DNA of 64,000 nt from an uncultured Eggerthella sp. (GTDB lineage: Bacteria > Actinomycetota > Coriobacteriia > Coriobacteriales > Eggerthellaceae), in the NCBI GenBank assembly GCA_958409415.1, contig CATYMO010000002.1:17547-81546 (forward strand), read 5' to 3'. The stretch's first letter is position 1. Each line of letters opens with the position of its first letter. Position numbers and translations under genes: made by a program. The notes below the pieces were generated by a model. It was given only the letters and a program-made list of their open reading frames with translations, was not told the origin of the DNA and did no database searches. This document shows positions 1-64,000 of this stretch, piece after piece.

Positions 1-2
1 AG

Positions 3-764
3 CTTGAAGCTTACGGCGAAGTGACCGTGAACTACAACCGCGATGTCGAGATATTCCCCGTGCTCAAAGCTATGATGGATCGCATCTCAGGTCACTGCCC
101 GTATCAATCGCCGACCGACATGGGCGTGAACATGGCAGGCTTCGCGATCATCGATGACGAAGCCTGTTCGGATGCTGCTCGTCGCGAGATCGTGCGGCGC
201 TATTACCAGACCGCTACCGAGGTCAAGCGCAGCGGCATGGGTCAGGATCAGGTTGAGAAATGTGAACTGCTCATGAACCAGGCAGGTGTTGGTGCCAACG
301 ATCTTAAAGCGCGCTCTGCAGCTCTGCTCAAGGAAGAGATCACGGGCGCTCCCGTGGGCGCGATCATGCTACCTGATGGGGAAGTGGTCACGGGCAAGAC
401 CTCCACGAATCTCGGTGCTGCCGCGTGCACGCTCATCAATGCGCTCAAGGCTATGGCAGGTGTCGATCCCGATGCCGATGTTATCTCCGACGAAGCCATC
501 GAGCCTATCTGCAAGCTCAAGACCAATGTGCTCGAATCCAACAATCCGCGTCTCCACTCCGATGAGACCATCATCGCGCTTGCGATCAGTTCCGCCACTA
601 ACGAAACGGCAAAGAAGGTGCTCGATTGCGTCGAGAACCTGCGCGGTTGCGATGCGTTCTTCTCGGTCATCATCTCCGAGACCGATGAACAGTTCTACAA
701 GCGCCTTGGTATGAACATCTGCTGCGAGCCGAAATACGAGCTCCATCGCTACTACCATAAATAG
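3..764 (+). CDS. 5'-truncated conserved protein of unknown function (C-terminal ~250 aa present). Family assignment is tentative, possibly DUF1846/UPF0371-like.
   Basis: Open frame runs from the window edge with no upstream stop; stop codon at 762-764; host-like codon usage; no catalytic motif recognised. Confidence 0.6.
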   Translation, partial: LEAYGEVTVNYNRDVEIFPVLKAMMDRISGHCPYQSPTDMGVNMAGFAIIDDEACSDAARREIVRRYYQTATEVKRSGMGQDQVEKCELLMNQAGVGANDLKARSAALLKEEITGAPVGAIMLPDGEVVTGKTSTNLGAAACTLINALKAMAGVDPDADVISDEAIEPICKLKTNVLESNNPRLHSDETIIALAISSATNETAKKVLDCVENLRGCDAFFSVIISETDEQFYKRLGMNICCEPKYELHRYYHK

Positions 765-807
765 GGCTCTTTCCTGCATGGCATTCATGAGCTAAGAGCA
801 AGGAGCG

Positions 808-1719
808 ATGTTGTTTCAAGACGAAGAGCAAGGGCTGACGCGTGCGCATATCGAAGCGCATCGCGAGAATCACGCGTCGCTTGCAGCCGATAACCGCGCA
901 AAGCACACCTCTTCATCGGCGCGCCTCAACTTGATCGTTATCGGCAGCGGGAGCAAGGGTAATGCTTCGGTGGTCTATGATCGCGTTACGGGTGAGGGCG
1001 TTTTGATCGATGCGGGTATCTGCAAGCGCGATGTGTTCGCCTTCAGCGCAGAAGGCGGCTTCGATATGGCCAAGCTCAAGGGCGTTTTCATCTCCCATAA
1101 TCATTCTGACCACGTGAAGAATCTCGGGGTCATCCTGCGCGGGCTGCGTTCGCAAGGTATCGAGGTGCCGCTCTACTTGCATCCCGAAACGCTCGCCGCG
1201 AGCAAGGAGCTCAAACAAGCCCAGGATTCGAATGAGGTCATCTTCTTCGAGGCAGGTCAGAAGCACACGATCGGAACCTTGGATGTTTCGATCCTGCCTA
1301 CCTCGCACGATGCACCCGCTTCGTTCGCTTTCAAGTTCGAATGCGGAGCCGATGCGCTTGGATTCATCACCGATACTGGCGTGGTGCTCCCCGAAGCGCT
1401 CGAAGGATTGCGTGGGGTGCGCATCCTCGGTCTTGAGTCCAATCACGATGAGCAGATGCTCAAAACGGGACCCTATCCGCGCATGCTGAAAGAACGGGTC
1501 GGATCAGAAGTGGGGCATTTGAGCAACGCGCAGGCGGCCGATGCGCTTGCGACGCTCATGCATAGTGGGCTCGAAACGGTCGTTGCGCTCCACATCTCTG
1601 AGAACAACAACACCTATCGTTTGCCGGTCGAGACGCTGCGTGGGGTGGTCGCGCGAGCAGAAGCAGAAGTTTCAGTGGTGTGCGCTTACCAGAAACGACC
1701 TGTGTTCATCATCGGGTAA
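808..1719 (+). CDS. MBL-fold metallo-hydrolase
   Basis: HxHxDH metal-binding motif (HNHSDH) and downstream His/Asp ligands typical of the metallo-beta-lactamase fold. Confidence 0.75.
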   Translation: MLFQDEEQGLTRAHIEAHRENHASLAADNRAKHTSSSARLNLIVIGSGSKGNASVVYDRVTGEGVLIDAGICKRDVFAFSAEGGFDMAKLKGVFISHNHSDHVKNLGVILRGLRSQGIEVPLYLHPETLAASKELKQAQDSNEVIFFEAGQKHTIGTLDVSILPTSHDAPASFAFKFECGADALGFITDTGVVLPEALEGLRGVRILGLESNHDEQMLKTGPYPRMLKERVGSEVGHLSNAQAADALATLMHSGLETVVALHISENNNTYRLPVETLRGVVARAEAEVSVVCAYQKRPVFIIG

Positions 1720-1876
1720 GCCCAGTTCGCAAATACTGCCCAGCCCAACCCACTTACCGAACATATTATCTCCATAAACGAAGCGTGCAGCGTGCAACCA
1801 ACATGAAGTAATAGAGTGAAAATGAGACTGATTAAGTCTCGTTTTATTATGAGCTCCTAAAAAAGGAGGAACAAGC

Positions 1877-3805
1877 ATGGAGATGATAGGATTTCTAATC
1901 CTCTTTCCTCTTGTTGTTGCCGCTCTCTTGCTGATCTTTCGGCAGAACAAGGTAAGAAATGCGATCGTGTGGGTTGCGAGCATCGTCATCATGGGCGCTT
2001 CTATTGCGTTCGTTGCGATGAACATCGGCACACCGGGGCAGTATTTCCTGTTCGAGTCCGTTGTGGTCGATTGGGCATCAATAGCTATCAGCGTGATCGT
2101 CGGCGCAATCGTTATCTTCTACAGCGTCAAGTATCGAAGGTTCTGGGTGCTGGGCCTTGCGGCCATCCAGCTTATCGGCACGCTCATCTTCGAGTTCGGA
2201 TGCGCACACGATATCGTGTGCACCCGCGGTCTCTATGTTGATTCGCTCTCGCTCATCATGACGCTCATCATCGGCCTTGTGGGCGCCGGCATCTGCATCT
2301 ACTCCATTGGCTACATGGAAGACTTCCAGGCTGAACATAAGCATGAAGCGGATCGCCGTCCGCGTTTCTTCGCGCTCATGTTCATCTTCCTTGCAGCGAT
2401 GTATGCGATCATCTTCTGCAACAATCTCATCTGGCTCTATGCTGGTTGGGAGATCACCACAGTTTGTTCCTTCCTCCTCATCGGCTACACCCGCACTGAG
2501 GAAGCGATCGCGAACGCATTCCGCCAGATCGTCATGAACATGGTCGGCGGCATCGCTTTTCTGGCTGCACTCTTCTTCATGGTGCTCGAATTCAACACCG
2601 TCGATTTCCTCGACTTCATCGTTATCGGCACGTTCGCGCCGGCGCTCGTGGTATTCCCGCTCACGTGCTTGAGCCTTGCGGGCATGACCAAAGCAGCGCA
2701 GATGCCGTTTCATACTTGGCTGTTGGGCGCTATGGTCGCGCCGACGCCCACGAGTGCGCTCCTGCATTCATCCACCATGGTGAAGGCGGGCGTATTCATG
2801 CTCATCAAGTGCGCACCCATCTATGCGGTGTCGTTCGGGCCCTCCATCTTCGTCATCTTGGTGGGTGGCCTTACGTTCCTGTTCTGCTCGTTCCTTGCCA
2901 TCTCGCAGGTGAATGCCAAGCGCGTGCTCGCATATTCGACCATCGCGAACCTTGGCCTCATCACGGCTTGCGCGGGCGTTGGTACCGCAGAGGCGATCTG
3001 GGCAGCGATCTTCCTCGTCATCTTCCACGCTATCGCGAAGAGCTTGCTCTTCCTGTGCGTGGGCACCGCAGAGCATCATATCGGCTCTCGTAACATCGAA
3101 GACATGGACACGCTCTTCGAGCGCATGCCGAAGCTCGCACGTCTTATGATGCTCGGTATCATGATCATGTTCATCGCGCCATTCGGTATGCTCATCGCGA
3201 AGTGGGCAACGCTCATTACGCTCATCGGAACGCGTCAGATCGCGCTCATCCTCATGCTGGCGTTCGGCTCAGCAGCTACCTTCATGTTCTGGGCGAAATG
3301 GCTCGGCAAGCTTGCGGGCATCGCAAGCGAGCCCGATAACGTGGAGGTCACCGTGCATAAGAGCGAATGGCTCTCGCTTGCGCTCATGGCGGTGCTCGCC
3401 GTGCTTGCTTGTGCGCTCATCCCGGTCATCTCGAACTTCATGGTCGAGCCTTATGTCAGCTCGATCCTCGGCATGAGCATCCAGCCGATCCGCGACGAGA
3501 ACCTCTATCTGTCCACCATCATCGTCTTGTTCATGGTGATCATGATGTTCGGCGTGCTGCGCAAGAACACGAAGGCGAAGAAGGCCAGCGTGTATCTCTC
3601 CGGCGTCTCGGTCGAGAATGAATCGCGCGTCTATTTGAATGCGCTCTCGAAACCGCAGGAGGCTACTGCGCGCAACTGGTACATGGAGGACTGGTTCGGC
3701 GAGGCGAAGCTCACGCCCGTTGGCACCATCATCTGCTACATTCTCATACTCATTGCATTCATCTGGGCGATCATCGCTACCATCGGATTCACGGCACTGT
3801 TCTAA
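1877..3805 (+). CDS. echA: Energy-converting [NiFe] hydrogenase membrane subunit EchA (NuoL/MnhA-like cation-translocating antiporter-type subunit)
   Basis: 642-aa polytopic membrane protein with NuoL/HyfB-like conserved segments; strong RBS AAAAGGAGGA upstream of the ATG; first gene of a six-gene operon. Confidence 0.8.
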   Translation: MEMIGFLILFPLVVAALLLIFRQNKVRNAIVWVASIVIMGASIAFVAMNIGTPGQYFLFESVVVDWASIAISVIVGAIVIFYSVKYRRFWVLGLAAIQLIGTLIFEFGCAHDIVCTRGLYVDSLSLIMTLIIGLVGAGICIYSIGYMEDFQAEHKHEADRRPRFFALMFIFLAAMYAIIFCNNLIWLYAGWEITTVCSFLLIGYTRTEEAIANAFRQIVMNMVGGIAFLAALFFMVLEFNTVDFLDFIVIGTFAPALVVFPLTCLSLAGMTKAAQMPFHTWLLGAMVAPTPTSALLHSSTMVKAGVFMLIKCAPIYAVSFGPSIFVILVGGLTFLFCSFLAISQVNAKRVLAYSTIANLGLITACAGVGTAEAIWAAIFLVIFHAIAKSLLFLCVGTAEHHIGSRNIEDMDTLFERMPKLARLMMLGIMIMFIAPFGMLIAKWATLITLIGTRQIALILMLAFGSAATFMFWAKWLGKLAGIASEPDNVEVTVHKSEWLSLALMAVLAVLACALIPVISNFMVEPYVSSILGMSIQPIRDENLYLSTIIVLFMVIMMFGVLRKNTKAKKASVYLSGVSVENESRVYLNALSKPQEATARNWYMEDWFGEAKLTPVGTIICYILILIAFIWAIIATIGFTALF

Positions 3806-3820
3806 GAAAGGAGGCACATC

Positions 3821-4702
3821 GTGGAAACGCTTATTTCAATTCTCATCACGCTCGGCGCCTCGGTTGTCTTCGCGATCGTCGGAACGGTGCTCGGTTGCTT
3901 GCTCTCAGGCATCGACCGCATTATCTCAGCTCGCATGCAAGGTCGTGTAGGACCGCCGCTGCTGCAGCCTCTCTATGATGTTCGCAAGCTGTTCGCTAAG
4001 GACAACGTGGCAGTGAACGGCACGATCGGCACCTATGTGGTCTGTGCGCTCATCTTCACGTTCCTTGCTGGCGGCATCTTCTTCTCAGGTGGGAACTTCC
4101 TTCTGTGCGTGTTCGTCATCACGCTTGCAGAGCTCATGTTCGTCATGGCAGCTTACGCATCGCGCTCGCCCTTCTCTGAAGCAGGCGCGCATCGCGAGAA
4201 CCTGCAGATCATGGCGTATGAGCCCATGGTGCTGTTGCTTGCGGTCGGCTTCTTCCAGGCGACGGGCAGCTTTGATATCGCGATCCTGCCGTTCTTAGAT
4301 TCGCCCATCATCTTCAGCCTGTGGGGCGTTTTCTTGGGAATGCTGTTCATTCTTACGATTAAATTGAGGAAATCTCCGTTCGATCTCTCATATTCACATC
4401 ATGCACATCAAGAACTGGTAAAAGGTGTAACTACCGAAATGTCGGGCAAGACCCTCGGTCAGATCGAGATCATGCACTGGTGCGAGAACATCCTCTACAT
4501 GGGTTGGATCGTGATGTTCTTCATCTGGGGCAACCCTGTTTCGATCGTAGTTGCGCTCATCGCGTTCATCCTGATCTACTTGCTTGAGATCTGGATCGAC
4601 AACAACTTCGCTCGTGTGAAATGGCAACTGGTGTTGAAATCGACCTGGATCGTCACGCTCGTTCTCGGTGGTATCAATATCCTTGTTCTTGCATTCCTGT
4701 AA
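3821..4702 (+). CDS. echB: Ech hydrogenase membrane subunit EchB (NuoH/HycD-like)
   Basis: 293-aa integral membrane protein; GTG start preceded by GAAAGGAGG; position and size match echB. Confidence 0.75.
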   Translation: METLISILITLGASVVFAIVGTVLGCLLSGIDRIISARMQGRVGPPLLQPLYDVRKLFAKDNVAVNGTIGTYVVCALIFTFLAGGIFFSGGNFLLCVFVITLAELMFVMAAYASRSPFSEAGAHRENLQIMAYEPMVLLLAVGFFQATGSFDIAILPFLDSPIIFSLWGVFLGMLFILTIKLRKSPFDLSYSHHAHQELVKGVTTEMSGKTLGQIEIMHWCENILYMGWIVMFFIWGNPVSIVVALIAFILIYLLEIWIDNNFARVKWQLVLKSTWIVTLVLGGINILVLAFL

Positions 4703-4711
4703 GGAGGTAAC

Positions 4712-5158
4712 ATGTCTTCTGTTTCAAAATCTCCTTGGATCATACATTACGACGGTTCGAGCTGTAACGGCTGCGATATCGAGGTGCTGGCCGCACTCAC
4801 TCCGCTCTATGATGTCGAGCGTTTTGGCATCATCAATACGGGTAACCCCAAACACGCCGATATCTTCCTGGTTACGGGTGGCGTCAACGAGCGCAATATC
4901 GACGTGGTCAAGGAAATCTACGATCAGATGGTAGAGCCGAAGGTGGTCGTTGCTTGCGGTGTCTGCGCTTGCACGGCGGGCATCTTCAAGGACTGCTACA
5001 ACATCATTGGCGGTGTCGATAAGGCTATCCCCGTTGATGTGTACGCGCCTGGTTGCGCGATCCGCCCTGAAGCCATCATCGATGCGGTGGTCGAAGGGAT
5101 CGGCATCCTTGAGGAAAAGTCGAAGAAGCTCAAAGAAGAGAAGAAGAAAGGGGCGTAA
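4712..5158 (+). CDS. echC: Ech hydrogenase small subunit EchC (NuoB-like, proximal [4Fe-4S])
   Basis: Cys ligand pattern CNGCD … GVCACTAG … PGCAIRP typical of NuoB/hydrogenase small subunits; RBS AAGGAGG. Confidence 0.85.
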   Translation: MSSVSKSPWIIHYDGSSCNGCDIEVLAALTPLYDVERFGIINTGNPKHADIFLVTGGVNERNIDVVKEIYDQMVEPKVVVACGVCACTAGIFKDCYNIIGGVDKAIPVDVYAPGCAIRPEAIIDAVVEGIGILEEKSKKLKEEKKKGA

Positions 5159-5163
5159 GCGTT

Positions 5164-5733
5164 ATGGAATTGAATGAAACGTTTGTCCCTCTTGCGCTCG
5201 AAGACCTGGTCGATACTGCGCGCGAATATAAGGAGCAGGGCTACCAACTGGCTCAGATGATGGGTGTGCTCAAAGAAGACGATACCGTCTGGCTTTACTA
5301 CACCTTCATCAAAGGCAACGAAGTCATCAATCGGCGCATCGAAGGGATCATCAAAGGTGAGACCGAGGTGCCTTCGCTCACGCCGCTCTATATCGCTATC
5401 TTCGTGAACGAAAACGAAGCTCACGATCTTTTTGGTGTGAACATCGTTGGCAATCTTATCGATTTCGAAGGTGCGTTCTACCGCTTCGCTGAAGGCGTTG
5501 AAGCTCCTATGAGCATCGTCTCGCCTGAGCAGCTCGCTGCGCGCGAGAAAGCGGCGAAGATCGCAAAGGCTAAGGCGGCTAAAGCAGCGAAAGCGGCAAA
5601 GGAGAAGGCGGCGAAAGAGGCTGAAGCAGCGAGCGCAGCCAGCGCTCCTACTGAAGAGCAGACCGAAGCCGCCAGCGCTCCCGCACCAGCGCCCGCTGAA
5701 GCTTCGGCGAACACGAACGAGGAAGGGGAGTAA
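5164..5733 (+). CDS. echD: Ech hydrogenase subunit EchD (NuoC-like) with a Lys/Ala/Glu-rich low-complexity C-terminal tail
   Basis: NuoC-like core (~120 aa) followed by AKAKAAKAAKAAKEKAAKEAEAASA…PAPAPAE repeats; operon position. Confidence 0.7.
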   Translation: MELNETFVPLALEDLVDTAREYKEQGYQLAQMMGVLKEDDTVWLYYTFIKGNEVINRRIEGIIKGETEVPSLTPLYIAIFVNENEAHDLFGVNIVGNLIDFEGAFYRFAEGVEAPMSIVSPEQLAAREKAAKIAKAKAAKAAKAAKEKAAKEAEAASAASAPTEEQTEAASAPAPAPAEASANTNEEGE

Positions 5734-5735
5734 CA

Positions 5736-6824
5736 ATGGCAAAAGCACAAGTCATTCCATTCGGGCCCCAGCATCCGGTTCTGCCTGAGCCGGTCCATCT
5801 CGACCTCGTGGTTGAAGACGAAACGGTTGTCGATGTTCTTCCTCAGATCGGATTCATCCATCGTGGTCTCGAAAAGCTCGTCGAGACGCGCGATATCCAT
5901 CAGTACATCTACGTTGCGGAGCGCATCTGCGGCATTTGTGCATTCGGTCATAGCTACGGCTATGCGCAAACGGTCGAGCGTCTTATGAACGTCGAGGTCC
6001 CGCCGCGTGCTGAATACTTGCGTGCGATCATGCATGAGCTTTCGCGTATACACTCCCATCTGCTGTGGATGGGTCTTGCAGCCGATGCGTTTGGTTTCGA
6101 GAGCTTGTTCATGCATTCTTGGCGCTTGCGTGAGCGTATCCTCGACATCTTCGAAGCAGTAGCTGGTGGACGCGTTATCTTGTCCTACACGCTCATCGGT
6201 GGCGTTACGAAGGATATCGATGCGCCCATGCTCCAGGCCATCAAGGATAAGCTCGCGAGTATCAAAGACGAATACAAGCAGATCTGCAATGCTTTCCTGA
6301 AAGACACGTCGGTGAAGAACCGCTTGGTGGGTGTGGGTTATATCGCACCAGAAGATGCGTTTGGCTATGGCATGGTCGGACCCTTCGCCCGTGCGAGCAA
6401 CTTGAACAACGATGTTCGCTGCCTGGGCATCGGCGCCTATGGCGATCTGGCAGAATTCAAGCCGATCCTCTCAACCGATGGCGATTGCTATGCCCGCGTT
6501 CAAGTGCGTGCTGAAGAGGTGCTGCAGTCCATCGACATCATCAACGAACTGATCGATAAGATCCCTGGTGGTGATTTCTACGTGCCCGTGAAGGGTGCGC
6601 CTGCTGCAGGAAGCGAAGCATGCAACATTCTTGAGCAGCCACGTGGCGAAGTGTATTACTACTGCTCTGGCAACGGTACGAAGAATCTCGAGCGCATGCG
6701 CATCCGCACCCCAACTACGCAGAATATCGCTGGCATGACCGTGGCGCTCAAAGGCTGCGACCTCGCCGATGTCAACATGATCGTTCTTACCATCGATCCT
6801 TGCATCAGCTGCACGGAAAGGTAG
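5736..6824 (+). CDS. echE: Ech hydrogenase [NiFe] large subunit EchE (NuoD-like)
   Basis: N-terminal RICGICAFGH (RxCGxCxxxH) and C-terminal DPCISCTER (DPCxxCxxR) Ni-Fe ligand motifs are read directly from the translation. Confidence 0.9.
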   Translation: MAKAQVIPFGPQHPVLPEPVHLDLVVEDETVVDVLPQIGFIHRGLEKLVETRDIHQYIYVAERICGICAFGHSYGYAQTVERLMNVEVPPRAEYLRAIMHELSRIHSHLLWMGLAADAFGFESLFMHSWRLRERILDIFEAVAGGRVILSYTLIGGVTKDIDAPMLQAIKDKLASIKDEYKQICNAFLKDTSVKNRLVGVGYIAPEDAFGYGMVGPFARASNLNNDVRCLGIGAYGDLAEFKPILSTDGDCYARVQVRAEEVLQSIDIINELIDKIPGGDFYVPVKGAPAAGSEACNILEQPRGEVYYYCSGNGTKNLERMRIRTPTTQNIAGMTVALKGCDLADVNMIVLTIDPCISCTER

Positions 6825-6828
6825 AGCA

Positions 6829-7302
6829 ATGGGATATTTCAAACTAGGAAAAATGACGCTCAAGTCGCTCTTCAAGCGCCCTGAGACCATTCGCTACCCG
6901 TATGAGACGAAGCCTCCTGTGGAGGATCTGAAGGGTCACGTAGAGAACGACATCGTCGAATGCACGCTCTGCGGCATCTGCGCCAAGCGTTGCCCAACGG
7001 GCTGCATCACGGTGGATAAAGAGGCGGAATCTTGGACGATCAACCCGTTCGATTGCATCCAGTGCCGCACGTGCGTGCGTGAATGCCCGCAGCACTGTCT
7101 TACCATGATGCCGGAGTATCGCAAGCCCGCCTTCGAGAAGGTCGTTTCGGTCACCACGAAACCTGAGCCTACTGAAGAAGAAAAAGCAGAGCTTGCACGT
7201 AAGGAAGCGGAAAAAGCTGCTAGAATTAAGGCGGCGTTGGAAGCGAAAGCTGCACGTGAAAAAGCCAAGCAGGAACAAGCTGGCCAAACGCCTGAAGCTT
7301 AG
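6829..7302 (+). CDS. echF: Ech hydrogenase 2x[4Fe-4S] ferredoxin-like subunit EchF (NuoI-like) with a Lys/Ala/Glu-rich C-terminal tail
   Basis: Two CxxCxxCxxxCP clusters (CTLCGICAKRCP, CIQCRTCVRECP); C-terminal KPEPTEEEKAELARKEAEKAARIKAALEAKAAREKAKQEQ tail. Confidence 0.85.
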   Translation: MGYFKLGKMTLKSLFKRPETIRYPYETKPPVEDLKGHVENDIVECTLCGICAKRCPTGCITVDKEAESWTINPFDCIQCRTCVRECPQHCLTMMPEYRKPAFEKVVSVTTKPEPTEEEKAELARKEAEKAARIKAALEAKAAREKAKQEQAGQTPEA

Positions 7303-7329
7303 GCTACCGATATAGAATTCTGTGTGATT

Positions 7330-7358
7330 CGGGCCTTTTAGAGGCCCGTTTCCTTTTT
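7330..7358 (+). terminator. Rho-independent terminator after the ech operon
   Basis: GC stem CGGGCC / GGCCCG with loop TTTTAGA, followed by a T-rich tract. Confidence 0.6.
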
Positions 7359-7375
7359 GAAGAGGGAGAGAGCGC

Positions 7376-8035
7376 ATGGGCGCGAACGAGTCCTACGAGG
7401 TGTCGAACAAGATCTTCACGCTGCCGAATCTTATCTCGTTCATTCGCCTGCTCATGATCCCAATCTTTCTCGTGTTGCTCTTTCATGATCTGAACCTTGC
7501 AGCAACGCTGCTCTTTGCGATCGCCGCATCGACCGACTGGGTCGATGGTCAGGTCGCGCGCCGCACGAACCAAGTCTCTCGTTTGGGTCAGTTGCTCGAT
7601 CCCGCGGTCGATCGCTTGCTCATGATCTCGGGCGTGCTCGGGTTGTTCTTGGTGGGGCGTTTGCCGCTCTGGATCATCCTCTTCGTGGTCATTCGCGATC
7701 TTATCTTGCTCATTGGTGGCGGCTATATCTTGAAGCGCTATCAGGTGCGCGTGCCCGTTATCTATGCGGGCAAGGTTGCCACTACGCTTCTCTACATCGG
7801 TTTCGTGGGCGTGCTTCTGAACTTCCCGCTCTTCGCAGGGTTGGGCGTATGCGATTTCTCTTGGCTGCCGGGTTTCTCTGCTGCGCAGTATTCGTGGGGA
7901 TTCTGGTTCGTGTATGCCGGCCTTATCTTGAATATCTTCACCACGTCCTACTATCTCTATGCTGGTATCAAGGGTGCTCGATCAGCAAAAGCGCGTGAGC
8001 TTGCGCAAGCTTCATCGGAGAGTGCTCATGGCTAG
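7376..8035 (+). CDS. pgsA: CDP-alcohol phosphatidyltransferase (PgsA-like phosphatidylglycerophosphate or phosphatidylinositol-phosphate synthase family)
   Basis: Conserved DWVDGQVARR…LDPAVDRLL motif (D-G-x2-A-R … G-x3-D-x3-D); multi-TM protein. Confidence 0.8.
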   Translation: MGANESYEVSNKIFTLPNLISFIRLLMIPIFLVLLFHDLNLAATLLFAIAASTDWVDGQVARRTNQVSRLGQLLDPAVDRLLMISGVLGLFLVGRLPLWIILFVVIRDLILLIGGGYILKRYQVRVPVIYAGKVATTLLYIGFVGVLLNFPLFAGLGVCDFSWLPGFSAAQYSWGFWFVYAGLILNIFTTSYYLYAGIKGARSAKARELAQASSESAHG

Positions 8036-10604
8036 GAAGCGCGATGCGCAAGGCGCGGCTTCTTCGCCTGCTCGACGTGATCAAGACAGATCCAGTATGC
8101 GCTCTTCACGCACCTCACGCGCTACCTCATCCTCTCGCGAGGAGTCTGTAAGCCAAAGCGGGCGTGCGACACGAGGCGGGCGCAGCGCTTCGGAGGGGCG
8201 TCCTTCACGCACCAGCGGAAACGCGAGCTCTTCGCGCAGCTCGCGCTCGCAAGAATCGAGCGTTCGCTCACGCAGAGATGCTCAGCGCGGATCGCAAGCG
8301 CGCACGAGCGCCCGTCCGTCTCGCAGAGAACCTGAGATCGATCCTGCGCAAGAGAGTCGCGATGCTGCGCGGCAGCGGCTGCAGGCACGCACGGCTGCAA
8401 CGCAGCAAGAGCGCTCGACTCTTTCAGACGGTGCTCAGCGTTCATCTGCGCGTTCTGCTCGTGCCGATACGCTCATGCGCACGGCCAGGCGTACTGCGGT
8501 GTCAAAAGATGAACCTCAAACAGAAGACACTTCGCCCTCAACGAATGCGCGTGCGCGCAGGGGAACTGCACAGTCTGCGCGCCGATCACGCGCAGAAGGC
8601 AAGCGTCGTTCGCAGGCAGACCAGACGAACAATATGCTGGGGGGCGAACAGGGGATTCCTCATAATGTACTGAAGAATCCCATGAAGCCAGCTGGAGGAA
8701 AGGGTTCGGGCTCTTCAGGAGGAGCGGGCGTGTTCGCGCGATTGGTGGGCGGATGCGCCTGGCTGTGGTCGAAGAGCAAGGCGCTTTCGGTCGCGCTCGT
8801 GGTGGTTGTGGCGATCGTGGTTGCGGGAGGTGTCGATTCGCTCGCTACGATGAATCACATCTACCAGGGCGTGAGCGTGGGAAACATCGATCTTTCTGGA
8901 AAGACGCCCGAAGAAGCAACCACGCTCATCTCGCAGGAATACGAACCACGCTTCAACAGCAATGCGGTGGTCTTCTGTGCTAACGAACAAGCCGCGCAGC
9001 GCTCCGAGGAAGAGCAGCAACGCAACGAATCGCTTGAAGAGCAGATATCCTACGAAGAATCGCTCTCTTCGCGTGATCGCTGGACGGTGAACGCGCCTCT
9101 TATCGGGGCGACGTTCGACCCGGCCGCCTACGCCAAAGCCGCCTATGAAGTCGGACGGAGCGATGGTGGGTTCTTCGCACGCTTGGCGGCTCAATTCTCA
9201 GGACACGATATCAAGCCGGTTTGCACGTTCAACGAGACTTCGCTCGAAGCCCTTCGCGACGAGATCATCGATGCGCTCGGAAGCAAGATGGTCAACTTCA
9301 ACATCGAGATGAAGGATGCGCATGCGCAAGTGACCGACGGTCACGATGGCTATGAGGTGTCCGAAGAGTGGCTCGTCGATCGGCTGAATCAGGCGCTTCT
9401 TGAAGCGGAGGGCGAATCGCGCTTCATCATCGATATGCATGATGTCGCCATCCAGATCGATCACGATAAGGCGCAGGCGTGCGCGGATGAGATCAATGCC
9501 TCGATCCCTTGCGGGGTCAATTTCACCTATGAGGACAAGAGCTATTTTGCGGATAAGAACGTACTTGCCGAATGGATCAAGACCGAGGTGAAGCAGGAGG
9601 GGGATGCCTTCACGCTCGTGCCGCTCTTCGATGGGGCGAAAGCTAACCAGAAGATCATCCAAGGGTTCGGGTTCAGCTACGGTGGGTCAGATTATCTCGT
9701 GCACTTCACGAACGAAGGTGGCAACATCACCGTAAGTACCAATGCAACTGGCTCAGTGCCGCAGGTCTCTGAAGCGATCGCGCACCTGAACGAAACGTTC
9801 TTCTCGCCCAACGAGAAAACGACCGCGGCAGAGGTTCAGGTCGTTTCCGCGCAGATTCCTGAATCGATGAGCTTCGAAGAGGCGCTCGATTACGGACTCA
9901 TCACCGAAATATCCTCCTATACCACGCGCTATGCGTCAGGCGCAGAAGCGCGCAATAACAACATCCATGTGGCAGCCGATGCGCTCAACAATTCGATCTG
10001 CAAAGCAGGTGAGACCTGGTCATTCCTGGCGCTCGCGGGTGAGGCAACGCCAGAGAAGGGTTACCAAGGCGCAGGTGCAATCATCGGCGGCGAGTATTCC
10101 GATGCGATCGGTGGTGGTATCTGCCAGGTGGCCACTACGGTGTTCAATGCAGTCTATGAAGCAGGCTACCCGATCGAGCGGCGCAACAATCATTCGCTCT
10201 ATATTGCAAGTTACCCCGAAGGACGCGATGCAGCCATCGCATACCCTGATATCGATCTGGTGTGGCGAAATGATACGGAATCCGATGTGCTGCTGCGCAT
10301 GAGCTACACCAATTCATCGGTCAGCGCCACGCTCTACGGTGTTGACCCAGGATATGAGGTAACGACCGTTTATGGCGAGTGGGAAGAAGGCGAGCCCTAT
10401 CGCACGGTGGTGCGCAAAGACCCCGATTATCCTATCGGCACGGAGTTCATTGAGTCCTCTGGCGCTAATGGGCGCTCGATTACGATTGTCCGCACGGTCA
10501 AAGACCGTAATGGCAATATAATTCAAGAGAAAGAATTCCATTCGAATTATCAACCGAAGAACGAAGTTAAAGTTCAGGGTTCAGCCGAACCTTCGAGCGA
10601 GTGA
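8028..10604 (+). CDS. VanW-family plus G5-domain cell-envelope protein with a ~230-aa Arg/Ser-rich disordered N-terminal region and a single TM helix
   Basis: C-terminal VanW signature (GGGICQVATTVFNAVYEAGYP…) and a G5-like tail. ATG at 8028 overlaps the pgsA stop (ATGGCTAG). The upstream in-frame extension to 7959 was rejected. Confidence 0.75.
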   Translation: MARKRDAQGAASSPARRDQDRSSMRSSRTSRATSSSREESVSQSGRATRGGRSASEGRPSRTSGNASSSRSSRSQESSVRSRRDAQRGSQARTSARPSRREPEIDPAQESRDAARQRLQARTAATQQERSTLSDGAQRSSARSARADTLMRTARRTAVSKDEPQTEDTSPSTNARARRGTAQSARRSRAEGKRRSQADQTNNMLGGEQGIPHNVLKNPMKPAGGKGSGSSGGAGVFARLVGGCAWLWSKSKALSVALVVVVAIVVAGGVDSLATMNHIYQGVSVGNIDLSGKTPEEATTLISQEYEPRFNSNAVVFCANEQAAQRSEEEQQRNESLEEQISYEESLSSRDRWTVNAPLIGATFDPAAYAKAAYEVGRSDGGFFARLAAQFSGHDIKPVCTFNETSLEALRDEIIDALGSKMVNFNIEMKDAHAQVTDGHDGYEVSEEWLVDRLNQALLEAEGESRFIIDMHDVAIQIDHDKAQACADEINASIPCGVNFTYEDKSYFADKNVLAEWIKTEVKQEGDAFTLVPLFDGAKANQKIIQGFGFSYGGSDYLVHFTNEGGNITVSTNATGSVPQVSEAIAHLNETFFSPNEKTTAAEVQVVSAQIPESMSFEEALDYGLITEISSYTTRYASGAEARNNNIHVAADALNNSICKAGETWSFLALAGEATPEKGYQGAGAIIGGEYSDAIGGGICQVATTVFNAVYEAGYPIERRNNHSLYIASYPEGRDAAIAYPDIDLVWRNDTESDVLLRMSYTNSSVSATLYGVDPGYEVTTVYGEWEEGEPYRTVVRKDPDYPIGTEFIESSGANGRSITIVRTVKDRNGNIIQEKEFHSNYQPKNEVKVQGSAEPSSE

Positions 10605-10606
10605 GA

Positions 10607-11929
10607 ATGAAAGGAGCGGTTGTGTACTACCAGCCCGAACTAGAAACGATGCCACGTGAGGAGCTCGACGCACTTCAGCTTGAGCGTCTCCAGAAGTTGG
10701 TCGCTTATGTCTATGAGCGCATTCCCTTCTATCGCGAGTCGTTCGATGAGGCAGGCGTTAAACCTGAAGACATCACCTCGCTCGATGATCTGCGCAAATT
10801 CCCGTTCACGGTGAAGCAGGACTTGCGCGACGCCTATCCGTTCGGCATGTTCGCGGTGCCGCAAAGCGAGGTCGCTCGCATTCACTGCTCTTCGGGCACA
10901 ACAGGCACGGCAACCGTGGTTGGTTACACTGAAAAAGACCTTGAAGTGTGGGGCGATTGCTTTGCCCGCTTCCTCTATGCAGCAGATTGTGGCCCCGATG
11001 CCGTGCTGCAAGTTGCCTATGGCTATGGTTTGTTCACGGGTGGTCTTGGCGCTCACCAGGGCGGCGAACGTGGTGGTCTTACCGTGCTTCCCATGTCCAC
11101 TGGCAATACGAAACGCCAGGTGCGTCTCATGAAAGACTTCGGTGTCGACGTGCTCGCCTGCACGCCTTCTTATGCGCTCAACATCGCTGATGTGGCGATC
11201 GAAGAGGGCTACAAGCCGGCAGAAGAATTCAAGATCCATGCAGGCATCCTTGGTGCAGAGCCCTGCTCTGAGGGCATGCGCTCAGAGATCCAAGACAAGC
11301 TCGGTATCCAGGTCTACGATATCTATGGTCTTTCCGAGGTCATGGGCCCTGGTGTGGCTTGCGAGTGTGAAGCGCAGAATGGTCTGCATGTATGCGAGGA
11401 TCATTTCATCATCGAGATCGTCGATCCGCAGACGCTCGAGCCCGTGCCTGATGGGCAATGGGGCGAAGTGGTCATGACCACGCTCTCCAAGGAATGCTCG
11501 CCGCTCATTCGCTATCGTACGCGCGACATCTCTCGCATCATCACTGGTCAGTGCGAATGCGGGCGTACCTTCCGTCGCATGGATCGCATCACGGGACGTA
11601 CTGATGACATGATGATCCTTCGTGGTGTGAACGTCTTCCCGTCGCAGATCGAGGAAGAGATCGTCTCGTTCCCCGAGATCGTTTCTCAATACCAGCTCAT
11701 CCTTACCACGCGCGGTGCGCTTGACCATGTGGAACTGCAGGTCGAGACCGTGCCTGATTTCCCCTTCGACGAAGTGGCTCGCTTGCAGAAGCTCAAGAAG
11801 GACCTCGAAAAGGCGCTCAAGGAGAATCTGCAGATCGCAGTCGAGGTGAAGATCGTTGAACCGAAGACCATCGAGCGCTCCGAAGGCAAAGCAAAACGTA
11901 TCATCGACCTGAGGGAAGGACTGAAATAA
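10607..11929 (+). CDS. paaK: Phenylacetate--CoA ligase family (aryl-acetate/aryl-acid CoA ligase, PaaK-like)
   Basis: Near-collinear with E. coli PaaK: PELETMPREEL…SSGTTG…YGYGLFTGGLGAH…DIYGLSEVMGPGVA…RYRTRD…RGVNVFPSQ. Confidence 0.85.
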   Translation: MKGAVVYYQPELETMPREELDALQLERLQKLVAYVYERIPFYRESFDEAGVKPEDITSLDDLRKFPFTVKQDLRDAYPFGMFAVPQSEVARIHCSSGTTGTATVVGYTEKDLEVWGDCFARFLYAADCGPDAVLQVAYGYGLFTGGLGAHQGGERGGLTVLPMSTGNTKRQVRLMKDFGVDVLACTPSYALNIADVAIEEGYKPAEEFKIHAGILGAEPCSEGMRSEIQDKLGIQVYDIYGLSEVMGPGVACECEAQNGLHVCEDHFIIEIVDPQTLEPVPDGQWGEVVMTTLSKECSPLIRYRTRDISRIITGQCECGRTFRRMDRITGRTDDMMILRGVNVFPSQIEEEIVSFPEIVSQYQLILTTRGALDHVELQVETVPDFPFDEVARLQKLKKDLEKALKENLQIAVEVKIVEPKTIERSEGKAKRIIDLREGLK

Positions 11930-12351
11930 TGATCTCTCAATTAACGGTATTCCTTGAAAACCGCGAAGGCCGTTTGGCCTCCGCTATCCGCACGATCGCT
12001 GAAGCCGGCATCAACATGCAGGCGATGTTCTTGGCGGACACGAAGGATTTTGGCATCTTGCGCATCTTCTGCGACACGCCTGAGAAAGCGTGCCGCATCT
12101 TGCGTGAGGCAGATTATCAAGCGAAGTTGATCGATGTCGTTGCGGTCAAGGTACCCAACGTTCCTGGATCGCTTTCGAAGCTCTTCGATTATCTCGATGA
12201 TAAAGATATCAACGTCGAATACGCGCACTGCTTCATGGTAGGCGATCATGCGATCGATATCTTGAAGGTGGCCGATCCGGCGCTCGACGTGAAGCTTGCT
12301 GCAGAAGGATTCGAAGTCTGCAAGCCTGAGGATGTGTATGCGCTCGACTAG
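11929..12351 (+). CDS. ACT-domain protein (tandem ACT, ~140 aa), paired with paaK
   Basis: Two ACT-like beta-alpha-beta-beta-alpha-beta units; start overlaps the paaK stop (ATGA), consistent with translational coupling. Confidence 0.7.
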   Translation: MISQLTVFLENREGRLASAIRTIAEAGINMQAMFLADTKDFGILRIFCDTPEKACRILREADYQAKLIDVVAVKVPNVPGSLSKLFDYLDDKDINVEYAHCFMVGDHAIDILKVADPALDVKLAAEGFEVCKPEDVYALD

Positions 12352-13771
12352 GTCGCATATCCTTGATAGAACACGGACCAAATACGCAGGCATCTTTGCT
12401 TGCGTATTTGCGTTTGTCCTGAGCGTCGCGCTTTGTCCGTGCATCGCCCAGGCTGAAGTGCGCAATTCCGATGTGGTGCTCGGTCAGACCATCGAGGAGC
12501 AAGGCTTCACCGCTGCTCAAGCACCGAACATCGTCGCCGAATACGCCTATCTCGTTTCCAGCGATGGTACGATCTACTTTGCGCGTAACGCGTATGATCA
12601 AGTTCACATCGCATCCATCACGAAGATCATGACTGCGCTCGTTGCGCTCGACTATGGGGGAGACCCTACGCAGACCGAGATCACGGTCAGTCAAGAGGCA
12701 GCGAGCATCGGTGAATCCACTGCGGGGCTAAGAGCAGGCGATGTGCTCACGCTCGAAGCTGCGATCAAGGCGCTCATGATTCCTTCCGGCAACGATGCAG
12801 GTCAAGCCTTGGCTGAATCGCTCGGGCCGAAGATCTTGGAAGAACTGCAAAAGGATAAGAGCATTCCTGAAGATGAGATGCCTCAGAATGGCTACGATGC
12901 ATTCGTCTATGCGATGAACAAGAAGGCGCTCGCTCTCGGTATGAACGATGCGCATTTCAGCAACCCGCATGGTCTTGATTACGATCAGTTCAGCGGGGAT
13001 ATGCATTGCAGTGCTCAGAACGTTTCCATCATGGCTCGTGCTGCCATGGAAAACGAGCTTTTCCGTTCGGTCGTAGCAACGCCGAAGACCACGATCTCGG
13101 TAAAGCGTGGAGAGGGTTGGGTCGACCTTCAGCTCGAGTCGACCGATCTTCTGATCGGCGTCTATGAAGGCGCTTGCGGTATCAAGACCGGTTTCACCGA
13201 AGAAGCGGGCGAGTGCTTCGCGGGTGCTTGCGAGCGCGATGGGGAGACCCTCTACGCGATCGTGCTTCATTCGAGCACGGAAGCGCAGCGCTTCACCGAC
13301 TGCACGACCATGTGGAACTGGGTCTATGACAACACGATCGATGTTCCGCTGGCTTCTTCGGACGAAGTGATCACGCTTCAGCTCAATGGTCAAGAAGTCC
13401 AAGCGCCCGTCGTGGCGAATGTGAGCCATAAAGGCTGGCTCGATAAGACCTTCAAAGCAACGATCGCAAACCCGACTGAGACGGTCGAGGTCTTCCGCTA
13501 TAACGGAAATGTGAGCCAAGAAGTGGTTTTCGACGACATTACCAACACCGTGCATGCGGGAGACAAGGTGGGTACGGTAAACTATTACCAGAATAACGAG
13601 ATCATCAAAACGGTCGACCTTATTGCCGCAGAAGACTGCGCCGGTCCGAACTTCCTTGAAGGTATCGGCATCTGGTGGAGCAGGCTTACGGGCGGCGATC
13701 AAGCAAAGGAAGCTGAGAGCGAAGTGGTCAGCTCGATGCCGATCATCTACGGTGCCGATGCCACGCGCTAA
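12338..13771 (+). CDS. dacB: D-alanyl-D-alanine carboxypeptidase (S11 serine peptidase / low-MW PBP family) with signal peptide
   Basis: SxxK (ASITK), SGN (PSGND) and KTG-like motifs; N-terminal hydrophobic signal. ATG at 12338 chosen over the upstream ORF start, which overlaps the ACT gene. Confidence 0.75.
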   Translation: MRSTRSHILDRTRTKYAGIFACVFAFVLSVALCPCIAQAEVRNSDVVLGQTIEEQGFTAAQAPNIVAEYAYLVSSDGTIYFARNAYDQVHIASITKIMTALVALDYGGDPTQTEITVSQEAASIGESTAGLRAGDVLTLEAAIKALMIPSGNDAGQALAESLGPKILEELQKDKSIPEDEMPQNGYDAFVYAMNKKALALGMNDAHFSNPHGLDYDQFSGDMHCSAQNVSIMARAAMENELFRSVVATPKTTISVKRGEGWVDLQLESTDLLIGVYEGACGIKTGFTEEAGECFAGACERDGETLYAIVLHSSTEAQRFTDCTTMWNWVYDNTIDVPLASSDEVITLQLNGQEVQAPVVANVSHKGWLDKTFKATIANPTETVEVFRYNGNVSQEVVFDDITNTVHAGDKVGTVNYYQNNEIIKTVDLIAAEDCAGPNFLEGIGIWWSRLTGGDQAKEAESEVVSSMPIIYGADATR

Positions 13772-13798
13772 GCGTATAGAGGGGTAAGAGGGAAGCAT

Positions 13799-14233
13799 AT
13801 GACAACCTGTCCAGTGTGCATGAATGAAGCGAATAACGATGGAGACTGCTGTTCGGTGTGCGGCTACCATTTCCAAGATGCCACCGAAGCATTCGAGGCG
13901 ATATCCATCGATACCGAAGGTGAGCGTGCTCATGCTACCGATCAGGCACCTGCATCGCTTCGCGTGTGCTATGGCAAGCAGGAAGGTCTGGTGTTTCCGC
14001 TCGAGAGCGATTTCATCGAGATCGGCCGTTCTCCGCAATGTGGCGTGATGCTCAACGATATGACCGTTTCGCGCGTTCACGCTGAAATGGAGAAGATCAA
14101 CGGCGAATGGACCATCACGGACCGCGATTCGTTCAATGGCGTGTGGGTGAATAACGAAGCGATCAAGAATGCTGTGTTGAACCCAGGCGATCTTCTGCAG
14201 ATCGGCTGCTTCGTTCTTCGTTTCGTTGAATAA
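13799..14233 (+). CDS. Zinc-ribbon plus FHA-domain protein
   Basis: N-terminal CPVC…CSVCGYHF zinc ribbon; C-terminal FHA core (GRSPQCGVMLND…SRVHAEM…NGVWVN). Confidence 0.7.
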   Translation: MTTCPVCMNEANNDGDCCSVCGYHFQDATEAFEAISIDTEGERAHATDQAPASLRVCYGKQEGLVFPLESDFIEIGRSPQCGVMLNDMTVSRVHAEMEKINGEWTITDRDSFNGVWVNNEAIKNAVLNPGDLLQIGCFVLRFVE

Positions 14234-14290
14234 TCGCCCCTTCAAGATCTCGTCTTTTGAATCTTTTGAAAATACGAACAAGGATTACGT

Positions 14291-16018
14291 ATGGAATTTT
14301 TATCAGGTAATGAAGCGATCGCGCGTGGTGCGTGGGAAGCAGGGTGTCATATTGGCACTGCCTATCCAGGAACACCTTCTACCGAGACCATGGAAACCTT
14401 CGCAACGCTTCCTGGGGTCTACGCGGAATGGTGTCCGAACGAAAAGGTCGCGCTCGAGGTTGCGATGGGTGCTTCTGCAGCGGGTGCACGTGTGCTCGTT
14501 ACGATGAAGCACGTGGGCGTGAATGTGTGTGCCGATCCGCTTTTCACTGCCTCGTATACCGGCGTTAACGGTGGGGTGCTTTTGCTCGCCGCCGACGATC
14601 CGGGCATGTTCTCTTCGCAGAACGAGCAAGACAGTCGCTATTATGCCATGGCTTCTCTTGTACCCATTCTTGAGCCTGCCGATTCTCAGGAAGCGCTCGA
14701 TTTCGCACGCAGCGCCTACGATCTTTCCGAGCAGTTCGATGTTCCCTTCATGATGCGCTCTACCGTACGCATCTCGCACACGAAAACCCCTGTTGAAGTG
14801 GGGGAGCGCACCGAGGTTGAGAAGAAGCCTTACGAGAGCGACCCTACCAAATGGGTCATGATGCCCGCCTTCGCGAAGCCGCGCCGTAAGGTCGTGGTCA
14901 AGCGCACGGAAACGCTGAAGGAATGGGTGGAAACGTGCCCGTTCAATCGCGTGGAGAAGGGCGATACGAGCATCGGCATCATTTGCGCTGGTGCGGTCTA
15001 TGAGCATGTTAAGGAAGCTCTGGGTGACGTGAGCATCTTCAAGCTGGGTGTGACCTGGCCGCTGCCCGCAGACGCGCTCGCGCGATTTGCTGAGAGCGTG
15101 GATAAGGTGTACGTGGTCGAAGAGGCTTCGACCTATCTTTCGGATGCAGTACGTTCATGCGGTATCGCGCTCGATGAATTCGTTAACCCCTTGCCTGCCG
15201 ATGGCGAGGTTCATCCTGAAGATGTCCTGCGGGCGTTCGGAAAAGAAACTCCTGCGCACCTCGATACTCCTGGCGATGTTCCTAACCGTCCGCCTGCTCT
15301 TTGTGCGGGCTGCCCTCATCGTATCGTCTTTCGTGAGCTCGCACGCAACAAAGCCATCGTCACGGGTGATATCGGCTGCTATACGCTCGGCGCACTGCCG
15401 CCGCTCTCAGCCATGGATACTACGCTCGACATGGGCGCCTCTGTTTCGATGGCGCACGGCTTCGAGCTCGCAATGGCGGGAAGCGACCATCGTCCGATCG
15501 TGGGTGTGATCGGCGATTCCACGTTCGCGCATTCTGGCCTTTCGAGCCTCATCAACACGGTCTATAACAAGGGTGCTGGCACGATCTGCATCCTCGATAA
15601 TCGCACGACCGCCATGACCGGCCAGCAGGGCAATCCGTTCAATGGGGTGACGCTGCAAAACCGCGAGAGCAACGAGCTCGATCTACCCGTTGTCCTCGAT
15701 GCTATCGGCGTCGATCACGTGCAGGTGGTCGATGCGTTCGATCGTGATGCGGTACGGGGTGCGCTCAAAGAAGCGCTCGGCCGCGACGAACTTGACGTGA
15801 TCGTGTTCCGCGGTCCTTGCGTGCTGCTTTCTAAAACGAAGGATACGCCCTACTGCGTGAACGGGAACTGCACGGGCTGTGGTGTGTGTGTGACGCTGGG
15901 ATGCCCCGCAATTTCAACCGATCGCGAAACGGGCTTTTCGTCGATCGATACCGATATGTGCAATGGATGCTCGCAGTGCGCTCAGTACTGCGCGTTCGAT
16001 GCGATCGAGCGTCTGTAG
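14291..16018 (+). CDS. iorA: Indolepyruvate:ferredoxin oxidoreductase alpha subunit
   Basis: Characteristic N-terminus MEFLSGNEAIARGAWEAGCHIGTAYPGTPSTE; TPP motif GDIGCYTLG; C-terminal 2x[4Fe-4S] (CTGCGVCV…CPAI, CNGCSQCAQYC). Confidence 0.9.
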   Translation: MEFLSGNEAIARGAWEAGCHIGTAYPGTPSTETMETFATLPGVYAEWCPNEKVALEVAMGASAAGARVLVTMKHVGVNVCADPLFTASYTGVNGGVLLLAADDPGMFSSQNEQDSRYYAMASLVPILEPADSQEALDFARSAYDLSEQFDVPFMMRSTVRISHTKTPVEVGERTEVEKKPYESDPTKWVMMPAFAKPRRKVVVKRTETLKEWVETCPFNRVEKGDTSIGIICAGAVYEHVKEALGDVSIFKLGVTWPLPADALARFAESVDKVYVVEEASTYLSDAVRSCGIALDEFVNPLPADGEVHPEDVLRAFGKETPAHLDTPGDVPNRPPALCAGCPHRIVFRELARNKAIVTGDIGCYTLGALPPLSAMDTTLDMGASVSMAHGFELAMAGSDHRPIVGVIGDSTFAHSGLSSLINTVYNKGAGTICILDNRTTAMTGQQGNPFNGVTLQNRESNELDLPVVLDAIGVDHVQVVDAFDRDAVRGALKEALGRDELDVIVFRGPCVLLSKTKDTPYCVNGNCTGCGVCVTLGCPAISTDRETGFSSIDTDMCNGCSQCAQYCAFDAIERL

Positions 16019-16031
16019 AGGGGAGCGCGAT

Positions 16032-16616
16032 ATGAGCGATAAGACATTCACTATTTTGCTTTGCGGCGTTGGTGGTCAGGGGACGATCACTGCGGCCACG
16101 TTGCTCGCGCGTGTTGCGAGCGCGGCAGGGAAGTGCTGCAAGGTTTCTGAGATCCATGGTATGGCACAGCGTGGTGGCGCGGTCACCACGGTCGTACGTT
16201 TTGGCGATAACGTTTCTACGATGGTCTGTGACGAAGGCTGCGCTGATAACATCGTGTCGTTCGAGACCACCGAAGCGCTCCGCAACCTTGCTTATCTGAA
16301 GGAAGGCGGCGTGCTCGTCGTGAACGATGAGGAGATCAAGCCGCTTCCTGTGCTCACGGGCAAGGCCGAGATGCCCGCTCGTGCGCGTGAGCGTCTCGAT
16401 GAGCTGGGAGCAACGCTCATTCCTGCGAGCGAGCTCGCTCGCAGTGCAGGAACGGCGAAATGCGCAAATGTCGTGCTTCTTGGTGCGCTCGCAGTGAGCC
16501 TTCCATTCGAGTTTTCCCTTTGGGAAGAGGTCATTCGTAACAATGTCCCGCCCAAGACCATCGATATCAACCTCGAGGCATTCCATCTGGGTGCCAACTA
16601 TATGCAAGGAGAGTAG
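16032..16616 (+). CDS. iorB: Indolepyruvate:ferredoxin oxidoreductase beta subunit
   Basis: LLCGVGGQGTITAA pyruvate/2-oxoacid:Fd oxidoreductase gamma-type fold; ATG 14 nt after the iorA stop. Confidence 0.85.
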   Translation: MSDKTFTILLCGVGGQGTITAATLLARVASAAGKCCKVSEIHGMAQRGGAVTTVVRFGDNVSTMVCDEGCADNIVSFETTEALRNLAYLKEGGVLVVNDEEIKPLPVLTGKAEMPARARERLDELGATLIPASELARSAGTAKCANVVLLGALAVSLPFEFSLWEEVIRNNVPPKTIDINLEAFHLGANYMQGE

Positions 16617-16618
16617 CC

Positions 16619-17032
16619 ATGGCTGTTGCCCAGTTAAGTGTTTTCATCGAGAGCAAGGTCGGTCACCTGAAGCGCGTGCTCGAAGTGTTCGTGGAGAACG
16701 ATATCAGCGTGAAAGGCTATGCGTTAAGCGATACGGGTGATTATGGCATCGCGCGATTCGTGGTCGACAAGCCGCAGCGCGCTTTTGAAGTGCTCGAGGC
16801 GAAGGGTATGGCGGTCAAGCAGGCTGACGTGCTCTGCTTGAAGCTCATCGATGAACCAGGTGAGCTCGTGCGCGTGTTCGACGTGATCGCCCAGCAAGAT
16901 ATGAACGTGAAGTATTCTTACTCGCTCATCTCGACCTATATCGCAGTCGGCGTCGAAGACGTTGCGCGCGCGGAAGCTGCATTGGCCGAACAACCGGTCG
17001 AGCTCGTTTCGCAGGTTGATTTCTCGGCGTAA
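16619..17032 (+). CDS. ACT-domain protein (second copy), paired with the second paaK
   Basis: Paralogue of 11929-12351 (MxxxQLSVFxE…GI/GV…); starts 3 nt after iorB. Confidence 0.7.
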   Translation: MAVAQLSVFIESKVGHLKRVLEVFVENDISVKGYALSDTGDYGIARFVVDKPQRAFEVLEAKGMAVKQADVLCLKLIDEPGELVRVFDVIAQQDMNVKYSYSLISTYIAVGVEDVARAEAALAEQPVELVSQVDFSA

Positions 17033-17109
17033 TGCGCTTAGTGCTCGTGCGCTACTAGTAGTCGTTATCTCCTTCCATCCCTTCTATTCAGTATCAGAAT
17101 CGAGAACCT

Positions 17110-18429
17110 ATGAGTAATTCAGTGATCACCCCGATGTTCCAACCCGAGATCGAAACCATGTCGCGTGAAGAGATCCGCGCGCTGCAGCTTGCAAAGCTCA
17201 AGGATCAGGTTGCGTGGACCTATGAGCGCGTGCCATGGTATCGCGAGAAGATGGGGGAACTGGGAGTGGTGCCGGGCGATATTCAAACGCTCGAAGACAT
17301 TCGCAAGCTTCCCTTCACGGACAAGTCAGTGCTGCGTGACACCTATCCGTTCGGTCTTTTCGCCATTCCGATCGATGATGTGGTGCGCCTGCATGCTTCG
17401 TCGGGCACCACGGGAAAGCCGATCGTGGTGGGGTACAACGATCACGATCTGGACATTTGGCGCGATTGCATCGCCCGCTTGGCTCAGATGGCAGGCGTGG
17501 TACCTTCGGACCGCGTTCAGATGGCATTTGGCTATGGTATGTTCACCGGTGGCTTCGGACTGCACTATGGTCTTGAGCATCTGGGTTGCATGGTCATTCC
17601 GGCAGGGTCGGGCAATACCGAACGTCATCTCATGATGATCAACGACTACCAGACCACCGTGCTCATCGCCACACCTTCCTATGCGATGCACATGTGCGAA
17701 TATGGCGAGAAGCATGGTTTCGATTGGGAGAACTCGAGCTTGCGCATCGGGCTCTTCGGTGGCGAACCTTGTCCGCCGCCGCTCAAAGAAGAGATCGAGC
17801 GCCGCATGCACATCATCTGCACCGATAATTACGGCCTCACCGAAGTGATGGGTCCGGGCGTTTCAGGTGAATGCCTTGCGTGTCGCGACATGCAGCATAT
17901 CGCGGAGGATCATTTCTTCTGGGAGATCGTCGATCCAAAGACCGGCGAGCCGCTGCCTGAGGGCGTGCCGGGCGAGCTGGTGCTCACGCCGCTCGACAAG
18001 CAGGCGTTCCCGGTGCTGCGTTACCGCACGCACGATCTGAGCTATGTGATCACTGAGCCGTGCGCATGCGGACGCACTCATGCGCGCATGAAGAAGGTAC
18101 GTACCCGCACCGACGATATGCTCATCATCCGCGGAACGAATGTGTTCCCTTCGCAGGTGGAGGACATCCTGGCTGGCATCGAAGGCGTGAGTCCGCACTA
18201 TCGCATCGAAGTCGATAACGATAACGGACTCGATCATATGGTCATCATGGTCGAGCTGCTGCCAGAAGCGTTCAGCGATTCCTTCGAAGAGATGGATCGC
18301 TTCCGCAAGCAGATCCAGACCAAGCTCAAGGACACGATGCTCGTCTCCTCCGATGTGAAGCTCATCGAGCCAGGCGGGATCGAGCGCAGTTTCGGCAAGA
18401 CGAAACATGTTACCGATCGCAGAAACTAA
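17110..18429 (+). CDS. paaK: Phenylacetate--CoA ligase family paralogue (PaaK-like)
   Basis: Same motif set as 10607-11929 (SSGTTGKP, YGYGMFTGGFGLHYG, YGLTEVMGPGVS, RYRTHD). Confidence 0.85.
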   Translation: MSNSVITPMFQPEIETMSREEIRALQLAKLKDQVAWTYERVPWYREKMGELGVVPGDIQTLEDIRKLPFTDKSVLRDTYPFGLFAIPIDDVVRLHASSGTTGKPIVVGYNDHDLDIWRDCIARLAQMAGVVPSDRVQMAFGYGMFTGGFGLHYGLEHLGCMVIPAGSGNTERHLMMINDYQTTVLIATPSYAMHMCEYGEKHGFDWENSSLRIGLFGGEPCPPPLKEEIERRMHIICTDNYGLTEVMGPGVSGECLACRDMQHIAEDHFFWEIVDPKTGEPLPEGVPGELVLTPLDKQAFPVLRYRTHDLSYVITEPCACGRTHARMKKVRTRTDDMLIIRGTNVFPSQVEDILAGIEGVSPHYRIEVDNDNGLDHMVIMVELLPEAFSDSFEEMDRFRKQIQTKLKDTMLVSSDVKLIEPGGIERSFGKTKHVTDRRN

Positions 18430-18433
18430 TGAG

Positions 18434-19384
18434 ATGAAACGGCCGCATCTTCGCGGTCGTTTTGCACCGAGCCCTTCGGGACGGTTCCATATCGGCAATA
18501 TCTTCGCGTCCCTTATCGCGGCGCTCGTTGCCGATGAGATGGTGCTGCGCATCGAAGACCTTGACCCCGATCGCTCCAAGCAGCAGCATATCGATACGAT
18601 CATGCGCGATCTGACATGGTTTGGCTTCGAATGGGTCGATGTGGTCGTCTATCAAAGTGCCGAAGACCAGCAGGAACACTATCTGCGTGCATGCGAGGAG
18701 CTTGAGGCGCAAGGGCTCGTGTATCCCTGTTTCTGCACCCGCGCTGACTTGCATAGCGCCCGTGCCCCTCATGTTGGGGAAGAGTTCATCTATCAAAACA
18801 CCTGCAAGGGCATCTCAGCTGAAGTGCGCAGTGAACGCATGTCTTGCGAGCGCTATGCGCTGCGCCTTGATGTGGCTGCTGCTCCAAGCCCGCTGTGCTT
18901 TGCTGACACATTTCAGGGCGAGAGCTGCTTCGATCTTGTGCGTGAAGCAGGGGATTTCATCATCAAGCGCAGTGATGGGGTGTTCGCTTATCAGCTTGCG
19001 GTGGTGGTCGATGATGCTGCTTCGGGTATCGATTCGGTCGTACGTGGCGTTGATTTGCTCACGTCAACACCCAAGCAGATCTACCTTCAACGATTGCTCG
19101 GTTTGCCCACGCCTGTTTATGGCCATGTGCCGATCTTCGTAGATGAGAACGGACGCAAGCTCTCTAAGCGCAACAAGGATGCATCGCTCAGCTACCTTAT
19201 CGATGATTTGGGCTTGAGCGCAGAGGCGATCTTGGGGTATCTCGCGTATTGCTCTGGCATCATCCCTGAATGGGAAGCGATGAGCATCGCAGAACTCAAG
19301 CGCGAGGCATGCTTGAGCGCGCTCGAAGGAAAGCGCACGATCGTTTGGCAGCCACCAACGCGGCATGCCGAGAATGGTTCTTAG
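18434..19384 (+). CDS. gluQ: Glutamyl-Q tRNA(Asp) synthetase (truncated GluRS paralogue)
   Basis: HIGN variant of the HIGH motif (SPSGRFHIGN), class I catalytic core without anticodon-binding domain, KLSKR (KMSKS-like). Confidence 0.75.
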   Translation: MKRPHLRGRFAPSPSGRFHIGNIFASLIAALVADEMVLRIEDLDPDRSKQQHIDTIMRDLTWFGFEWVDVVVYQSAEDQQEHYLRACEELEAQGLVYPCFCTRADLHSARAPHVGEEFIYQNTCKGISAEVRSERMSCERYALRLDVAAAPSPLCFADTFQGESCFDLVREAGDFIIKRSDGVFAYQLAVVVDDAASGIDSVVRGVDLLTSTPKQIYLQRLLGLPTPVYGHVPIFVDENGRKLSKRNKDASLSYLIDDLGLSAEAILGYLAYCSGIIPEWEAMSIAELKREACLSALEGKRTIVWQPPTRHAENGS

Positions 19385-19391
19385 ATAATGC

Positions 19392-20387
19392 CTAGATGAA
19401 CGAGACGATCGGCGTGATCGCGATCGCCAGACAATAGAACGAGATGAAGATGATGTTCAAGCTGATGATCTGAGCCATAGCGCCATCGCGGGAGCTCTGG
19501 TTCAAGGGGTTAGCGAACAGGGCGCGCAAAACCGGGAAGGCTGCGCAGATCATCAAGATCCCCATCACCACGCCAGGAGTGTAGAAGCATAGCTCAAGGA
19601 TGAGCATTACTGCCATCCATACGATGAGCGCGAGCTTATAGAACATCGGTGCTTGTTCGCGACCGAGCGTGACGGCGAGGGTGTGGCGCTTCGAAGCGAT
19701 ATCCTTTTCGATGTCGCACGTATTGTTCGTGGCGAGGATCATGCCGATACCGATCATGAGCGGAAGCCCGGTGAGCATGAGCCACCAGTCGAGCACACCA
19801 GAAAGAACGTAGACGCAGGCCAGAGGAATGAGTCCGCCCATAGTGAAGCCGATCGCAACTTCGCCGATCGGGAGATAGGAAAGCGGCGTTTTGCCTGCGG
19901 AATAGATGACCACCACGATCGCACCGATGATACCGATCACCAACACGGTGAGCCCTGAGAGAGAAACGATGTAGCAGCCCAGGATCGCAGCGATGACCAG
20001 CTGCGCGATAGCGAATACGAGCACGTGGTTCGGGTTCAAGCGATGGTAGACTAGCACCGCATCGAAGGCGTCTTCAGAGGAGTTCTCGAGCGAATCGGTG
20101 CCCTTCTTGTAGTCGAAGTAATCGTTCAAAGTGTTCGCCGCAGCTTGCATCAGCGTGCAGATGAAGAACAGAATCGCGAACAGAAGAAGGTTCACGCTTC
20201 CTGAGAACGTGACCGCGGTGAATACGAGCGTGAAGGTGAGCGCAAGGATCGAAGGCGCGAGCGTGTGAGGTGCCATGAGTTGGAAGCAGAGCTTTGGCGT
20301 GAGCGGCTCGAAAGCTTTTTCAACTGACCTGCGGTTGTTTCTCTGTTCCACGGTACCTCTCTCCATAAACATCTCTTCTGCGTTCAA
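19392..20387 (-). CDS. menA: UbiA-family aromatic prenyltransferase, probably 1,4-dihydroxy-2-naphthoate polyprenyltransferase (MenA)
   Basis: NDYFDYKKGTD (NDxxDxxxD) first Asp-rich motif; 8-9 TM helices; true start may be an internal Met. Confidence 0.7.
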   Translation of the reverse strand: MNAEEMFMERGTVEQRNNRRSVEKAFEPLTPKLCFQLMAPHTLAPSILALTFTLVFTAVTFSGSVNLLLFAILFFICTLMQAAANTLNDYFDYKKGTDSLENSSEDAFDAVLVYHRLNPNHVLVFAIAQLVIAAILGCYIVSLSGLTVLVIGIIGAIVVVIYSAGKTPLSYLPIGEVAIGFTMGGLIPLACVYVLSGVLDWWLMLTGLPLMIGIGMILATNNTCDIEKDIASKRHTLAVTLGREQAPMFYKLALIVWMAVMLILELCFYTPGVVMGILMICAAFPVLRALFANPLNQSSRDGAMAQIISLNIIFISFYCLAIAITPIVSFI

Positions 20388-20436
20388 TTATATAAGTTAG
20401 TATTAAGTGCGAGATCAAAAGATGGGGAGTGTAGCA

Positions 20437-20874
20437 ATGGAGTTCGTGACAGATATCGAAGTGCGTTATTCGGAGACCGACTGCATGGGCGTTGTCTACC
20501 ATGCGAACTATTTCAGCTGGTTCGACGTGGCACGCTGCCGCTTGTTGGAGGAGATCGGTTTTCCATATCCTCAGATCGAAGCGGATGGGTATCAATGTCC
20601 TGTGATCGATGCGCATATTTCATATGGCGTTCCCTTCAAGTTCGGTGAAACTGCAACGATCTATACGCGCATCTCGCAAGCGAGTGCGGTGCGCACCACC
20701 TATAGCTATCGCATCTTCGCCAAGGGTGAGGATCCCGAAACGGCGAAGCCGCGCATCACGGGCTCTACCACGCACGCAGTGGTATCGACGGAAACCTTCA
20801 AGCCATGTGCGGTGAAGAAGGTCATGCCTGAGCTCTATGCAACGTATAAGAAGATCGAACAACCCGAGGCGTAA
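20437..20874 (+). CDS. Hotdog-fold acyl-CoA thioesterase (4HBT/YbgC family); possible DHNA-CoA thioesterase given divergent pairing with menA
   Basis: YSETDCMGVVYHANYFSWF catalytic N-terminal motif of 4HBT-type thioesterases; RBS GGGGAG. Confidence 0.7.
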   Translation: MEFVTDIEVRYSETDCMGVVYHANYFSWFDVARCRLLEEIGFPYPQIEADGYQCPVIDAHISYGVPFKFGETATIYTRISQASAVRTTYSYRIFAKGEDPETAKPRITGSTTHAVVSTETFKPCAVKKVMPELYATYKKIEQPEA

Positions 20875-21011
20875 TTGCGATGTAGGAACGAGAGATAACT
20901 AATGTATCTTGTGCGCTATCTTGTGTCAGAACAGGTGAAATGCGCATGATGTCGAATAGTCATCAAGGCTGATCGACGGTCGTTTCGTCTTTTCGTTCTT
21001 AAGGATGTTCT

Positions 21012-22349
21012 ATGTCTGAAAACAAGATCGCTCAAAACTTCGGCGCGTGGGGATTGCTGAAATACGCGCTCCCTACCGTGTGCATGATGCTCTTCACGTC
21101 CATCTATACGATGGTCGATGGGGTGTTCGTTGCGCAGTTCGTTTCGGTCGATGCGCTCTCTGCGCTCAACATCGTCAATCCGCTCTTTTCGCTCGTGATG
21201 GGCTTCGGGGTGATGCTCGGCGCTGGCGGCTCTGCGGTCATCGCGAAGAATATCGGTGAAGGCGAAGAGCAGCAGGCATTCGATAACTTGAGCACGCTCG
21301 TGTTCTTCGGCACGATCCTTGGTCTGGTGCTCATGGTCTTGCTCCTCGTTTTCATGGAGCCGATCTTGAGTGTGCTTGGTGCTACCGACATACTGATGCC
21401 GTACTGCAAGGATTACTGCTATTACATCGTTGGATTTCTGGCACCGTGGGTGCTCGAGCTTATGTTCTCGAGTTACTTCATCACGGCAGGAAAGCCTCAG
21501 ATCGGGCTCATCGCAACACTGTGTTCTGGCATCTTCAACATCGTGGGGGATTATTTCCTGATCGTGGTCGTAGGAATGGGAATCAGGGGAGCGGCACTTG
21601 CAACAGGGCTTGCGACCTGTATTCCCGTGGTGATCGCGCTCATCTACTTCTTCAATAAGGAACATAGCCTTCATTTCGGACGCATCATGAATCGTCCGCG
21701 TATGATCCTGAAGAGTTGCACCAATGGGGTTTCGGAGATGATCTCGAATCTTGCCGCGATGGTCATCACGCTTTCCTATAACCTCATCATGCTTCGTCTT
21801 GCCGGTGAAGCAGGTGTTGCGGCGATTACGGTCATCCTCTATCTTGAGTTCCTTTTCACGGCAGGGTTGTATGGCTTCGCAAGTGGTATCGCGCCGATCA
21901 TCAGCTATAACTTTGGGGCGCAGAACCGTGTGCGTCTGCGTAGAGTGGTGCGCGATGCCTATGTGTTCATCGCGGCTGCGTCGGTCATTCTCTATGCGGC
22001 CTGCATGTTCGGCAATGAATTCTTGGTAGGGATCTTCGTTGCGCCCGGAACCGAATTGTTCGCTATGGCAAGCGGGGGTTTGCGGATCTTTGCAACAGGC
22101 TTCTTGTTCGCAGGGTTCAGCCTTATGACCTCGAATATGTTCACCGCGCTTTCGAACGGTGGCATTTCCGCGCTCATCTCTACACTGCGCAGCTTTGTGT
22201 TCGTGCTCATCTGCTTGATCTCGTTCTCGACGTTATGGGGCATAACGGGCGTGTGGTGCGCAGTGCCTGTTGCTGAAGTGCTCTCGTTGATCGTTTGCGG
22301 CATCTGCATCGCACTTTTCTACAAGCGCTATTTCTCGCTCGCTAAATAA
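21012..22349 (+). CDS. MATE-family multidrug/oligosaccharidyl-lipid efflux transporter
   Basis: 445 aa, 12 predicted TM helices, MATE-like conserved N-terminal segment. Confidence 0.75.
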   Translation: MSENKIAQNFGAWGLLKYALPTVCMMLFTSIYTMVDGVFVAQFVSVDALSALNIVNPLFSLVMGFGVMLGAGGSAVIAKNIGEGEEQQAFDNLSTLVFFGTILGLVLMVLLLVFMEPILSVLGATDILMPYCKDYCYYIVGFLAPWVLELMFSSYFITAGKPQIGLIATLCSGIFNIVGDYFLIVVVGMGIRGAALATGLATCIPVVIALIYFFNKEHSLHFGRIMNRPRMILKSCTNGVSEMISNLAAMVITLSYNLIMLRLAGEAGVAAITVILYLEFLFTAGLYGFASGIAPIISYNFGAQNRVRLRRVVRDAYVFIAAASVILYAACMFGNEFLVGIFVAPGTELFAMASGGLRIFATGFLFAGFSLMTSNMFTALSNGGISALISTLRSFVFVLICLISFSTLWGITGVWCAVPVAEVLSLIVCGICIALFYKRYFSLAK

Positions 22350-22401
22350 TGCATGAGGGTGTGTAAGGGGTCGATTCCCTCTACCTTGTTGCAATAAAAA
22401 A

Positions 22402-22422
22402 GCCAAGACAGTCTGCCTTGGC
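22402..22422 (+). terminator. Possible terminator after the MATE gene
   Basis: Imperfect hairpin GCCAAGACAG / CTGCCTTGGC followed by a T-rich run. Confidence 0.35.
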
Positions 22423-22435
22423 CTAATAGTTTTCC

Positions 22436-22509
22436 TGGAGCGGGTGACGGGAATCGAACCCGCGTGACCAGCTTGGAAGGCTGGAGTTCTACCATTGAAC
22501 TACACCCGC
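22436..22509 (-). tRNA. tRNA-Gly (anticodon UCC)
   Basis: Reverse complement folds as a cloverleaf: GCGGGTG acceptor, anticodon loop CTTCCAA, TPsiC GGTTCGATTCC, CCA encoded. Confidence 0.85.
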
Positions 22510-22517
22510 AAAAAAAA

Positions 22518-22596
22518 TGGTCGGGATGACAGGATTCGAACCTGCGACATCCTGCTCCCAAAGCAGGCGCGCTACCAAACTGCGCCACATCCCGAC
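22518..22596 (-). tRNA. tRNA-Pro (anticodon UGG)
   Basis: Reverse complement has anticodon loop TTTGGGA with stem CCTGC/GCAGG and TPsiC GGTTCGAATCC; exact ends +/-2 nt. Confidence 0.8.
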
Positions 22597-22805
22597 GCGA
22601 TGTTAAAACATTATAGCAAAAATAACGATGTATTTTTCTCTATTCTATTAGCGGGATATACGCTTTTGACTGGGCGATATAGGCATTTTTAATAATGCTA
22701 TTCCGATTGACAATTAATACTATTGGATGTTTTCCGAGCAACTGCAAAGAATAGAACTACAGAGCCAAACGCGTTCTGTTCAATATGCGTCTGAAGGGAA
22801 GAGCT

Positions 22806-23663
22806 ATGCAAGTATCGGGTCACACACAAACTATCGCATTAATCGGTTCTCCAGTTAAGCATTCTTTATCACCAGCTATGCATACTCAATCATTCAATGA
22901 GTTGGGTGTAGATTGTGTTTATCTTGCATACGACATCGAACCACAAGATCTAGAGTCTGCTGCTGTAGGTATGAAGAACATGGGGTTTGCAGGGTATAAC
23001 GTTACTATGCCTTATAAAACATTCATTCCGAAATACCTTGACGAACTATCTGACGCAGCGGAATTGATGGGTGCGGTAAACACGGTTGCTATCAAGCAAG
23101 GAAAGGCCATTGGTTACAACACTGATGGTGCCGGGTTTATGAGAAACCTCAAAGAAAATGGTGTTGATGTTATCGGAAAGAAGATCACGATCGTTGGTGC
23201 AGGTGGTGCAGGATCGGCTATATACACTCAAGCGGCACTTGATGGCGTTGCTGCGATCGATGTCTACAACATCAAGGATAAATTCTTTGACGTGACTGCT
23301 GAACGTGTGGCGGAAGTTGCTGAGAAGACAGGCTGCAAAATGCGCCTTATCGATCTCGAAGATAAAGAATCACTCAAGCAATCTATTGCTGAATCAGCAT
23401 TGTTCGTTAATGCAACACGCGTTGGCATGGGAGATTTGGTTGATCAAAGCGTTATTTCGCCAGACTATCTTGCCGATGGTATAGCGGTTGCTGATACGGT
23501 TTATGAGCCGCGTAAGACCAAGCTTTTGAAGGACGCTGAAGCAAAAGGACTCAAAGCGATCTCAGGCTTGGGCATGCTGCTCTGGCAGGCCGCGATCGCT
23601 GAAGATATTTGGGTTGGTAAGGAAATGCCCACAAAGCTCATTGAAGAGAGGTTCTTCAACTAA
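22806..23663 (+). CDS. Shikimate/quinate 5-dehydrogenase family oxidoreductase (AroE/YdiB-like), lower-GC copy
   Basis: SLSPAMH…GYNVTMP…NTDGAGF…GAGGAGSAI motifs of the shikimate DH family; GC ~42-45% vs ~57% host; RBS GAAGGGAAG. Confidence 0.8.
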   Translation: MQVSGHTQTIALIGSPVKHSLSPAMHTQSFNELGVDCVYLAYDIEPQDLESAAVGMKNMGFAGYNVTMPYKTFIPKYLDELSDAAELMGAVNTVAIKQGKAIGYNTDGAGFMRNLKENGVDVIGKKITIVGAGGAGSAIYTQAALDGVAAIDVYNIKDKFFDVTAERVAEVAEKTGCKMRLIDLEDKESLKQSIAESALFVNATRVGMGDLVDQSVISPDYLADGIAVADTVYEPRKTKLLKDAEAKGLKAISGLGMLLWQAAIAEDIWVGKEMPTKLIEERFFN

Positions 23664-23767
23664 GGGTTGCAGCCATGGGTGCCTTCGAAGAGGACACCCA
23701 TGATTCATCTGTTTAGAATCTTCCCTTGCATTGATTTGGCAAGGGTCACAAAGAAAGGGAAATCATC

Positions 23768-24814
23768 ATGGCAATCAGACTAGCGGTTTTTGGGCTTAAT
23801 CAAGGCTCAAAGATAGCTCGTGATGCAAAGGCGAGCGAAGAGTTCGATCTGGTAGCAGTTGCAGGTTTTGGTCAGCAAGCTGAAGACGTTGCGGCAGAGC
23901 TTGATGTGTCGCTCTATGCAGATTTCAATGATCTTCTAAAAGAGGTGCCACTTGATGCAGTAGCGATTGCGCTTCCGAACGGACTTCATGTAAGTTCAAC
24001 GCGTGCATGTTTGGATGCGGGGGTTAAGAACATCCTATTGGAGAAGCCTATTGCTAATACGGTCGAAGAAGCGCAAGAGATCATTGCTATGTGCGATGAA
24101 GCAGGTGCGATGCTGCTCATCGGCCACCATCGTCGTTCTTCATCAAAGTATCTTTTCCTGCGTGATTTTATTGAATCAGGTAAGCTTGGTGATCTTGTTG
24201 GCGTGCAGGCCTCTTATGCGATCGCGAAACCGTATGCCTACTATGATGTCGAGTGGCATACCAAGAAAGGTGGCGGCCCGTTCCTTATCAATGCGATCCA
24301 TGATATCGATGACCTAAATTACACCACTGGTATGAAGGCTAATCGTGTCTATGCCGCGGCGCGTAATACGATCCGTGGTAATGAGATCGAAGACTCGGCC
24401 TCGATCGTTATTGAGTTCGAAAACGGCATTACAGCTACCTATTTTATTTCTGATGGCACACCAAGTCCTTGGAACTACGACTTAGCTGCAGAAGAGAATC
24501 ATTTCTTCAAGTGGTGCCCAGGCGAGAATAGTCTGCGTTTTTTCGGCACAAAAGGGTCGCTTGGATTCCCGAACATGGACTTCTATCATTACGCTGATGA
24601 CGATCATTATGGTTGGGGAGAAGAGTTGATCGCCGAACATTACGAGATAGAAAAGAACGATCCCATGACAGCCGAACTCGAGCATTTTGCCGATCTGTGT
24701 ACGGGGCGCGAGAGTAAACCTCGTTGTACAGGTGAAGACGGCATTACAACGCTCAAAGTCATCAATGCTATTCTTGAATCAGCAGAGACGCGTAAAGTTG
24801 TTGATATCAAATAA
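23768..24814 (+). CDS. Gfo/Idh/MocA-family NAD(P)-dependent oxidoreductase, lower-GC copy
   Basis: N-terminal Rossmann fold (AVFGLNQGS), EKP motif (LLEKPIANT), GHHRR segment; ~85% aa identity to 27019-28065. Confidence 0.8.
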   Translation: MAIRLAVFGLNQGSKIARDAKASEEFDLVAVAGFGQQAEDVAAELDVSLYADFNDLLKEVPLDAVAIALPNGLHVSSTRACLDAGVKNILLEKPIANTVEEAQEIIAMCDEAGAMLLIGHHRRSSSKYLFLRDFIESGKLGDLVGVQASYAIAKPYAYYDVEWHTKKGGGPFLINAIHDIDDLNYTTGMKANRVYAAARNTIRGNEIEDSASIVIEFENGITATYFISDGTPSPWNYDLAAEENHFFKWCPGENSLRFFGTKGSLGFPNMDFYHYADDDHYGWGEELIAEHYEIEKNDPMTAELEHFADLCTGRESKPRCTGEDGITTLKVINAILESAETRKVVDIK

Positions 24815-24872
24815 GCTATGATTTTATTCGGCAATTCTTTCTCGGATCAACGTTAAATAGAAAGCTCAATGA

Positions 24873-25793
24873 GTGAATTTTTCTCATCTAACATATTTCA
24901 AAAAGCTTGCAGAAGTGAAGCATTTCACGAAAGCTGCTTCAGAGCTTTACGTTTCGCAGCCAACGCTTTCTGCCGCTATTTCTTCGCTCGAAAAGGAACT
25001 AAATACCCGTTTGTTCTATCGTGCGAACAATAAGATAGAACTAACACCATGTGGAGAGGAATTCTATGATTACGTTTCTCGGGGATTGCGAATCATCGAG
25101 CAAGGAATTCAAGCTGTCGAAGAATATGAAGGGAAGATAAATGGAGCCTTGAACCTCGGTACGCTTTACGCGATACAGAGTAAAGATTGGTCGCAGGCGA
25201 TACAGTCCTTTCAAGACGAATGTGGAGCTGGTCTGACGATCAACATAACTCAGGGTTTCACCCCTTCTTTGTTTGAAGGACTAGAGTCAGGCAGATTGGA
25301 TGTCATCTTCGCAGGAAAGCCTCAAACTTCGAATAAATACAACTGTACCTATTGCTGGGCGCAGGAACTGGCAGTTGCAGTGAACAAGAGGCATCCCCTT
25401 GCGAAAAAGTCTGTCGTAACACTCGATGACTTGGCTGGATTTCACATTATTTCATACCATAAAGATTCACCAGTATACGATGAAATGGAAGCATTGCTTC
25501 AGCAGGCTGAATGCGAATTGGATGTCGAATATGCTTATAACGATGAGATCACTTTGTCTTCCCTGGTAAATTCAGATACCAATGATGTTGCATTATTGTG
25601 CTATTCGTTTTTGGTCAAGGCTTTTGACGATGTTGTCTATCTGCCTCTTCAAGATGCCCCTAGGGAGTTCCACAAAGTCTATCTGATTTCAAATAAAGCT
25701 ATTACGCAGCCAAGAGTTGTATCAGATTTTGTTACCTATATGAAAAACTACCATTTTCCAACTGCAACAGTACGTCCTTTGCAGAAAGAATAG
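24873..25793 (+). CDS. LysR-family transcriptional regulator
   Basis: N-terminal wHTH (HLTYFKKLAEVKHFTKAASELYVSQPTLSAAISSLEKEL) plus LysR substrate-binding domain; GTG start; low-GC codon usage. Confidence 0.8.
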   Translation: MNFSHLTYFKKLAEVKHFTKAASELYVSQPTLSAAISSLEKELNTRLFYRANNKIELTPCGEEFYDYVSRGLRIIEQGIQAVEEYEGKINGALNLGTLYAIQSKDWSQAIQSFQDECGAGLTINITQGFTPSLFEGLESGRLDVIFAGKPQTSNKYNCTYCWAQELAVAVNKRHPLAKKSVVTLDDLAGFHIISYHKDSPVYDEMEALLQQAECELDVEYAYNDEITLSSLVNSDTNDVALLCYSFLVKAFDDVVYLPLQDAPREFHKVYLISNKAITQPRVVSDFVTYMKNYHFPTATVRPLQKE

Positions 25794-26067
25794 GGAGGGG
25801 AAAGATAAGGCTGCATCAAGAATAAAGAATAACGGCATTATTTTTTCGCTGTAGTGAATGTAGTGAAAATCTTTGTATGGTATGTCTCATCCAGTTTTGA
25901 ATTGAATATTGTTTCTTAAGGCAAAGCAACAGTAAAGCAAACACTTCTACTGTATATCTCTATTTCATGGTAAAAATAGTAGGTGAATATCTTGCTATTT
26001 GTAGAGATTATTGGATATTGTTGGAACTGCATCATTGCAATATCTCAATAGAAGTAAAGGATCTGTT

Positions 26068-26928
26068 ATGCCTAATATCTCTGGCCACACGAAAACGATC
26101 TGTTTGATCGGCTCACCCGTGGAGCATTCGCTTTCACCAGCTATGCATACCTTCTCGTTCGAGCAACTTGGCGTCGATTGTGTGTACCTTGCTTACAATG
26201 TTGAGCCTGACCAGCTCGAAGCTGCTGTGAATGGCATGAAAGAGCTTGGGTTTCTTGGCTACAACGTCACCATGCCGCATAAGACCTATATTTCACGTTA
26301 TCTCGACGAGCTTTCGCCAGCTGCTGAGCTGATGGGTGCCATCAATACGGTAGTCATCAAAGATGGCAAAGCGATCGGTCATAACACCGATGGCGCGGGC
26401 TTCATGCGCAATATAGAAGAGAATGGCGTTGAGGTGGTTGGCAAGAAGGTCACGGTGATGGGTGCAGGTGGCGCTGCGATGGCTATCTATACTCAGGCTG
26501 CCCTCGATGGCGTTGCTGCGATCGATGTCTATAAACGAAAAAACGATTCATACGATGCTGCTGCAGAGCATGTTGCGCACATTGCTGAAAAAACTGGGTG
26601 CAACATTCGCTTGATCGATATGGCAGATAAAGAGGCTATGAAGGCTTCTATCGCTGAATCAGTATTACTCATCAATGCCACTAATGTGGGTATGGGCGAT
26701 CTGGAAGGAATAAGCGTTGTTCCTGCAGAACTTTTAGTTGAAGGTCTGGTTGTTGCAGACGTCATCTACGTGCCACGCAAGACGAAGTTGCTCGAAGATG
26801 CCGAAGCTAAGGGGCTCAAGACCATCAATGGTCTTGGCATGCTTCTGTGGCAAGCTGCTATCGCTGAAGATATTTGGGTAGGTAAGGAAATGCCTACGGA
26901 GCTGGTCCAAGAAAAATTCTTCGACTAA
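26068..26928 (+). CDS. Shikimate/quinate 5-dehydrogenase family oxidoreductase, host-GC copy
   Basis: Same motifs as 22806-23663 (~80-85% aa identity); RBS AAAGGA; internal ATG start chosen over the ORF start at 26011. Confidence 0.8.
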   Translation: MPNISGHTKTICLIGSPVEHSLSPAMHTFSFEQLGVDCVYLAYNVEPDQLEAAVNGMKELGFLGYNVTMPHKTYISRYLDELSPAAELMGAINTVVIKDGKAIGHNTDGAGFMRNIEENGVEVVGKKVTVMGAGGAAMAIYTQAALDGVAAIDVYKRKNDSYDAAAEHVAHIAEKTGCNIRLIDMADKEAMKASIAESVLLINATNVGMGDLEGISVVPAELLVEGLVVADVIYVPRKTKLLEDAEAKGLKTINGLGMLLWQAAIAEDIWVGKEMPTELVQEKFFD

Positions 26929-27018
26929 GAACGCGCTATTCGTGATCTCATGCATGGTGTTCAAGGGTAAACATCAGAAGAGTTTCAGATATACAAGGAA
27001 AAATGGAGGGGTAAGAAC

Positions 27019-28065
27019 ATGGCTATTAGATTTGCCGTATTCGGATTGAATCAGGGTTCGAAGATCGCACGCGATGCGAAGAAGAATCCCGATTATGATT
27101 TGGTGGCAGTTGCTGGTTTTGGTCAGCAAGCTGAAGATGTTGCTGCCGAGCTTGAGGTGCCGCTCTATGCGGATTATACCGAGCTGCTCAATGAGGTACC
27201 GCTCGATGCGGTTGCGATCGCGCTGCCGAATGGCCTGCATGTGAGCGCAACCCGTAATGCGCTCGACGCAGGTGTTCGTAATATCTTGCTCGAAAAGCCC
27301 ATTGCCAACACGGTAGAAGAAGCGAACGAGATCATTGCGATGTGCAAGGAGGCAGACGCCACGTTGCTTATCGGTCACCATCGTCGTTCTTCTACAAAGT
27401 ACTTGTTCCTGCGTGATTTTATCGCTTCGGGCAAGTTGGGCGATCTGGTCGGCGTTCAAGCCACGTATGCTATTGCGAAACCCTATAACTATTGGGATGT
27501 GGAATGGCACACGAAAAAGGGTGGCGGTCCGTTCCTCATCAATGCGATCCATGATATCGACGATCTTAACTACACCACCGGCATGAAGGTTACGCGCGTT
27601 TATGCCGCTGCACGCAATACGATCCGTGGTAACGAAGTCGAAGATTCTGCTTCTATCGTGATCGAATTCGATAATGGCGTTACGGCAACCTACTTCATCT
27701 CCGATGGCACGCCGGGTCCGTGGAACTATGACTTGGCTGCTGAGGAAAACCACTTCTTCCAGTGGTGTCCAGGCGAGAACAGCTTGCGCTTCTTCGGCAC
27801 GCAGGGTTCATTCGGTTTCCCGAATATGGATTTCTACCATTATGTTGACGATGATCATTATGGCTGGGCGGAGAAGCTTGTCACGGAGCACTTCGATGTC
27901 GAGAAGAACGACCCGATGACGGCAGAGATCGAGCATTTCGCAGACCTCTGTCTTGGGCGAGAAACGGTACCGCGCTGCACTGGCGAAGATGGCGTTGCAA
28001 CGCTCAAGGTCATCAATGCGATCCTTGAATCAGCGGAGACCGGTAAGCTCGTCGAAATCGACTAA
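27019..28065 (+). CDS. Gfo/Idh/MocA-family NAD(P)-dependent oxidoreductase, host-GC copy
   Basis: Collinear paralogue of 23768-24814 with higher GC and host-like codons. Confidence 0.8.
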   Translation: MAIRFAVFGLNQGSKIARDAKKNPDYDLVAVAGFGQQAEDVAAELEVPLYADYTELLNEVPLDAVAIALPNGLHVSATRNALDAGVRNILLEKPIANTVEEANEIIAMCKEADATLLIGHHRRSSTKYLFLRDFIASGKLGDLVGVQATYAIAKPYNYWDVEWHTKKGGGPFLINAIHDIDDLNYTTGMKVTRVYAAARNTIRGNEVEDSASIVIEFDNGVTATYFISDGTPGPWNYDLAAEENHFFQWCPGENSLRFFGTQGSFGFPNMDFYHYVDDDHYGWAEKLVTEHFDVEKNDPMTAEIEHFADLCLGRETVPRCTGEDGVATLKVINAILESAETGKLVEID

Positions 28066-28200
28066 GACACTTTCCTTTACTTCAATACAGCAGGAAAAGG
28101 CTCTCTTCGGGGAGCCTTTTCCTGTTTCGCGTTGTTTTTTCGTACTCGTGTGGCTTGCGGCAGACGCGATTGAATTCCTGGGCTATAATAATCACGTTTT

Positions 28201-28277
28201 GCGCCCATAGCTCAGCTGGATAGAGCAGTGGACTTCTAATCCAAAGGTCGTAGGTTCGAATCCTACTGGGCGCGCCA
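28201..28277 (+). tRNA. tRNA-Arg (anticodon UCU)
   Basis: GCGCCCA acceptor, D-loop AGCTCAGCTGGATAGAGC, anticodon loop CTTCTAA, TPsiC GGTTCGAATCC, CCA encoded. Confidence 0.85.
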
Positions 28278-28432
28278 TGAACATTCTCTGCCTGCTTCGA
28301 GCAGGCTCTTTTTATCATGTATGTTTGTCATGGTAAACTTTATTTCATTGACACTGCTCATAATGCTGATAACATATGAACAGATGCTCATATGTAAGCT
28401 ATTAGAATAACGCTTTAGTAAAGAGGAACCGT

Positions 28433-30673
28433 ATGGAGCAAACGATAAGAATAGCGATCGATGGTATGCACTGTGCGAATTGCGTGGCTAATGTCGAGAA
28501 GCATTATCGTGCACTGCCAAGCGTTTTCGACGTCGCGGTCAATCTTGCGAACAACACGGGGCGTGTGACGTTCGACCCTTCTCAGGCGAGCGTGGATGAC
28601 ATGCTGAAGGTCTTCGACGATCTGCCCTTTACGGCAGAGCTTATCGCCGAAGATGTGCCCTTGGTCGATGAGAAGCGACGCGCGAAAGAGGCAGCGGAGC
28701 GCAAGCACGACCTCAAGGTATTCGTGGTATCTGCCGTTCTTACCGTGATCATCTTCTCGATCGGCATGATCCCTGGCTGGCATATGGCAGTAGGTCACTT
28801 CATCGCAAGCGCTTTCTTCGGCAGCGCAGCAACGCACGTGCAAGCGATGTTTGCAGGCAATATCCTGCTTCTCGTGCTCACGCTGCCCGTGCAGTTCGGC
28901 TGTGGCTCACGTTTCTATAAGGGCGCATTCGATTCTCTGCGCAGTGGGAGCGCGAATATGGATGTGCTCGTTGCGCTCGGTACCACGATCGCGTTTCTCT
29001 TCTCGCTTTGGATCACGTTCTTGCCGGTCATTACGAACAACTGGAGCGATGCTGAAGTGGCTCTCGCTATCAATGAAGGTATGCCTTATTTCGAAACGTG
29101 CGCGATGCTCATCACGTTCGTTTTGCTCGGAAAGATACTGGAGACGCGCGCAAAGGGAGCGACCAACCAGGCGATCGAGGCGCTCATCAACCTTACGCCG
29201 CCGACAGCGCAAGTGCGGCGCGGTGGTGCAGTGGTAGAGATCCCGCTTGCCCAGGTGGTCGTAGGAGATAGCGTGCTCGTCGGGCCAGGTGAGAAGGTGG
29301 CCGTCGATGGGGAAGTGATCAGAGGATCGACCGAGATCGATGAATCCATGCTCACTGGTGAAGCGCTGCCAGTGACGAAGCAGCCAGGCGACAGCGTTAC
29401 GGGCGGTACAGTGAACACCACAGGCGCCATCACCGTGCGCGCGTTGCGTGTGGGAAGCGATTCGACGCTTGCCCGCATCGTTCGCGCCGTTGAGGATGCG
29501 CAGGGCTCGAAAGCTCCCGTGCAGCGCTTGGCGGACAAGATCGCGTCGGTCTTCGTGCCGTGTATCCTCGGAATCTCTCTCATCACGTTCTGCATCTGGT
29601 TCTTCTTCGTTCCGCCAGCTGGTGCGAATACGCTGCTCACGCAGTCCCTTTTGCCTGCGATCGCGGTCATCGTGGTTGCGTGCCCCTGCGCGCTTGGCCT
29701 TGCAACGCCAACTGCGCTCATGGTAGGCATGGGCAAAGGCGCTCAGCTGGGTATTCTTATCAAAGATGGTGAAGTGCTCGAACGTCTTGGAAAGCTTGAC
29801 GCAGCGGTGTTCGACAAGACCGGTACGATCACGGTGGGAAAACCCCAGGTAGTTTCGTGCTCGCTCACGCCCGAGAACCTTCGTCTTGCCGCTGCGCTCG
29901 AAACGAAGAGCGAGCATCCGCTTGCCCGCGCAGTCGTTGAATACGCTCAAGCACGCGGACTGGTGCTTCCTTCAGTAAGCAACTTTCGTGCGCTTGTCGG
30001 CGAAGGTGTCGAAGGCGAAGTCGAGGGGCATCAGGTGAAGGTTGGCTCTTTGGTGTTCATTGATGGTGCTGAAGTGGGCGGATTCGAGTTCTCGGACGAA
30101 GCCAAGCCAGATGCCAAGCAGACGATCGAGACGCTGGAGCGAAACTACGGCATTACGAGCTATATGGTTACGGGCGATAATGCTGCGCAGGCTGCGCGCA
30201 TCGCTTCTGAGGTTGGTATCGCGTCAGATAACGTGTTCGTGGGGGTCAAGCCGCTTGAGAAAGCGGAATGCGTTGAAGCAGTGAAGGCATCGCTTGAAGC
30301 AGCCGACTTGCGCGCCAGTTCAAAGCAAAGCACGCAAACGGTTGCCTTCGTAGGGGACGGCATCAACGACGCACCGGCACTTGCCGCAGCAGATGTTGGC
30401 GTCGCGATGGCGTCGGGCACGGATGTCGCACTCGAGGCAGGTTCGGTTGTGCTCATGCGCAATCACCTGCGCGATCTGGTCACTAGCCTGCGGCTTTCGA
30501 AGGCCACCATGCGCAAGATCAAGCAGAATCTGTTTTGGGCGCTCATCTATAACTGCATCATGATCCCGCTTGCGGCGGTGGGCATCCTGGCTCCTGCGCT
30601 TGCGGGCGCGGCGATGGCGCTCTCGAGCGTGACGGTCGTTTGCAACTCCCTTCTTCTGAAGCGTTTCAAGTAG
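28433..30673 (+). CDS. copA: Copper-translocating P1B-type ATPase
   Basis: N-terminal HMA domain (GMHCANC), TM CPC motif ([10 protein letters not shown]), DKTGT phosphorylation site, GDGINDAP hinge. Confidence 0.9.
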
Positions 30674-30804
30674 CGCGAGGCTGCCTTCGCGAGGCATACG
30701 CCGTTTCGCCCAGAAAAACGCAGATTTCACCTGCCTGGGGCACGAAAGCGCGCGAAGAGATATACAATAATCTTTTCGTTTGAAACAACCTTCAAGGAGG
30801 ACGC

Positions 30805-31797
30805 ATGTCGTACGCGCTTTCAGGTAGGCATTTTCTCAAATTGCTCGATTTCACCTCAGAGGAGATCGTTGGCCTCGTCGATCTGGCTCAAGATCTCAAG
30901 GAAAAGAAGCATGCAGGCATCCCGCATCGCTATCTTGAAGGCAAGAACATGGTCCTCATCTTCGAGAAGACCTCCACGCGTACGCGTTGTTCGTTCGAGG
31001 TAGCGGGTCACGATCTGGGTATGGGTGTTACCTATCTCGATCCATCCGGTTCGCAGATCGGCAACAAGGAATCGATCAAGGATACTGCGCGCGTACTCGG
31101 GCGCATGTTCGATGGCATCGAATATCGCGGCTATGGGCAAGAGATCGTCGAAACGCTCGCGGAGTATTCTGGCGTGCCTGTGTGGAACGGTCTTACCGAC
31201 GAATTTCATCCTACGCAGATGATCGCTGATTTGCTCACGATCCGTGAGAACTTCGGCGATTTCCAGGGTCTCAATCTCGTCTTCATGGGCGATGCGAAGA
31301 ACAATGTGGCGAATTCGCTCATGGTGGCCAGCGCGAAAATGGGCATCAACTTCACGGCGTGCGGCCCAGCGGAATGCATGCCTAGCGATGAGCTGGTGGC
31401 AATCTGTCGCGCGATCGCTGCAGAGAACAACTGCGAGATCCGCCTCACTTCCGATGTGGAAGAGGGATGCACGGGTGCGAACATCATCTATACCGATATT
31501 TGGGTCTCGATGGGTGAGCCAGCAAGCCTCTGGGAAGAGCGCATCCGCTTGCTTTCTCCGTACCAGGTGAACGCGAAGGTTATGGCAATGGCTGCTGATA
31601 ATGCGATCTTCCTGCATTGCTTGCCGGCATTCCACGACACTGACACGTCGGTCGCACAGGATATCGAGGCGCGCTTCGGCCTTACCGAGATGGAAGTGAC
31701 CGATGAGGTGTTCGAATCTGCCCAGTCGAAGGTTTTCGACGAAGCAGAGAATCGCATGCACTCGATCAAGGCGATCGTGCTTGCTACGCTGGGCTAG
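30805..31797 (+). CDS. argF: Ornithine carbamoyltransferase
   Basis: STRTRCSFE carbamoyl-phosphate motif and HCLPA ornithine-binding motif. Confidence 0.9.
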
Positions 31798-31883
31798 AAC
31801 GTCCTGTTCAACATAAGTTCAGTGCCTGAAGAGGGAAGTGACTCTGCGGGCGAATCGATAGGAAAGAGAGAGGGAAGATCCGC

Positions 31884-33602
31884 ATGACGGTTCGTGAATC
31901 TTTGGAAGAGGTAGTAGGCAGCGCGCTTGCTGCGTGCGTGAACGATGGGAGCCTTGCGCTTGAAACGGTGCCTGAGCCAAGCCTTGAGCGCCCGCGTGAA
32001 GAAGCGCACGGCGATTGGGCGTGCACGATCGCAATGCGTCTTGCGAAAGTTGCCCACAAGAACCCACGCGAGATCGCCCAGATCATCGTCGATCATCTTC
32101 CGGAAAATGCCATCATCAAAAGCGTGGATATCGCTGGTCCTGGTTTCATCAACTTCACGCTCGAACCTTCTTCTTTCCAAGCAGTAGTGCGCACGGTGCG
32201 CGATCTCGGGGAAGAATACGGCAAGTCTCAGCTCACTGTTCCTTGCAAGGTGAACCTTGAGTATGTTTCTGCGAATCCCACCGGCCCTATGCACGTGGGT
32301 CATGGTCGTTGGGCGGCGCTCGGTGATTCGATGGCGCGCGTCATGCGTCATGCGGGGTATGCGGTGGATGAAGAATTCTACGTGAACGACGAAGGCAACC
32401 AGATGAACGTCTTCGCTGATTCGCTCGTGGTGCGCTATCAGCAGTTGCTGGGCGAAGCGGTCGAGATGCCTGAGCAATCCTATGGTGGCGCGTACGTGAA
32501 GGACCTTGCGCAGACCATCGTCGATGCTGATGGTGACAAATGGCTCTTCGTCGATCCCGATGAGCGCAGGCAGGCGTTTAGAGAGCGCGGCTATGCAGCC
32601 ATGATGGAATCGGTGCGCGATACGCTTGAGCTCTTCGGTACGCAGTTCGATACCTATTTCTCTGAGCATTCGCTCTTCATTCCCGGTGAAGACGGCAAGA
32701 CAAAGGTCCAGCATGCCTTCGATGCCATGAACGAGCGCGGCTACATCTATGAAAAGGATGGCGCAACGTATTTCAAATCGAGCGAATTCGGCGACGAGAA
32801 GAACCGCGTGCTCATCAAGCAGAATGGCGAGCTCACGTATTTCATGAGCGATGTTGCTTATCACTATGATAAGAAGCAGCGCGGCTACGATCTCTTGATC
32901 GATATTTGGGGCGCCGATCACCATGGCTATATCCCACGTTGCCAAGCGATGATGGCGGCATGGGGCTATCCGAACGATCTTGAGGTAGTGCTGGGCCAGC
33001 TGGTGAATCTCTACCGCGATGGCAAGGCGGTGCGCATGTCGAAGCGCACAGGCGAGATGATCACCTTCCGCGAGCTCATCGATGAAGTGGGCGTTGATGC
33101 AACACGTTATCTCATGCTCTCGCGCTCTTCCGATCAGCAGATTGATTTCGATATCGAGGTTGCGAAGAAACAAGATGCCACGAACCCTGTCTATTACGTG
33201 CAGTACGCGCATGCACGCATTTGCTCGATCCTACGTAAGGCAGCTGCTGAAGCGGGCATCGAAGACTGGGAAGCGCTTTCGCCTGATGAATTGGCTGCGA
33301 AGCTCAATTTGGATGATGCGAAGCTCGAGTTGCTCACTCATGAATCGGAGCTCGCGCTCATGAAGGCGATCGATGGCTTCACCGATCTGGTGGCAGGTGC
33401 AGCGCGCGACCGTGCGCCGTTCCGCCTAACGCACTATGCTCAAGATCTTGCTGGTCTCTTCCATTCGTTCTACACCAATTGCCGCGTGCTGGGCGAAGAG
33501 GCGGAGCTTACTAAGGCTCGCTTGGCGTTGGTGGATGCGGCACGCATCAATCTTGCACAAACACTCGGCTTGCTCGGTGTTTCTGCTCCAGCTGTTATGT
33601 AG
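31884..33602 (+). CDS. argS: Arginine--tRNA ligase
   Basis: Class I motifs (PTGPMHVGHGR, KMSKRTG) and C-terminal DALR anticodon-binding domain. Confidence 0.9.
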   Translation: MTVRESLEEVVGSALAACVNDGSLALETVPEPSLERPREEAHGDWACTIAMRLAKVAHKNPREIAQIIVDHLPENAIIKSVDIAGPGFINFTLEPSSFQAVVRTVRDLGEEYGKSQLTVPCKVNLEYVSANPTGPMHVGHGRWAALGDSMARVMRHAGYAVDEEFYVNDEGNQMNVFADSLVVRYQQLLGEAVEMPEQSYGGAYVKDLAQTIVDADGDKWLFVDPDERRQAFRERGYAAMMESVRDTLELFGTQFDTYFSEHSLFIPGEDGKTKVQHAFDAMNERGYIYEKDGATYFKSSEFGDEKNRVLIKQNGELTYFMSDVAYHYDKKQRGYDLLIDIWGADHHGYIPRCQAMMAAWGYPNDLEVVLGQLVNLYRDGKAVRMSKRTGEMITFRELIDEVGVDATRYLMLSRSSDQQIDFDIEVAKKQDATNPVYYVQYAHARICSILRKAAAEAGIEDWEALSPDELAAKLNLDDAKLELLTHESELALMKAIDGFTDLVAGAARDRAPFRLTHYAQDLAGLFHSFYTNCRVLGEEAELTKARLALVDAARINLAQTLGLLGVSAPAVM

Positions 33603-33779
33603 CTTGTACACAGAGAAGTTTTTGCAAGGCAGCGGATCGCGCTCGGACAGAGGCTCACAGATTCGTTGCTTTTCCCTTTTCCATTCGCCTGTAAGTTCGT
33701 TTCGTTGAAGCGCTGCATTGTTACATGCATGTTAAAGCTCGATGGCTCGGTCTTTTCCATCTTTTGAACATTTGGTTAA

Positions 33780-35144
<1,365 letters not shown>

Positions 35145-35216
35145 TCTTAAGTCCTGCTTCAAGCGCACTAAAGCACACGCATCTTGGTTGCGCGGTGCTC
35201 ATAGAGCAACTAGGGT

Positions 35217-35250
35217 AATAAAGCTCCCTGATCTGGGGAGCTTTATTCGT
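35217..35250. terminator. Bidirectional rho-independent terminator between convergent gdhA and a lipid-kinase gene
   Basis: Hairpin ATAAAGCTCCC / GGGAGCTTTAT with flanking A/T runs on both sides. Confidence 0.55.
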
Positions 35251-35286
35251 GTTCGAGAGGTTTCTAATCGGCTGCTTCGAGCAGGA

Positions 35287-36219
35287 TCATCTTGTGGTGT
35301 CTTCAAGCTTGAGAACTGAAAGAGCTTCAGGTATGAGCGAGATATCGTATTCGTAAGCGGGGATCGGTTCACCGTCAACCTGAGCAGGTACGATATCCTT
35401 GAAGGTGATCTTGATATCCTTCCCAGCAAGGAAGTGGATATGGGGGTCGTGTATGTGCTTGCCATCCTTCGCCCTCATGAACAGGCGCACTGCCTCGAAC
35501 TTCGAGAGCGGGGGAGCGGCATAGCAGATATCGAACATGCCATCATCAAGCTTGGCTTGCGGGCATATCTTGAATCCGCCGCCATACGTTTGACCGTTTT
35601 GAATAGCGAACGTGTAGAACGTGAGATCGTCATAAGATTTTCCATCGACCACGATCTCGGCAGAGATGGCATTAAGATGGTTCTTGATCTGATTGAAGCC
35701 GCTTTCGATATAGAGGATCGTTCCGGTCTTGTTCGTTTTCTTGCGGCGCTCCATCGTTTCGAGTGCGATCGCTGCATCCACGCCGAACGAGAGCGTTTCG
35801 CAGAAGTAGGTGTCGTTGACCTTACCGATGTCGATGGTCTTCTTCTCGAGGTTGGCAAGCTTGTCGAGCACTTGGAGCGGGTTGAGCGGAAGGTTGAGGC
35901 TCCGGGCGAAATCGTTCCCTTGCCCGGCAGGGAAGATGCCAAGTGTGGGGCGCTTCTCTTTCTCGATCTGCATGAGACCGTTCACCACTTCATGCACCAG
36001 CCCATCTCCGCCGAGCGCGAATATCGTGTCGAAATTCTCGCCTAGTTCATGTGTGATGATGACCGCATCGAGCGGATGGGTGGTCTCGATCACCTCGAAA
36101 TAATGGCCACGGGTAACATTGGTGATGCTCTTGAGCAGATGCGCGATCTCTTCGCGCGCATGACGTGCGCGCCCGCTTTGCGCCTGAGGATTAACGATCA
36201 AAAGGGTATTTCCGAACAT
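35287..36219 (-). CDS. Diacylglycerol-kinase-family lipid kinase (YegS/DagK-like)
   Basis: DAGK catalytic-domain motifs (LLIVNPQAQSG…, GGDGL/T). Confidence 0.75.
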   Translation of the reverse strand: MFGNTLLIVNPQAQSGRARHAREEIAHLLKSITNVTRGHYFEVIETTHPLDAVIITHELGENFDTIFALGGDGLVHEVVNGLMQIEKEKRPTLGIFPAGQGNDFARSLNLPLNPLQVLDKLANLEKKTIDIGKVNDTYFCETLSFGVDAAIALETMERRKKTNKTGTILYIESGFNQIKNHLNAISAEIVVDGKSYDDLTFYTFAIQNGQTYGGGFKICPQAKLDDGMFDICYAAPPLSKFEAVRLFMRAKDGKHIHDPHIHFLAGKDIKITFKDIVPAQVDGEPIPAYEYDISLIPEALSVLKLEDTTR

Positions 36220-36440
36220 GAGAGGATCCTTTCAGCGCGTTTTGATTGGGCAGTGCACAGCACAGGAGTGGCTGCTGAAGCAGCTGGTATACAATCAATA
36301 GTAAAAGATTCATCCTTTAAAATAGCTTTTAGCAGCATCGGTAACTGAATTGACACGTTGCGAAAAGGGGCACGAAAAGTAAGCTCACATGCTTTAAAGC
36401 GAAGAAAGGGCTGGCTCCTGCTTCGCGCCATCATCATGTT

Positions 36441-37649
36441 TTGGAGAAAGACAGAGATATGACCAACGAAGAGAACACTACGAATACAGGCGTACGTAAA
36501 GCACAGGAGCGTTTGCATATCGACAACACAACGAAAAGCGGATTCAATGCGCTCGATTCGATCGGGAAGAGCGATTGGTCGCAGACAAGATGCTTCACGT
36601 ATGTGGCAAGCGACGGTTCTCAAAAGAAGCTTCCGATCGTCTACCCTGAAGTCAGCTATGTGACGAACTTCCTCTTGAATGAGGATCTTCCTGGCATCTT
36701 CCACAGCAGCTTCTCGATCGATAACTTCTACTTCGCCGATCGTATCGATGAGTTCGCGGTCGTTGATCCTGGGGTCAGTGCTTTATTCGTTGATGTTGGG
36801 GCGTATGATCTGTGCGGTGTTGAATTCTTGGATGAAGCGCTCGCACGTACGGGCACGGCCTGGGAAGATGCGAACGTCTTCCTTACGCATTCGCACGATG
36901 ATCACGACGGAAACCTTGCCTATTGCTTGGACCGTGGGGCAAAGAAGGTCTTCATGAAAGAGCTTCATCAGTTCGGTCCGAATGCGGTACAGGAGATCCT
37001 CACACAATGGGGCGTAGCGCGCGCAGGGGAGAGCGAGTTGTCTTTCTATATCGAGCGTTTGGTCAATCGCTACGAACGGTTCAAAGGGTATGAGGATCGG
37101 ATCACCTTCGTTTGCGATGGAGATGCGATCGATGTGGGTGATTATCATCTTGAGGTCATCGAAACACCTGGTCATACAGCATCGCATCTCTGCCTTATCG
37201 AACGCGAGAAGGGAATTCTGTTCGCAGGTGACCATGTGCTCGATACAGCACCCGGGATCATGTCCTTCACCGCTGATGTTCGCCAGCTCCAACGCTTCCT
37301 TGCGAACCTTGCGTATCTGAAATCGCTCGATCTTGAGCGCGTGTTCATGTGCCATCATGAGCCGCTCATCGGCGCGCCGACCATCAACGCATTCATCGAG
37401 AAGATCATCGCAAGCTACGATCGACCGATCAACAAGATGTTCACGATGCTCGAGGTGGAAAACCCGCTTACGGTAAATGAGCTGGCGCAGAAGTACTACT
37501 TCTATCTGCCCAGTTGGGACGACCAGCCTCCGATCCTCCAGGTGCGCCGCCTTGCGATCGCCTTCTCATATCTTGAGTATCTCTACGATATGGGAAAGGC
37601 AGAGCGTCAGGTCACTGAAGACGGTGTACTGCTTTACGCGCTCAAGTAG
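36441..37649 (+). CDS. MBL-fold metallo-hydrolase (second, ~400 aa)
   Basis: THSHDDHDGN (HxHxDH) motif with a C-terminal extension. Confidence 0.7.
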   Translation: MEKDRDMTNEENTTNTGVRKAQERLHIDNTTKSGFNALDSIGKSDWSQTRCFTYVASDGSQKKLPIVYPEVSYVTNFLLNEDLPGIFHSSFSIDNFYFADRIDEFAVVDPGVSALFVDVGAYDLCGVEFLDEALARTGTAWEDANVFLTHSHDDHDGNLAYCLDRGAKKVFMKELHQFGPNAVQEILTQWGVARAGESELSFYIERLVNRYERFKGYEDRITFVCDGDAIDVGDYHLEVIETPGHTASHLCLIEREKGILFAGDHVLDTAPGIMSFTADVRQLQRFLANLAYLKSLDLERVFMCHHEPLIGAPTINAFIEKIIASYDRPINKMFTMLEVENPLTVNELAQKYYFYLPSWDDQPPILQVRRLAIAFSYLEYLYDMGKAERQVTEDGVLLYALK

Positions 37650-37710
37650 AGGACTTGCAATAAGCAGGAAGGCAAAAGAAAAGGCTGGGGGAGACCAGCC
37701 TGAAAGTTCA

Positions 37711-37786
37711 TGGTGGATCGTCGGGGACTCGAACCCCGGACCTTGGGATTAAGAGTCCCCTGCTCTACCAACTAAGCTAACGATCC
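37711..37786 (-). tRNA. tRNA-Lys (anticodon CUU)
   Basis: Reverse complement GGATCGTTAGCTTAGTTGGTAGAGCAGGGGACTCTTAATCCC…GGTTCGAGTCC…CCA; anticodon loop CTCTTAA. Confidence 0.85.
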
Positions 37787-37888
37787 GTTTCGTATGTATG
37801 TGCGTTTGTGCGCTTTGCTATTTTAGGCTATCGACCGAAGTCGCACAAGCAAAAAATAGAGCAGCTCCACAAAAGCTCAAAAAGCGCG

Positions 37889-37963
37889 CTGGGGTGGATG
37901 AAGGGACTTGAACCCTCGATCTCCAGAGCCACAATCTGGCGCCTTAGCCAACTAGGCCACACC
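37889..37963 (-). tRNA. tRNA-His (anticodon GUG) with the extra 5' G(-1)
   Basis: Reverse complement GGTGGGTGTGGCCTAGTTGG…; anticodon loop TTGTGGC; G(-1):C73 pair; CCA encoded. Confidence 0.85.
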
Positions 37964-38120
37964 CACCATATGCGCAGAAAAGATTATATAGAAATAATCT
38001 GCTCTTGCAAGTAAAGATGGGAAAACTTGTGAATCTTACGCAGCGGACGGATTAAACCAGCGAATCGGTGGCTTGTTTCGTTAGTATAGAAGGTAGTCGA
38101 CGCAAAAGAAGGATAGATCT

Positions 38121-40154
38121 GTGGCAACATTCGAACTGATATTACTGCTTGCAGTTGCGGTTCTTCTGTCTTCTATCCTCGATCAGATCGTTCCTAAGGT
38201 CTCACTGCCGCTCATCCAGATCGGCTTGGGCGTCATCATCGCGTTTTTGGCGGTTTCCCCTATCGAGATCAATATCGAACCGGAGCTCTTCTTGGTGCTG
38301 TTCATCGCGCCTTTGCTCTTCAGCGATGCGAAAGATTCGAACAAGAAGAACTTATGGGATAACAAGGTGACCATCCTCTCGTTCGCGATCGGGCTCGTGC
38401 TCATCATCACGCTTTGCGTGGGCTTCATGGTGAATTGGCTCATTCCTTCGATCCCGCTCGCTGCTGCGTTCGCGCTCGGTGCGGCGCTTGGCCCGACGGA
38501 CGCGGTCGCCGTTCAGTCGTTGCGCAACGAGGCACAGCTTGGCAAGCGCGAAGGGGCCATCCTGCAAGGTGAAGCGCTCTTGAATGACGCTTCGGGCGTT
38601 GTTTCGTTCCAGTTCGCTATCGCCGCTGCGGTTACGGGCGCGTTCTCGCTCGCGGATGCTACCGCTTCTTTTGCGGTGAGCTTCGTCGGCGGCATCGCGT
38701 TCGGTATCTTTCTTGCCCTGCTGTTCTTGTTCATCTCATCGAAGGTGCGCGACCTTGGCCTTGATAGCACCACGTTTCACGTGCTCTTCGAAGTCTCAAT
38801 GCCCTTCGTTACCTTCCTTGTGTCCGAGATCATCGGTGTGAGCGGCATCCTAGCGGTCGTTGCGTGCGGTATTCTGTGGTCCATGTACAACACGCGTAAG
38901 ATCTCGCCGTATCGCTCAAGTCTCAATATCGCACTATCGAGCGTATGGAAGGTGATCGGCTTCACGCTGAACGGCATCGTGTTCGTGCTCTTGGGCATGC
39001 AACTTCCTATGGCCACGCAATCGACGTGGAACGATGTCTACATCAACAACTTCGCGCTTATCGGGTATGTGCTGCTCATAACGGTACTCATCGTGGTCTT
39101 GCGCTGGATCTGGGCGCTTGCCATGTCGCTCATCACGAAGAATCCCGATACGAATCGGCGCGATAAGATCAACAAGAAGACCATCGTCAATGCGCTCGTT
39201 ACCACGGTCGGCGGCCCGAAGGGCGCGATCACGCTCTCGATCATCTTCTCGATGCCGTTCTTGCTCTCCGATGGGTCGGTCTTCCCGCAGCGTTCGCTCA
39301 TCATCTTCTTGGCTTCAGGCGTTATCCTTTGTACCCTGCTCTTGGCTAACTTCGCGCTTCCCGTGCTCGCGCCGAAGGATGTTGAAGAAGACGAAGAGGA
39401 ACGGGAACACAACCTGCTCATGCGCATCGAGATATTGCGCACGGTCATCGAGCGATTGCTCGTTGAGGCAACGCCGGAGAACGATAACGCGACCAAGTTC
39501 GTGGTCGCATCCTATAACAATCGCATCGCGACGATCCGCGATTGGGTCGATATCGAACCACCGTCTTCAACGCAACTGCGCATTCAGGTGATCAATCATC
39601 AGGCGAATGCGCTCATTGAAGATATCGAAGCCCGCAACGTCGATCCCTATGAGGGTTTTGCCTATCTGCGCACGCTGCTCCACCAAAAGAATCTGCTCAC
39701 GCATACCAAACAGCGTTTCCTCTCGATCCAGATGCTGCTCATGAGCATCGTGCGCTTCTTCCGCGAACTGAAGAATCGCTTCCTTGCACTGCTCAATAAC
39801 GAATCCATGAAGGAGAACCTGATGCAGCATCAAGTTCGCATGATCTGTGAGCAGGAAGCAATCCGCTATCTTCATTCATTGGTGGATAATCCGAACTATC
39901 CGAGTGAAGTGGTCGCAAAACTGCTCATCGCTCACGAACGAGTGCTCGCTGCTTTGCAGAGCGATGCGGGACGTGCTGATCATGTGGTGGAGCAGGCTAC
40001 TACTAACAGCGATTCGATCCAGCGCATGGCGCTCCAGATCGAACTTGAAGTGGTCGATGATTACTATGCTTCAGGGAATATCTCACGCGCTGAAGCGAAG
40101 AAGCTTCGCGATAATGTTTCTCTTATGATGCTCGATCTGGACGATCATATCTAA
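38121..40154 (+). CDS. Na+/H+ antiporter of the CPA1 family (NhaP-type) with a long cytoplasmic C-terminal regulatory domain
   Basis: ~400-aa 12-13 TM exchanger core followed by a ~270-aa hydrophilic domain. Confidence 0.75.
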   Translation: MATFELILLLAVAVLLSSILDQIVPKVSLPLIQIGLGVIIAFLAVSPIEINIEPELFLVLFIAPLLFSDAKDSNKKNLWDNKVTILSFAIGLVLIITLCVGFMVNWLIPSIPLAAAFALGAALGPTDAVAVQSLRNEAQLGKREGAILQGEALLNDASGVVSFQFAIAAAVTGAFSLADATASFAVSFVGGIAFGIFLALLFLFISSKVRDLGLDSTTFHVLFEVSMPFVTFLVSEIIGVSGILAVVACGILWSMYNTRKISPYRSSLNIALSSVWKVIGFTLNGIVFVLLGMQLPMATQSTWNDVYINNFALIGYVLLITVLIVVLRWIWALAMSLITKNPDTNRRDKINKKTIVNALVTTVGGPKGAITLSIIFSMPFLLSDGSVFPQRSLIIFLASGVILCTLLLANFALPVLAPKDVEEDEEEREHNLLMRIEILRTVIERLLVEATPENDNATKFVVASYNNRIATIRDWVDIEPPSSTQLRIQVINHQANALIEDIEARNVDPYEGFAYLRTLLHQKNLLTHTKQRFLSIQMLLMSIVRFFRELKNRFLALLNNESMKENLMQHQVRMICEQEAIRYLHSLVDNPNYPSEVVAKLLIAHERVLAALQSDAGRADHVVEQATTNSDSIQRMALQIELEVVDDYYASGNISRAEAKKLRDNVSLMMLDLDDHI

Positions 40155-40199
40155 GCAGTGCTGCGCTGTCTCTAACGAGTCGTTTCGGGAATAGGGAAG

Positions 40200-42137
40200 A
40201 TGAACGATCAAAAGCTCGAAGATATCAAACGTCAGCTTGCTTCCGTGCCAGCGCTTCCAGGCGTATATCTTTGGAAGGACAAAAAAGGACGCGTCATCTA
40301 CGTAGGTAAGGCGAAGCAGCTGCGTGCTCGCATGCGCCAATACGTGAACTTCCAAGATACGCGCGAGAAGATCCCGCTGCTCGTTTCCCAGATCGACTCG
40401 TTCGAATACATCGTGGTCGAGAACGAGCACGAATCGCTCGTGCTCGAGAAGAATCTCATCCAGCAGTATTCGCCCTATTTCAACGCGGACTTCAAGGACG
40501 ACAAGAGCTATCCGTTCATTGCACTCACCACCGGCGATGTATTTCCGGCTATCAAATACACGCGCGAAGCTCATAAGCCTAACACGCGCTATTTCGGTCC
40601 CTATACTGATTCGCGTGCCGCGCGCGACCTTGTCGACATCACGCGCCGTATCGTGCCCATCTGCGCTTCTTCGTGTGCGGAATGGCGGCGCCTTACCCGT
40701 CGTCTTGAGAATTGTTCGTACGACGAACTCGAACTCTCCGACCGCCCGTGCTTCGATGCTCATGTGGGGCTTGGTCCTGGTGCTTGTTGCGGTGCGATCG
40801 ATCCAGAAGAATACCAACTTCTCGTAAAGCGTGTGGCGCGTTTTCTCTCTGGTCAGCATAAGGAATTCCTCGATGAGCTCGAGGAGAGCATGCAAGCCGC
40901 CGTTGCTGAGCTCGATTTCGAGCAGGCGTCACGCATCAAAGGCCGCATCGATACGATCAATTCGCTTGAGAGCAAACAGCACGCGGTCTCTTCGCTCAAC
41001 CTCGATTCCGATGTGATCGGCATCTACCGCGAAGAAACGATCGCGGGCATTTCGCTCATCAACGTGCGTGGCGGCAAGGTCATCAATACGAACGAATTCA
41101 TCTTCAACAAGGGCAAGGACGTTCCGTTCGAGGACCTTGTGCGTATGTTCATCCTGCGCTATTACGATAAGACCTCATCGATCCCGCACGAGGTCATTCT
41201 TGAAATGCTTCCCGAAGACAGCACGGTCATCGAAGAGTGGCTCACCGAAAAGCTGGCCAGCCCCTATGGTGCCAAGGTGAACTTCATCGTTCCCAAGCGA
41301 GGAGAGCGCTCAGCGCTCTTGCAGATGGCGAAAACGAACGCACGCCATGTGCTCATGCGCTACAAAGCACGGAGCAACTATGACGATGAACGCATCAATC
41401 AAGCACTGCTCCAGCTCGAAAGTGCGCTCGCGCTCGACAGACCGCCCTTGCGCATCGAGTGCTTCGATATCTCCACCATTCATGGCAAGCATTCGGTCGC
41501 TTCGATGGTGGTGTTCGTGAACGGCAAGCCCGATAAGAGTCAGTACCGCCGTTTCAAGATCCGTCTTGAGACCGAAGAAGCGAACGATTTCGCCATGATG
41601 AGCGAGGTGTTCGAACGGCGCTACAACGCCGAGAAGATGAAGGATGAACGCTTCGCCCAGAAGCCCGATCTTATCGTGGTCGATGGAGGTAAGCCTCAGC
41701 TTACAGCGGCGCTCAGGCAACTTGAAGAGCTCGGTGCTGCCGATATTCCCATCGCAGGCCTTGCTAAGCGCGATGAAGAGCTCTTCGTTCCTTGGCAGGA
41801 AAGCGGGCCGGTCGTATTGCCCAGTGGGTCGCCGAGCCTCTATCTGCTCAAGCAGGTGCGCGACGAATCGCATCGTTTTGCCATCACGTATCATCGCGAA
41901 TTGCGTCGCAAGGCTATGACCACGTCCATCCTCGACGAAGTGCCTGGGATCGGTCCGAAGCGCAAGAAACAGATCCTCAAACATTTCGGTTCGTTTTCAC
42001 ACCTCAAGCAGGCGAGCTTGGACGACATAAAAGCTGCTAGAATTGTTCCTGATAGTGTTGCAGAAGACCTCTATGAGGTGCTTCGTGCAGAATATGGAAC
42101 CGTTACGCTAGAAGCATCTCCGGATGATAAGGACTAG
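40200..42137 (+). CDS. uvrC: Excinuclease ABC subunit C
   Basis: GIY-YIG N-terminus (GVYLWKDKKGRVIYVGKAKQLRARM), UvrBC-interaction region, RNase H-like and HhH C-terminus. Confidence 0.9.
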   Translation: MNDQKLEDIKRQLASVPALPGVYLWKDKKGRVIYVGKAKQLRARMRQYVNFQDTREKIPLLVSQIDSFEYIVVENEHESLVLEKNLIQQYSPYFNADFKDDKSYPFIALTTGDVFPAIKYTREAHKPNTRYFGPYTDSRAARDLVDITRRIVPICASSCAEWRRLTRRLENCSYDELELSDRPCFDAHVGLGPGACCGAIDPEEYQLLVKRVARFLSGQHKEFLDELEESMQAAVAELDFEQASRIKGRIDTINSLESKQHAVSSLNLDSDVIGIYREETIAGISLINVRGGKVINTNEFIFNKGKDVPFEDLVRMFILRYYDKTSSIPHEVILEMLPEDSTVIEEWLTEKLASPYGAKVNFIVPKRGERSALLQMAKTNARHVLMRYKARSNYDDERINQALLQLESALALDRPPLRIECFDISTIHGKHSVASMVVFVNGKPDKSQYRRFKIRLETEEANDFAMMSEVFERRYNAEKMKDERFAQKPDLIVVDGGKPQLTAALRQLEELGAADIPIAGLAKRDEELFVPWQESGPVVLPSGSPSLYLLKQVRDESHRFAITYHRELRRKAMTTSILDEVPGIGPKRKKQILKHFGSFSHLKQASLDDIKAARIVPDSVAEDLYEVLRAEYGTVTLEASPDDKD

Positions 42138-42141
42138 ATAT

Positions 42142-43095
42142 ATGACTGAGCAAGCATCTGAAGCGAAGAGCACCGAAGAGCAACAAGGCGAACGCGTGGA
42201 GCCTACCGTTGTCATCATCACCGGCATGAGCGGGGCAGGGCGCACGGAAGCGGTCCATGCTTTCGAGGATCTTGGGTTCTTCTGCATCGATAATCTTCCG
42301 CCCGAGCTCATCATGAGCATCGTGAGCCTTGCGAATATCCCTGGTCAAAATGAAGGCTTGCGCAAGCTCGCCATCGCTTGTCCGATCCGCACGCAGAGCT
42401 ATTACGATCAGCTTGTTAAAGAATTGGCCAATCTCGATGAAGCAGGCATCGGATACCGCTTGGTCTTCCTCGATGCTACCGATGAAACGCTCATCGCGCG
42501 CTACAAGGCAACGCGTCGCCTTCATCCGCTCAGCATGGAGAACAACCTCACCATCGGCCAAGCGATCGAACGCGAACGCGAGCTCAATAAGGACCTGCCG
42601 AAGATCGCCCATTCTTACATAGATACCTCTCAGACCTCTACGCGTGTGTTGCGCGAACGCTTGCGCGAACTCTATTCGCTCGAGACCAAGCGTGAAGGTT
42701 TGAATGTGGTCGTTTACTCGTTCGGGTTCAAGCATGGGGCACCGGTCGATGCTGATATCGTCATCGACGTGCGTTTCCTTCCGAACCCGTTCTACATTCC
42801 CGAAATGCGCGTCCTTACCGGTCTTGATGAGCCGGTGCGCGATTTCGTGCTCTGCAATTCTGAGACCGAGGCGTTCTTGACTTCATGGAAGAATCTTCTC
42901 GATTGCGTGATGCCGGGCTATGTGGCTGAAGGGAAGCACCATTTGGCCATTGCGGTCGGTTGCACGGGTGGGCAGCATCGCAGCGTGGTGCTCGCAGAGC
43001 AGACGGCGAAGATCCTGAAAGAGGAAGACTATAACGTTTCGGTCTATCATCGCGACATCGCGCTGGCCGATACGGAAAAGGCAGCCACCAAATGA
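42142..43095 (+). CDS. rapZ: RNase adapter protein RapZ (P-loop NTPase)
   Basis: Walker A GMSGAGRT and conserved C-terminal region. Confidence 0.85.
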   Translation: MTEQASEAKSTEEQQGERVEPTVVIITGMSGAGRTEAVHAFEDLGFFCIDNLPPELIMSIVSLANIPGQNEGLRKLAIACPIRTQSYYDQLVKELANLDEAGIGYRLVFLDATDETLIARYKATRRLHPLSMENNLTIGQAIERERELNKDLPKIAHSYIDTSQTSTRVLRERLRELYSLETKREGLNVVVYSFGFKHGAPVDADIVIDVRFLPNPFYIPEMRVLTGLDEPVRDFVLCNSETEAFLTSWKNLLDCVMPGYVAEGKHHLAIAVGCTGGQHRSVVLAEQTAKILKEEDYNVSVYHRDIALADTEKAATK

Positions 43096-44225
43096 GCAGC
43101 GAGGCGTTCAAACAAGAGCCCACGCTCACGTCCATGTTCCAGGCGATCGATCGCATCGATACGCAATTCCCGCATGGCTACAACGACCTGAAGGCGGTCG
43201 TGATCGGTGGCGGCACGGGTGCGCCGGTCTCGATCCGCACCTTGCTTTCGATGGGCATCCAAACATCGGCGGTGGTGGCTATGGCGGATGACGGCGGGTC
43301 AACAGGCATCCTGCGCGCTGAAGCAAAGGTCACTCCACCAGGTGATATCCGCAAATGTCTTGCTGCATTCGCAGAGAACCCCGATGATCCGTTCACCAAA
43401 GCGTTCAAATATCGCTTCGAATTTGCGCGCAATCATACGCTCGGCAACCTCATGCTCTCCGCACTCGAGGAAGCAACTGGTTCTTTCCCTGAGGCGGTGA
43501 AGATCTGCGGCAAGCTGCTCGGCAGCAAAGGCAGGGTCTATCCTTCAACACTCAACAATGTGGTGCTCAACGCGCGCACACTCGATGGGCGCACCCTTCA
43601 CGGACAAGCGACCGCCTGCAAGTCGGAAACGGCGCTCGATACGGTTTGGCTCGAATCGACTGGTCAACCGATGCCTTATGTTGAGGCTATTCGCGCGATC
43701 TACGATGCGGATTTCATCGTGCTCGGACCTGGTTCGCTCTTCACTTCGATCATTCCGAACTTGCTCGTTCCGGGCATTCCTGAAGCGATCGAACGCTCGA
43801 AGGCCAAGACCATTTTCGTGTGCAGTCTTGCCGATCAACAAGGTGAAACCTGGGGTCTTTCAGCCATCGAACATGTTGATGCGCTGCGCCGCCACGGCAT
43901 CGGGCGCAATCTCGACTATGTGCTCATTCACAGCACGGAGAAGATCGCGCCACGGCAGGCGCTGCAGGATAGCTTCGAGGCTATCGCTGGTTCGGGTGCG
44001 CTTGCGAGCGCTCACCAGGAGAACAGGGAAGGCAAGCCGCTTTCCGCGAACATTCGCTCAGTAGAAGTAACGTATGAGGATATTCAGAAGATACAGCAGG
44101 ATGGCACCGTGGTGCTCGTGCGCAACATGGTCGATCCGCAGCGCCCCACGTGGCACTATCCGCCTGCGCTCGCTCGCGCGTTCGCTGATGTTTTCAAGCT
44201 GAATATGCCTTCTGCTGGAGCGTAG
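43092..44225 (+). CDS. yvcK: Gluconeogenesis factor / UPF0052 (YvcK, CofD-like)
   Basis: VVIGGGTG N-terminal motif; ATGA overlap with the rapZ stop. Confidence 0.85.
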   Translation: MSSEAFKQEPTLTSMFQAIDRIDTQFPHGYNDLKAVVIGGGTGAPVSIRTLLSMGIQTSAVVAMADDGGSTGILRAEAKVTPPGDIRKCLAAFAENPDDPFTKAFKYRFEFARNHTLGNLMLSALEEATGSFPEAVKICGKLLGSKGRVYPSTLNNVVLNARTLDGRTLHGQATACKSETALDTVWLESTGQPMPYVEAIRAIYDADFIVLGPGSLFTSIIPNLLVPGIPEAIERSKAKTIFVCSLADQQGETWGLSAIEHVDALRRHGIGRNLDYVLIHSTEKIAPRQALQDSFEAIAGSGALASAHQENREGKPLSANIRSVEVTYEDIQKIQQDGTVVLVRNMVDPQRPTWHYPPALARAFADVFKLNMPSAGA

Positions 44226-44229
44226 GCTC

Positions 44230-45174
44230 ATGTCGTTCACTACGGAGGTCAAAGAAGAGCTTTCCCGCGTTGCACCAGGGTGCTCGCATTGCGAGAACGC
44301 CACGCTTGCAGCGCTCATTCGCATCGAAGGCACGCTGCTCATGAAGGGGCAGGGCAGATACGCTCTTGAGATCGCGACCGATTCGCCGGTGGTCGCGCGC
44401 TTCATCATCAAGGCGTTGCATGAGAACTACCACCTCACGACCGACCTCACCATGCGCCGCAGCGTGCTCCATAAGACACCCAACTGGCTCATCGAAGTGC
44501 CGATGCAACCAGGACTCAACGAGACGTTGAAGGAGCTCGGCATCCTTGGAGAAGATGGGCTTGAGCGCGGTATCGATCCGTCGCTCATCGCGAAGCAGTG
44601 CTGCGCAGCGGCGTACTTGCGCGGTGTCTTCTTGGGCAGTGGGTTCATCTCTAATCCGCGCGGAGATTTCCATTTCGAACTCAAGGTCGAGACCGAGGCG
44701 ACCGCGAACGCTATCGTCGAGATGCTCAAGGAACGCGGTATCAAGGCAAGGGCCATCCAACGGCGCAACAGCTACCTGATCTACCTCAAGAGCGGCACGG
44801 CCATCTCGTCGTTCCTGGCGCTCGTCGGTGCTCATCAAAGTGCGCTCAAGATGGAGAACGAGCGCGTGGTGAAGAGCGTGCGCAACGACGTGAATCGTCG
44901 CGTGAACGCCGAGATCGCTAACCAGGCGAAGGCTTCCGCTGCCTCGGTCGAACAGATCATGACGATCCGCTATGTGCTCGAACATCGCGATGTTGCAACG
45001 CTTCCACAAGCGCTTCAGGAATACATCAAATTGCGCATCGCATACCCCGATGCAACCTTGAAAGAGCTCGGTGAAGCTGCCGATCCGCCGCTGTCGAAAT
45101 CTGCGATCAACCATCGTGTTCGTCGGGTCGAGCAGCTCGCACAAGAGATCGCGCGCAAAGAACAGCGCGGATAA
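44230..45174 (+). CDS. whiA: DNA-binding sporulation/cell-division regulator WhiA
   Basis: LAGLIDADG-like N-terminal region plus C-terminal HTH; conserved rapZ-yvcK-whiA synteny. Confidence 0.85.
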   Translation: MSFTTEVKEELSRVAPGCSHCENATLAALIRIEGTLLMKGQGRYALEIATDSPVVARFIIKALHENYHLTTDLTMRRSVLHKTPNWLIEVPMQPGLNETLKELGILGEDGLERGIDPSLIAKQCCAAAYLRGVFLGSGFISNPRGDFHFELKVETEATANAIVEMLKERGIKARAIQRRNSYLIYLKSGTAISSFLALVGAHQSALKMENERVVKSVRNDVNRRVNAEIANQAKASAASVEQIMTIRYVLEHRDVATLPQALQEYIKLRIAYPDATLKELGEAADPPLSKSAINHRVRRVEQLAQEIARKEQRG

Positions 45175-45361
45175 TGGGTGCAGCTCATGCGAGCTATCCT
45201 GCTCACGTGCATTTCTATGCCGAACGCCAGCCTGCGCCATGTGGTCAATCTTTAGATTATGAGTAGTTTTACTGGGGTGAATCCGCCGAACGCTCTGTGG
45301 GCAATCGTGTTTCTGGTATAGTGAATACGTTAGTTCATCTAGTTTGTCGCTTGTCGTATAG

Positions 45362-46423
<1,062 letters not shown>

Positions 46424-46496
46424 GTTTGGTATCACGGTTTGAACATGAAGGAGAGTATTTTCATAAATGCTCTCCTTTTATTTTGAAAGGATCACT

Positions 46497-47681
46497 ATGA
46501 GCGACCTCAAGTTATATACCGATGCCGATGTTTCGGGCAAGCGCGTGCTTGTGCGCGTAGATTTCAACGTACCGCTCAAAGATGGCAAGGTCGAAGACGA
46601 TACGCGCATCCGCGCTGCGCTCCCTACCATCGAATACCTGATCGACCATGGTGCGCGTGTTATCCTTGCAAGCCACTTGGGCAGACCTGATGGTACGGGC
46701 TATCAAGAAGAATTCTCGCTCGCACCGGTGGCTGCGTATCTGCAAGATCTGATCGGCAAGCCCGTCGCATTCGCTACCGACACCATCGGAGACTCAGCCA
46801 AGGAAACCGTTGCGGCGCTCGAAGATGGCGATATTGCGCTGCTTGAGAACTTGCGTTTCGACAAGCGTGAGAAGAAGAATGACCCTGAATTTGCTCGTGA
46901 GCTTGCTTCGCTTGCCGATCTCTATATCAACGATGCCTTCGGGGCTGCACATCGTGCCCATGCTTCCACGGCTGGCGTTGCGCAGTTCTTGCCAGCTTAC
47001 GCGGGCGCACTCATGGCAAAAGAGGTCAATACGCTCACTTCCATGCTCGACGACCCCAAGCGCCCCTTCGTCGCTATTTTGGGCGGTTCGAAGGTCTCCG
47101 ATAAGGTGAAGGTGATCGATGCGCTCATCGACAAGTGCGACAAGCTCATCATCGGCGGCGGTATGTGCTTCACGTTCTTGAAGGCGAAAGGCTTCTCAAC
47201 AGGCACGTCTCTTATGGAAGAAGAGTGGGTCGAACGTGCGGGCAAGATGCTCGAGAAGGCCAAGGAAAAGGGCGTTGAGATGCTTTTGCCGGTCGATGTT
47301 GTGTGCGCCGATGAATTTGCCAACGATGCTCGCAAAGAAGTCTGCACGGTCGTTGAGATGCCAGATGACATGATGGGCCTCGATATCGGACCAGCTACTG
47401 CCATCGTCTATTCCGAAGCGATCGAGGATGCGAAGACGGTGTTCTGGAATGGCCCGATGGGGGTATTCGAAATGCCTTCATTCGAAGGAGGCACGCGTGC
47501 GGTGGCCGAGGCAGTGGCGAACAACAAAGCGGCAGACACCATCATCGGTGGTGGCGATAGCGTTGCTGCGGTGAATAAGTTCGGCCTTGCCGATCAGATG
47601 ACCTTCATCTCGACTGGCGGCGGCGCTTCGATGGAATTGGTACAAGGCGAGCTTCTTCCCGGTGTTGAAGCTCTGAAATAA
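46497..47681 (+). CDS. pgk: Phosphoglycerate kinase
   Basis: RVDFNVPL…, hinge, and C-terminal ATP-binding motifs. Confidence 0.95.
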
Positions 47682-47692
47682 GGGGGGGATAT

Positions 47693-48472
47693 ATGCGTAA
47701 GTACATGATGGCAGGCAACTGGAAGATGAATAAGACCATCCCAGAGGCCATCGCGCTCACTCAACAGCTCTGCAATTACTACAACCGCGCATGGGACAAG
47801 GTAGAGGTGGTCCTGTGCGTTCCTGCGATCGACATTCGTCCGGTGCAGACGGTCATCGATTTCGATAAGACCGATATCGAAGTCGCTGCTCAGAATGTTT
47901 ATTTCGAGCCTTCTGGCGCTTATACGGGCGAGATCTCGATCCCGATGATCAAGGATGCGGGTTGCACCTACAGCATCGTCGGCCATTCTGAGCGCCGCGA
48001 GTATTTCTCTGAAACCGACGAAACGGTGAACTTGAAGGTCAAGGCGCTTGTTGCTGATGGCCTTGGTGCGATCGTGTGTGTGGGTGAATCGCTCGCTATC
48101 CGCGATGATGATCGCTATATCGAATTCGTTGTTGCGCAGGTGCGTGCCGCGCTCGCTGGGCTCGATGCAGAAGATCTTGCGCATGTCGTGGTTGCCTATG
48201 AACCTGTGTGGGCGATCGGCACGGGTCGCACCGCTACGCCTGAGCAGGCTGAAGAAGTCTGCGCGGCTATCCGCCAGACCATCGCCGACATGTTCACGGC
48301 GGAAGCAGCTGAAGCGATCCGCGTTCTCTATGGTGGTTCCATGAATGTGGGCAATGTCGATTCTCTGCTCGCGATGGCTGATATCGATGGCGGTCTTATT
48401 GGTGGCGCAGCGCTCGATGCCGATTCGTTCAAGCAGCTCATCGAAGCTGCCGCAAAGGCTTCTGAGGAGTAG
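47693..48472 (+). CDS. tpiA: Triosephosphate isomerase
   Basis: AGNWKMN, catalytic VVAYEPVWAIGTG. Confidence 0.95.
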   Translation: MRKYMMAGNWKMNKTIPEAIALTQQLCNYYNRAWDKVEVVLCVPAIDIRPVQTVIDFDKTDIEVAAQNVYFEPSGAYTGEISIPMIKDAGCTYSIVGHSERREYFSETDETVNLKVKALVADGLGAIVCVGESLAIRDDDRYIEFVVAQVRAALAGLDAEDLAHVVVAYEPVWAIGTGRTATPEQAEEVCAAIRQTIADMFTAEAAEAIRVLYGGSMNVGNVDSLLAMADIDGGLIGGAALDADSFKQLIEAAAKASEE

Positions 48473-48475
48473 GGC

Positions 48476-50032
48476 ATGACCGAGCGCTCTTCACTTACCT
48501 TGCCCGCATGCCTCATCATCATGGATGGGTTCGGGCTTGCGGATCCCGGAAGCGGGAATGCCATCTCTTTGGCAAACACGCCTCATCTCGATGAGCTTTT
48601 CGTCTCCTGTCCTCATATAGAGCTCGATGCTTCTGGTAAGCCGGTCGGTTTGCCAGAGGGCCAGATGGGCAATTCCGAGGTTGGGCATTTGAATATCGGT
48701 GCAGGACGCACGGTCCACCAAGAGCTCTCGCGTATCGATAATGCCTGCGAGAGCGGGGAGCTCTTCGAAAACGAGGTGATCGCCTCTGCGATGCGATCGG
48801 TCGTTGAGCATGGTTCTACCTTGCATCTTATGGGACTCCTTTCTGATGGTGGCGTGCATTCGAACAGCGCGCATCTTTATGCGTTGCTCGAGATGGCCAA
48901 GCGTCTTGGCGTGAAGAAGGTTCGCGTTCACTGCTTCATGGACGGCCGTGATGTGCCGCCGTGCAGCGGAAGTGGTTACATCGAAGAGCTTGAGGAGAAG
49001 ATCGCTGCTATTTTCAACGATGTGCCTGAGGCTGATGTGCGCATCGGCGTGATCTCGGGTCGCTATTATGCGATGGATCGCGATAATCGCTGGGATCGTG
49101 TCGAGCAAGCTTGGCGTGCTATTTGGCTGGGCGAGAACGCGACTGAGCGCAGTGCGCGAAAGGTCATGGAAGATTCGTATGCCGCAGATGTAACCGACGA
49201 ATTCGTTGTTCCGGTCAGCTTGACGGGCGAAGCGGCGAGTGCGCAGGATGCGTTCATCTTCTTCAATTTCCGTCCTGATCGTGCTCGTGAGATCTCGCGC
49301 GCGCTTTGCGACCCTGCATTCGATGCGTTCGCTCGTCCTGGCTGGGAAAAGCCTGAATTCGTCTGTCTCACCGAATACGATCCCACTATTCCCGCACCTA
49401 TCGCGTTTCCGAAAGTCTGCCCCGATCACGTGCTTGCCGATGTGCTTGCCGAAGAAGGGCTTCGTCAGTATCACATCGCAGAAACGGAGAAGTATGCGCA
49501 TGTGACCTTCTTCTTCAATGGCGGGGTAGAAGAGCCGAAAGCGCTCGAGACCCGCACGCTCATCCCTTCGCCAAAGGTGGCCACCTACGACCTTCAGCCG
49601 GAAATGAGCGAGCCTGAAGTCGCAGAAACGCTCGTGGCTGCGATCGATAACGATGAGGCGGATGTCTATATCGTGAACTTCGCCAATTGCGATATGGTGG
49701 GCCATACGGGCGATCTGGATGCTGCCATCAAGGCCGTGGAAGCGGTTGATATAGGTGTTGGTGCGGTCGTTGATGCGATAAAGCGCAAAGGGGGAGTGGC
49801 GCTCGTTACGGCTGATCATGGCAATGCGGATTGCATGATCGCAGAAGATGGCACGCCGTTCACCGCGCATACCACGGCTCCCGTGCCGCTCATCCTGGTC
49901 GATGGCGCGAATAAGGGTTATGCACTCAAAGATACGCGCGGTATCCTCGCGAATATCTCTCCAACGCTGCTCGATATGATCGGGATTCCGCTACCGAGCG
50001 AAATGACCGCAGAATCTCTTCTTGAAAAGTAG
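48476..50032 (+). CDS. gpmI: 2,3-bisphosphoglycerate-independent phosphoglycerate mutase
   Basis: iPGM N-terminal phosphatase domain (LIIMDGFG), catalytic Ser region, C-terminal metal-binding TADHGN. Confidence 0.9.
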   Translation: MTERSSLTLPACLIIMDGFGLADPGSGNAISLANTPHLDELFVSCPHIELDASGKPVGLPEGQMGNSEVGHLNIGAGRTVHQELSRIDNACESGELFENEVIASAMRSVVEHGSTLHLMGLLSDGGVHSNSAHLYALLEMAKRLGVKKVRVHCFMDGRDVPPCSGSGYIEELEEKIAAIFNDVPEADVRIGVISGRYYAMDRDNRWDRVEQAWRAIWLGENATERSARKVMEDSYAADVTDEFVVPVSLTGEAASAQDAFIFFNFRPDRAREISRALCDPAFDAFARPGWEKPEFVCLTEYDPTIPAPIAFPKVCPDHVLADVLAEEGLRQYHIAETEKYAHVTFFFNGGVEEPKALETRTLIPSPKVATYDLQPEMSEPEVAETLVAAIDNDEADVYIVNFANCDMVGHTGDLDAAIKAVEAVDIGVGAVVDAIKRKGGVALVTADHGNADCMIAEDGTPFTAHTTAPVPLILVDGANKGYALKDTRGILANISPTLLDMIGIPLPSEMTAESLLEK

Positions 50033-50093
50033 TAAGCTGTTTGTCATAATAAGTGTTTTGTATGGCATAAATCGTATGAGATAAGGGATCAAC

Positions 50094-50354
50094 TTGTCAG
50101 TACTCGCAATCATCTTTTCCGTCTTGCTCGTTCTTTCGGGCATCGGACTCATCATTTTCATCCTGTTGCATTCTGGTAAAGGTACCGGCGTTTCGGACAT
50201 GATCGCTTCGAGCGTGTATGGTACGAACCAGGGAACGAGCATCGTTGAGAAGAACCTCGATCGCATCACCATTATTCTGGTGGCGGTGTTCTTGGTATCG
50301 CTCATCGTGCTCATGATCATCTTCCCACACGGCACGATCAATCCTGGCCAGTAG
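50094..50354 (+). CDS. secG: Preprotein translocase subunit SecG
   Basis: 86 aa, two TM helices, conserved LLHSGKG…G motif; TTG start with RBS TAAGGGA. Confidence 0.8.
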   Translation: MSVLAIIFSVLLVLSGIGLIIFILLHSGKGTGVSDMIASSVYGTNQGTSIVEKNLDRITIILVAVFLVSLIVLMIIFPHGTINPGQ

Positions 50355-50470
50355 GCAGAATGAAGGCTTCGAGCGCGCTTCGTGCCGCTCGGAGTTCCGT
50401 CTGCAAGAAATTGTCTATCGCTTCTTGCAAGATCGCAAACTTTTGATAAGATAGACAGCGCTGAAAACAC

Positions 50471-50560
50471 GTCGGAGTGGTGGAACGGCAGACACGCTAG
50501 CTTGAGGTGCTAGTGCCCATTTGAACGGGTGTGCGGGTTCAAATCCCGCCTCCGACACCA
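50471..50560 (+). tRNA. tRNA-Leu (anticodon GAG), class II with long variable arm
   Basis: GTCGGAGTGGTGGAACGGCAGAC…; anticodon loop TTGAGGT; long variable arm; TPsiC GGTTCAAATCC; CCA encoded. Confidence 0.85.
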
Positions 50561-50665
50561 GCTAAAGAAGTAAGGCTCTCGGAAACGAGGGCCTTTTTCA
50601 TACTATGGAACCAAAGTTCAGTACGATCTTCTGCTGAAGCATCGTTGCGATCACCTCGGAGCGTT

Positions 50666-51619
50666 ATGTCTCATTTGAGCCTACAGAATCATGAAAAGCG
50701 AACGAGCACCGTGAGGCGTGTGCTGCTTGCGGTGCTCTTGCTCAATCTTGCGGTGGCACTCGCGAAGTTCGTTTACGGAACCATCTCGTATTCGACCGCA
50801 ATGCAAGCCGATGGCATCCATTCGATCTTCGATTCTGCGGGCAACGTAGTTGGCCTCATTGGAATCAGCCTTGCTACGCGTCCAGCCGATAAAGAGCACC
50901 CCTACGGTCATTTCAAGCTGGAGACCTTCGCTTCGCTTATGATCGGGCTCATGCTCATCTTCGCCGCCTATCAAGTTGGGTCGAGTGCGGTCACTTCGCT
51001 CATTGAAGGCAGCTATCACACGGAAGTTACGGCTATCTCGTTCGTTGTCATGGTGGGCACGCTCGCGGTCAATCTGTTCGTGACTACCTACGAACGCAGG
51101 ATGGGGAATCGCCTTAAGAGTGACATCCTCAAAGCCGATGCTGCGCATACGCTCTCAGATTGCCTCGTTTCGATCGGCGTTATCGTTGGGCTCATCTTGG
51201 TCGCCTGCGGGATCGAGATGGCAGACGACATCATGGCGCTCATCGTCATGGTGGCTATTCTGTTCACCGCCTTCGATATCTTCAAGAGTGCGTTCGCTAC
51301 CTTCACCGACGAAGCACGTATTCCTGCAGCGGAGATTCGTGGAGTGGTCGAGAGCGTAGAGGGGGTTCAAGAAGCCCATCAGATTCGTACGCGCGGACTG
51401 CAGGGCGAGATCTACCTCGATCTGCACATTCTGGTCGATCCTGAGATGACGGTCATTGCCTCGCATAAGGTGGTCTCAGAGATCGAACAGAAGCTCTCAG
51501 AGACCTTCCCTGAGGTCCAAGACATCCTCATCAATGTTGAGCCGAACGACGAAGAGCATCGTATGGATAAGGGCTCCATCGGCAATACGGCTACGAATAA
51601 AACAACTACCGAAGAATAG
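50666..51619 (+). CDS. Cation diffusion facilitator (CDF) family divalent-metal efflux transporter
   Basis: Six TM helices with HSIFDS…D and HxxxD motifs plus a C-terminal cytoplasmic metallochaperone-like domain. Start moved to an internal ATG because the longer ORF overlaps the tRNA-Leu. Confidence 0.8.
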   Translation: MSHLSLQNHEKRTSTVRRVLLAVLLLNLAVALAKFVYGTISYSTAMQADGIHSIFDSAGNVVGLIGISLATRPADKEHPYGHFKLETFASLMIGLMLIFAAYQVGSSAVTSLIEGSYHTEVTAISFVVMVGTLAVNLFVTTYERRMGNRLKSDILKADAAHTLSDCLVSIGVIVGLILVACGIEMADDIMALIVMVAILFTAFDIFKSAFATFTDEARIPAAEIRGVVESVEGVQEAHQIRTRGLQGEIYLDLHILVDPEMTVIASHKVVSEIEQKLSETFPEVQDILINVEPNDEEHRMDKGSIGNTATNKTTTEE

Positions 51620-51645
51620 CCAAGATCCCTTCAGCTTCGATAGGG

Positions 51646-52614
51646 CTAGCTTTCATCGCCAGACGCATTGGGGTGTTCGATGTAAGTGGTGACCGTGGGA
51701 TTCGCCTCGATATAGGCACGCAATTTCTTGATATAGCGCTTTGCCAGTTCGCTCAAGTCATGCGCAGCTTGGTGAATGTAGCCAACGGTCATCTTCTCAT
51801 CTGCTTCGAGCGGAATGGCAACGATGCCTGCATTCATCTCATCGGAGAGCACGCCGGTTGCAATGGTGTACCCGTCGAAATTGGTCAATAAGTTCGAGAG
51901 CGTTCCGCGGTCCGAATAGGTGATCTGCTTCTTGTGGGGAAGATGGCTGAGCGGCTCTTCTGAGAAGAAGAATGAATTATTCGCGCCCTGCTCGAACGAA
52001 TAGCGTGTGTAGTCTTCAAGCTGTTCGGGCTTGACCGATGTTTCTTGCGCAAGGGGATGGTGTTCGCCAACAAAGACATGGGGCTCTGCTTCAAAGAGCG
52101 CAACGAATTCGAGCCCTGCATCGCTGAGCGCTTTCGATATCACGCGCTTGTTGAAATTGCTGAGATAGAGCACGCCCAACTCGCTTCGATAACTTTTTAC
52201 GTCTTCGATGATCTCAGCGGTACGAGTTTCGCGAAGCGTGAACTCATATTCGTCTTGATCGTATTCTTCGACGAGGTCAACGAAGGCTTTTACGCAGAAC
52301 GCATAGTGCTGCGAGGAGATGGAGAGCTTCTGCACTGCTTTATTGCCCGTGCCGCTATAGCGCGCTTCGAGCAGATCGACCTGCTCGAGGACTTGGCGGG
52401 CATAGCCAACGAATTCGACACCTTCCTGAGTGAGGGTGATGCCGCGATTGCTGCGATTGAATATCTCGATCCCGAGCTCTTGTTCGGCATCCTTGATGGC
52501 AGTGGAGAGTGCCGGCTGTGACACATACAGGTTCTGGCTCGCGGCATTGATCGAGCCGCATTCGACCACTTCAGTGATATAGCGCAGTTGTTGGAGCGTC
52601 AGATTCGATTGCAT
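51646..52614 (-). CDS. LysR-family transcriptional regulator
   Basis: wHTH (LQQLRYITEVVECGSINAASQNLYVSQPALSTAIKDAEQELG) plus substrate-binding domain. Confidence 0.8.
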   Translation of the reverse strand: MQSNLTLQQLRYITEVVECGSINAASQNLYVSQPALSTAIKDAEQELGIEIFNRSNRGITLTQEGVEFVGYARQVLEQVDLLEARYSGTGNKAVQKLSISSQHYAFCVKAFVDLVEEYDQDEYEFTLRETRTAEIIEDVKSYRSELGVLYLSNFNKRVISKALSDAGLEFVALFEAEPHVFVGEHHPLAQETSVKPEQLEDYTRYSFEQGANNSFFFSEEPLSHLPHKKQITYSDRGTLSNLLTNFDGYTIATGVLSDEMNAGIVAIPLEADEKMTVGYIHQAAHDLSELAKRYIKKLRAYIEANPTVTTYIEHPNASGDES

Positions 52615-52758
52615 AGCGTTTCGGTGCCTCTTGATGGTGAGTTGTTTATGAACATACCGTATTGTAGCGCAACGGGACTCATTGCTCCGAAGGGGAGGGA
52701 GCAAAAAATGAAGACCCGACAGAGTGCCGGGTCTTCATAGATCAATTGAGTCGAGTGT

Positions 52759-53595
52759 TTAGAATACGGTGAGCACCGCGCCCGAATAATTCTCATTGAT
52801 GTAGTCGCGTACTTCATCGCTCGTCAAAGCCTTAGCGAGTGCTTTGATCTTCTCTTTGTCCTGATTGCCGTCCTTCACTACGAGCAGGTTAGCGTAGGTC
52901 TGAGCAGCCAGCGAATCGCTCGTCTCTTTCACGAGCGCTTTATCGATCAGATCGCCCTCAAGAGCGTAGTTCGCATTGATACCAGCGAGTGCAACATCAT
53001 CGATGACCGTTGGAACGGTTGCAGCCTCGATCTCGACGATCTCGAGATTCTTGGGGTTGCTCGTGATGTCTGCCTTCGTTGCGGTCACGCCTGCATCATC
53101 GTTGAGTTCGATGAGTCCGTTCTCTTCGAGCAGCAGCAGTGCGCGCGCTTCATTGGTAGCATCGTTGGGTACGGCGACCTTAGCACCATTAGGGATCTCG
53201 GAGAGATCAGTGTATTTGGTCGAGTACAGACCGAAGGGCTCATAATGAACGCCAACCACGTCTACCAGGTGTGTTCCCTGCTCTTCGTTGAAGTTGTCAA
53301 GATAGGGCTTGTGCTGGAAGTAGTTCGCATCGACCTCTTCCTGCTCGGTTGCCGTATTGGGTAAGACGTAGTCGGTGAACTCTTTCACCTCGAGGGTGTA
53401 GCCCTCTTTCTCAAGCGCAGGTTTCACAACATCGTTCAAGATCTCGGCATGGGGGGTTGGGACCGCCGCGATGGTGATGGTCTTGTCTTCAGACGATGAA
53501 CCGCCGCCCGAGCAGCCAGTGAGCGCCAGGAGGGAGAGCGCAAGTGCTGCCAGCGCAGCAACAAGAAGCTTAGGGAATCGTTTTGCTTTTTCCAT
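52759..53595 (-). CDS. metQ: MetQ/NlpA-family lipoprotein (methionine-type ABC substrate-binding protein); orphan, with no metN or metI adjacent
   Basis: Lipoprotein signal (LLALTGCSGG lipobox) and NlpA-family body; RBS AAAGGAA. Confidence 0.8.
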   Translation of the reverse strand: MEKAKRFPKLLVAALAALALSLLALTGCSGGGSSSEDKTITIAAVPTPHAEILNDVVKPALEKEGYTLEVKEFTDYVLPNTATEQEEVDANYFQHKPYLDNFNEEQGTHLVDVVGVHYEPFGLYSTKYTDLSEIPNGAKVAVPNDATNEARALLLLEENGLIELNDDAGVTATKADITSNPKNLEIVEIEAATVPTVIDDVALAGINANYALEGDLIDKALVKETSDSLAAQTYANLLVVKDGNQDKEKIKALAKALTSDEVRDYINENYSGAVLTVF

Positions 53596-53932
53596 TGAAT
53601 GAGTTCCTTTCTGTGTCTTCCTTATCGCGTGGCGTCCTTTTGATCCGCAAGCGATCAAGCTCGAATTCAATGGTGACTAGTCTAAACATTGCGTTTTCTG
53701 AGCACAATCCTTCTTGTTATCATCAGTTCTTCTAACTGGTTATAGCGAACGTATGCTTGGAGCGAGATGCTGCATTTGCAGCGCAGGTGATCACGAGAAA
53801 ACCGACTCGATCGCGCGTAGTCTTATATGCAGAGGGCTTGCATAACCCGCTCTTACCCCTTGCTAGCTTTTGGCGTATCATAGAAGCGTTTCATAGGCTA
53901 TTGAATAATCCAATCTAAGAAAGGTCGTTCTT

Positions 53933-55162
53933 ATGATCGATGTAGAAGAATTGCGAAGCGCGCCCATAGCGGTCCTCGGTGGTGGCGCAGTTGGTAAGAC
54001 GTGCGGCGCGGATTGCGCGCTTGCAGGGCAAGAAGTTCGTATCTGCGATCTCGATCCCTTCTTCGAATCAAGCCTTGGTACGGTCGAGCGGACCGGTATC
54101 ACTATCGGTCAGAAGCTTCCCGGTACGCAGACGAAATACGGGTTCGCTCGTTATGGTCGCGCAGAATTCGCGAAGGTCACCAATTCGGTCGCAGAGGCCG
54201 TGAAGGGCGCGAAGCTCATCGTGGTCGGCATTCCTTCTATCGCTCATGAGGTGTTCTTCAGTGCGCTCATCCCGTGCCTTGAAGATGGTCAGATCATCCA
54301 CATCATCCCGGACAACTATGGCACGCTGAAACTGCGCAAGATGATGCGTGAGGCAGGTTGCACGAAGAAGGTCATCGTAGGCGGCTGGTCGAGCGCTCCT
54401 TACGGCACGCGCGTTGATACTGAAGGCGGCATCATGAATGCGCATGTGAGCTTGGTCTATCGTGCGATCACCTTGCGTGGTGCAGCGTTGCCGATGACCG
54501 ATCAGGAAGACTTCCTTGAAAGCTCCAAGGCGCTTGGGTGCTTTGATGCCATAACCCAGGGTGATGGTGTGGTCAGCGGCGAGACCGTGCTCGATATCGG
54601 TTTCTCGAACGTGAACCCCGTTATCCATGTTCCGGGCACCCTCTTGGGCGTTTCCACGATGGAGAACTTCAACACGGTGCTCCATATGAACAAGCACGAT
54701 TACAGTATCTATAGTCACAGTTTCTGCCCGTCTATCTCAGAGGTGCAGTATCAGTTCTACAACGAAGAGATCGCGCTCGCTAATGCGATCGGCGTTGGTA
54801 TCCAGCCTTTCGATAAAGAGGTCTTCTATCAACGTACGAGCGTGCTCGGCCAGGAATACATGGGCGAGGGCTGCGACGTTCCGTTCGACGAGGAATGGGA
54901 AGTGGGCTATGGCACCGGTCCGTTCACGATCCAGAATCGCTACGTAACGGAAGATGTGCCGGTCGGCTGTCATGTCTATCATGAACTGGGCAAGAAGTTC
55001 GGCGTTCCGACGCCCATCATCGACTCGATGATCGTGCTCGGCGGCGTTATGAACAAGACCGACTATTTTGAAAGCGGCCTTAAGCTCGAGGATCTGGGCA
55101 TTGGCCATATGGATAAAGAGGCGTTACTCGCGTATCTGAATGAGGGCGTCTATACCGAATAA
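53933..55162 (+). CDS. Opine (octopine/nopaline) dehydrogenase-family NAD(P)-dependent oxidoreductase
   Basis: N-terminal GxGxxG (VLGGGAVGK), ~410 aa, two-domain ODH-like architecture. Confidence 0.65.
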   Translation: MIDVEELRSAPIAVLGGGAVGKTCGADCALAGQEVRICDLDPFFESSLGTVERTGITIGQKLPGTQTKYGFARYGRAEFAKVTNSVAEAVKGAKLIVVGIPSIAHEVFFSALIPCLEDGQIIHIIPDNYGTLKLRKMMREAGCTKKVIVGGWSSAPYGTRVDTEGGIMNAHVSLVYRAITLRGAALPMTDQEDFLESSKALGCFDAITQGDGVVSGETVLDIGFSNVNPVIHVPGTLLGVSTMENFNTVLHMNKHDYSIYSHSFCPSISEVQYQFYNEEIALANAIGVGIQPFDKEVFYQRTSVLGQEYMGEGCDVPFDEEWEVGYGTGPFTIQNRYVTEDVPVGCHVYHELGKKFGVPTPIIDSMIVLGGVMNKTDYFESGLKLEDLGIGHMDKEALLAYLNEGVYTE

Positions 55163-55196
55163 CCGTGCGCAAGCACCTTATGTTAGGAGTCGTGGC

Positions 55197-55958
55197 ATGA
55201 CGTGGCAACGCCCGTTCGTGAATTCTCAAGACCTTGCGGGGACCTTCTCGGTTCCCGCTCACTTCACTTCAGGCCATGCGATCGGCGTGATCGCGGTCGA
55301 TCTGAAGTATCCGAAGCTTCCTGGAAATGTGGTGAATGCGACCACGTTCGATTTTCCGGTGCTCTATAAGAAGGTCGAATTCGACATCGAGCTGCTCTTT
55401 GAAGGAGCTCCTGAGCTTGAGATGGTCGTTGTCGAGGCTGCCAAAGAACTGGAGGCTGAAGGCGTGCGTGCGATCGTGGGAGCGTGCGGATACTTCGCGC
55501 ACTTCCAAAAGCAGGTTGCGGATGCGGTAAGTGTCCCTGTCTTCCTTTCGAGCCTCTGCCAGCTTCCGCTCATCAAGCTTGGTTTGAAGCAAGATCAGAA
55601 GATCGCGGTGTTCGCGGCGAGCGCAGATAATATCGACGATGAGATATTGAGCGGGGTCGGATCGCAGTTGTATGATCTCATCATCCAAGATGTAGGCTCG
55701 ATGGAGAGCTTCGCCCCGATCCGCTGGGGCGAGGAGACGCTCGACAACAAATGGCTTACCGAAGATCTCGAACAGACGGCCCATGACCTGGTCGAGCAAC
55801 ATCCAGAGATCGGCGCGATCCTGCTCGAATGCAGCGATCTGCCACCATACGCCTATGCCATCCAAGCAGCAACGGGATTGCCGGTATTCGACTTCATCAC
55901 GCTCATCAAATGGGCGCATTCCGCTGTTGCGCAAACGCCCTATTATGGATATTTTTAA
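55197..55958 (+). CDS. Asp/Glu/hydantoin racemase-superfamily protein (AMDase/maleate-isomerase-like)
   Basis: ~250 aa, paired Cys-containing halves (GACGYF… and ECSDLPPY) typical of the two-base racemase/decarboxylase fold; RBS AGGAG 8 nt upstream. Confidence 0.6.
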   Translation: MTWQRPFVNSQDLAGTFSVPAHFTSGHAIGVIAVDLKYPKLPGNVVNATTFDFPVLYKKVEFDIELLFEGAPELEMVVVEAAKELEAEGVRAIVGACGYFAHFQKQVADAVSVPVFLSSLCQLPLIKLGLKQDQKIAVFAASADNIDDEILSGVGSQLYDLIIQDVGSMESFAPIRWGEETLDNKWLTEDLEQTAHDLVEQHPEIGAILLECSDLPPYAYAIQAATGLPVFDFITLIKWAHSAVAQTPYYGYF

Positions 55959-56026
55959 CCAGAGGGCTTGACGGTCTTCGTGGTTCAGGTATACTAATCA
56001 ACCGCTGAAAGGCATTCTGTTTAAGT

Positions 56027-56101
56027 GGGCGATTAGCTCAGCGGGAGAGCATCACCTCGACACGGTGGGGGCCACTGGTTCGATCCCAGTATCGCCCACC
56101 A
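56027..56101 (+). tRNA. tRNA-Val (anticodon GAC)
   Basis: GGGCGATTAGCTCAGCGGGAGAGC…; anticodon loop TCGACAC; GGTTCGATCCC; CCA encoded. Confidence 0.85.
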
Positions 56102-56117
56102 TTTAAACAGACAACAT

Positions 56118-56193
56118 GCGGACGTGGCTCAGTTGGTAGAGCATCACCTTGCCAAGGTGAGGGTCGCGGGTTCGAACCCCGTCGTCCGCTCCA
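56118..56193 (+). tRNA. tRNA-Gly (anticodon GCC), copy 1
   Basis: GCGGACGTGGCTCAGTTGGTAGAGC…; anticodon loop TTGCCAA; GGTTCGAACCC; CCA encoded. Confidence 0.9.
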
Positions 56194-56202
56194 TGAATTC
56201 TT

Positions 56203-56233
56203 ATGACCGGTTTTATGCCGGTCATTTTTTTTG
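56203..56233 (+). terminator. Rho-independent terminator between the two tRNA-Gly copies
   Basis: ATGACCGG / CCGGTCAT 8-bp stem with loop TTTTATG, followed by T8. Confidence 0.7.
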
Positions 56234-56276
56234 TTCTTGAACATCAGCGGCGAGTCGGTATAATAGGTTCTTGCGC

Positions 56277-56352
56277 GCGGACGTGGCTCAGTTGGTAGAG
56301 CATCACCTTGCCAAGGTGAGGGTCGCGGGTTCGAACCCCGTCGTCCGCTCCA
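56277..56352 (+). tRNA. tRNA-Gly (anticodon GCC), copy 2 (identical)
   Basis: Same 76-nt sequence as 56118-56193. Confidence 0.9.
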
Positions 56353-56394
56353 GTGCACCTTTCAGTCGTTTGAATCATTCGCAACGGCTTTTAT

Positions 56395-56469
56395 GGCGAC
56401 GTGGCCAAGTGGTAAGGCAGAGGCCTGCAAAGCCTTTACCCCCGGTTCGAATCCGGGCGTCGCCTCCAT
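56395..56469 (+). tRNA. tRNA-Cys (anticodon GCA)
   Basis: GGCGACGTGGCCAAGTGGTAAGGC…; anticodon loop CTGCAAA; GGTTCGAATCC; CCA encoded. Confidence 0.85.
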
Positions 56470-56478
56470 ACAAGCTCA

Positions 56479-56503
56479 AGACCGCTCGGCGGTCTTTTTT
56501 ATA
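56479..56503 (+). terminator. Rho-independent terminator after tRNA-Cys
   Basis: AAGACCGC / GCGGTCTT stem with 3-nt loop, followed by TTTTTT. Confidence 0.7.
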
Positions 56504-56507
56504 AAGG

Positions 56508-57353
56508 ATGGCATTTGTGCCCATGTTCGACCTTTCGATCTTCACCACACCAGAAGCATGGATCAGTCTTATCACACTTCTGTTCTTGGAGATCGTGCTC
56601 GGGGTCGATAACCTTGTCTTCATCGCCATCACTACCGATCGGCTTCCCGCAGAAAAGCAGCATCTCGGTCGTAAGATCGGTCTTTTGGGTGCGCTTATCA
56701 TGCGCATCATCTTCTTATGCTTCGCATCGTTTCTCGTGCACATGACCACACCGCTCTTCACGATCCCGTTCATCGAGATCCATGGCGAACCGATGGGTTT
56801 CTCCGTGCGTGATCTTGTGCTGTTGGCGGGCGGAATCTATCTGATCTATAAGGGGATCGATGAGATCAGAAGCGTGCTCAATCTAACCGAAGAAAAAGAG
56901 CAACATGAGCCTGAAGTGCACAGAAGCGCGATCACGTTACCTCAAGCGGTCATCACGATCATGGTCATGGACCTGGTGTTCTCAATCGACTCGGTCATCA
57001 CAGCAGTTGGTCTTGCCCAACATCTCATCATCATGATCTTGGCGGTTATCATCGCGGTCGTGCTCATGATGGTCTTCATCGATGCGATCTCGAACTTCAT
57101 CAACCAACATACCGAGATCAAGATCCTCGCGCTCGTGTTCATCGTGATGATCGGTATCCTGCTCACGCTCGATGGCCTGGGCATCAATTCAGGGATCGAG
57201 ATCCTCGATATGCACCTCGAAAAGCTCATGGTGTACTTCGCCATGGTATTCTCGATCATCCTCGAGCTCATTCAGATGAAGTACAAGAAGAACTATCAGA
57301 TGTGGGTCGCGCGCAAGAATCGCGAGATCGATTCAACGAAGGATCAGCTTTAA
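56508..57353 (+). CDS. TerC-family integral membrane protein (putative Mn/metal exporter)
   Basis: LEIVLGVDNLVFIAI… TerC signature repeats; 7+ TM helices. Confidence 0.75.
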   Translation: MAFVPMFDLSIFTTPEAWISLITLLFLEIVLGVDNLVFIAITTDRLPAEKQHLGRKIGLLGALIMRIIFLCFASFLVHMTTPLFTIPFIEIHGEPMGFSVRDLVLLAGGIYLIYKGIDEIRSVLNLTEEKEQHEPEVHRSAITLPQAVITIMVMDLVFSIDSVITAVGLAQHLIIMILAVIIAVVLMMVFIDAISNFINQHTEIKILALVFIVMIGILLTLDGLGINSGIEILDMHLEKLMVYFAMVFSIILELIQMKYKKNYQMWVARKNREIDSTKDQL

Positions 57354-58282
57354 GCAAGTTTTGCAGCTGTTTTGAGCTCTTCGAAGTAGCGAATGCAATC
57401 ATCGGAAACGATGTAGCGTGCCGCCCTCGGCAGGCAACGCACCGTAAAAGGTGTGTGAAGGCGCGTTGGTTCGCCATCGTATTCCATGTACATCTCAGGT
57501 GTTGCCTCGATCGTGATCTCGCGTCCGCGATACACCTCTAAGCTGCCGATCTTCTTGGCTAGGTTGCCGCTATGATCGACGGCTTTTGCAACGAGTGTGG
57601 GCAGCAGCTCGAGCGCAGTCTTCGTTTTGACGATGACCACGTCGATCAACGCGTCTTGCGGGAGGTTCATGTCTGAGACCATCAGGTCGAATTGGATGCG
57701 TGAGAAATTCGTGAACACAACAGCGATGCCGTCGCTTTCGATTCTCTGTCCATCGATATTGAGCACGAACTGCGAATGCGGGGGAGTGGGGTTGGTGAAG
57801 GCTGCATGGAAATAGGCAACCGGACCGAGTACCTGCTTATGCTGCGTTGCAAGACGCATGATGATCTCATCGTAGCCGCAACCCGCCATGATCGTGAACC
57901 CGATCGAAGCTTCAGGGGTTTCGATCTCGCCCATGTCGAAGTACATCGTCTGCCCTTGGTCTGCCACCTTGCAGAGCGCATGAGGCTCATTCGGCGAGGA
58001 GAGGTTCATGGCGAGCAGATTCGCGGTCCCCGAAGGGAAGGGGAGGATGGGGATATCGGAATAGCGCAGCTCATAGGTGACCGCTGCGATCGTGCCGTCT
58101 CCGCCGCTCGCCACCACGAAATCGTAATCGCGGGCATCTTCGAGCAGGGTGGCAAAAGGAGTATGGCCATTGAAGGTGCGCAGCGTGATCGTGTCGCCGT
58201 CTTCGGCGTAGGAACGGATGAAGTCGTAGATCGCTCCAGCCCCATGGCCTGAGCCGATGTTATGAATGACAAGAACTTTCAC
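57350..58282 (-). CDS. Diacylglycerol-kinase-family lipid kinase (second paralogue)
   Basis: GSGHGAG…ASGGDGT catalytic motifs. GTG start at 58282 with AAGGGG RBS chosen because the longer ORF to 58456 overlaps rnd by ~90 nt. Confidence 0.65.
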   Translation of the reverse strand: MKVLVIHNIGSGHGAGAIYDFIRSYAEDGDTITLRTFNGHTPFATLLEDARDYDFVVASGGDGTIAAVTYELRYSDIPILPFPSGTANLLAMNLSSPNEPHALCKVADQGQTMYFDMGEIETPEASIGFTIMAGCGYDEIIMRLATQHKQVLGPVAYFHAAFTNPTPPHSQFVLNIDGQRIESDGIAVVFTNFSRIQFDLMVSDMNLPQDALIDVVIVKTKTALELLPTLVAKAVDHSGNLAKKIGSLEVYRGREITIEATPEMYMEYDGEPTRLHTPFTVRCLPRAARYIVSDDCIRYFEELKTAAKLA

Positions 58283-58367
58283 CGTCGCCCCTTCGCGCTC
58301 CTTCAAGATGCTCACTAATGCATTATAGTAGTTCGATGTCCTGATCGAGAACTGGTTTATATAAACG

Positions 58368-59522
58368 ATGACAACGAAACAACTCATAGATACCGAATCT
58401 GCGTTCCAAGATTTCGTCGAAGCTTGCGAGACGAGCTCGTATATGGCGATCGACACCGAATTCCTTCGCGAAAAGACCTACTATCCGAAGACCTGTTTGG
58501 TCCAGATCGGCATCGAAGGCATGATCGCGATCATCGATCCGCTCGCGCTTGCGAGCTTGAAACCACTTGCGCGTCCCTTCACGAATCCGAACATATTGAA
58601 GATCTTCCATGCGTGCAGCCAAGACATGGAGATACTCTTGCGCGAGACGAGCGTCCTACCTGCTCCGGTGTTCGATACGCAGATCGCCGCAACGCTGCTT
58701 GGCAAGAATCAGCAGCCTTCGTATGCGCTTCTGGTCTCTCAGTACTGCGATGTGGAACTTGCGAAGAAGGATTCGTTCACCGACTGGTCGCGCCGACCGC
58801 TCTCTCCGTCTCAGATTCGCTATGCGGCTGAAGACGTGCTCTATCTGCCTGAGATTCACGAGAAGATGGTCGAGGCACTCAAGAGCAAGGACCGCCTTGC
58901 ATGGCTCACTGAATCGTTCGAGGAGCTGAGCGAGCCCGATCGCTATATAACCGATCCTTATACGCGCTTCCTCAAGCTCAAACGCGTCAATCAGCTCAAG
59001 AACCATCAGCTTGCGGCCGCACGTGAAGTAGCTGCGTGGCGTGAGCTCGAAGCTCAGAACCGCAACATCCCTCGTAAGTGGATCCTTTCTGATGAGCAGA
59101 TCGTGGAGTCGTGCCGCAGGGAGGCCACGACGCTCGATGAGCTCTACATGGTGCGCGGAATGCGCGAATCGCTCTCCACGAACCAGGCGCGCAAGGTACT
59201 CGAGTGCATCAAGAAGGGTCTGAACTGCCCTGAGGATGAGCTGCCGCATATGCAGAAGAAGTCGAAGAGCGAAGCGAATGTCGATGCGATCGTCGATGTG
59301 CTCTCGGGAATTGCACGCAAGATCGCTCGTGAGAACGATATCGCCCCTCAGACGCTCGCGCCCCACAGTGAATTAGTGGCGCTCGCACGCGGTCATTGGG
59401 ATGAATGCGAGCTCATGAAAGGCTGGCGCAGACATATGCTCGGCGAAGGACTCGTTGCTTTCATGGAGGGGAAGTGCACGCTTCGTATTGCTGAGGGAAA
59501 TCTGGAGATTACACGCTCATGA
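58368..59522 (+). CDS. rnd: Ribonuclease D (DEDDy 3'-5' exonuclease plus HRDC)
   Basis: ExoI-III motifs (AIDTEF…, …YAAEDVLYL) and C-terminal HRDC-like region. Confidence 0.8.
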   Translation: MTTKQLIDTESAFQDFVEACETSSYMAIDTEFLREKTYYPKTCLVQIGIEGMIAIIDPLALASLKPLARPFTNPNILKIFHACSQDMEILLRETSVLPAPVFDTQIAATLLGKNQQPSYALLVSQYCDVELAKKDSFTDWSRRPLSPSQIRYAAEDVLYLPEIHEKMVEALKSKDRLAWLTESFEELSEPDRYITDPYTRFLKLKRVNQLKNHQLAAAREVAAWRELEAQNRNIPRKWILSDEQIVESCRREATTLDELYMVRGMRESLSTNQARKVLECIKKGLNCPEDELPHMQKKSKSEANVDAIVDVLSGIARKIARENDIAPQTLAPHSELVALARGHWDECELMKGWRRHMLGEGLVAFMEGKCTLRIAEGNLEITRS

Positions 59523-59626
59523 CGCTTTGTGGCTCGGTCTCGCGATAAAGTACTCTGTAAGATAAGGATCGTGCGGTTCGCACAACATGGCACGGTTCAG
59601 ATGTAGATGCTCAAACAGTATAAGGA

Positions 59627-60292
59627 ATGATCCTCGTGACCTATCTTTTGCTCATACTCGTTACCTTTGCGATCGGCTTCGGTGCGCAAGGGTATGTGAA
59701 CCATCAGCTCAATAAGTACTCTCATGTGCCTAACACCAGCCAGATGACCGGCCGTGATGTTGCCGTTGGTATGCTCAACTACTACGGCATCCAAGGCGTT
59801 GAAGTGCGCATGGGAAGAGAAGGCCAAGACTTCTTCAATCCGAAGGATAACTCGATCACGCTCGGTCCCGATTCATACAACGGTCGTTCGATCACGGCGA
59901 CCGCAACTGCTTGTCATGAGGTGGGGCATGCGTGCCAGTTCGCACAAGATTACAAACCTATGAAGGTGCGCTCTGCGCTCGTGCCCGTGGTGAACCTCGC
60001 CTCGAACACCTGGATCTTCATCCTGCTCGCTGGCATCATCCTGAACGTGATCGGCCTTGTTGACGTTGCGATCGCGCTCTATGCGGTCGCGGTCCTCTTT
60101 CAGATCGTTACCCTGCCGGTCGAATTTGACGCCAGTCGCCGGGCGCTTGCCTATATGCAGTCGACCGGTATTCCGGGTGGTGAACAAGCAGGGGCGGCAA
60201 GTGTGTTGCGCGCTTGCGCTTTCACCTATTTGGCAGCGGCGCTCATTTCCATCCTGCAGTTGCTCTACTTGCTCTCTGCGCGAGACAACTAG
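59627..60292 (+). CDS. Membrane-associated zinc metallopeptidase (YugP/COG2738 neutral zinc metallopeptidase family)
   Basis: HEVGH zinc-binding motif (ATACHEVGHACQ), TM segments, ~220 aa. Confidence 0.75.
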   Translation: MILVTYLLLILVTFAIGFGAQGYVNHQLNKYSHVPNTSQMTGRDVAVGMLNYYGIQGVEVRMGREGQDFFNPKDNSITLGPDSYNGRSITATATACHEVGHACQFAQDYKPMKVRSALVPVVNLASNTWIFILLAGIILNVIGLVDVAIALYAVAVLFQIVTLPVEFDASRRALAYMQSTGIPGGEQAGAASVLRACAFTYLAAALISILQLLYLLSARDN

Positions 60293-60301
60293 GCGCTTGC
60301 G

Positions 60302-61786
60302 ATGACCTTTTCGTCGAACGAACGTTTCGATTCCGCTTCGGACGTGCCAGCTGAAGAGCGGCCCGTCAATGAACGCAAGGCACTCAGCGTTTCAGCAGCG
60401 CTCAATATCGCAAAATCGATCATCTCTGAAAACGCCTTCCATATCGTGGGCGAGGTGAGCGAGCTCAATCAGAAGCCTGGCTACAAGGCGGTCTACTTCA
60501 CGATCAAGGACGAGAACTCGGCGCTACCGTGTCTTATGTGGATGAACCGCTACAAGAGTGCCGGAGTTCCGCTCCGCTTAGGTGCGCGTGTTGAAGTGGT
60601 GGGCAAGTTCACGATATTCACGCCGAAGGGGCGTATGAATTTCGATGTGTCTTCGCTCAAGCTCGCTGGTGAAGGAGATCTGCGCGCGCAAGTTGCTAAA
60701 CGCGCGCTCATGCTGAAGAACGAAGGCCTGATGGATCCTGCGCGTAAGCGCAGCGTGGTTGCGTATCCTGCTACGATCGGTCTTGTCACCTCTCCGCGTG
60801 GAGCTGCTGTGCATGATGTTCTGCGCACGCTGCGCCGTCGCTATCCGCTTGTGAAGATACTCTTCGCGGGCGTTCCGGTAGAAGGGAAGCAGGCTGCTGC
60901 CGATCTTATCTCGGGGCTTGAGACGGTCATTCGTGCGGGAGCTGAAGAAGTGCTGCTCGTACGCGGTGGTGGGTCCTTCGAAGACCTTATGCCGTTCAAC
61001 GATGAAGCGCTCGCACGCTTCATCGCGCAAAGCCCTGTGCCTATCATCACGGGTATCGGGCACGAGCCTGATACTTCGATCGCCGACATGGTCGCCGACG
61101 TGCGTGCTTCGACCCCAACAGCTGCAGCCGAAGCGGTCAGTCCGAGCCGTTTTGAGCTTTTGGAAGCGCTCGATTCGTTCGGCGCACGTATGAGCCAGGT
61201 CTTCTTGCACCGCATCGAACGCTCGATCAACTACGTGAATGCTTTTGAGAACCGTCCGCTCTTTAGGGATGCGCACTATCTCTATGCCAACGATCTTCAG
61301 TGGCTCGATCATACGCAGGCGCGTTTGGAAGGTGCGCTTGGGCGTTTTGGAGAAGCGGATAAGGTTAAGCTCGAAGGTGTGGGGCTGCGTCTTACGAGCG
61401 CGCTTCCACATATGATCGCCTCACAGCTTCAATCGCTCGATCAGCTGGCGCGCACCTTTGCTACGAGCCTCGATGCCCAGTTCACCGCGCGCAACCATGA
61501 CCTGTCGCTCTATGATCTAGCGATGGCGAACACGGGCAAGACCGTGCTCGAGCGCTTCTTCAATCAAGCAGCCCTGGCGAGCGCACGGCTGAATGACCTT
61601 TCACCACTGGGAGCGCTTGCGCGTGGTTGGTCGATCACAAAGGATGCTTCAGGCGCGCTGGTGAAGAGCATCGAAGGCGTTAAGCCGAATGATAGGCTGT
61701 CGATCCAAGTGTCGGATGGCGTTATCGATTGCGCGGTTGCTGCTACGCATGAAGAGGTCATCATCGAATTCGGAGAGACGAACTGA
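60302..61786 (+). CDS. xseA: Exodeoxyribonuclease VII large subunit
   Basis: N-terminal OB fold and conserved catalytic core (PxxIGLVTSPxGAAxxD); followed by xseB. Confidence 0.85.
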   Translation: MTFSSNERFDSASDVPAEERPVNERKALSVSAALNIAKSIISENAFHIVGEVSELNQKPGYKAVYFTIKDENSALPCLMWMNRYKSAGVPLRLGARVEVVGKFTIFTPKGRMNFDVSSLKLAGEGDLRAQVAKRALMLKNEGLMDPARKRSVVAYPATIGLVTSPRGAAVHDVLRTLRRRYPLVKILFAGVPVEGKQAAADLISGLETVIRAGAEEVLLVRGGGSFEDLMPFNDEALARFIAQSPVPIITGIGHEPDTSIADMVADVRASTPTAAAEAVSPSRFELLEALDSFGARMSQVFLHRIERSINYVNAFENRPLFRDAHYLYANDLQWLDHTQARLEGALGRFGEADKVKLEGVGLRLTSALPHMIASQLQSLDQLARTFATSLDAQFTARNHDLSLYDLAMANTGKTVLERFFNQAALASARLNDLSPLGALARGWSITKDASGALVKSIEGVKPNDRLSIQVSDGVIDCAVAATHEEVIIEFGETN

Positions 61787-61827
61787 TCCGTTTTGATTCG
61801 TAGGGTTTGGCCCTGTAAGGAGAGATT

Positions 61828-62076
61828 ATGGCAAACGAAGAGATCACCCTCACATTCCGTGAAGCGATGAATGAGCTCTCTGCGATCGTAGAGGCGCTCG
61901 AGAGTAATACGCTCGAGCTTGAAGAGAGCCTTGTGAAATACGAGCGCGGGGTCGCGCTTCTGCGCTATCTTAAATCGAGCCTCGCCGATGCGCAGCAAAA
62001 GGTCGAGGTGCTCATGGGTGAGCTTGATACGAACATCGACGATACGCAAACCGACACAGAACTTTCCAAGGCTTGA
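61828..62076 (+). CDS. xseB: Exodeoxyribonuclease VII small subunit
   Basis: 82-aa coiled-coil protein with FEEAMxELExIVxxLE-like N-terminus immediately downstream of xseA. Confidence 0.8.
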   Translation: MANEEITLTFREAMNELSAIVEALESNTLELEESLVKYERGVALLRYLKSSLADAQQKVEVLMGELDTNIDDTQTDTELSKA

Positions 62077-62216
62077 TCCCACCTGATAGGTGCGGGGTGT
62101 TCCGTTCGGGTTGCGTGCGCAGCCGTCCACCCAGTCACCGATAAAGCCATCGTGCGTTAAGAAGCCCTCCAAGGTCAGAACGTATAATTATTCAAAGGCT
62201 TTCGGAAGGAGTTTCG

Positions 62217-63467
62217 TTGAAAACCCTCGTTATCAATGCAGGATCTTCGTCGCTCAAGTATCAACTCGTCGATCTCAATTCCAATAAGGTGCTTGCGCGC
62301 GGTTTGTGCGAGCGCGTCGGTTCTCCCGATGCTTTCCGCAAGCATCGTGTTGACGATAATGAGGTTTTGATCGAGGAACCTCTGAAAGATCACACTGAAG
62401 CACTCAAGCTCGTCATTGATTCCCTTCTTTCTGGGGACGATCCGGTCATCGCATCGCTCGACGAGATCAGCTCGGTTGGGCATCGTGTCGTGCATGGTGG
62501 CGAATACTTCGATCGCTCGGCCTTCATCGATGATGACGTTATCGCAAAGATCGAAGAGCTGGCAGAACTTGCTCCGCTTCACAACAAGGCTGCGGTCGCT
62601 GGCATCAGAGCATGCCAAGAGCTCATGCCGGACACCCCGCAAGTGGCGGTGTTCGACACAGCCTTCTTCCAGACCATGCCGGCAAAAGCATATATATACC
62701 CGATCCCGTACGAATACTACGAGAAGTACGGCATTCGCAAATATGGGTTCCATGGTACGTCCCATAGGTATCTTTCCGAACGTGCCGCTGCGATCCTTGG
62801 TGAAGACTTGAGCGATCTTCGCATCATCACTTGCCATTTGGGCAATGGTTGTTCGATCACGGCAGTCGATCACGGTATCCCGGTCGATACTTCGATGGGC
62901 TTCACGCCGCTCGATGGCCTTATGATGGGTACGCGTTCGGGTTCGATCGACCCTGCGATCGTAACGTTTCTGATGGAGCACGAAGGGCTCTCTACAGAAG
63001 AGGTCAACGATGTGCTCAACAAGAAATCGGGTCTTTTGGGCGTTTCTGGTATCAGCAACGATCTTCGTATGGTGCGCGACGCTTCGAATGCGGGCGATGA
63101 ACGTGCGATCCTCGCGTACGAGATGTATTCATCGATCTGCAAGAAATATATCGGGCAGTATCTCGCGCTCATGTCGGGCGCAGATGCCATCGTGCTCTCT
63201 GCGGGTGTAGGCGAGAATTGCCAGAAGATGCGTCGTATGATCTTCTCCGGTTTCCAGCCTCTCGGCATCATCCTCGATCCCGAAAAGAACAAGCAGCGTG
63301 GTTTCGAACGTATCATCTCGACCGATAATTCAGATGTGACCATCATCGTCATCCCGACCGATGAGGAATACATGATCGCGCGCGACACGTACGAGATCGT
63401 GCATGAAGCTTCACAGATCATCCCTGTTTCATCTGTTCAGGATGAATTCAGCACTGAGGGGCGCTAA
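62217..63467 (+). CDS. ackA: Acetate kinase
   Basis: LVINAGSSSLKYQL N-terminal phosphate-1 motif and C-terminal ASKHA motifs; TTG start with GGAAGGAG RBS. Confidence 0.9.
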   Translation: MKTLVINAGSSSLKYQLVDLNSNKVLARGLCERVGSPDAFRKHRVDDNEVLIEEPLKDHTEALKLVIDSLLSGDDPVIASLDEISSVGHRVVHGGEYFDRSAFIDDDVIAKIEELAELAPLHNKAAVAGIRACQELMPDTPQVAVFDTAFFQTMPAKAYIYPIPYEYYEKYGIRKYGFHGTSHRYLSERAAAILGEDLSDLRIITCHLGNGCSITAVDHGIPVDTSMGFTPLDGLMMGTRSGSIDPAIVTFLMEHEGLSTEEVNDVLNKKSGLLGVSGISNDLRMVRDASNAGDERAILAYEMYSSICKKYIGQYLALMSGADAIVLSAGVGENCQKMRRMIFSGFQPLGIILDPEKNKQRGFERIISTDNSDVTIIVIPTDEEYMIARDTYEIVHEASQIIPVSSVQDEFSTEGR

Positions 63468-63568
63468 ACGTTTCGGATCTTCGATCTTCTTATCAAAACA
63501 CTGTGCACCAAACGAGCGATCGGGCGAGCTTCATGTGCTCTCACCTGATCAGAAAGCGAGTCGTTCCA

Positions 63569-64000
63569 ATGTCAAAAGGCGCTTATGCACTCACTACGCC
63601 TATCTACTATGTAAATGCAGCTCCGCACCTGGGAACCGCCTACACCACGATCGCAGCTGATGCGCTCGCGCGTTATGAGCGTATGAATGGCTATGATGTT
63701 TCGTTCGTTACCGGTATGGATGAACATGGCCAAAAGGTCGCAGACACGGCTGCCGCTCACGATATGGAGCCGCAGGAGTGGTGCGATTCGATGGAGCCTG
63801 CATTCCGCGATGCATGGGACATGCTCGATATCACCTACACCGATTTCGTGCGTACCACCGAACCGCGTCACGCTGAGACCGTGCGCAAGTTCTGGAACGA
63901 TCTGTATGAAAAAGGCTTTCTGTATAAGGGAGCCTATGAAGGTTGGTACTGCGTTCACGAAGAAACCTACTACGCTGAATCCGACCTCGAGAAGAACGAG
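63569..64000 (+). CDS. metG: Methionine--tRNA ligase, 3'-truncated at the window edge
   Basis: TTPIYYVNAAPHLGTAYT (HLGT variant of HIGH) class I N-terminus; open to the end of the window. Confidence 0.85.
   Translation, partial: MSKGAYALTTPIYYVNAAPHLGTAYTTIAADALARYERMNGYDVSFVTGMDEHGQKVADTAAAHDMEPQEWCDSMEPAFRDAWDMLDITYTDFVRTTEPRHAETVRKFWNDLYEKGFLYKGAYEGWYCVHEETYYAESDLEKNE

Follow-up and report, generated by a model that had tools for sequence, protein, structure and literature searches.

[quoted passage not shown] The TAA stop codon of the ODH gene (55160–55162) is separated from the ATG of the PRK07475 gene (55197) by 34 nt, and both this gap and the AGGAG ribosome-binding site in it, as given in the original prediction, can be read directly from the sequence. 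No homologues of MetN, MetI, or a methionine-type aminotransferase were found by tblastn in the whole 64-kb window; as predicted, the MetQ gene is therefore an orphan, a lipoprotein gene without its ABC partners. Full-text literature searches found no paper describing the ODH–PRK07475 pair.

Table 1. Positions of the genes and other features of the locus, numbered from the first letter of the window.
Feature	Coordinates	Strand	Evidence or remark
CDF transporter	50666..51619		Profile match and gene call
LysR-family transcriptional regulator, 322 aa	51646..52614	-	PF00126 E 1.1e-19, PF03466 E 1.2e-11; gene call in window-identical contigs; candidate regulator of the module
Terminator-like hairpin, MetQ-like/LysR interval	52708..52738	-	14-bp stem followed by T run; predicted from pattern match only
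NlpA/MetQ-family substrate-binding lipoprotein, 278 aa, lipobox LTGC	52759..53595	-	PF03180 E 1.4e-86
Dyad-containing conserved block TGTTATCATCAGTTCTTCTAACTGGTTATAG, divergent promoter region	53715..53745	+	Intergenic alignment; candidate LysR operator
ODH-family NAD(H)-type dehydrogenase, CENDH-like, 409 aa	53933..55162	+	PF02317 E 4.2e-30
AGGAG ribosome-binding site, 7 nt 5' of the second gene's ATG	55185..55189	+	Direct sequence reading
Asp/Glu/hydantoin-racemase-superfamily two-Cys protein, 253 aa	55197..55958	+	PF01177 and NF005679/PRK07475, both above cut-offs

The first protein of the pair belongs to the ODH family, as had been proposed, with a PF02317 Octopine_DH match over residues 217–373 (105.2 bits against a cut-off of 30) and a likeness in sequence and fold to 1BG6, the N-(1-D-carboxyethyl)-L-norvaline dehydrogenase (CENDH) of Arthrobacter sp. 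1C, which has the same two-domain architecture and Pfam domain; the match of the window protein to PF01210 is weak. CENDH is the closest characterised homologue, with an alignment of near full length (E 9.5e-20, 25% identity). The N-terminus aligns with those of CENDH and octopine dehydrogenase (OcDH) and reads as a Rossmann dinucleotide-binding region of the NAD type, with GGGAVG at residues 16–21 and the acidic beta-2 end ICDLD. Residue H232 and the motif N-R336-Y-V-T-E-D341 align with the catalytic motifs of both enzymes, the scallop octopine dehydrogenase having the almost identical stretch NRYLTEDIP; by alignment, H232, R336, and D341 are equivalent to His212, Arg324, and Asp329 of OcDH, whose catalytic roles have been described (PMC2924402), and to their CENDH counterparts. 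Five residues of the window protein (H232, R336, Y337, E340, and D341) are invariant across 16 ODH homologues. The ODH-specific C-terminal domain and the catalytic residues, on which the assignment had been made to depend beforehand, are thus present. Foldseek with a structure model of moderate quality (pLDDT 72, with active-site loops below 50) returned 1BG6 as the top match (E 4.8e-22, TM 0.68/0.78), followed by 3IQD and 3C7x. In contrast to CENDH, the window ODH is 50 residues longer, has two insertions near the active site, and belongs to a type whose gene nearly always precedes a PRK07475 gene and is linked to methionine transport. To our knowledge, neither such a partner nor such a tie has been reported for CENDH. 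ODH-family enzymes are known to create or oxidise a D-centre at the carbon derived from the keto acid.

The second protein matches PF01177 (E 8.9e-9, 35.9 bits against a cut-off of 31) and NCBIfam NF005679/PRK07475 (259.7 bits against 231), and these matches, both cysteines, and the fold bear out its predicted placement in the racemase superfamily. Its cysteines C97 (in GACGY) and C212 (in LLECSDLPPYA) are invariant among the homologues compared, and their surroundings align with the Cys motifs of hydantoin racemase 2EQ5, aspartate racemase 1JFL, and the aspartate racemase homologue PH1733 (2ZSK). The AF2 model (pLDDT 82) gave aspartate, glutamate, and hydantoin racemases and arylmalonate decarboxylase as top Foldseek matches, with TM values of 0.5–0.65, those of the aspartate and hydantoin racemases being about 0.6. 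The sequence lies far nearer the algal Alma-type DMSP-lyase homologues than any solved racemase, with 33% identity over the full length to DLH_A of Prymnesium (E 8e-40) and 26% to Alma1, and DMSP-lyase-type proteins are among its top relatives in a library of 1.84 billion proteins. In alignments with Alma1 and DLH_A, C97 and C212 coincide with Cys-containing motifs, both Cys residues critical in Alma1 being kept, and the stretch ILLEC(T/S)(E/D)LPPYA is common to these proteins; the DMSP-lyase motif IRAILLECTEL equals the window's IGAILLECSDL at 8 of 11 positions. On these alignments, the window protein belongs to the subfamily of bacterial proteins nearest the algal DMSP lyases, Alma-type proteins being its closest characterised relatives, and by context, both are linked with methionine-derived sulfur chemistry. 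The window protein differs from the Alma type in being bacterial, single-domain, and encoded in an operon with a dehydrogenase, and the flanks DCGF/NCGF and ECTE/ECTQ described for DMSP lyases (PMC10349084) are not those of the window protein, which has GACGY and LECSD, or of the ODH-linked clade, which has ACG[YF] and ECSD. The same study reports bacterial PRK07475 homologues to be without DMSP-lyase activity (PMC10349084). The fusions found among PRK07475 relatives were tandem duplications or a subtilase fusion, none of them with ODH. Distant relatives with 46% identity, none of which has an ODH neighbour, occur in peptidase clusters or adjoin MttB-family genes.

The best PDB matches of the lipoprotein are 4IB2 (5.5e-81) and 4K3F (1.6e-75), with E. 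coli MetQ 4YAH at 3e-48. All seven positions listed as contacting methionine in E. coli MetQ (PMC6739813) are kept in the window protein (Y69, F86, H88, Y91, R144, N202, and N229), and the seven are conserved in 54–56 of 56 ODH-linked MetQ copies; a MetQ-type gene adjoins the ODH gene in 54 loci. Two further features were considered as specificity clues. The change of E42 to His was set aside, as the Tp32 lipoprotein (1XS5) and B. subtilis MetQ (4GOT) share the His; 4GOT was deposited as a methionine-binding lipoprotein. A four-residue insertion before Y-x-N occurs in 54 of 54 ODH-adjacent MetQ copies of the main subfamily and not in E. coli MetQ, PA5505, or the MetNI-linked paralogue in locus L047; it was downgraded as a clue because the loop of B. 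subtilis MetQ is of similar length and the NlpA partner in Enterococcus raffinosus is without the insertion. In the divergent promoter region, the block TGTTATCATCAGTTCTTCTAACTGGTTATAG occurs only once in the window. When the intergenic regions of related loci are aligned, few blocks are conserved and this is one of them; 10 related loci have the core pattern GTTATC-N8-14-TAACTGGTTAT at this position, and the block is a candidate LysR operator. No S-box or T-box was found upstream in eight operon loci or in the window, which, with LysR genes often adjacent, fits control by a protein factor and not by a SAM- or tRNA-sensing leader RNA.

Approximately 400 matching loci of the module were found in gut bacteria in a species-representative genome set. 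Among the 85 related loci with enough downstream sequence to be informative, the PRK07475 gene lies near the ODH gene in 82, immediately adjacent in 75, a recurrence that argues against chance pairing and shows the pair to be co-conserved outside the window genome; the ODH gene is without this partner in three loci. The pair is found in Eggerthellaceae, in Clostridia, and on a megaplasmid of E. raffinosus, the last having a minimal unit of ODH, PRK07475, and an NlpA lipoprotein. After dereplication into 30 ODH groups, a MetQ-type gene was nearby in 23 and a LysR gene in 10, Lachnospiraceae included, in agreement with the linkage proposed earlier, while an adjoining MetN and MetI pair was present in 16, a methionine-type aminotransferase in 8, and a CDF gene in 2, these being close relatives of the same synteny. 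The linked MetQ-type genes belong to two different NlpA subfamilies in three bacterial classes; some Eggerthellaceae loci have no adjacent MetQ gene.

Many Lachnospiraceae and Clostridiales carry the operon metN-metI-metQ-ODH-PRK07475-aminotransferase, the last product of which scores 311–328 bits against the NCBIfam model "methionine aminotransferase" PRK09082. In one locus (L098), genes for a SAM-dependent methyltransferase, an MccB-like cystathionine gamma-lyase (563.6 bits against a cut-off of 594), and a CysK/MccA-like protein lie directly upstream; CysK, Rrf2, NifS, and IscU genes occur near the pair in further loci, and MetK and MetRS genes recur. In other lineages, the pair is accompanied by a four-subunit POR/VOR-type 2-oxoacid:ferredoxin oxidoreductase, which scores best as pyruvate-type PorA, together with TRAP or YfcC-type carboxylate carriers and butyrate-kinase-like (acyl kinase) genes. 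The transporter types vary (TRAP, YfcC-like, EutH-like, MFS, and an SsuA-like binding protein); the TRAP binding protein has no relative of solved structure. The ODH protein is approximately 65% identical across all genomic contexts; the ODH-like gene on S. meliloti pSymB has no racemase partner.

The pair, the MetQ-type lipoprotein, and the LysR regulator probably form a module for the uptake and conversion of methionine analogues. The sequence data establish which families the genes belong to, that their catalytic residues and their pairing are conserved, and that they lie in methionine and 2-oxoacid gene contexts; the substrate, the direction, and every chemical step are inferred. The NlpA/MetQ protein would deliver a methionine-sized compound, in this organism through a MetNI translocator encoded elsewhere. 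The ODH-family enzyme, dependent on NAD(H), would interconvert 2-oxo-4-methylthiobutyrate (KMTB, also MTOB), the presumed central intermediate, and a D-configured 2-substituted 4-methylthiobutyrate, preferably the 2-hydroxy analogue HMTB (also MTHB) or alternatively D-methionine, while the two-Cys enzyme would epimerise C2 by taking off and returning a proton, making both enantiomers usable. KMTB could then be converted to L-methionine by the methionine-type aminotransferase, whose gene is part of the operon in many lineages, or be oxidatively decarboxylated by the POR/VOR-type ferredoxin oxidoreductase to yield ATP. That the ODH and a C2 epimerase together convert a 2-hydroxy methionine analogue and/or D-methionine to KMTB, which is then transaminated to L-methionine or oxidised, is a tentative reading, to which we give somewhat less than an even chance.

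This conversion is favoured because the two genes are paired across Eggerthellaceae, Clostridia, and Enterococcus, and methionine is implicated by the frequent MetQ-type neighbours, their full set of methionine contacts, the metNIQ operons, and the aminotransferase. The POR/VOR-type oxidoreductase, carboxylate carriers, and acyl kinases point to a 2-oxoacid hub, and the aminotransferase, Met-to-Cys, metNIQ, and oxidoreductase contexts suggest that this hub is KMTB, in preference to a system for making opines. Also in favour, the Alma DMSP lyases, to which the second enzyme is related, act on a methionine-derived sulfur carboxylate lacking the alpha-amino group, from whose alpha-carbon they remove a proton. 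Several points tell against the favoured reading. The ODH retains the complete opine-type His/Arg/Asp motif, and its active-site loops are modelled with low confidence; a racemase alone would do for D-methionine; the aminotransferase is found in a minority of the groups, three ODH loci have no partner, and the reading does not account for an AbfD-family gene found in the TRAP/oxidoreductase context. All characterised PF02317 enzymes known to us make or cleave secondary-amine opines, and we know of no precedent in that family for 2-hydroxyacid or D-amino-acid dehydrogenase activity, nor of a two-Cys racemase for aliphatic 2-hydroxy acids.

A dehydrogenase paired with a racemase, as in the window, is known from dadA-dadX. 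There, DadA is an FAD enzyme of an unrelated family linked to the respiratory chain and DadX is PLP-dependent, whereas the module combines an NAD-type ODH-family enzyme with a cofactor-independent two-Cys protein, mostly in gut anaerobes. Use of D-methionine by E. coli, which converts it to L-methionine by oxidative deamination and then transamination, follows the same logic, in which the Met ABC system MetNIQ takes up a form other than L-methionine, a dehydrogenase yields the keto acid, and a transaminase yields L-methionine, and alpha-hydroxy and alpha-keto analogues are known to satisfy methionine auxotrophs (PMC3274233).

The opine chemistry of the ODH family suggests other roles. In CENDH-like catabolism, an N-(1-D-carboxyalkyl)-L-methionine or related secondary-amine dicarboxylate would be imported by the lipoprotein and a transporter and cleaved by the ODH to L-methionine and pyruvate, or to KMTB and an amino acid, the two-Cys enzyme epimerising the diastereomer that the ODH does not use or a D-amino acid set free in the reaction. 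CENDH, the closest characterised homologue in sequence and fold, accepts L-methionine and pyruvate as substrates, and the full catalytic motif is retained; dicarboxylates would suit the TRAP and YfcC/DcuC-type carriers, the neighbouring oxidoreductase is best matched by pyruvate-type PorA, and an adjacent LysR gene fits substrate-inducible catabolism. Such catabolism is nevertheless unlikely, with a minor but not negligible chance, as the canonical closed methionine pocket, with its Asn ligand for the free alpha-amino group, is retained in the MetQ-type protein, orphan MetQ copies would have to share a MetNI translocator for methionine-sized solutes, the methionine-type aminotransferase and the near-obligatory racemase-fold partner are left unexplained, and we know of no abundant methionine opine in guts. 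Synthesis of an opine-type metabolite or metallophore, in which the two-Cys enzyme would supply a D-amino acid for the ODH to condense with a 2-oxo acid and the lipoprotein would re-import the product, recalls the staphylopine system CntKLM: its CntK and CntM are likewise a racemase and an ODH-family enzyme, its importer adjoins the biosynthetic genes, and a CDF exporter lies 2 kb away in the window. We regard it as very improbable. The nicotianamine-synthase-like CntL gene is absent from the window-identical contigs and all annotated neighbourhoods, the racemase-type protein is of another fold family than CntK, the importer is of the MetQ/MetNI type and not the Opp/Nik type, the recurrent partners are catabolic or salvage enzymes, and the recurrent regulator is LysR, with no conserved exporter or metal regulator. 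With CntL lacking and CDF not co-conserved with the pair, the metal-binding angle of the original prediction was dropped; its enzyme families, co-conservation, MetQ/LysR link, and exclusion of a staphylopine-type cluster have held.

The kinship with DMSP lyases raises the prospect that the PRK07475 enzyme, by abstracting a carbonyl-adjacent proton, expels a sulfur leaving group, either methanethiol or dimethyl sulfide. The substrate would be KMTB, 3-methylthiopropionate, or a sulfonium derivative of S-methylmethionine, and the ODH-family enzyme would supply it or reduce a reactive unsaturated product. The full-length similarity, the shared motif, the two Alma1-critical cysteines, and the rank of DMSP-lyase-type proteins among the relatives speak for such a C–S lyase, and the oxidoreductase and acyl-kinase contexts would yield 3-methylthiopropionyl-CoA or the free acid. 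A thioether is, on chemical grounds, a poor leaving group, loss of sulfur as gas agrees poorly with the contexts of Met-to-Cys and aminotransferase genes, and no ene-reductase is known to us in the ODH family; with the differing flanks and the reported inactivity of bacterial homologues outside the ODH-linked clade, we consider lysis distinctly unlikely. The module might instead act on another hydrophobic D- or L-amino acid, a 2-hydroxy acid, or a cyclic sulfur imino acid, MetQ adjacency reflecting no more than shared sulfur or nitrogen regulation, as the loci without MetQ, the varied transporters, and the peptidase and MttB-family contexts of distant PRK07475 relatives without ODH would allow. 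This is unlikely, for MetQ-type genes of two subfamilies are linked in three classes, the neighbourhoods repeatedly hold genes for a methionine-type aminotransferase, MetK, MetRS, and Met-to-Cys conversion, and the ODH identity across contexts argues for one conserved substrate.

The favoured conversion of methionine analogues also resembles the first steps of the DMSP transamination pathway of algae and bacteria (Met to MTOB to MTHB), since the module has a methionine-type aminotransferase and a candidate MTOB/MTHB oxidoreductase, with a SAM-dependent methyltransferase in some loci, beside a DMSP-lyase relative. Its hosts, in contrast, are gut bacteria, and its direction would more likely be salvage (MTHB to Met). 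There is an outside but appreciable chance that the module is a bacterial counterpart, possibly the evolutionary source, of the algal methionine-to-DMSP enzymes, its ODH being a new type of MTOB/MTHB oxidoreductase and its PRK07475 protein either an MTHB-acting ancestor of Alma lyases or a PLP-independent C–S lyase releasing methanethiol in the gut. If so, both enzyme families would gain an activity so far unreported for them. In the DMSP field, experiments have yet to settle which enzyme is the MTOB/MTHB oxidoreductase (PMC11306096). The module offers a tractable bacterial system for this question and for the role of bacterial Alma-like proteins, with Anaerotardibacter muris, Faecalicatena contorta, Lachnospiraceae bacterium LC2019, and E. 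raffinosus as cultured carriers, and an ODH-family protein working with an algal DMSP-lyase relative would extend both families. In the gut, methionine is in short supply and competed for; its D-form and its keto and hydroxy analogues occur as metabolites of microbes, and both DL-methionine and the hydroxy analogue are added to feed on a wide scale. If the module decides the use of these analogues, it would bear on cross-feeding, feed efficiency, and the formation of volatile sulfur compounds.

The unit predicted for this locus was recovered as drawn from the sequence: two open reading frames in the same direction, 34 nt apart and with an AGGAG motif before the second, lie opposite divergent lipoprotein and LysR genes. 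A terminator-like hairpin is listed among the divergent upstream features, between these two genes. The unit is closed by a tRNA cluster that begins 69 nt past gene 2, in which the two tRNA-Gly copies have identical Rfam scores. Farther upstream, the 5' end of the longest CDF ORF runs into a tRNA-Leu(GAG) gene, so the real CDF start must lie downstream, as called in identical contigs. The GC content of the pair (0.53–0.55) is like that of its surroundings, and the locus is identical in contigs labelled Eggerthella sp. CAG:298 and uncultured Eggerthella sp. UMGS26.

Coordinates of features in the window and in related loci (L handles)
Locus	Feature	Position	Strand	Remarks
Window	tRNA-Leu(GAG)	50471-50560
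Window	Longest CDF ORF	50531-51619
Window	CDF transporter gene	50666..51619		start from identical contigs
Window	LysR regulator gene	51646..52614	divergent	upstream of pair
Window	NlpA/MetQ-type lipoprotein gene	52759..53595	divergent	upstream of pair; lipobox LTGC
Window	Conserved 31-bp block	53715-53745		putative LysR operator
Window	Gene 1, ODH family	53933..55162	+	409 aa; stop TAA 55160-55162
Window	AGGAG	55185-55189		7 nt 5' of gene 2 ATG
Window	Gene 2, PRK07475	55197..55958	+	253 aa; ATG at 55197
Window	tRNA cluster	56027-56468		Val-GAC, Gly-GCC, Gly-GCC, Cys-GCA
Window	Terminator-like hairpins	56203-56225; 56478-56496		with tRNA cluster
L023	ODH gene	5665-6897		PRK07475 absent
L029	ODH gene	10001-11233		PRK07475 absent
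L055	ODH gene	3777-5021		PRK07475 absent
L005	Isomerase-family gene	3464-4921		6VJR, E 2e-79
L079	Pair and downstream genes	12200-15830		'Candidatus Crickella merdequi'
L095	PRK07475 relative and MttB-family gene	5314-7768		JGI metagenome contig
L096	PRK07475 relative and MttB-family gene	3857-6311		JGI metagenome contig
L100	Three-gene unit	11857-14792		E. raffinosus plasmid p1_Er676, NZ_CP104765.1
L100	IS110 transposase	6037-7287		few kb from unit

Opine dehydrogenases (ODHs) make or oxidise a D-configured carbon adjoining a carboxylate. Gene 1 encodes a genuine member of this family, as originally predicted: it scores 105 bits against PF02317 (cut-off 30), and residues 9–393 align with N-(1-D-carboxyethyl)-L-norvaline dehydrogenase (CENDH) of Arthrobacter (PDB 1BG6, E 9.5e-20), the alignment with scallop octopine dehydrogenase being weaker. 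H232, within NPVIH, and the motif N-R336-Y-V-T-E-D341-V-P, which reads NRYLTEDIP in octopine dehydrogenase, align with their equivalents in both enzymes; H232, R336, Y337, E340 and D341 are invariant in 16 homologues 64–84% identical to the gene 1 protein. The roles of the catalytic residues have been described for octopine dehydrogenase (PMC2924402). The AlphaFold model (pLDDT 72, pTM 0.81; active-site loops poorly modelled) matches CENDH first (E 4.8e-22) and octopine dehydrogenase second, followed by ketopantoate reductases, D-mandelate dehydrogenase and staphylopine-type dehydrogenases. The Pfam score, the CENDH-first fold and the catalytic motif thus set gene 1 apart from dehydrogenases of the glycerol-3-phosphate or ketopantoate-reductase type.

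The gene 2 protein clears the thresholds of PF01177 and of PRK07475, an NCBIfam subfamily known only as 'hypothetical protein'. [quoted passage not shown] Both cysteines are invariant in 21 homologues. The AlphaFold model (pLDDT 82) matches aspartate, glutamate and hydantoin racemases and arylmalonate decarboxylase, with TM values of only 0.5–0.65.

PRK07475 is the bacterial subfamily nearest to the algal Alma dimethylsulfoniopropionate (DMSP) lyases, which are defined by two critical cysteines in the contexts DCGF/NCGF and ECTE/ECTQ, and bacterial PRK07475 proteins are reported to be without DMSP-lyase activity (PMC10349084). By sequence, the nearest studied relatives of gene 2 are DMSP lyases: full-length alignment of its protein gives 33% identity with the algal homologue DLH_A of Prymnesium parvum (E 8e-40; sequence from the supplement of PMC10349084), and Alma1 shares 26% (E 9e-15). 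When 1.84 billion representative proteins were searched exhaustively, the DCGF and ECTE signature turned up in many of the top-scoring relatives, and some have duplicated domains like those described for algal homologues. The gene 2 protein itself, with GACGY and ECSD, fails the published criteria for a DMSP lyase. The clade linked to ODH genes is compact: among full-length representatives at 50% identity, a single one is more than 50% identical to the query. In two metagenome contigs (L095 and L096), a 46%-identical relative, from a protein family in which some members carry the NCBI label Dehalococcoidia, divergently adjoins an MttB-family methyltransferase gene, which suggests that other PRK07475 members act on onium compounds.

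A one-genome-per-species scan returned 399 loci encoding a gene 1 relative, of which the best 80 were fetched; with metagenome contigs added, ORFs were called and clustered in 93 loci. In 85 loci the sequence runs on for 900 bp or more past the ODH gene; 82 of these have a PRK07475 gene near it, directly following it in 75, so the pair is well conserved elsewhere. The gene is truly absent from L023, L029 and L055, with none within 5–10 kb of the ODH gene; in L023 and L029, Rrf2, CysK, NifS and IscU genes come after it. Carriers include Eggerthellaceae and related Coriobacteriia, Lachnospiraceae, Oscillospiraceae-type Clostridia and 'Candidatus Crickella', and the pair also occurs on a 1.1-Mb megaplasmid of Enterococcus raffinosus (63% and 61% identity). 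The Eggerthellaceae-type ODH of the window is approximately 65% identical to homologues annotated as Clostridiales or Lachnospiraceae, a level across lineages that points to a single conserved function and, probably, to horizontal transfer of the pair. On the megaplasmid, the three-gene unit comprises ODH, PRK07475 and an NlpA lipoprotein of another subfamily, and the nearby IS110-family transposase hints that it is mobile. Contigs with an ODH 82–85% identical to that of the window (L022, L027, L042, L043, L046, L051, L057 and L059) are labelled as E. coli, Akkermansia, Bacteroidaceae, Agathobacter, Prevotella, Alloprevotella or Succinivibrio 'cleanbin' genomes, most likely through mis-binning rather than real host range.

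Neighbours were counted after dereplication at 90% ODH identity into 30 groups. PRK07475 lies nearby in 28 groups, a MetQ-type lipoprotein in 23, MetN and/or MetI in 16, a LysR regulator in 10, a methionine-type aminotransferase in 8 and a CDF transporter in 2; the original interpretation is borne out in part, its methionine link holding and its metal link falling away. All seven residues through which E. coli and N. meningitidis MetQ contact methionine are retained in the MetQ proteins linked to ODH. The typical Clostridia operon reads metN-metI-metQ-ODH-PRK07475-aminotransferase. The aminotransferase scores 311–328 bits against the NCBIfam 'methionine aminotransferase' model, under its cut-off of 420, and has an SQGFPDF motif that we take to be YbdL/MtnE-like. 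Directly 5' of the pair in L098 lie genes for a SAM-dependent methyltransferase, an MccB-like cystathionine gamma-lyase/homocysteine desulfhydrase (563.6 bits, cut-off 594) and a CysK/MccA-like enzyme, a trio that resembles the B. subtilis Met-to-Cys set yrrT-mccA-mccB. Further loci contain CysK, Rrf2, NifS and IscU genes, or MetK and MetRS.

Another set of contexts, with no MetQ gene, takes three forms: TRAP DctPQM, an AbfD-family protein, a four-subunit POR/VOR-type 2-oxoacid:ferredoxin oxidoreductase, ODH, PRK07475 and a EutH-like gene; an oxidoreductase, LysR, two butyrate-kinase-like genes, ODH and PRK07475; or a YfcC-type carrier, an Xaa-Pro-dipeptidase-like amidohydrolase, a MocR regulator, ODH, PRK07475 and the methionine-type aminotransferase. 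In L005, L006, L008, L065 and L071, a 4-hydroxybutyryl-CoA dehydratase/vinylacetyl-CoA isomerase-family gene stands between the TRAP genes and the POR/VOR-type oxidoreductase, immediately 5' of the pair, and it has no convincing place in any of the proposed pathways. In L079, genes for a ParA/MinD-like ATPase and for two HGD-D/double-cubane-cluster-type proteins come after the pair; these proteins could form an ATP-driven reductase or dehydratase system. In four Lachnospiraceae loci (rumen-type RUG MAGs L085 and L087, MAG L089 and isolate LC2019, L092), glutamate-cysteine-ligase-like and EgtC-like class-II amidotransferase genes follow the module (approximately 15.1–17.3 kb in L087 and L085), which hints at a gamma-glutamyl sulfur intermediate.

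Neither the window nor the regions upstream of eight Clostridia operons yielded an S-box or T-box. The divergent intergenic region of the window and its relatives is mostly unconserved save for a few short blocks; the conserved 31-bp block contains GTTA-N13-TAAC-N2-GTTA and is proposed as the LysR operator.

Taken together, the neighbours point to methionine and a 2-oxo acid. The aminotransferase and the ferredoxin oxidoreductase both consume a 2-oxo acid, which for methionine is 2-oxo-4-methylthiobutyrate (KMTB, or MTOB), and VOR-type enzymes accept KMTB. The conserved core, we infer, is a methionine-type binding protein, an ODH-family dehydrogenase and a cofactor-free proton-shuffling enzyme, followed by 2-oxo-acid-using enzymes. 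The most parsimonious interpretation is a 'stereo-redox' module acting at C2 of the methionine skeleton: the dehydrogenase would interconvert KMTB and a D-configured 2-substituted acid, the two-cysteine enzyme would epimerise C2 so that both enantiomers become usable, and KMTB would proceed to L-methionine or to an acyl-CoA. Tentatively, and at somewhat under an even chance, we adopt this reading for the 2-hydroxy analogue of methionine (HMTB, or MTHB) or D-methionine. HMTB is favoured because all three enzymes, dehydrogenase, epimerase and aminotransferase, would then have a necessary role, because TRAP and YfcC-type carboxylate carriers would make sense for it, and because the closest characterised relatives of gene 2 deprotonate a sulfur carboxylate without an alpha-amino group. 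For D-methionine, E. coli offers a precedent of oxidative deamination followed by transamination, and methionine auxotrophs can be fed by the hydroxy and keto analogues (PMC3274233).

CENDH-like cleavage of a methionine opine best fits the chemistry of the ODH family and a pyruvate-type oxidoreductase, but is unlikely given the canonical closed methionine pocket, the aminotransferase and the near-obligatory PRK07475 partner, all of which it fits poorly. A substrate unrelated to methionine is also unlikely. The homology of gene 2 to Alma-type DMSP lyases would favour C-S lyase chemistry; the motif mismatch, the lack of activity reported for bacterial homologues, and gene contexts that retain sulfur make this distinctly improbable. 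Biosynthesis of an opine or metallophore has very little probability, as CntL, a conserved exporter and a metal regulator are all missing.

A full-text literature search found no paper describing the ODH and PRK07475 pair; the gene families are known, and the module is undescribed in the literature searched. The MTOB reductase step of DMSP synthesis lacks an experimental assignment, a predicted candidate having been inactive (PMC11306096). The E. raffinosus megaplasmid unit offers a cultured facultative host for experiments, and the predicted activities, if true, would be new for both enzyme families.
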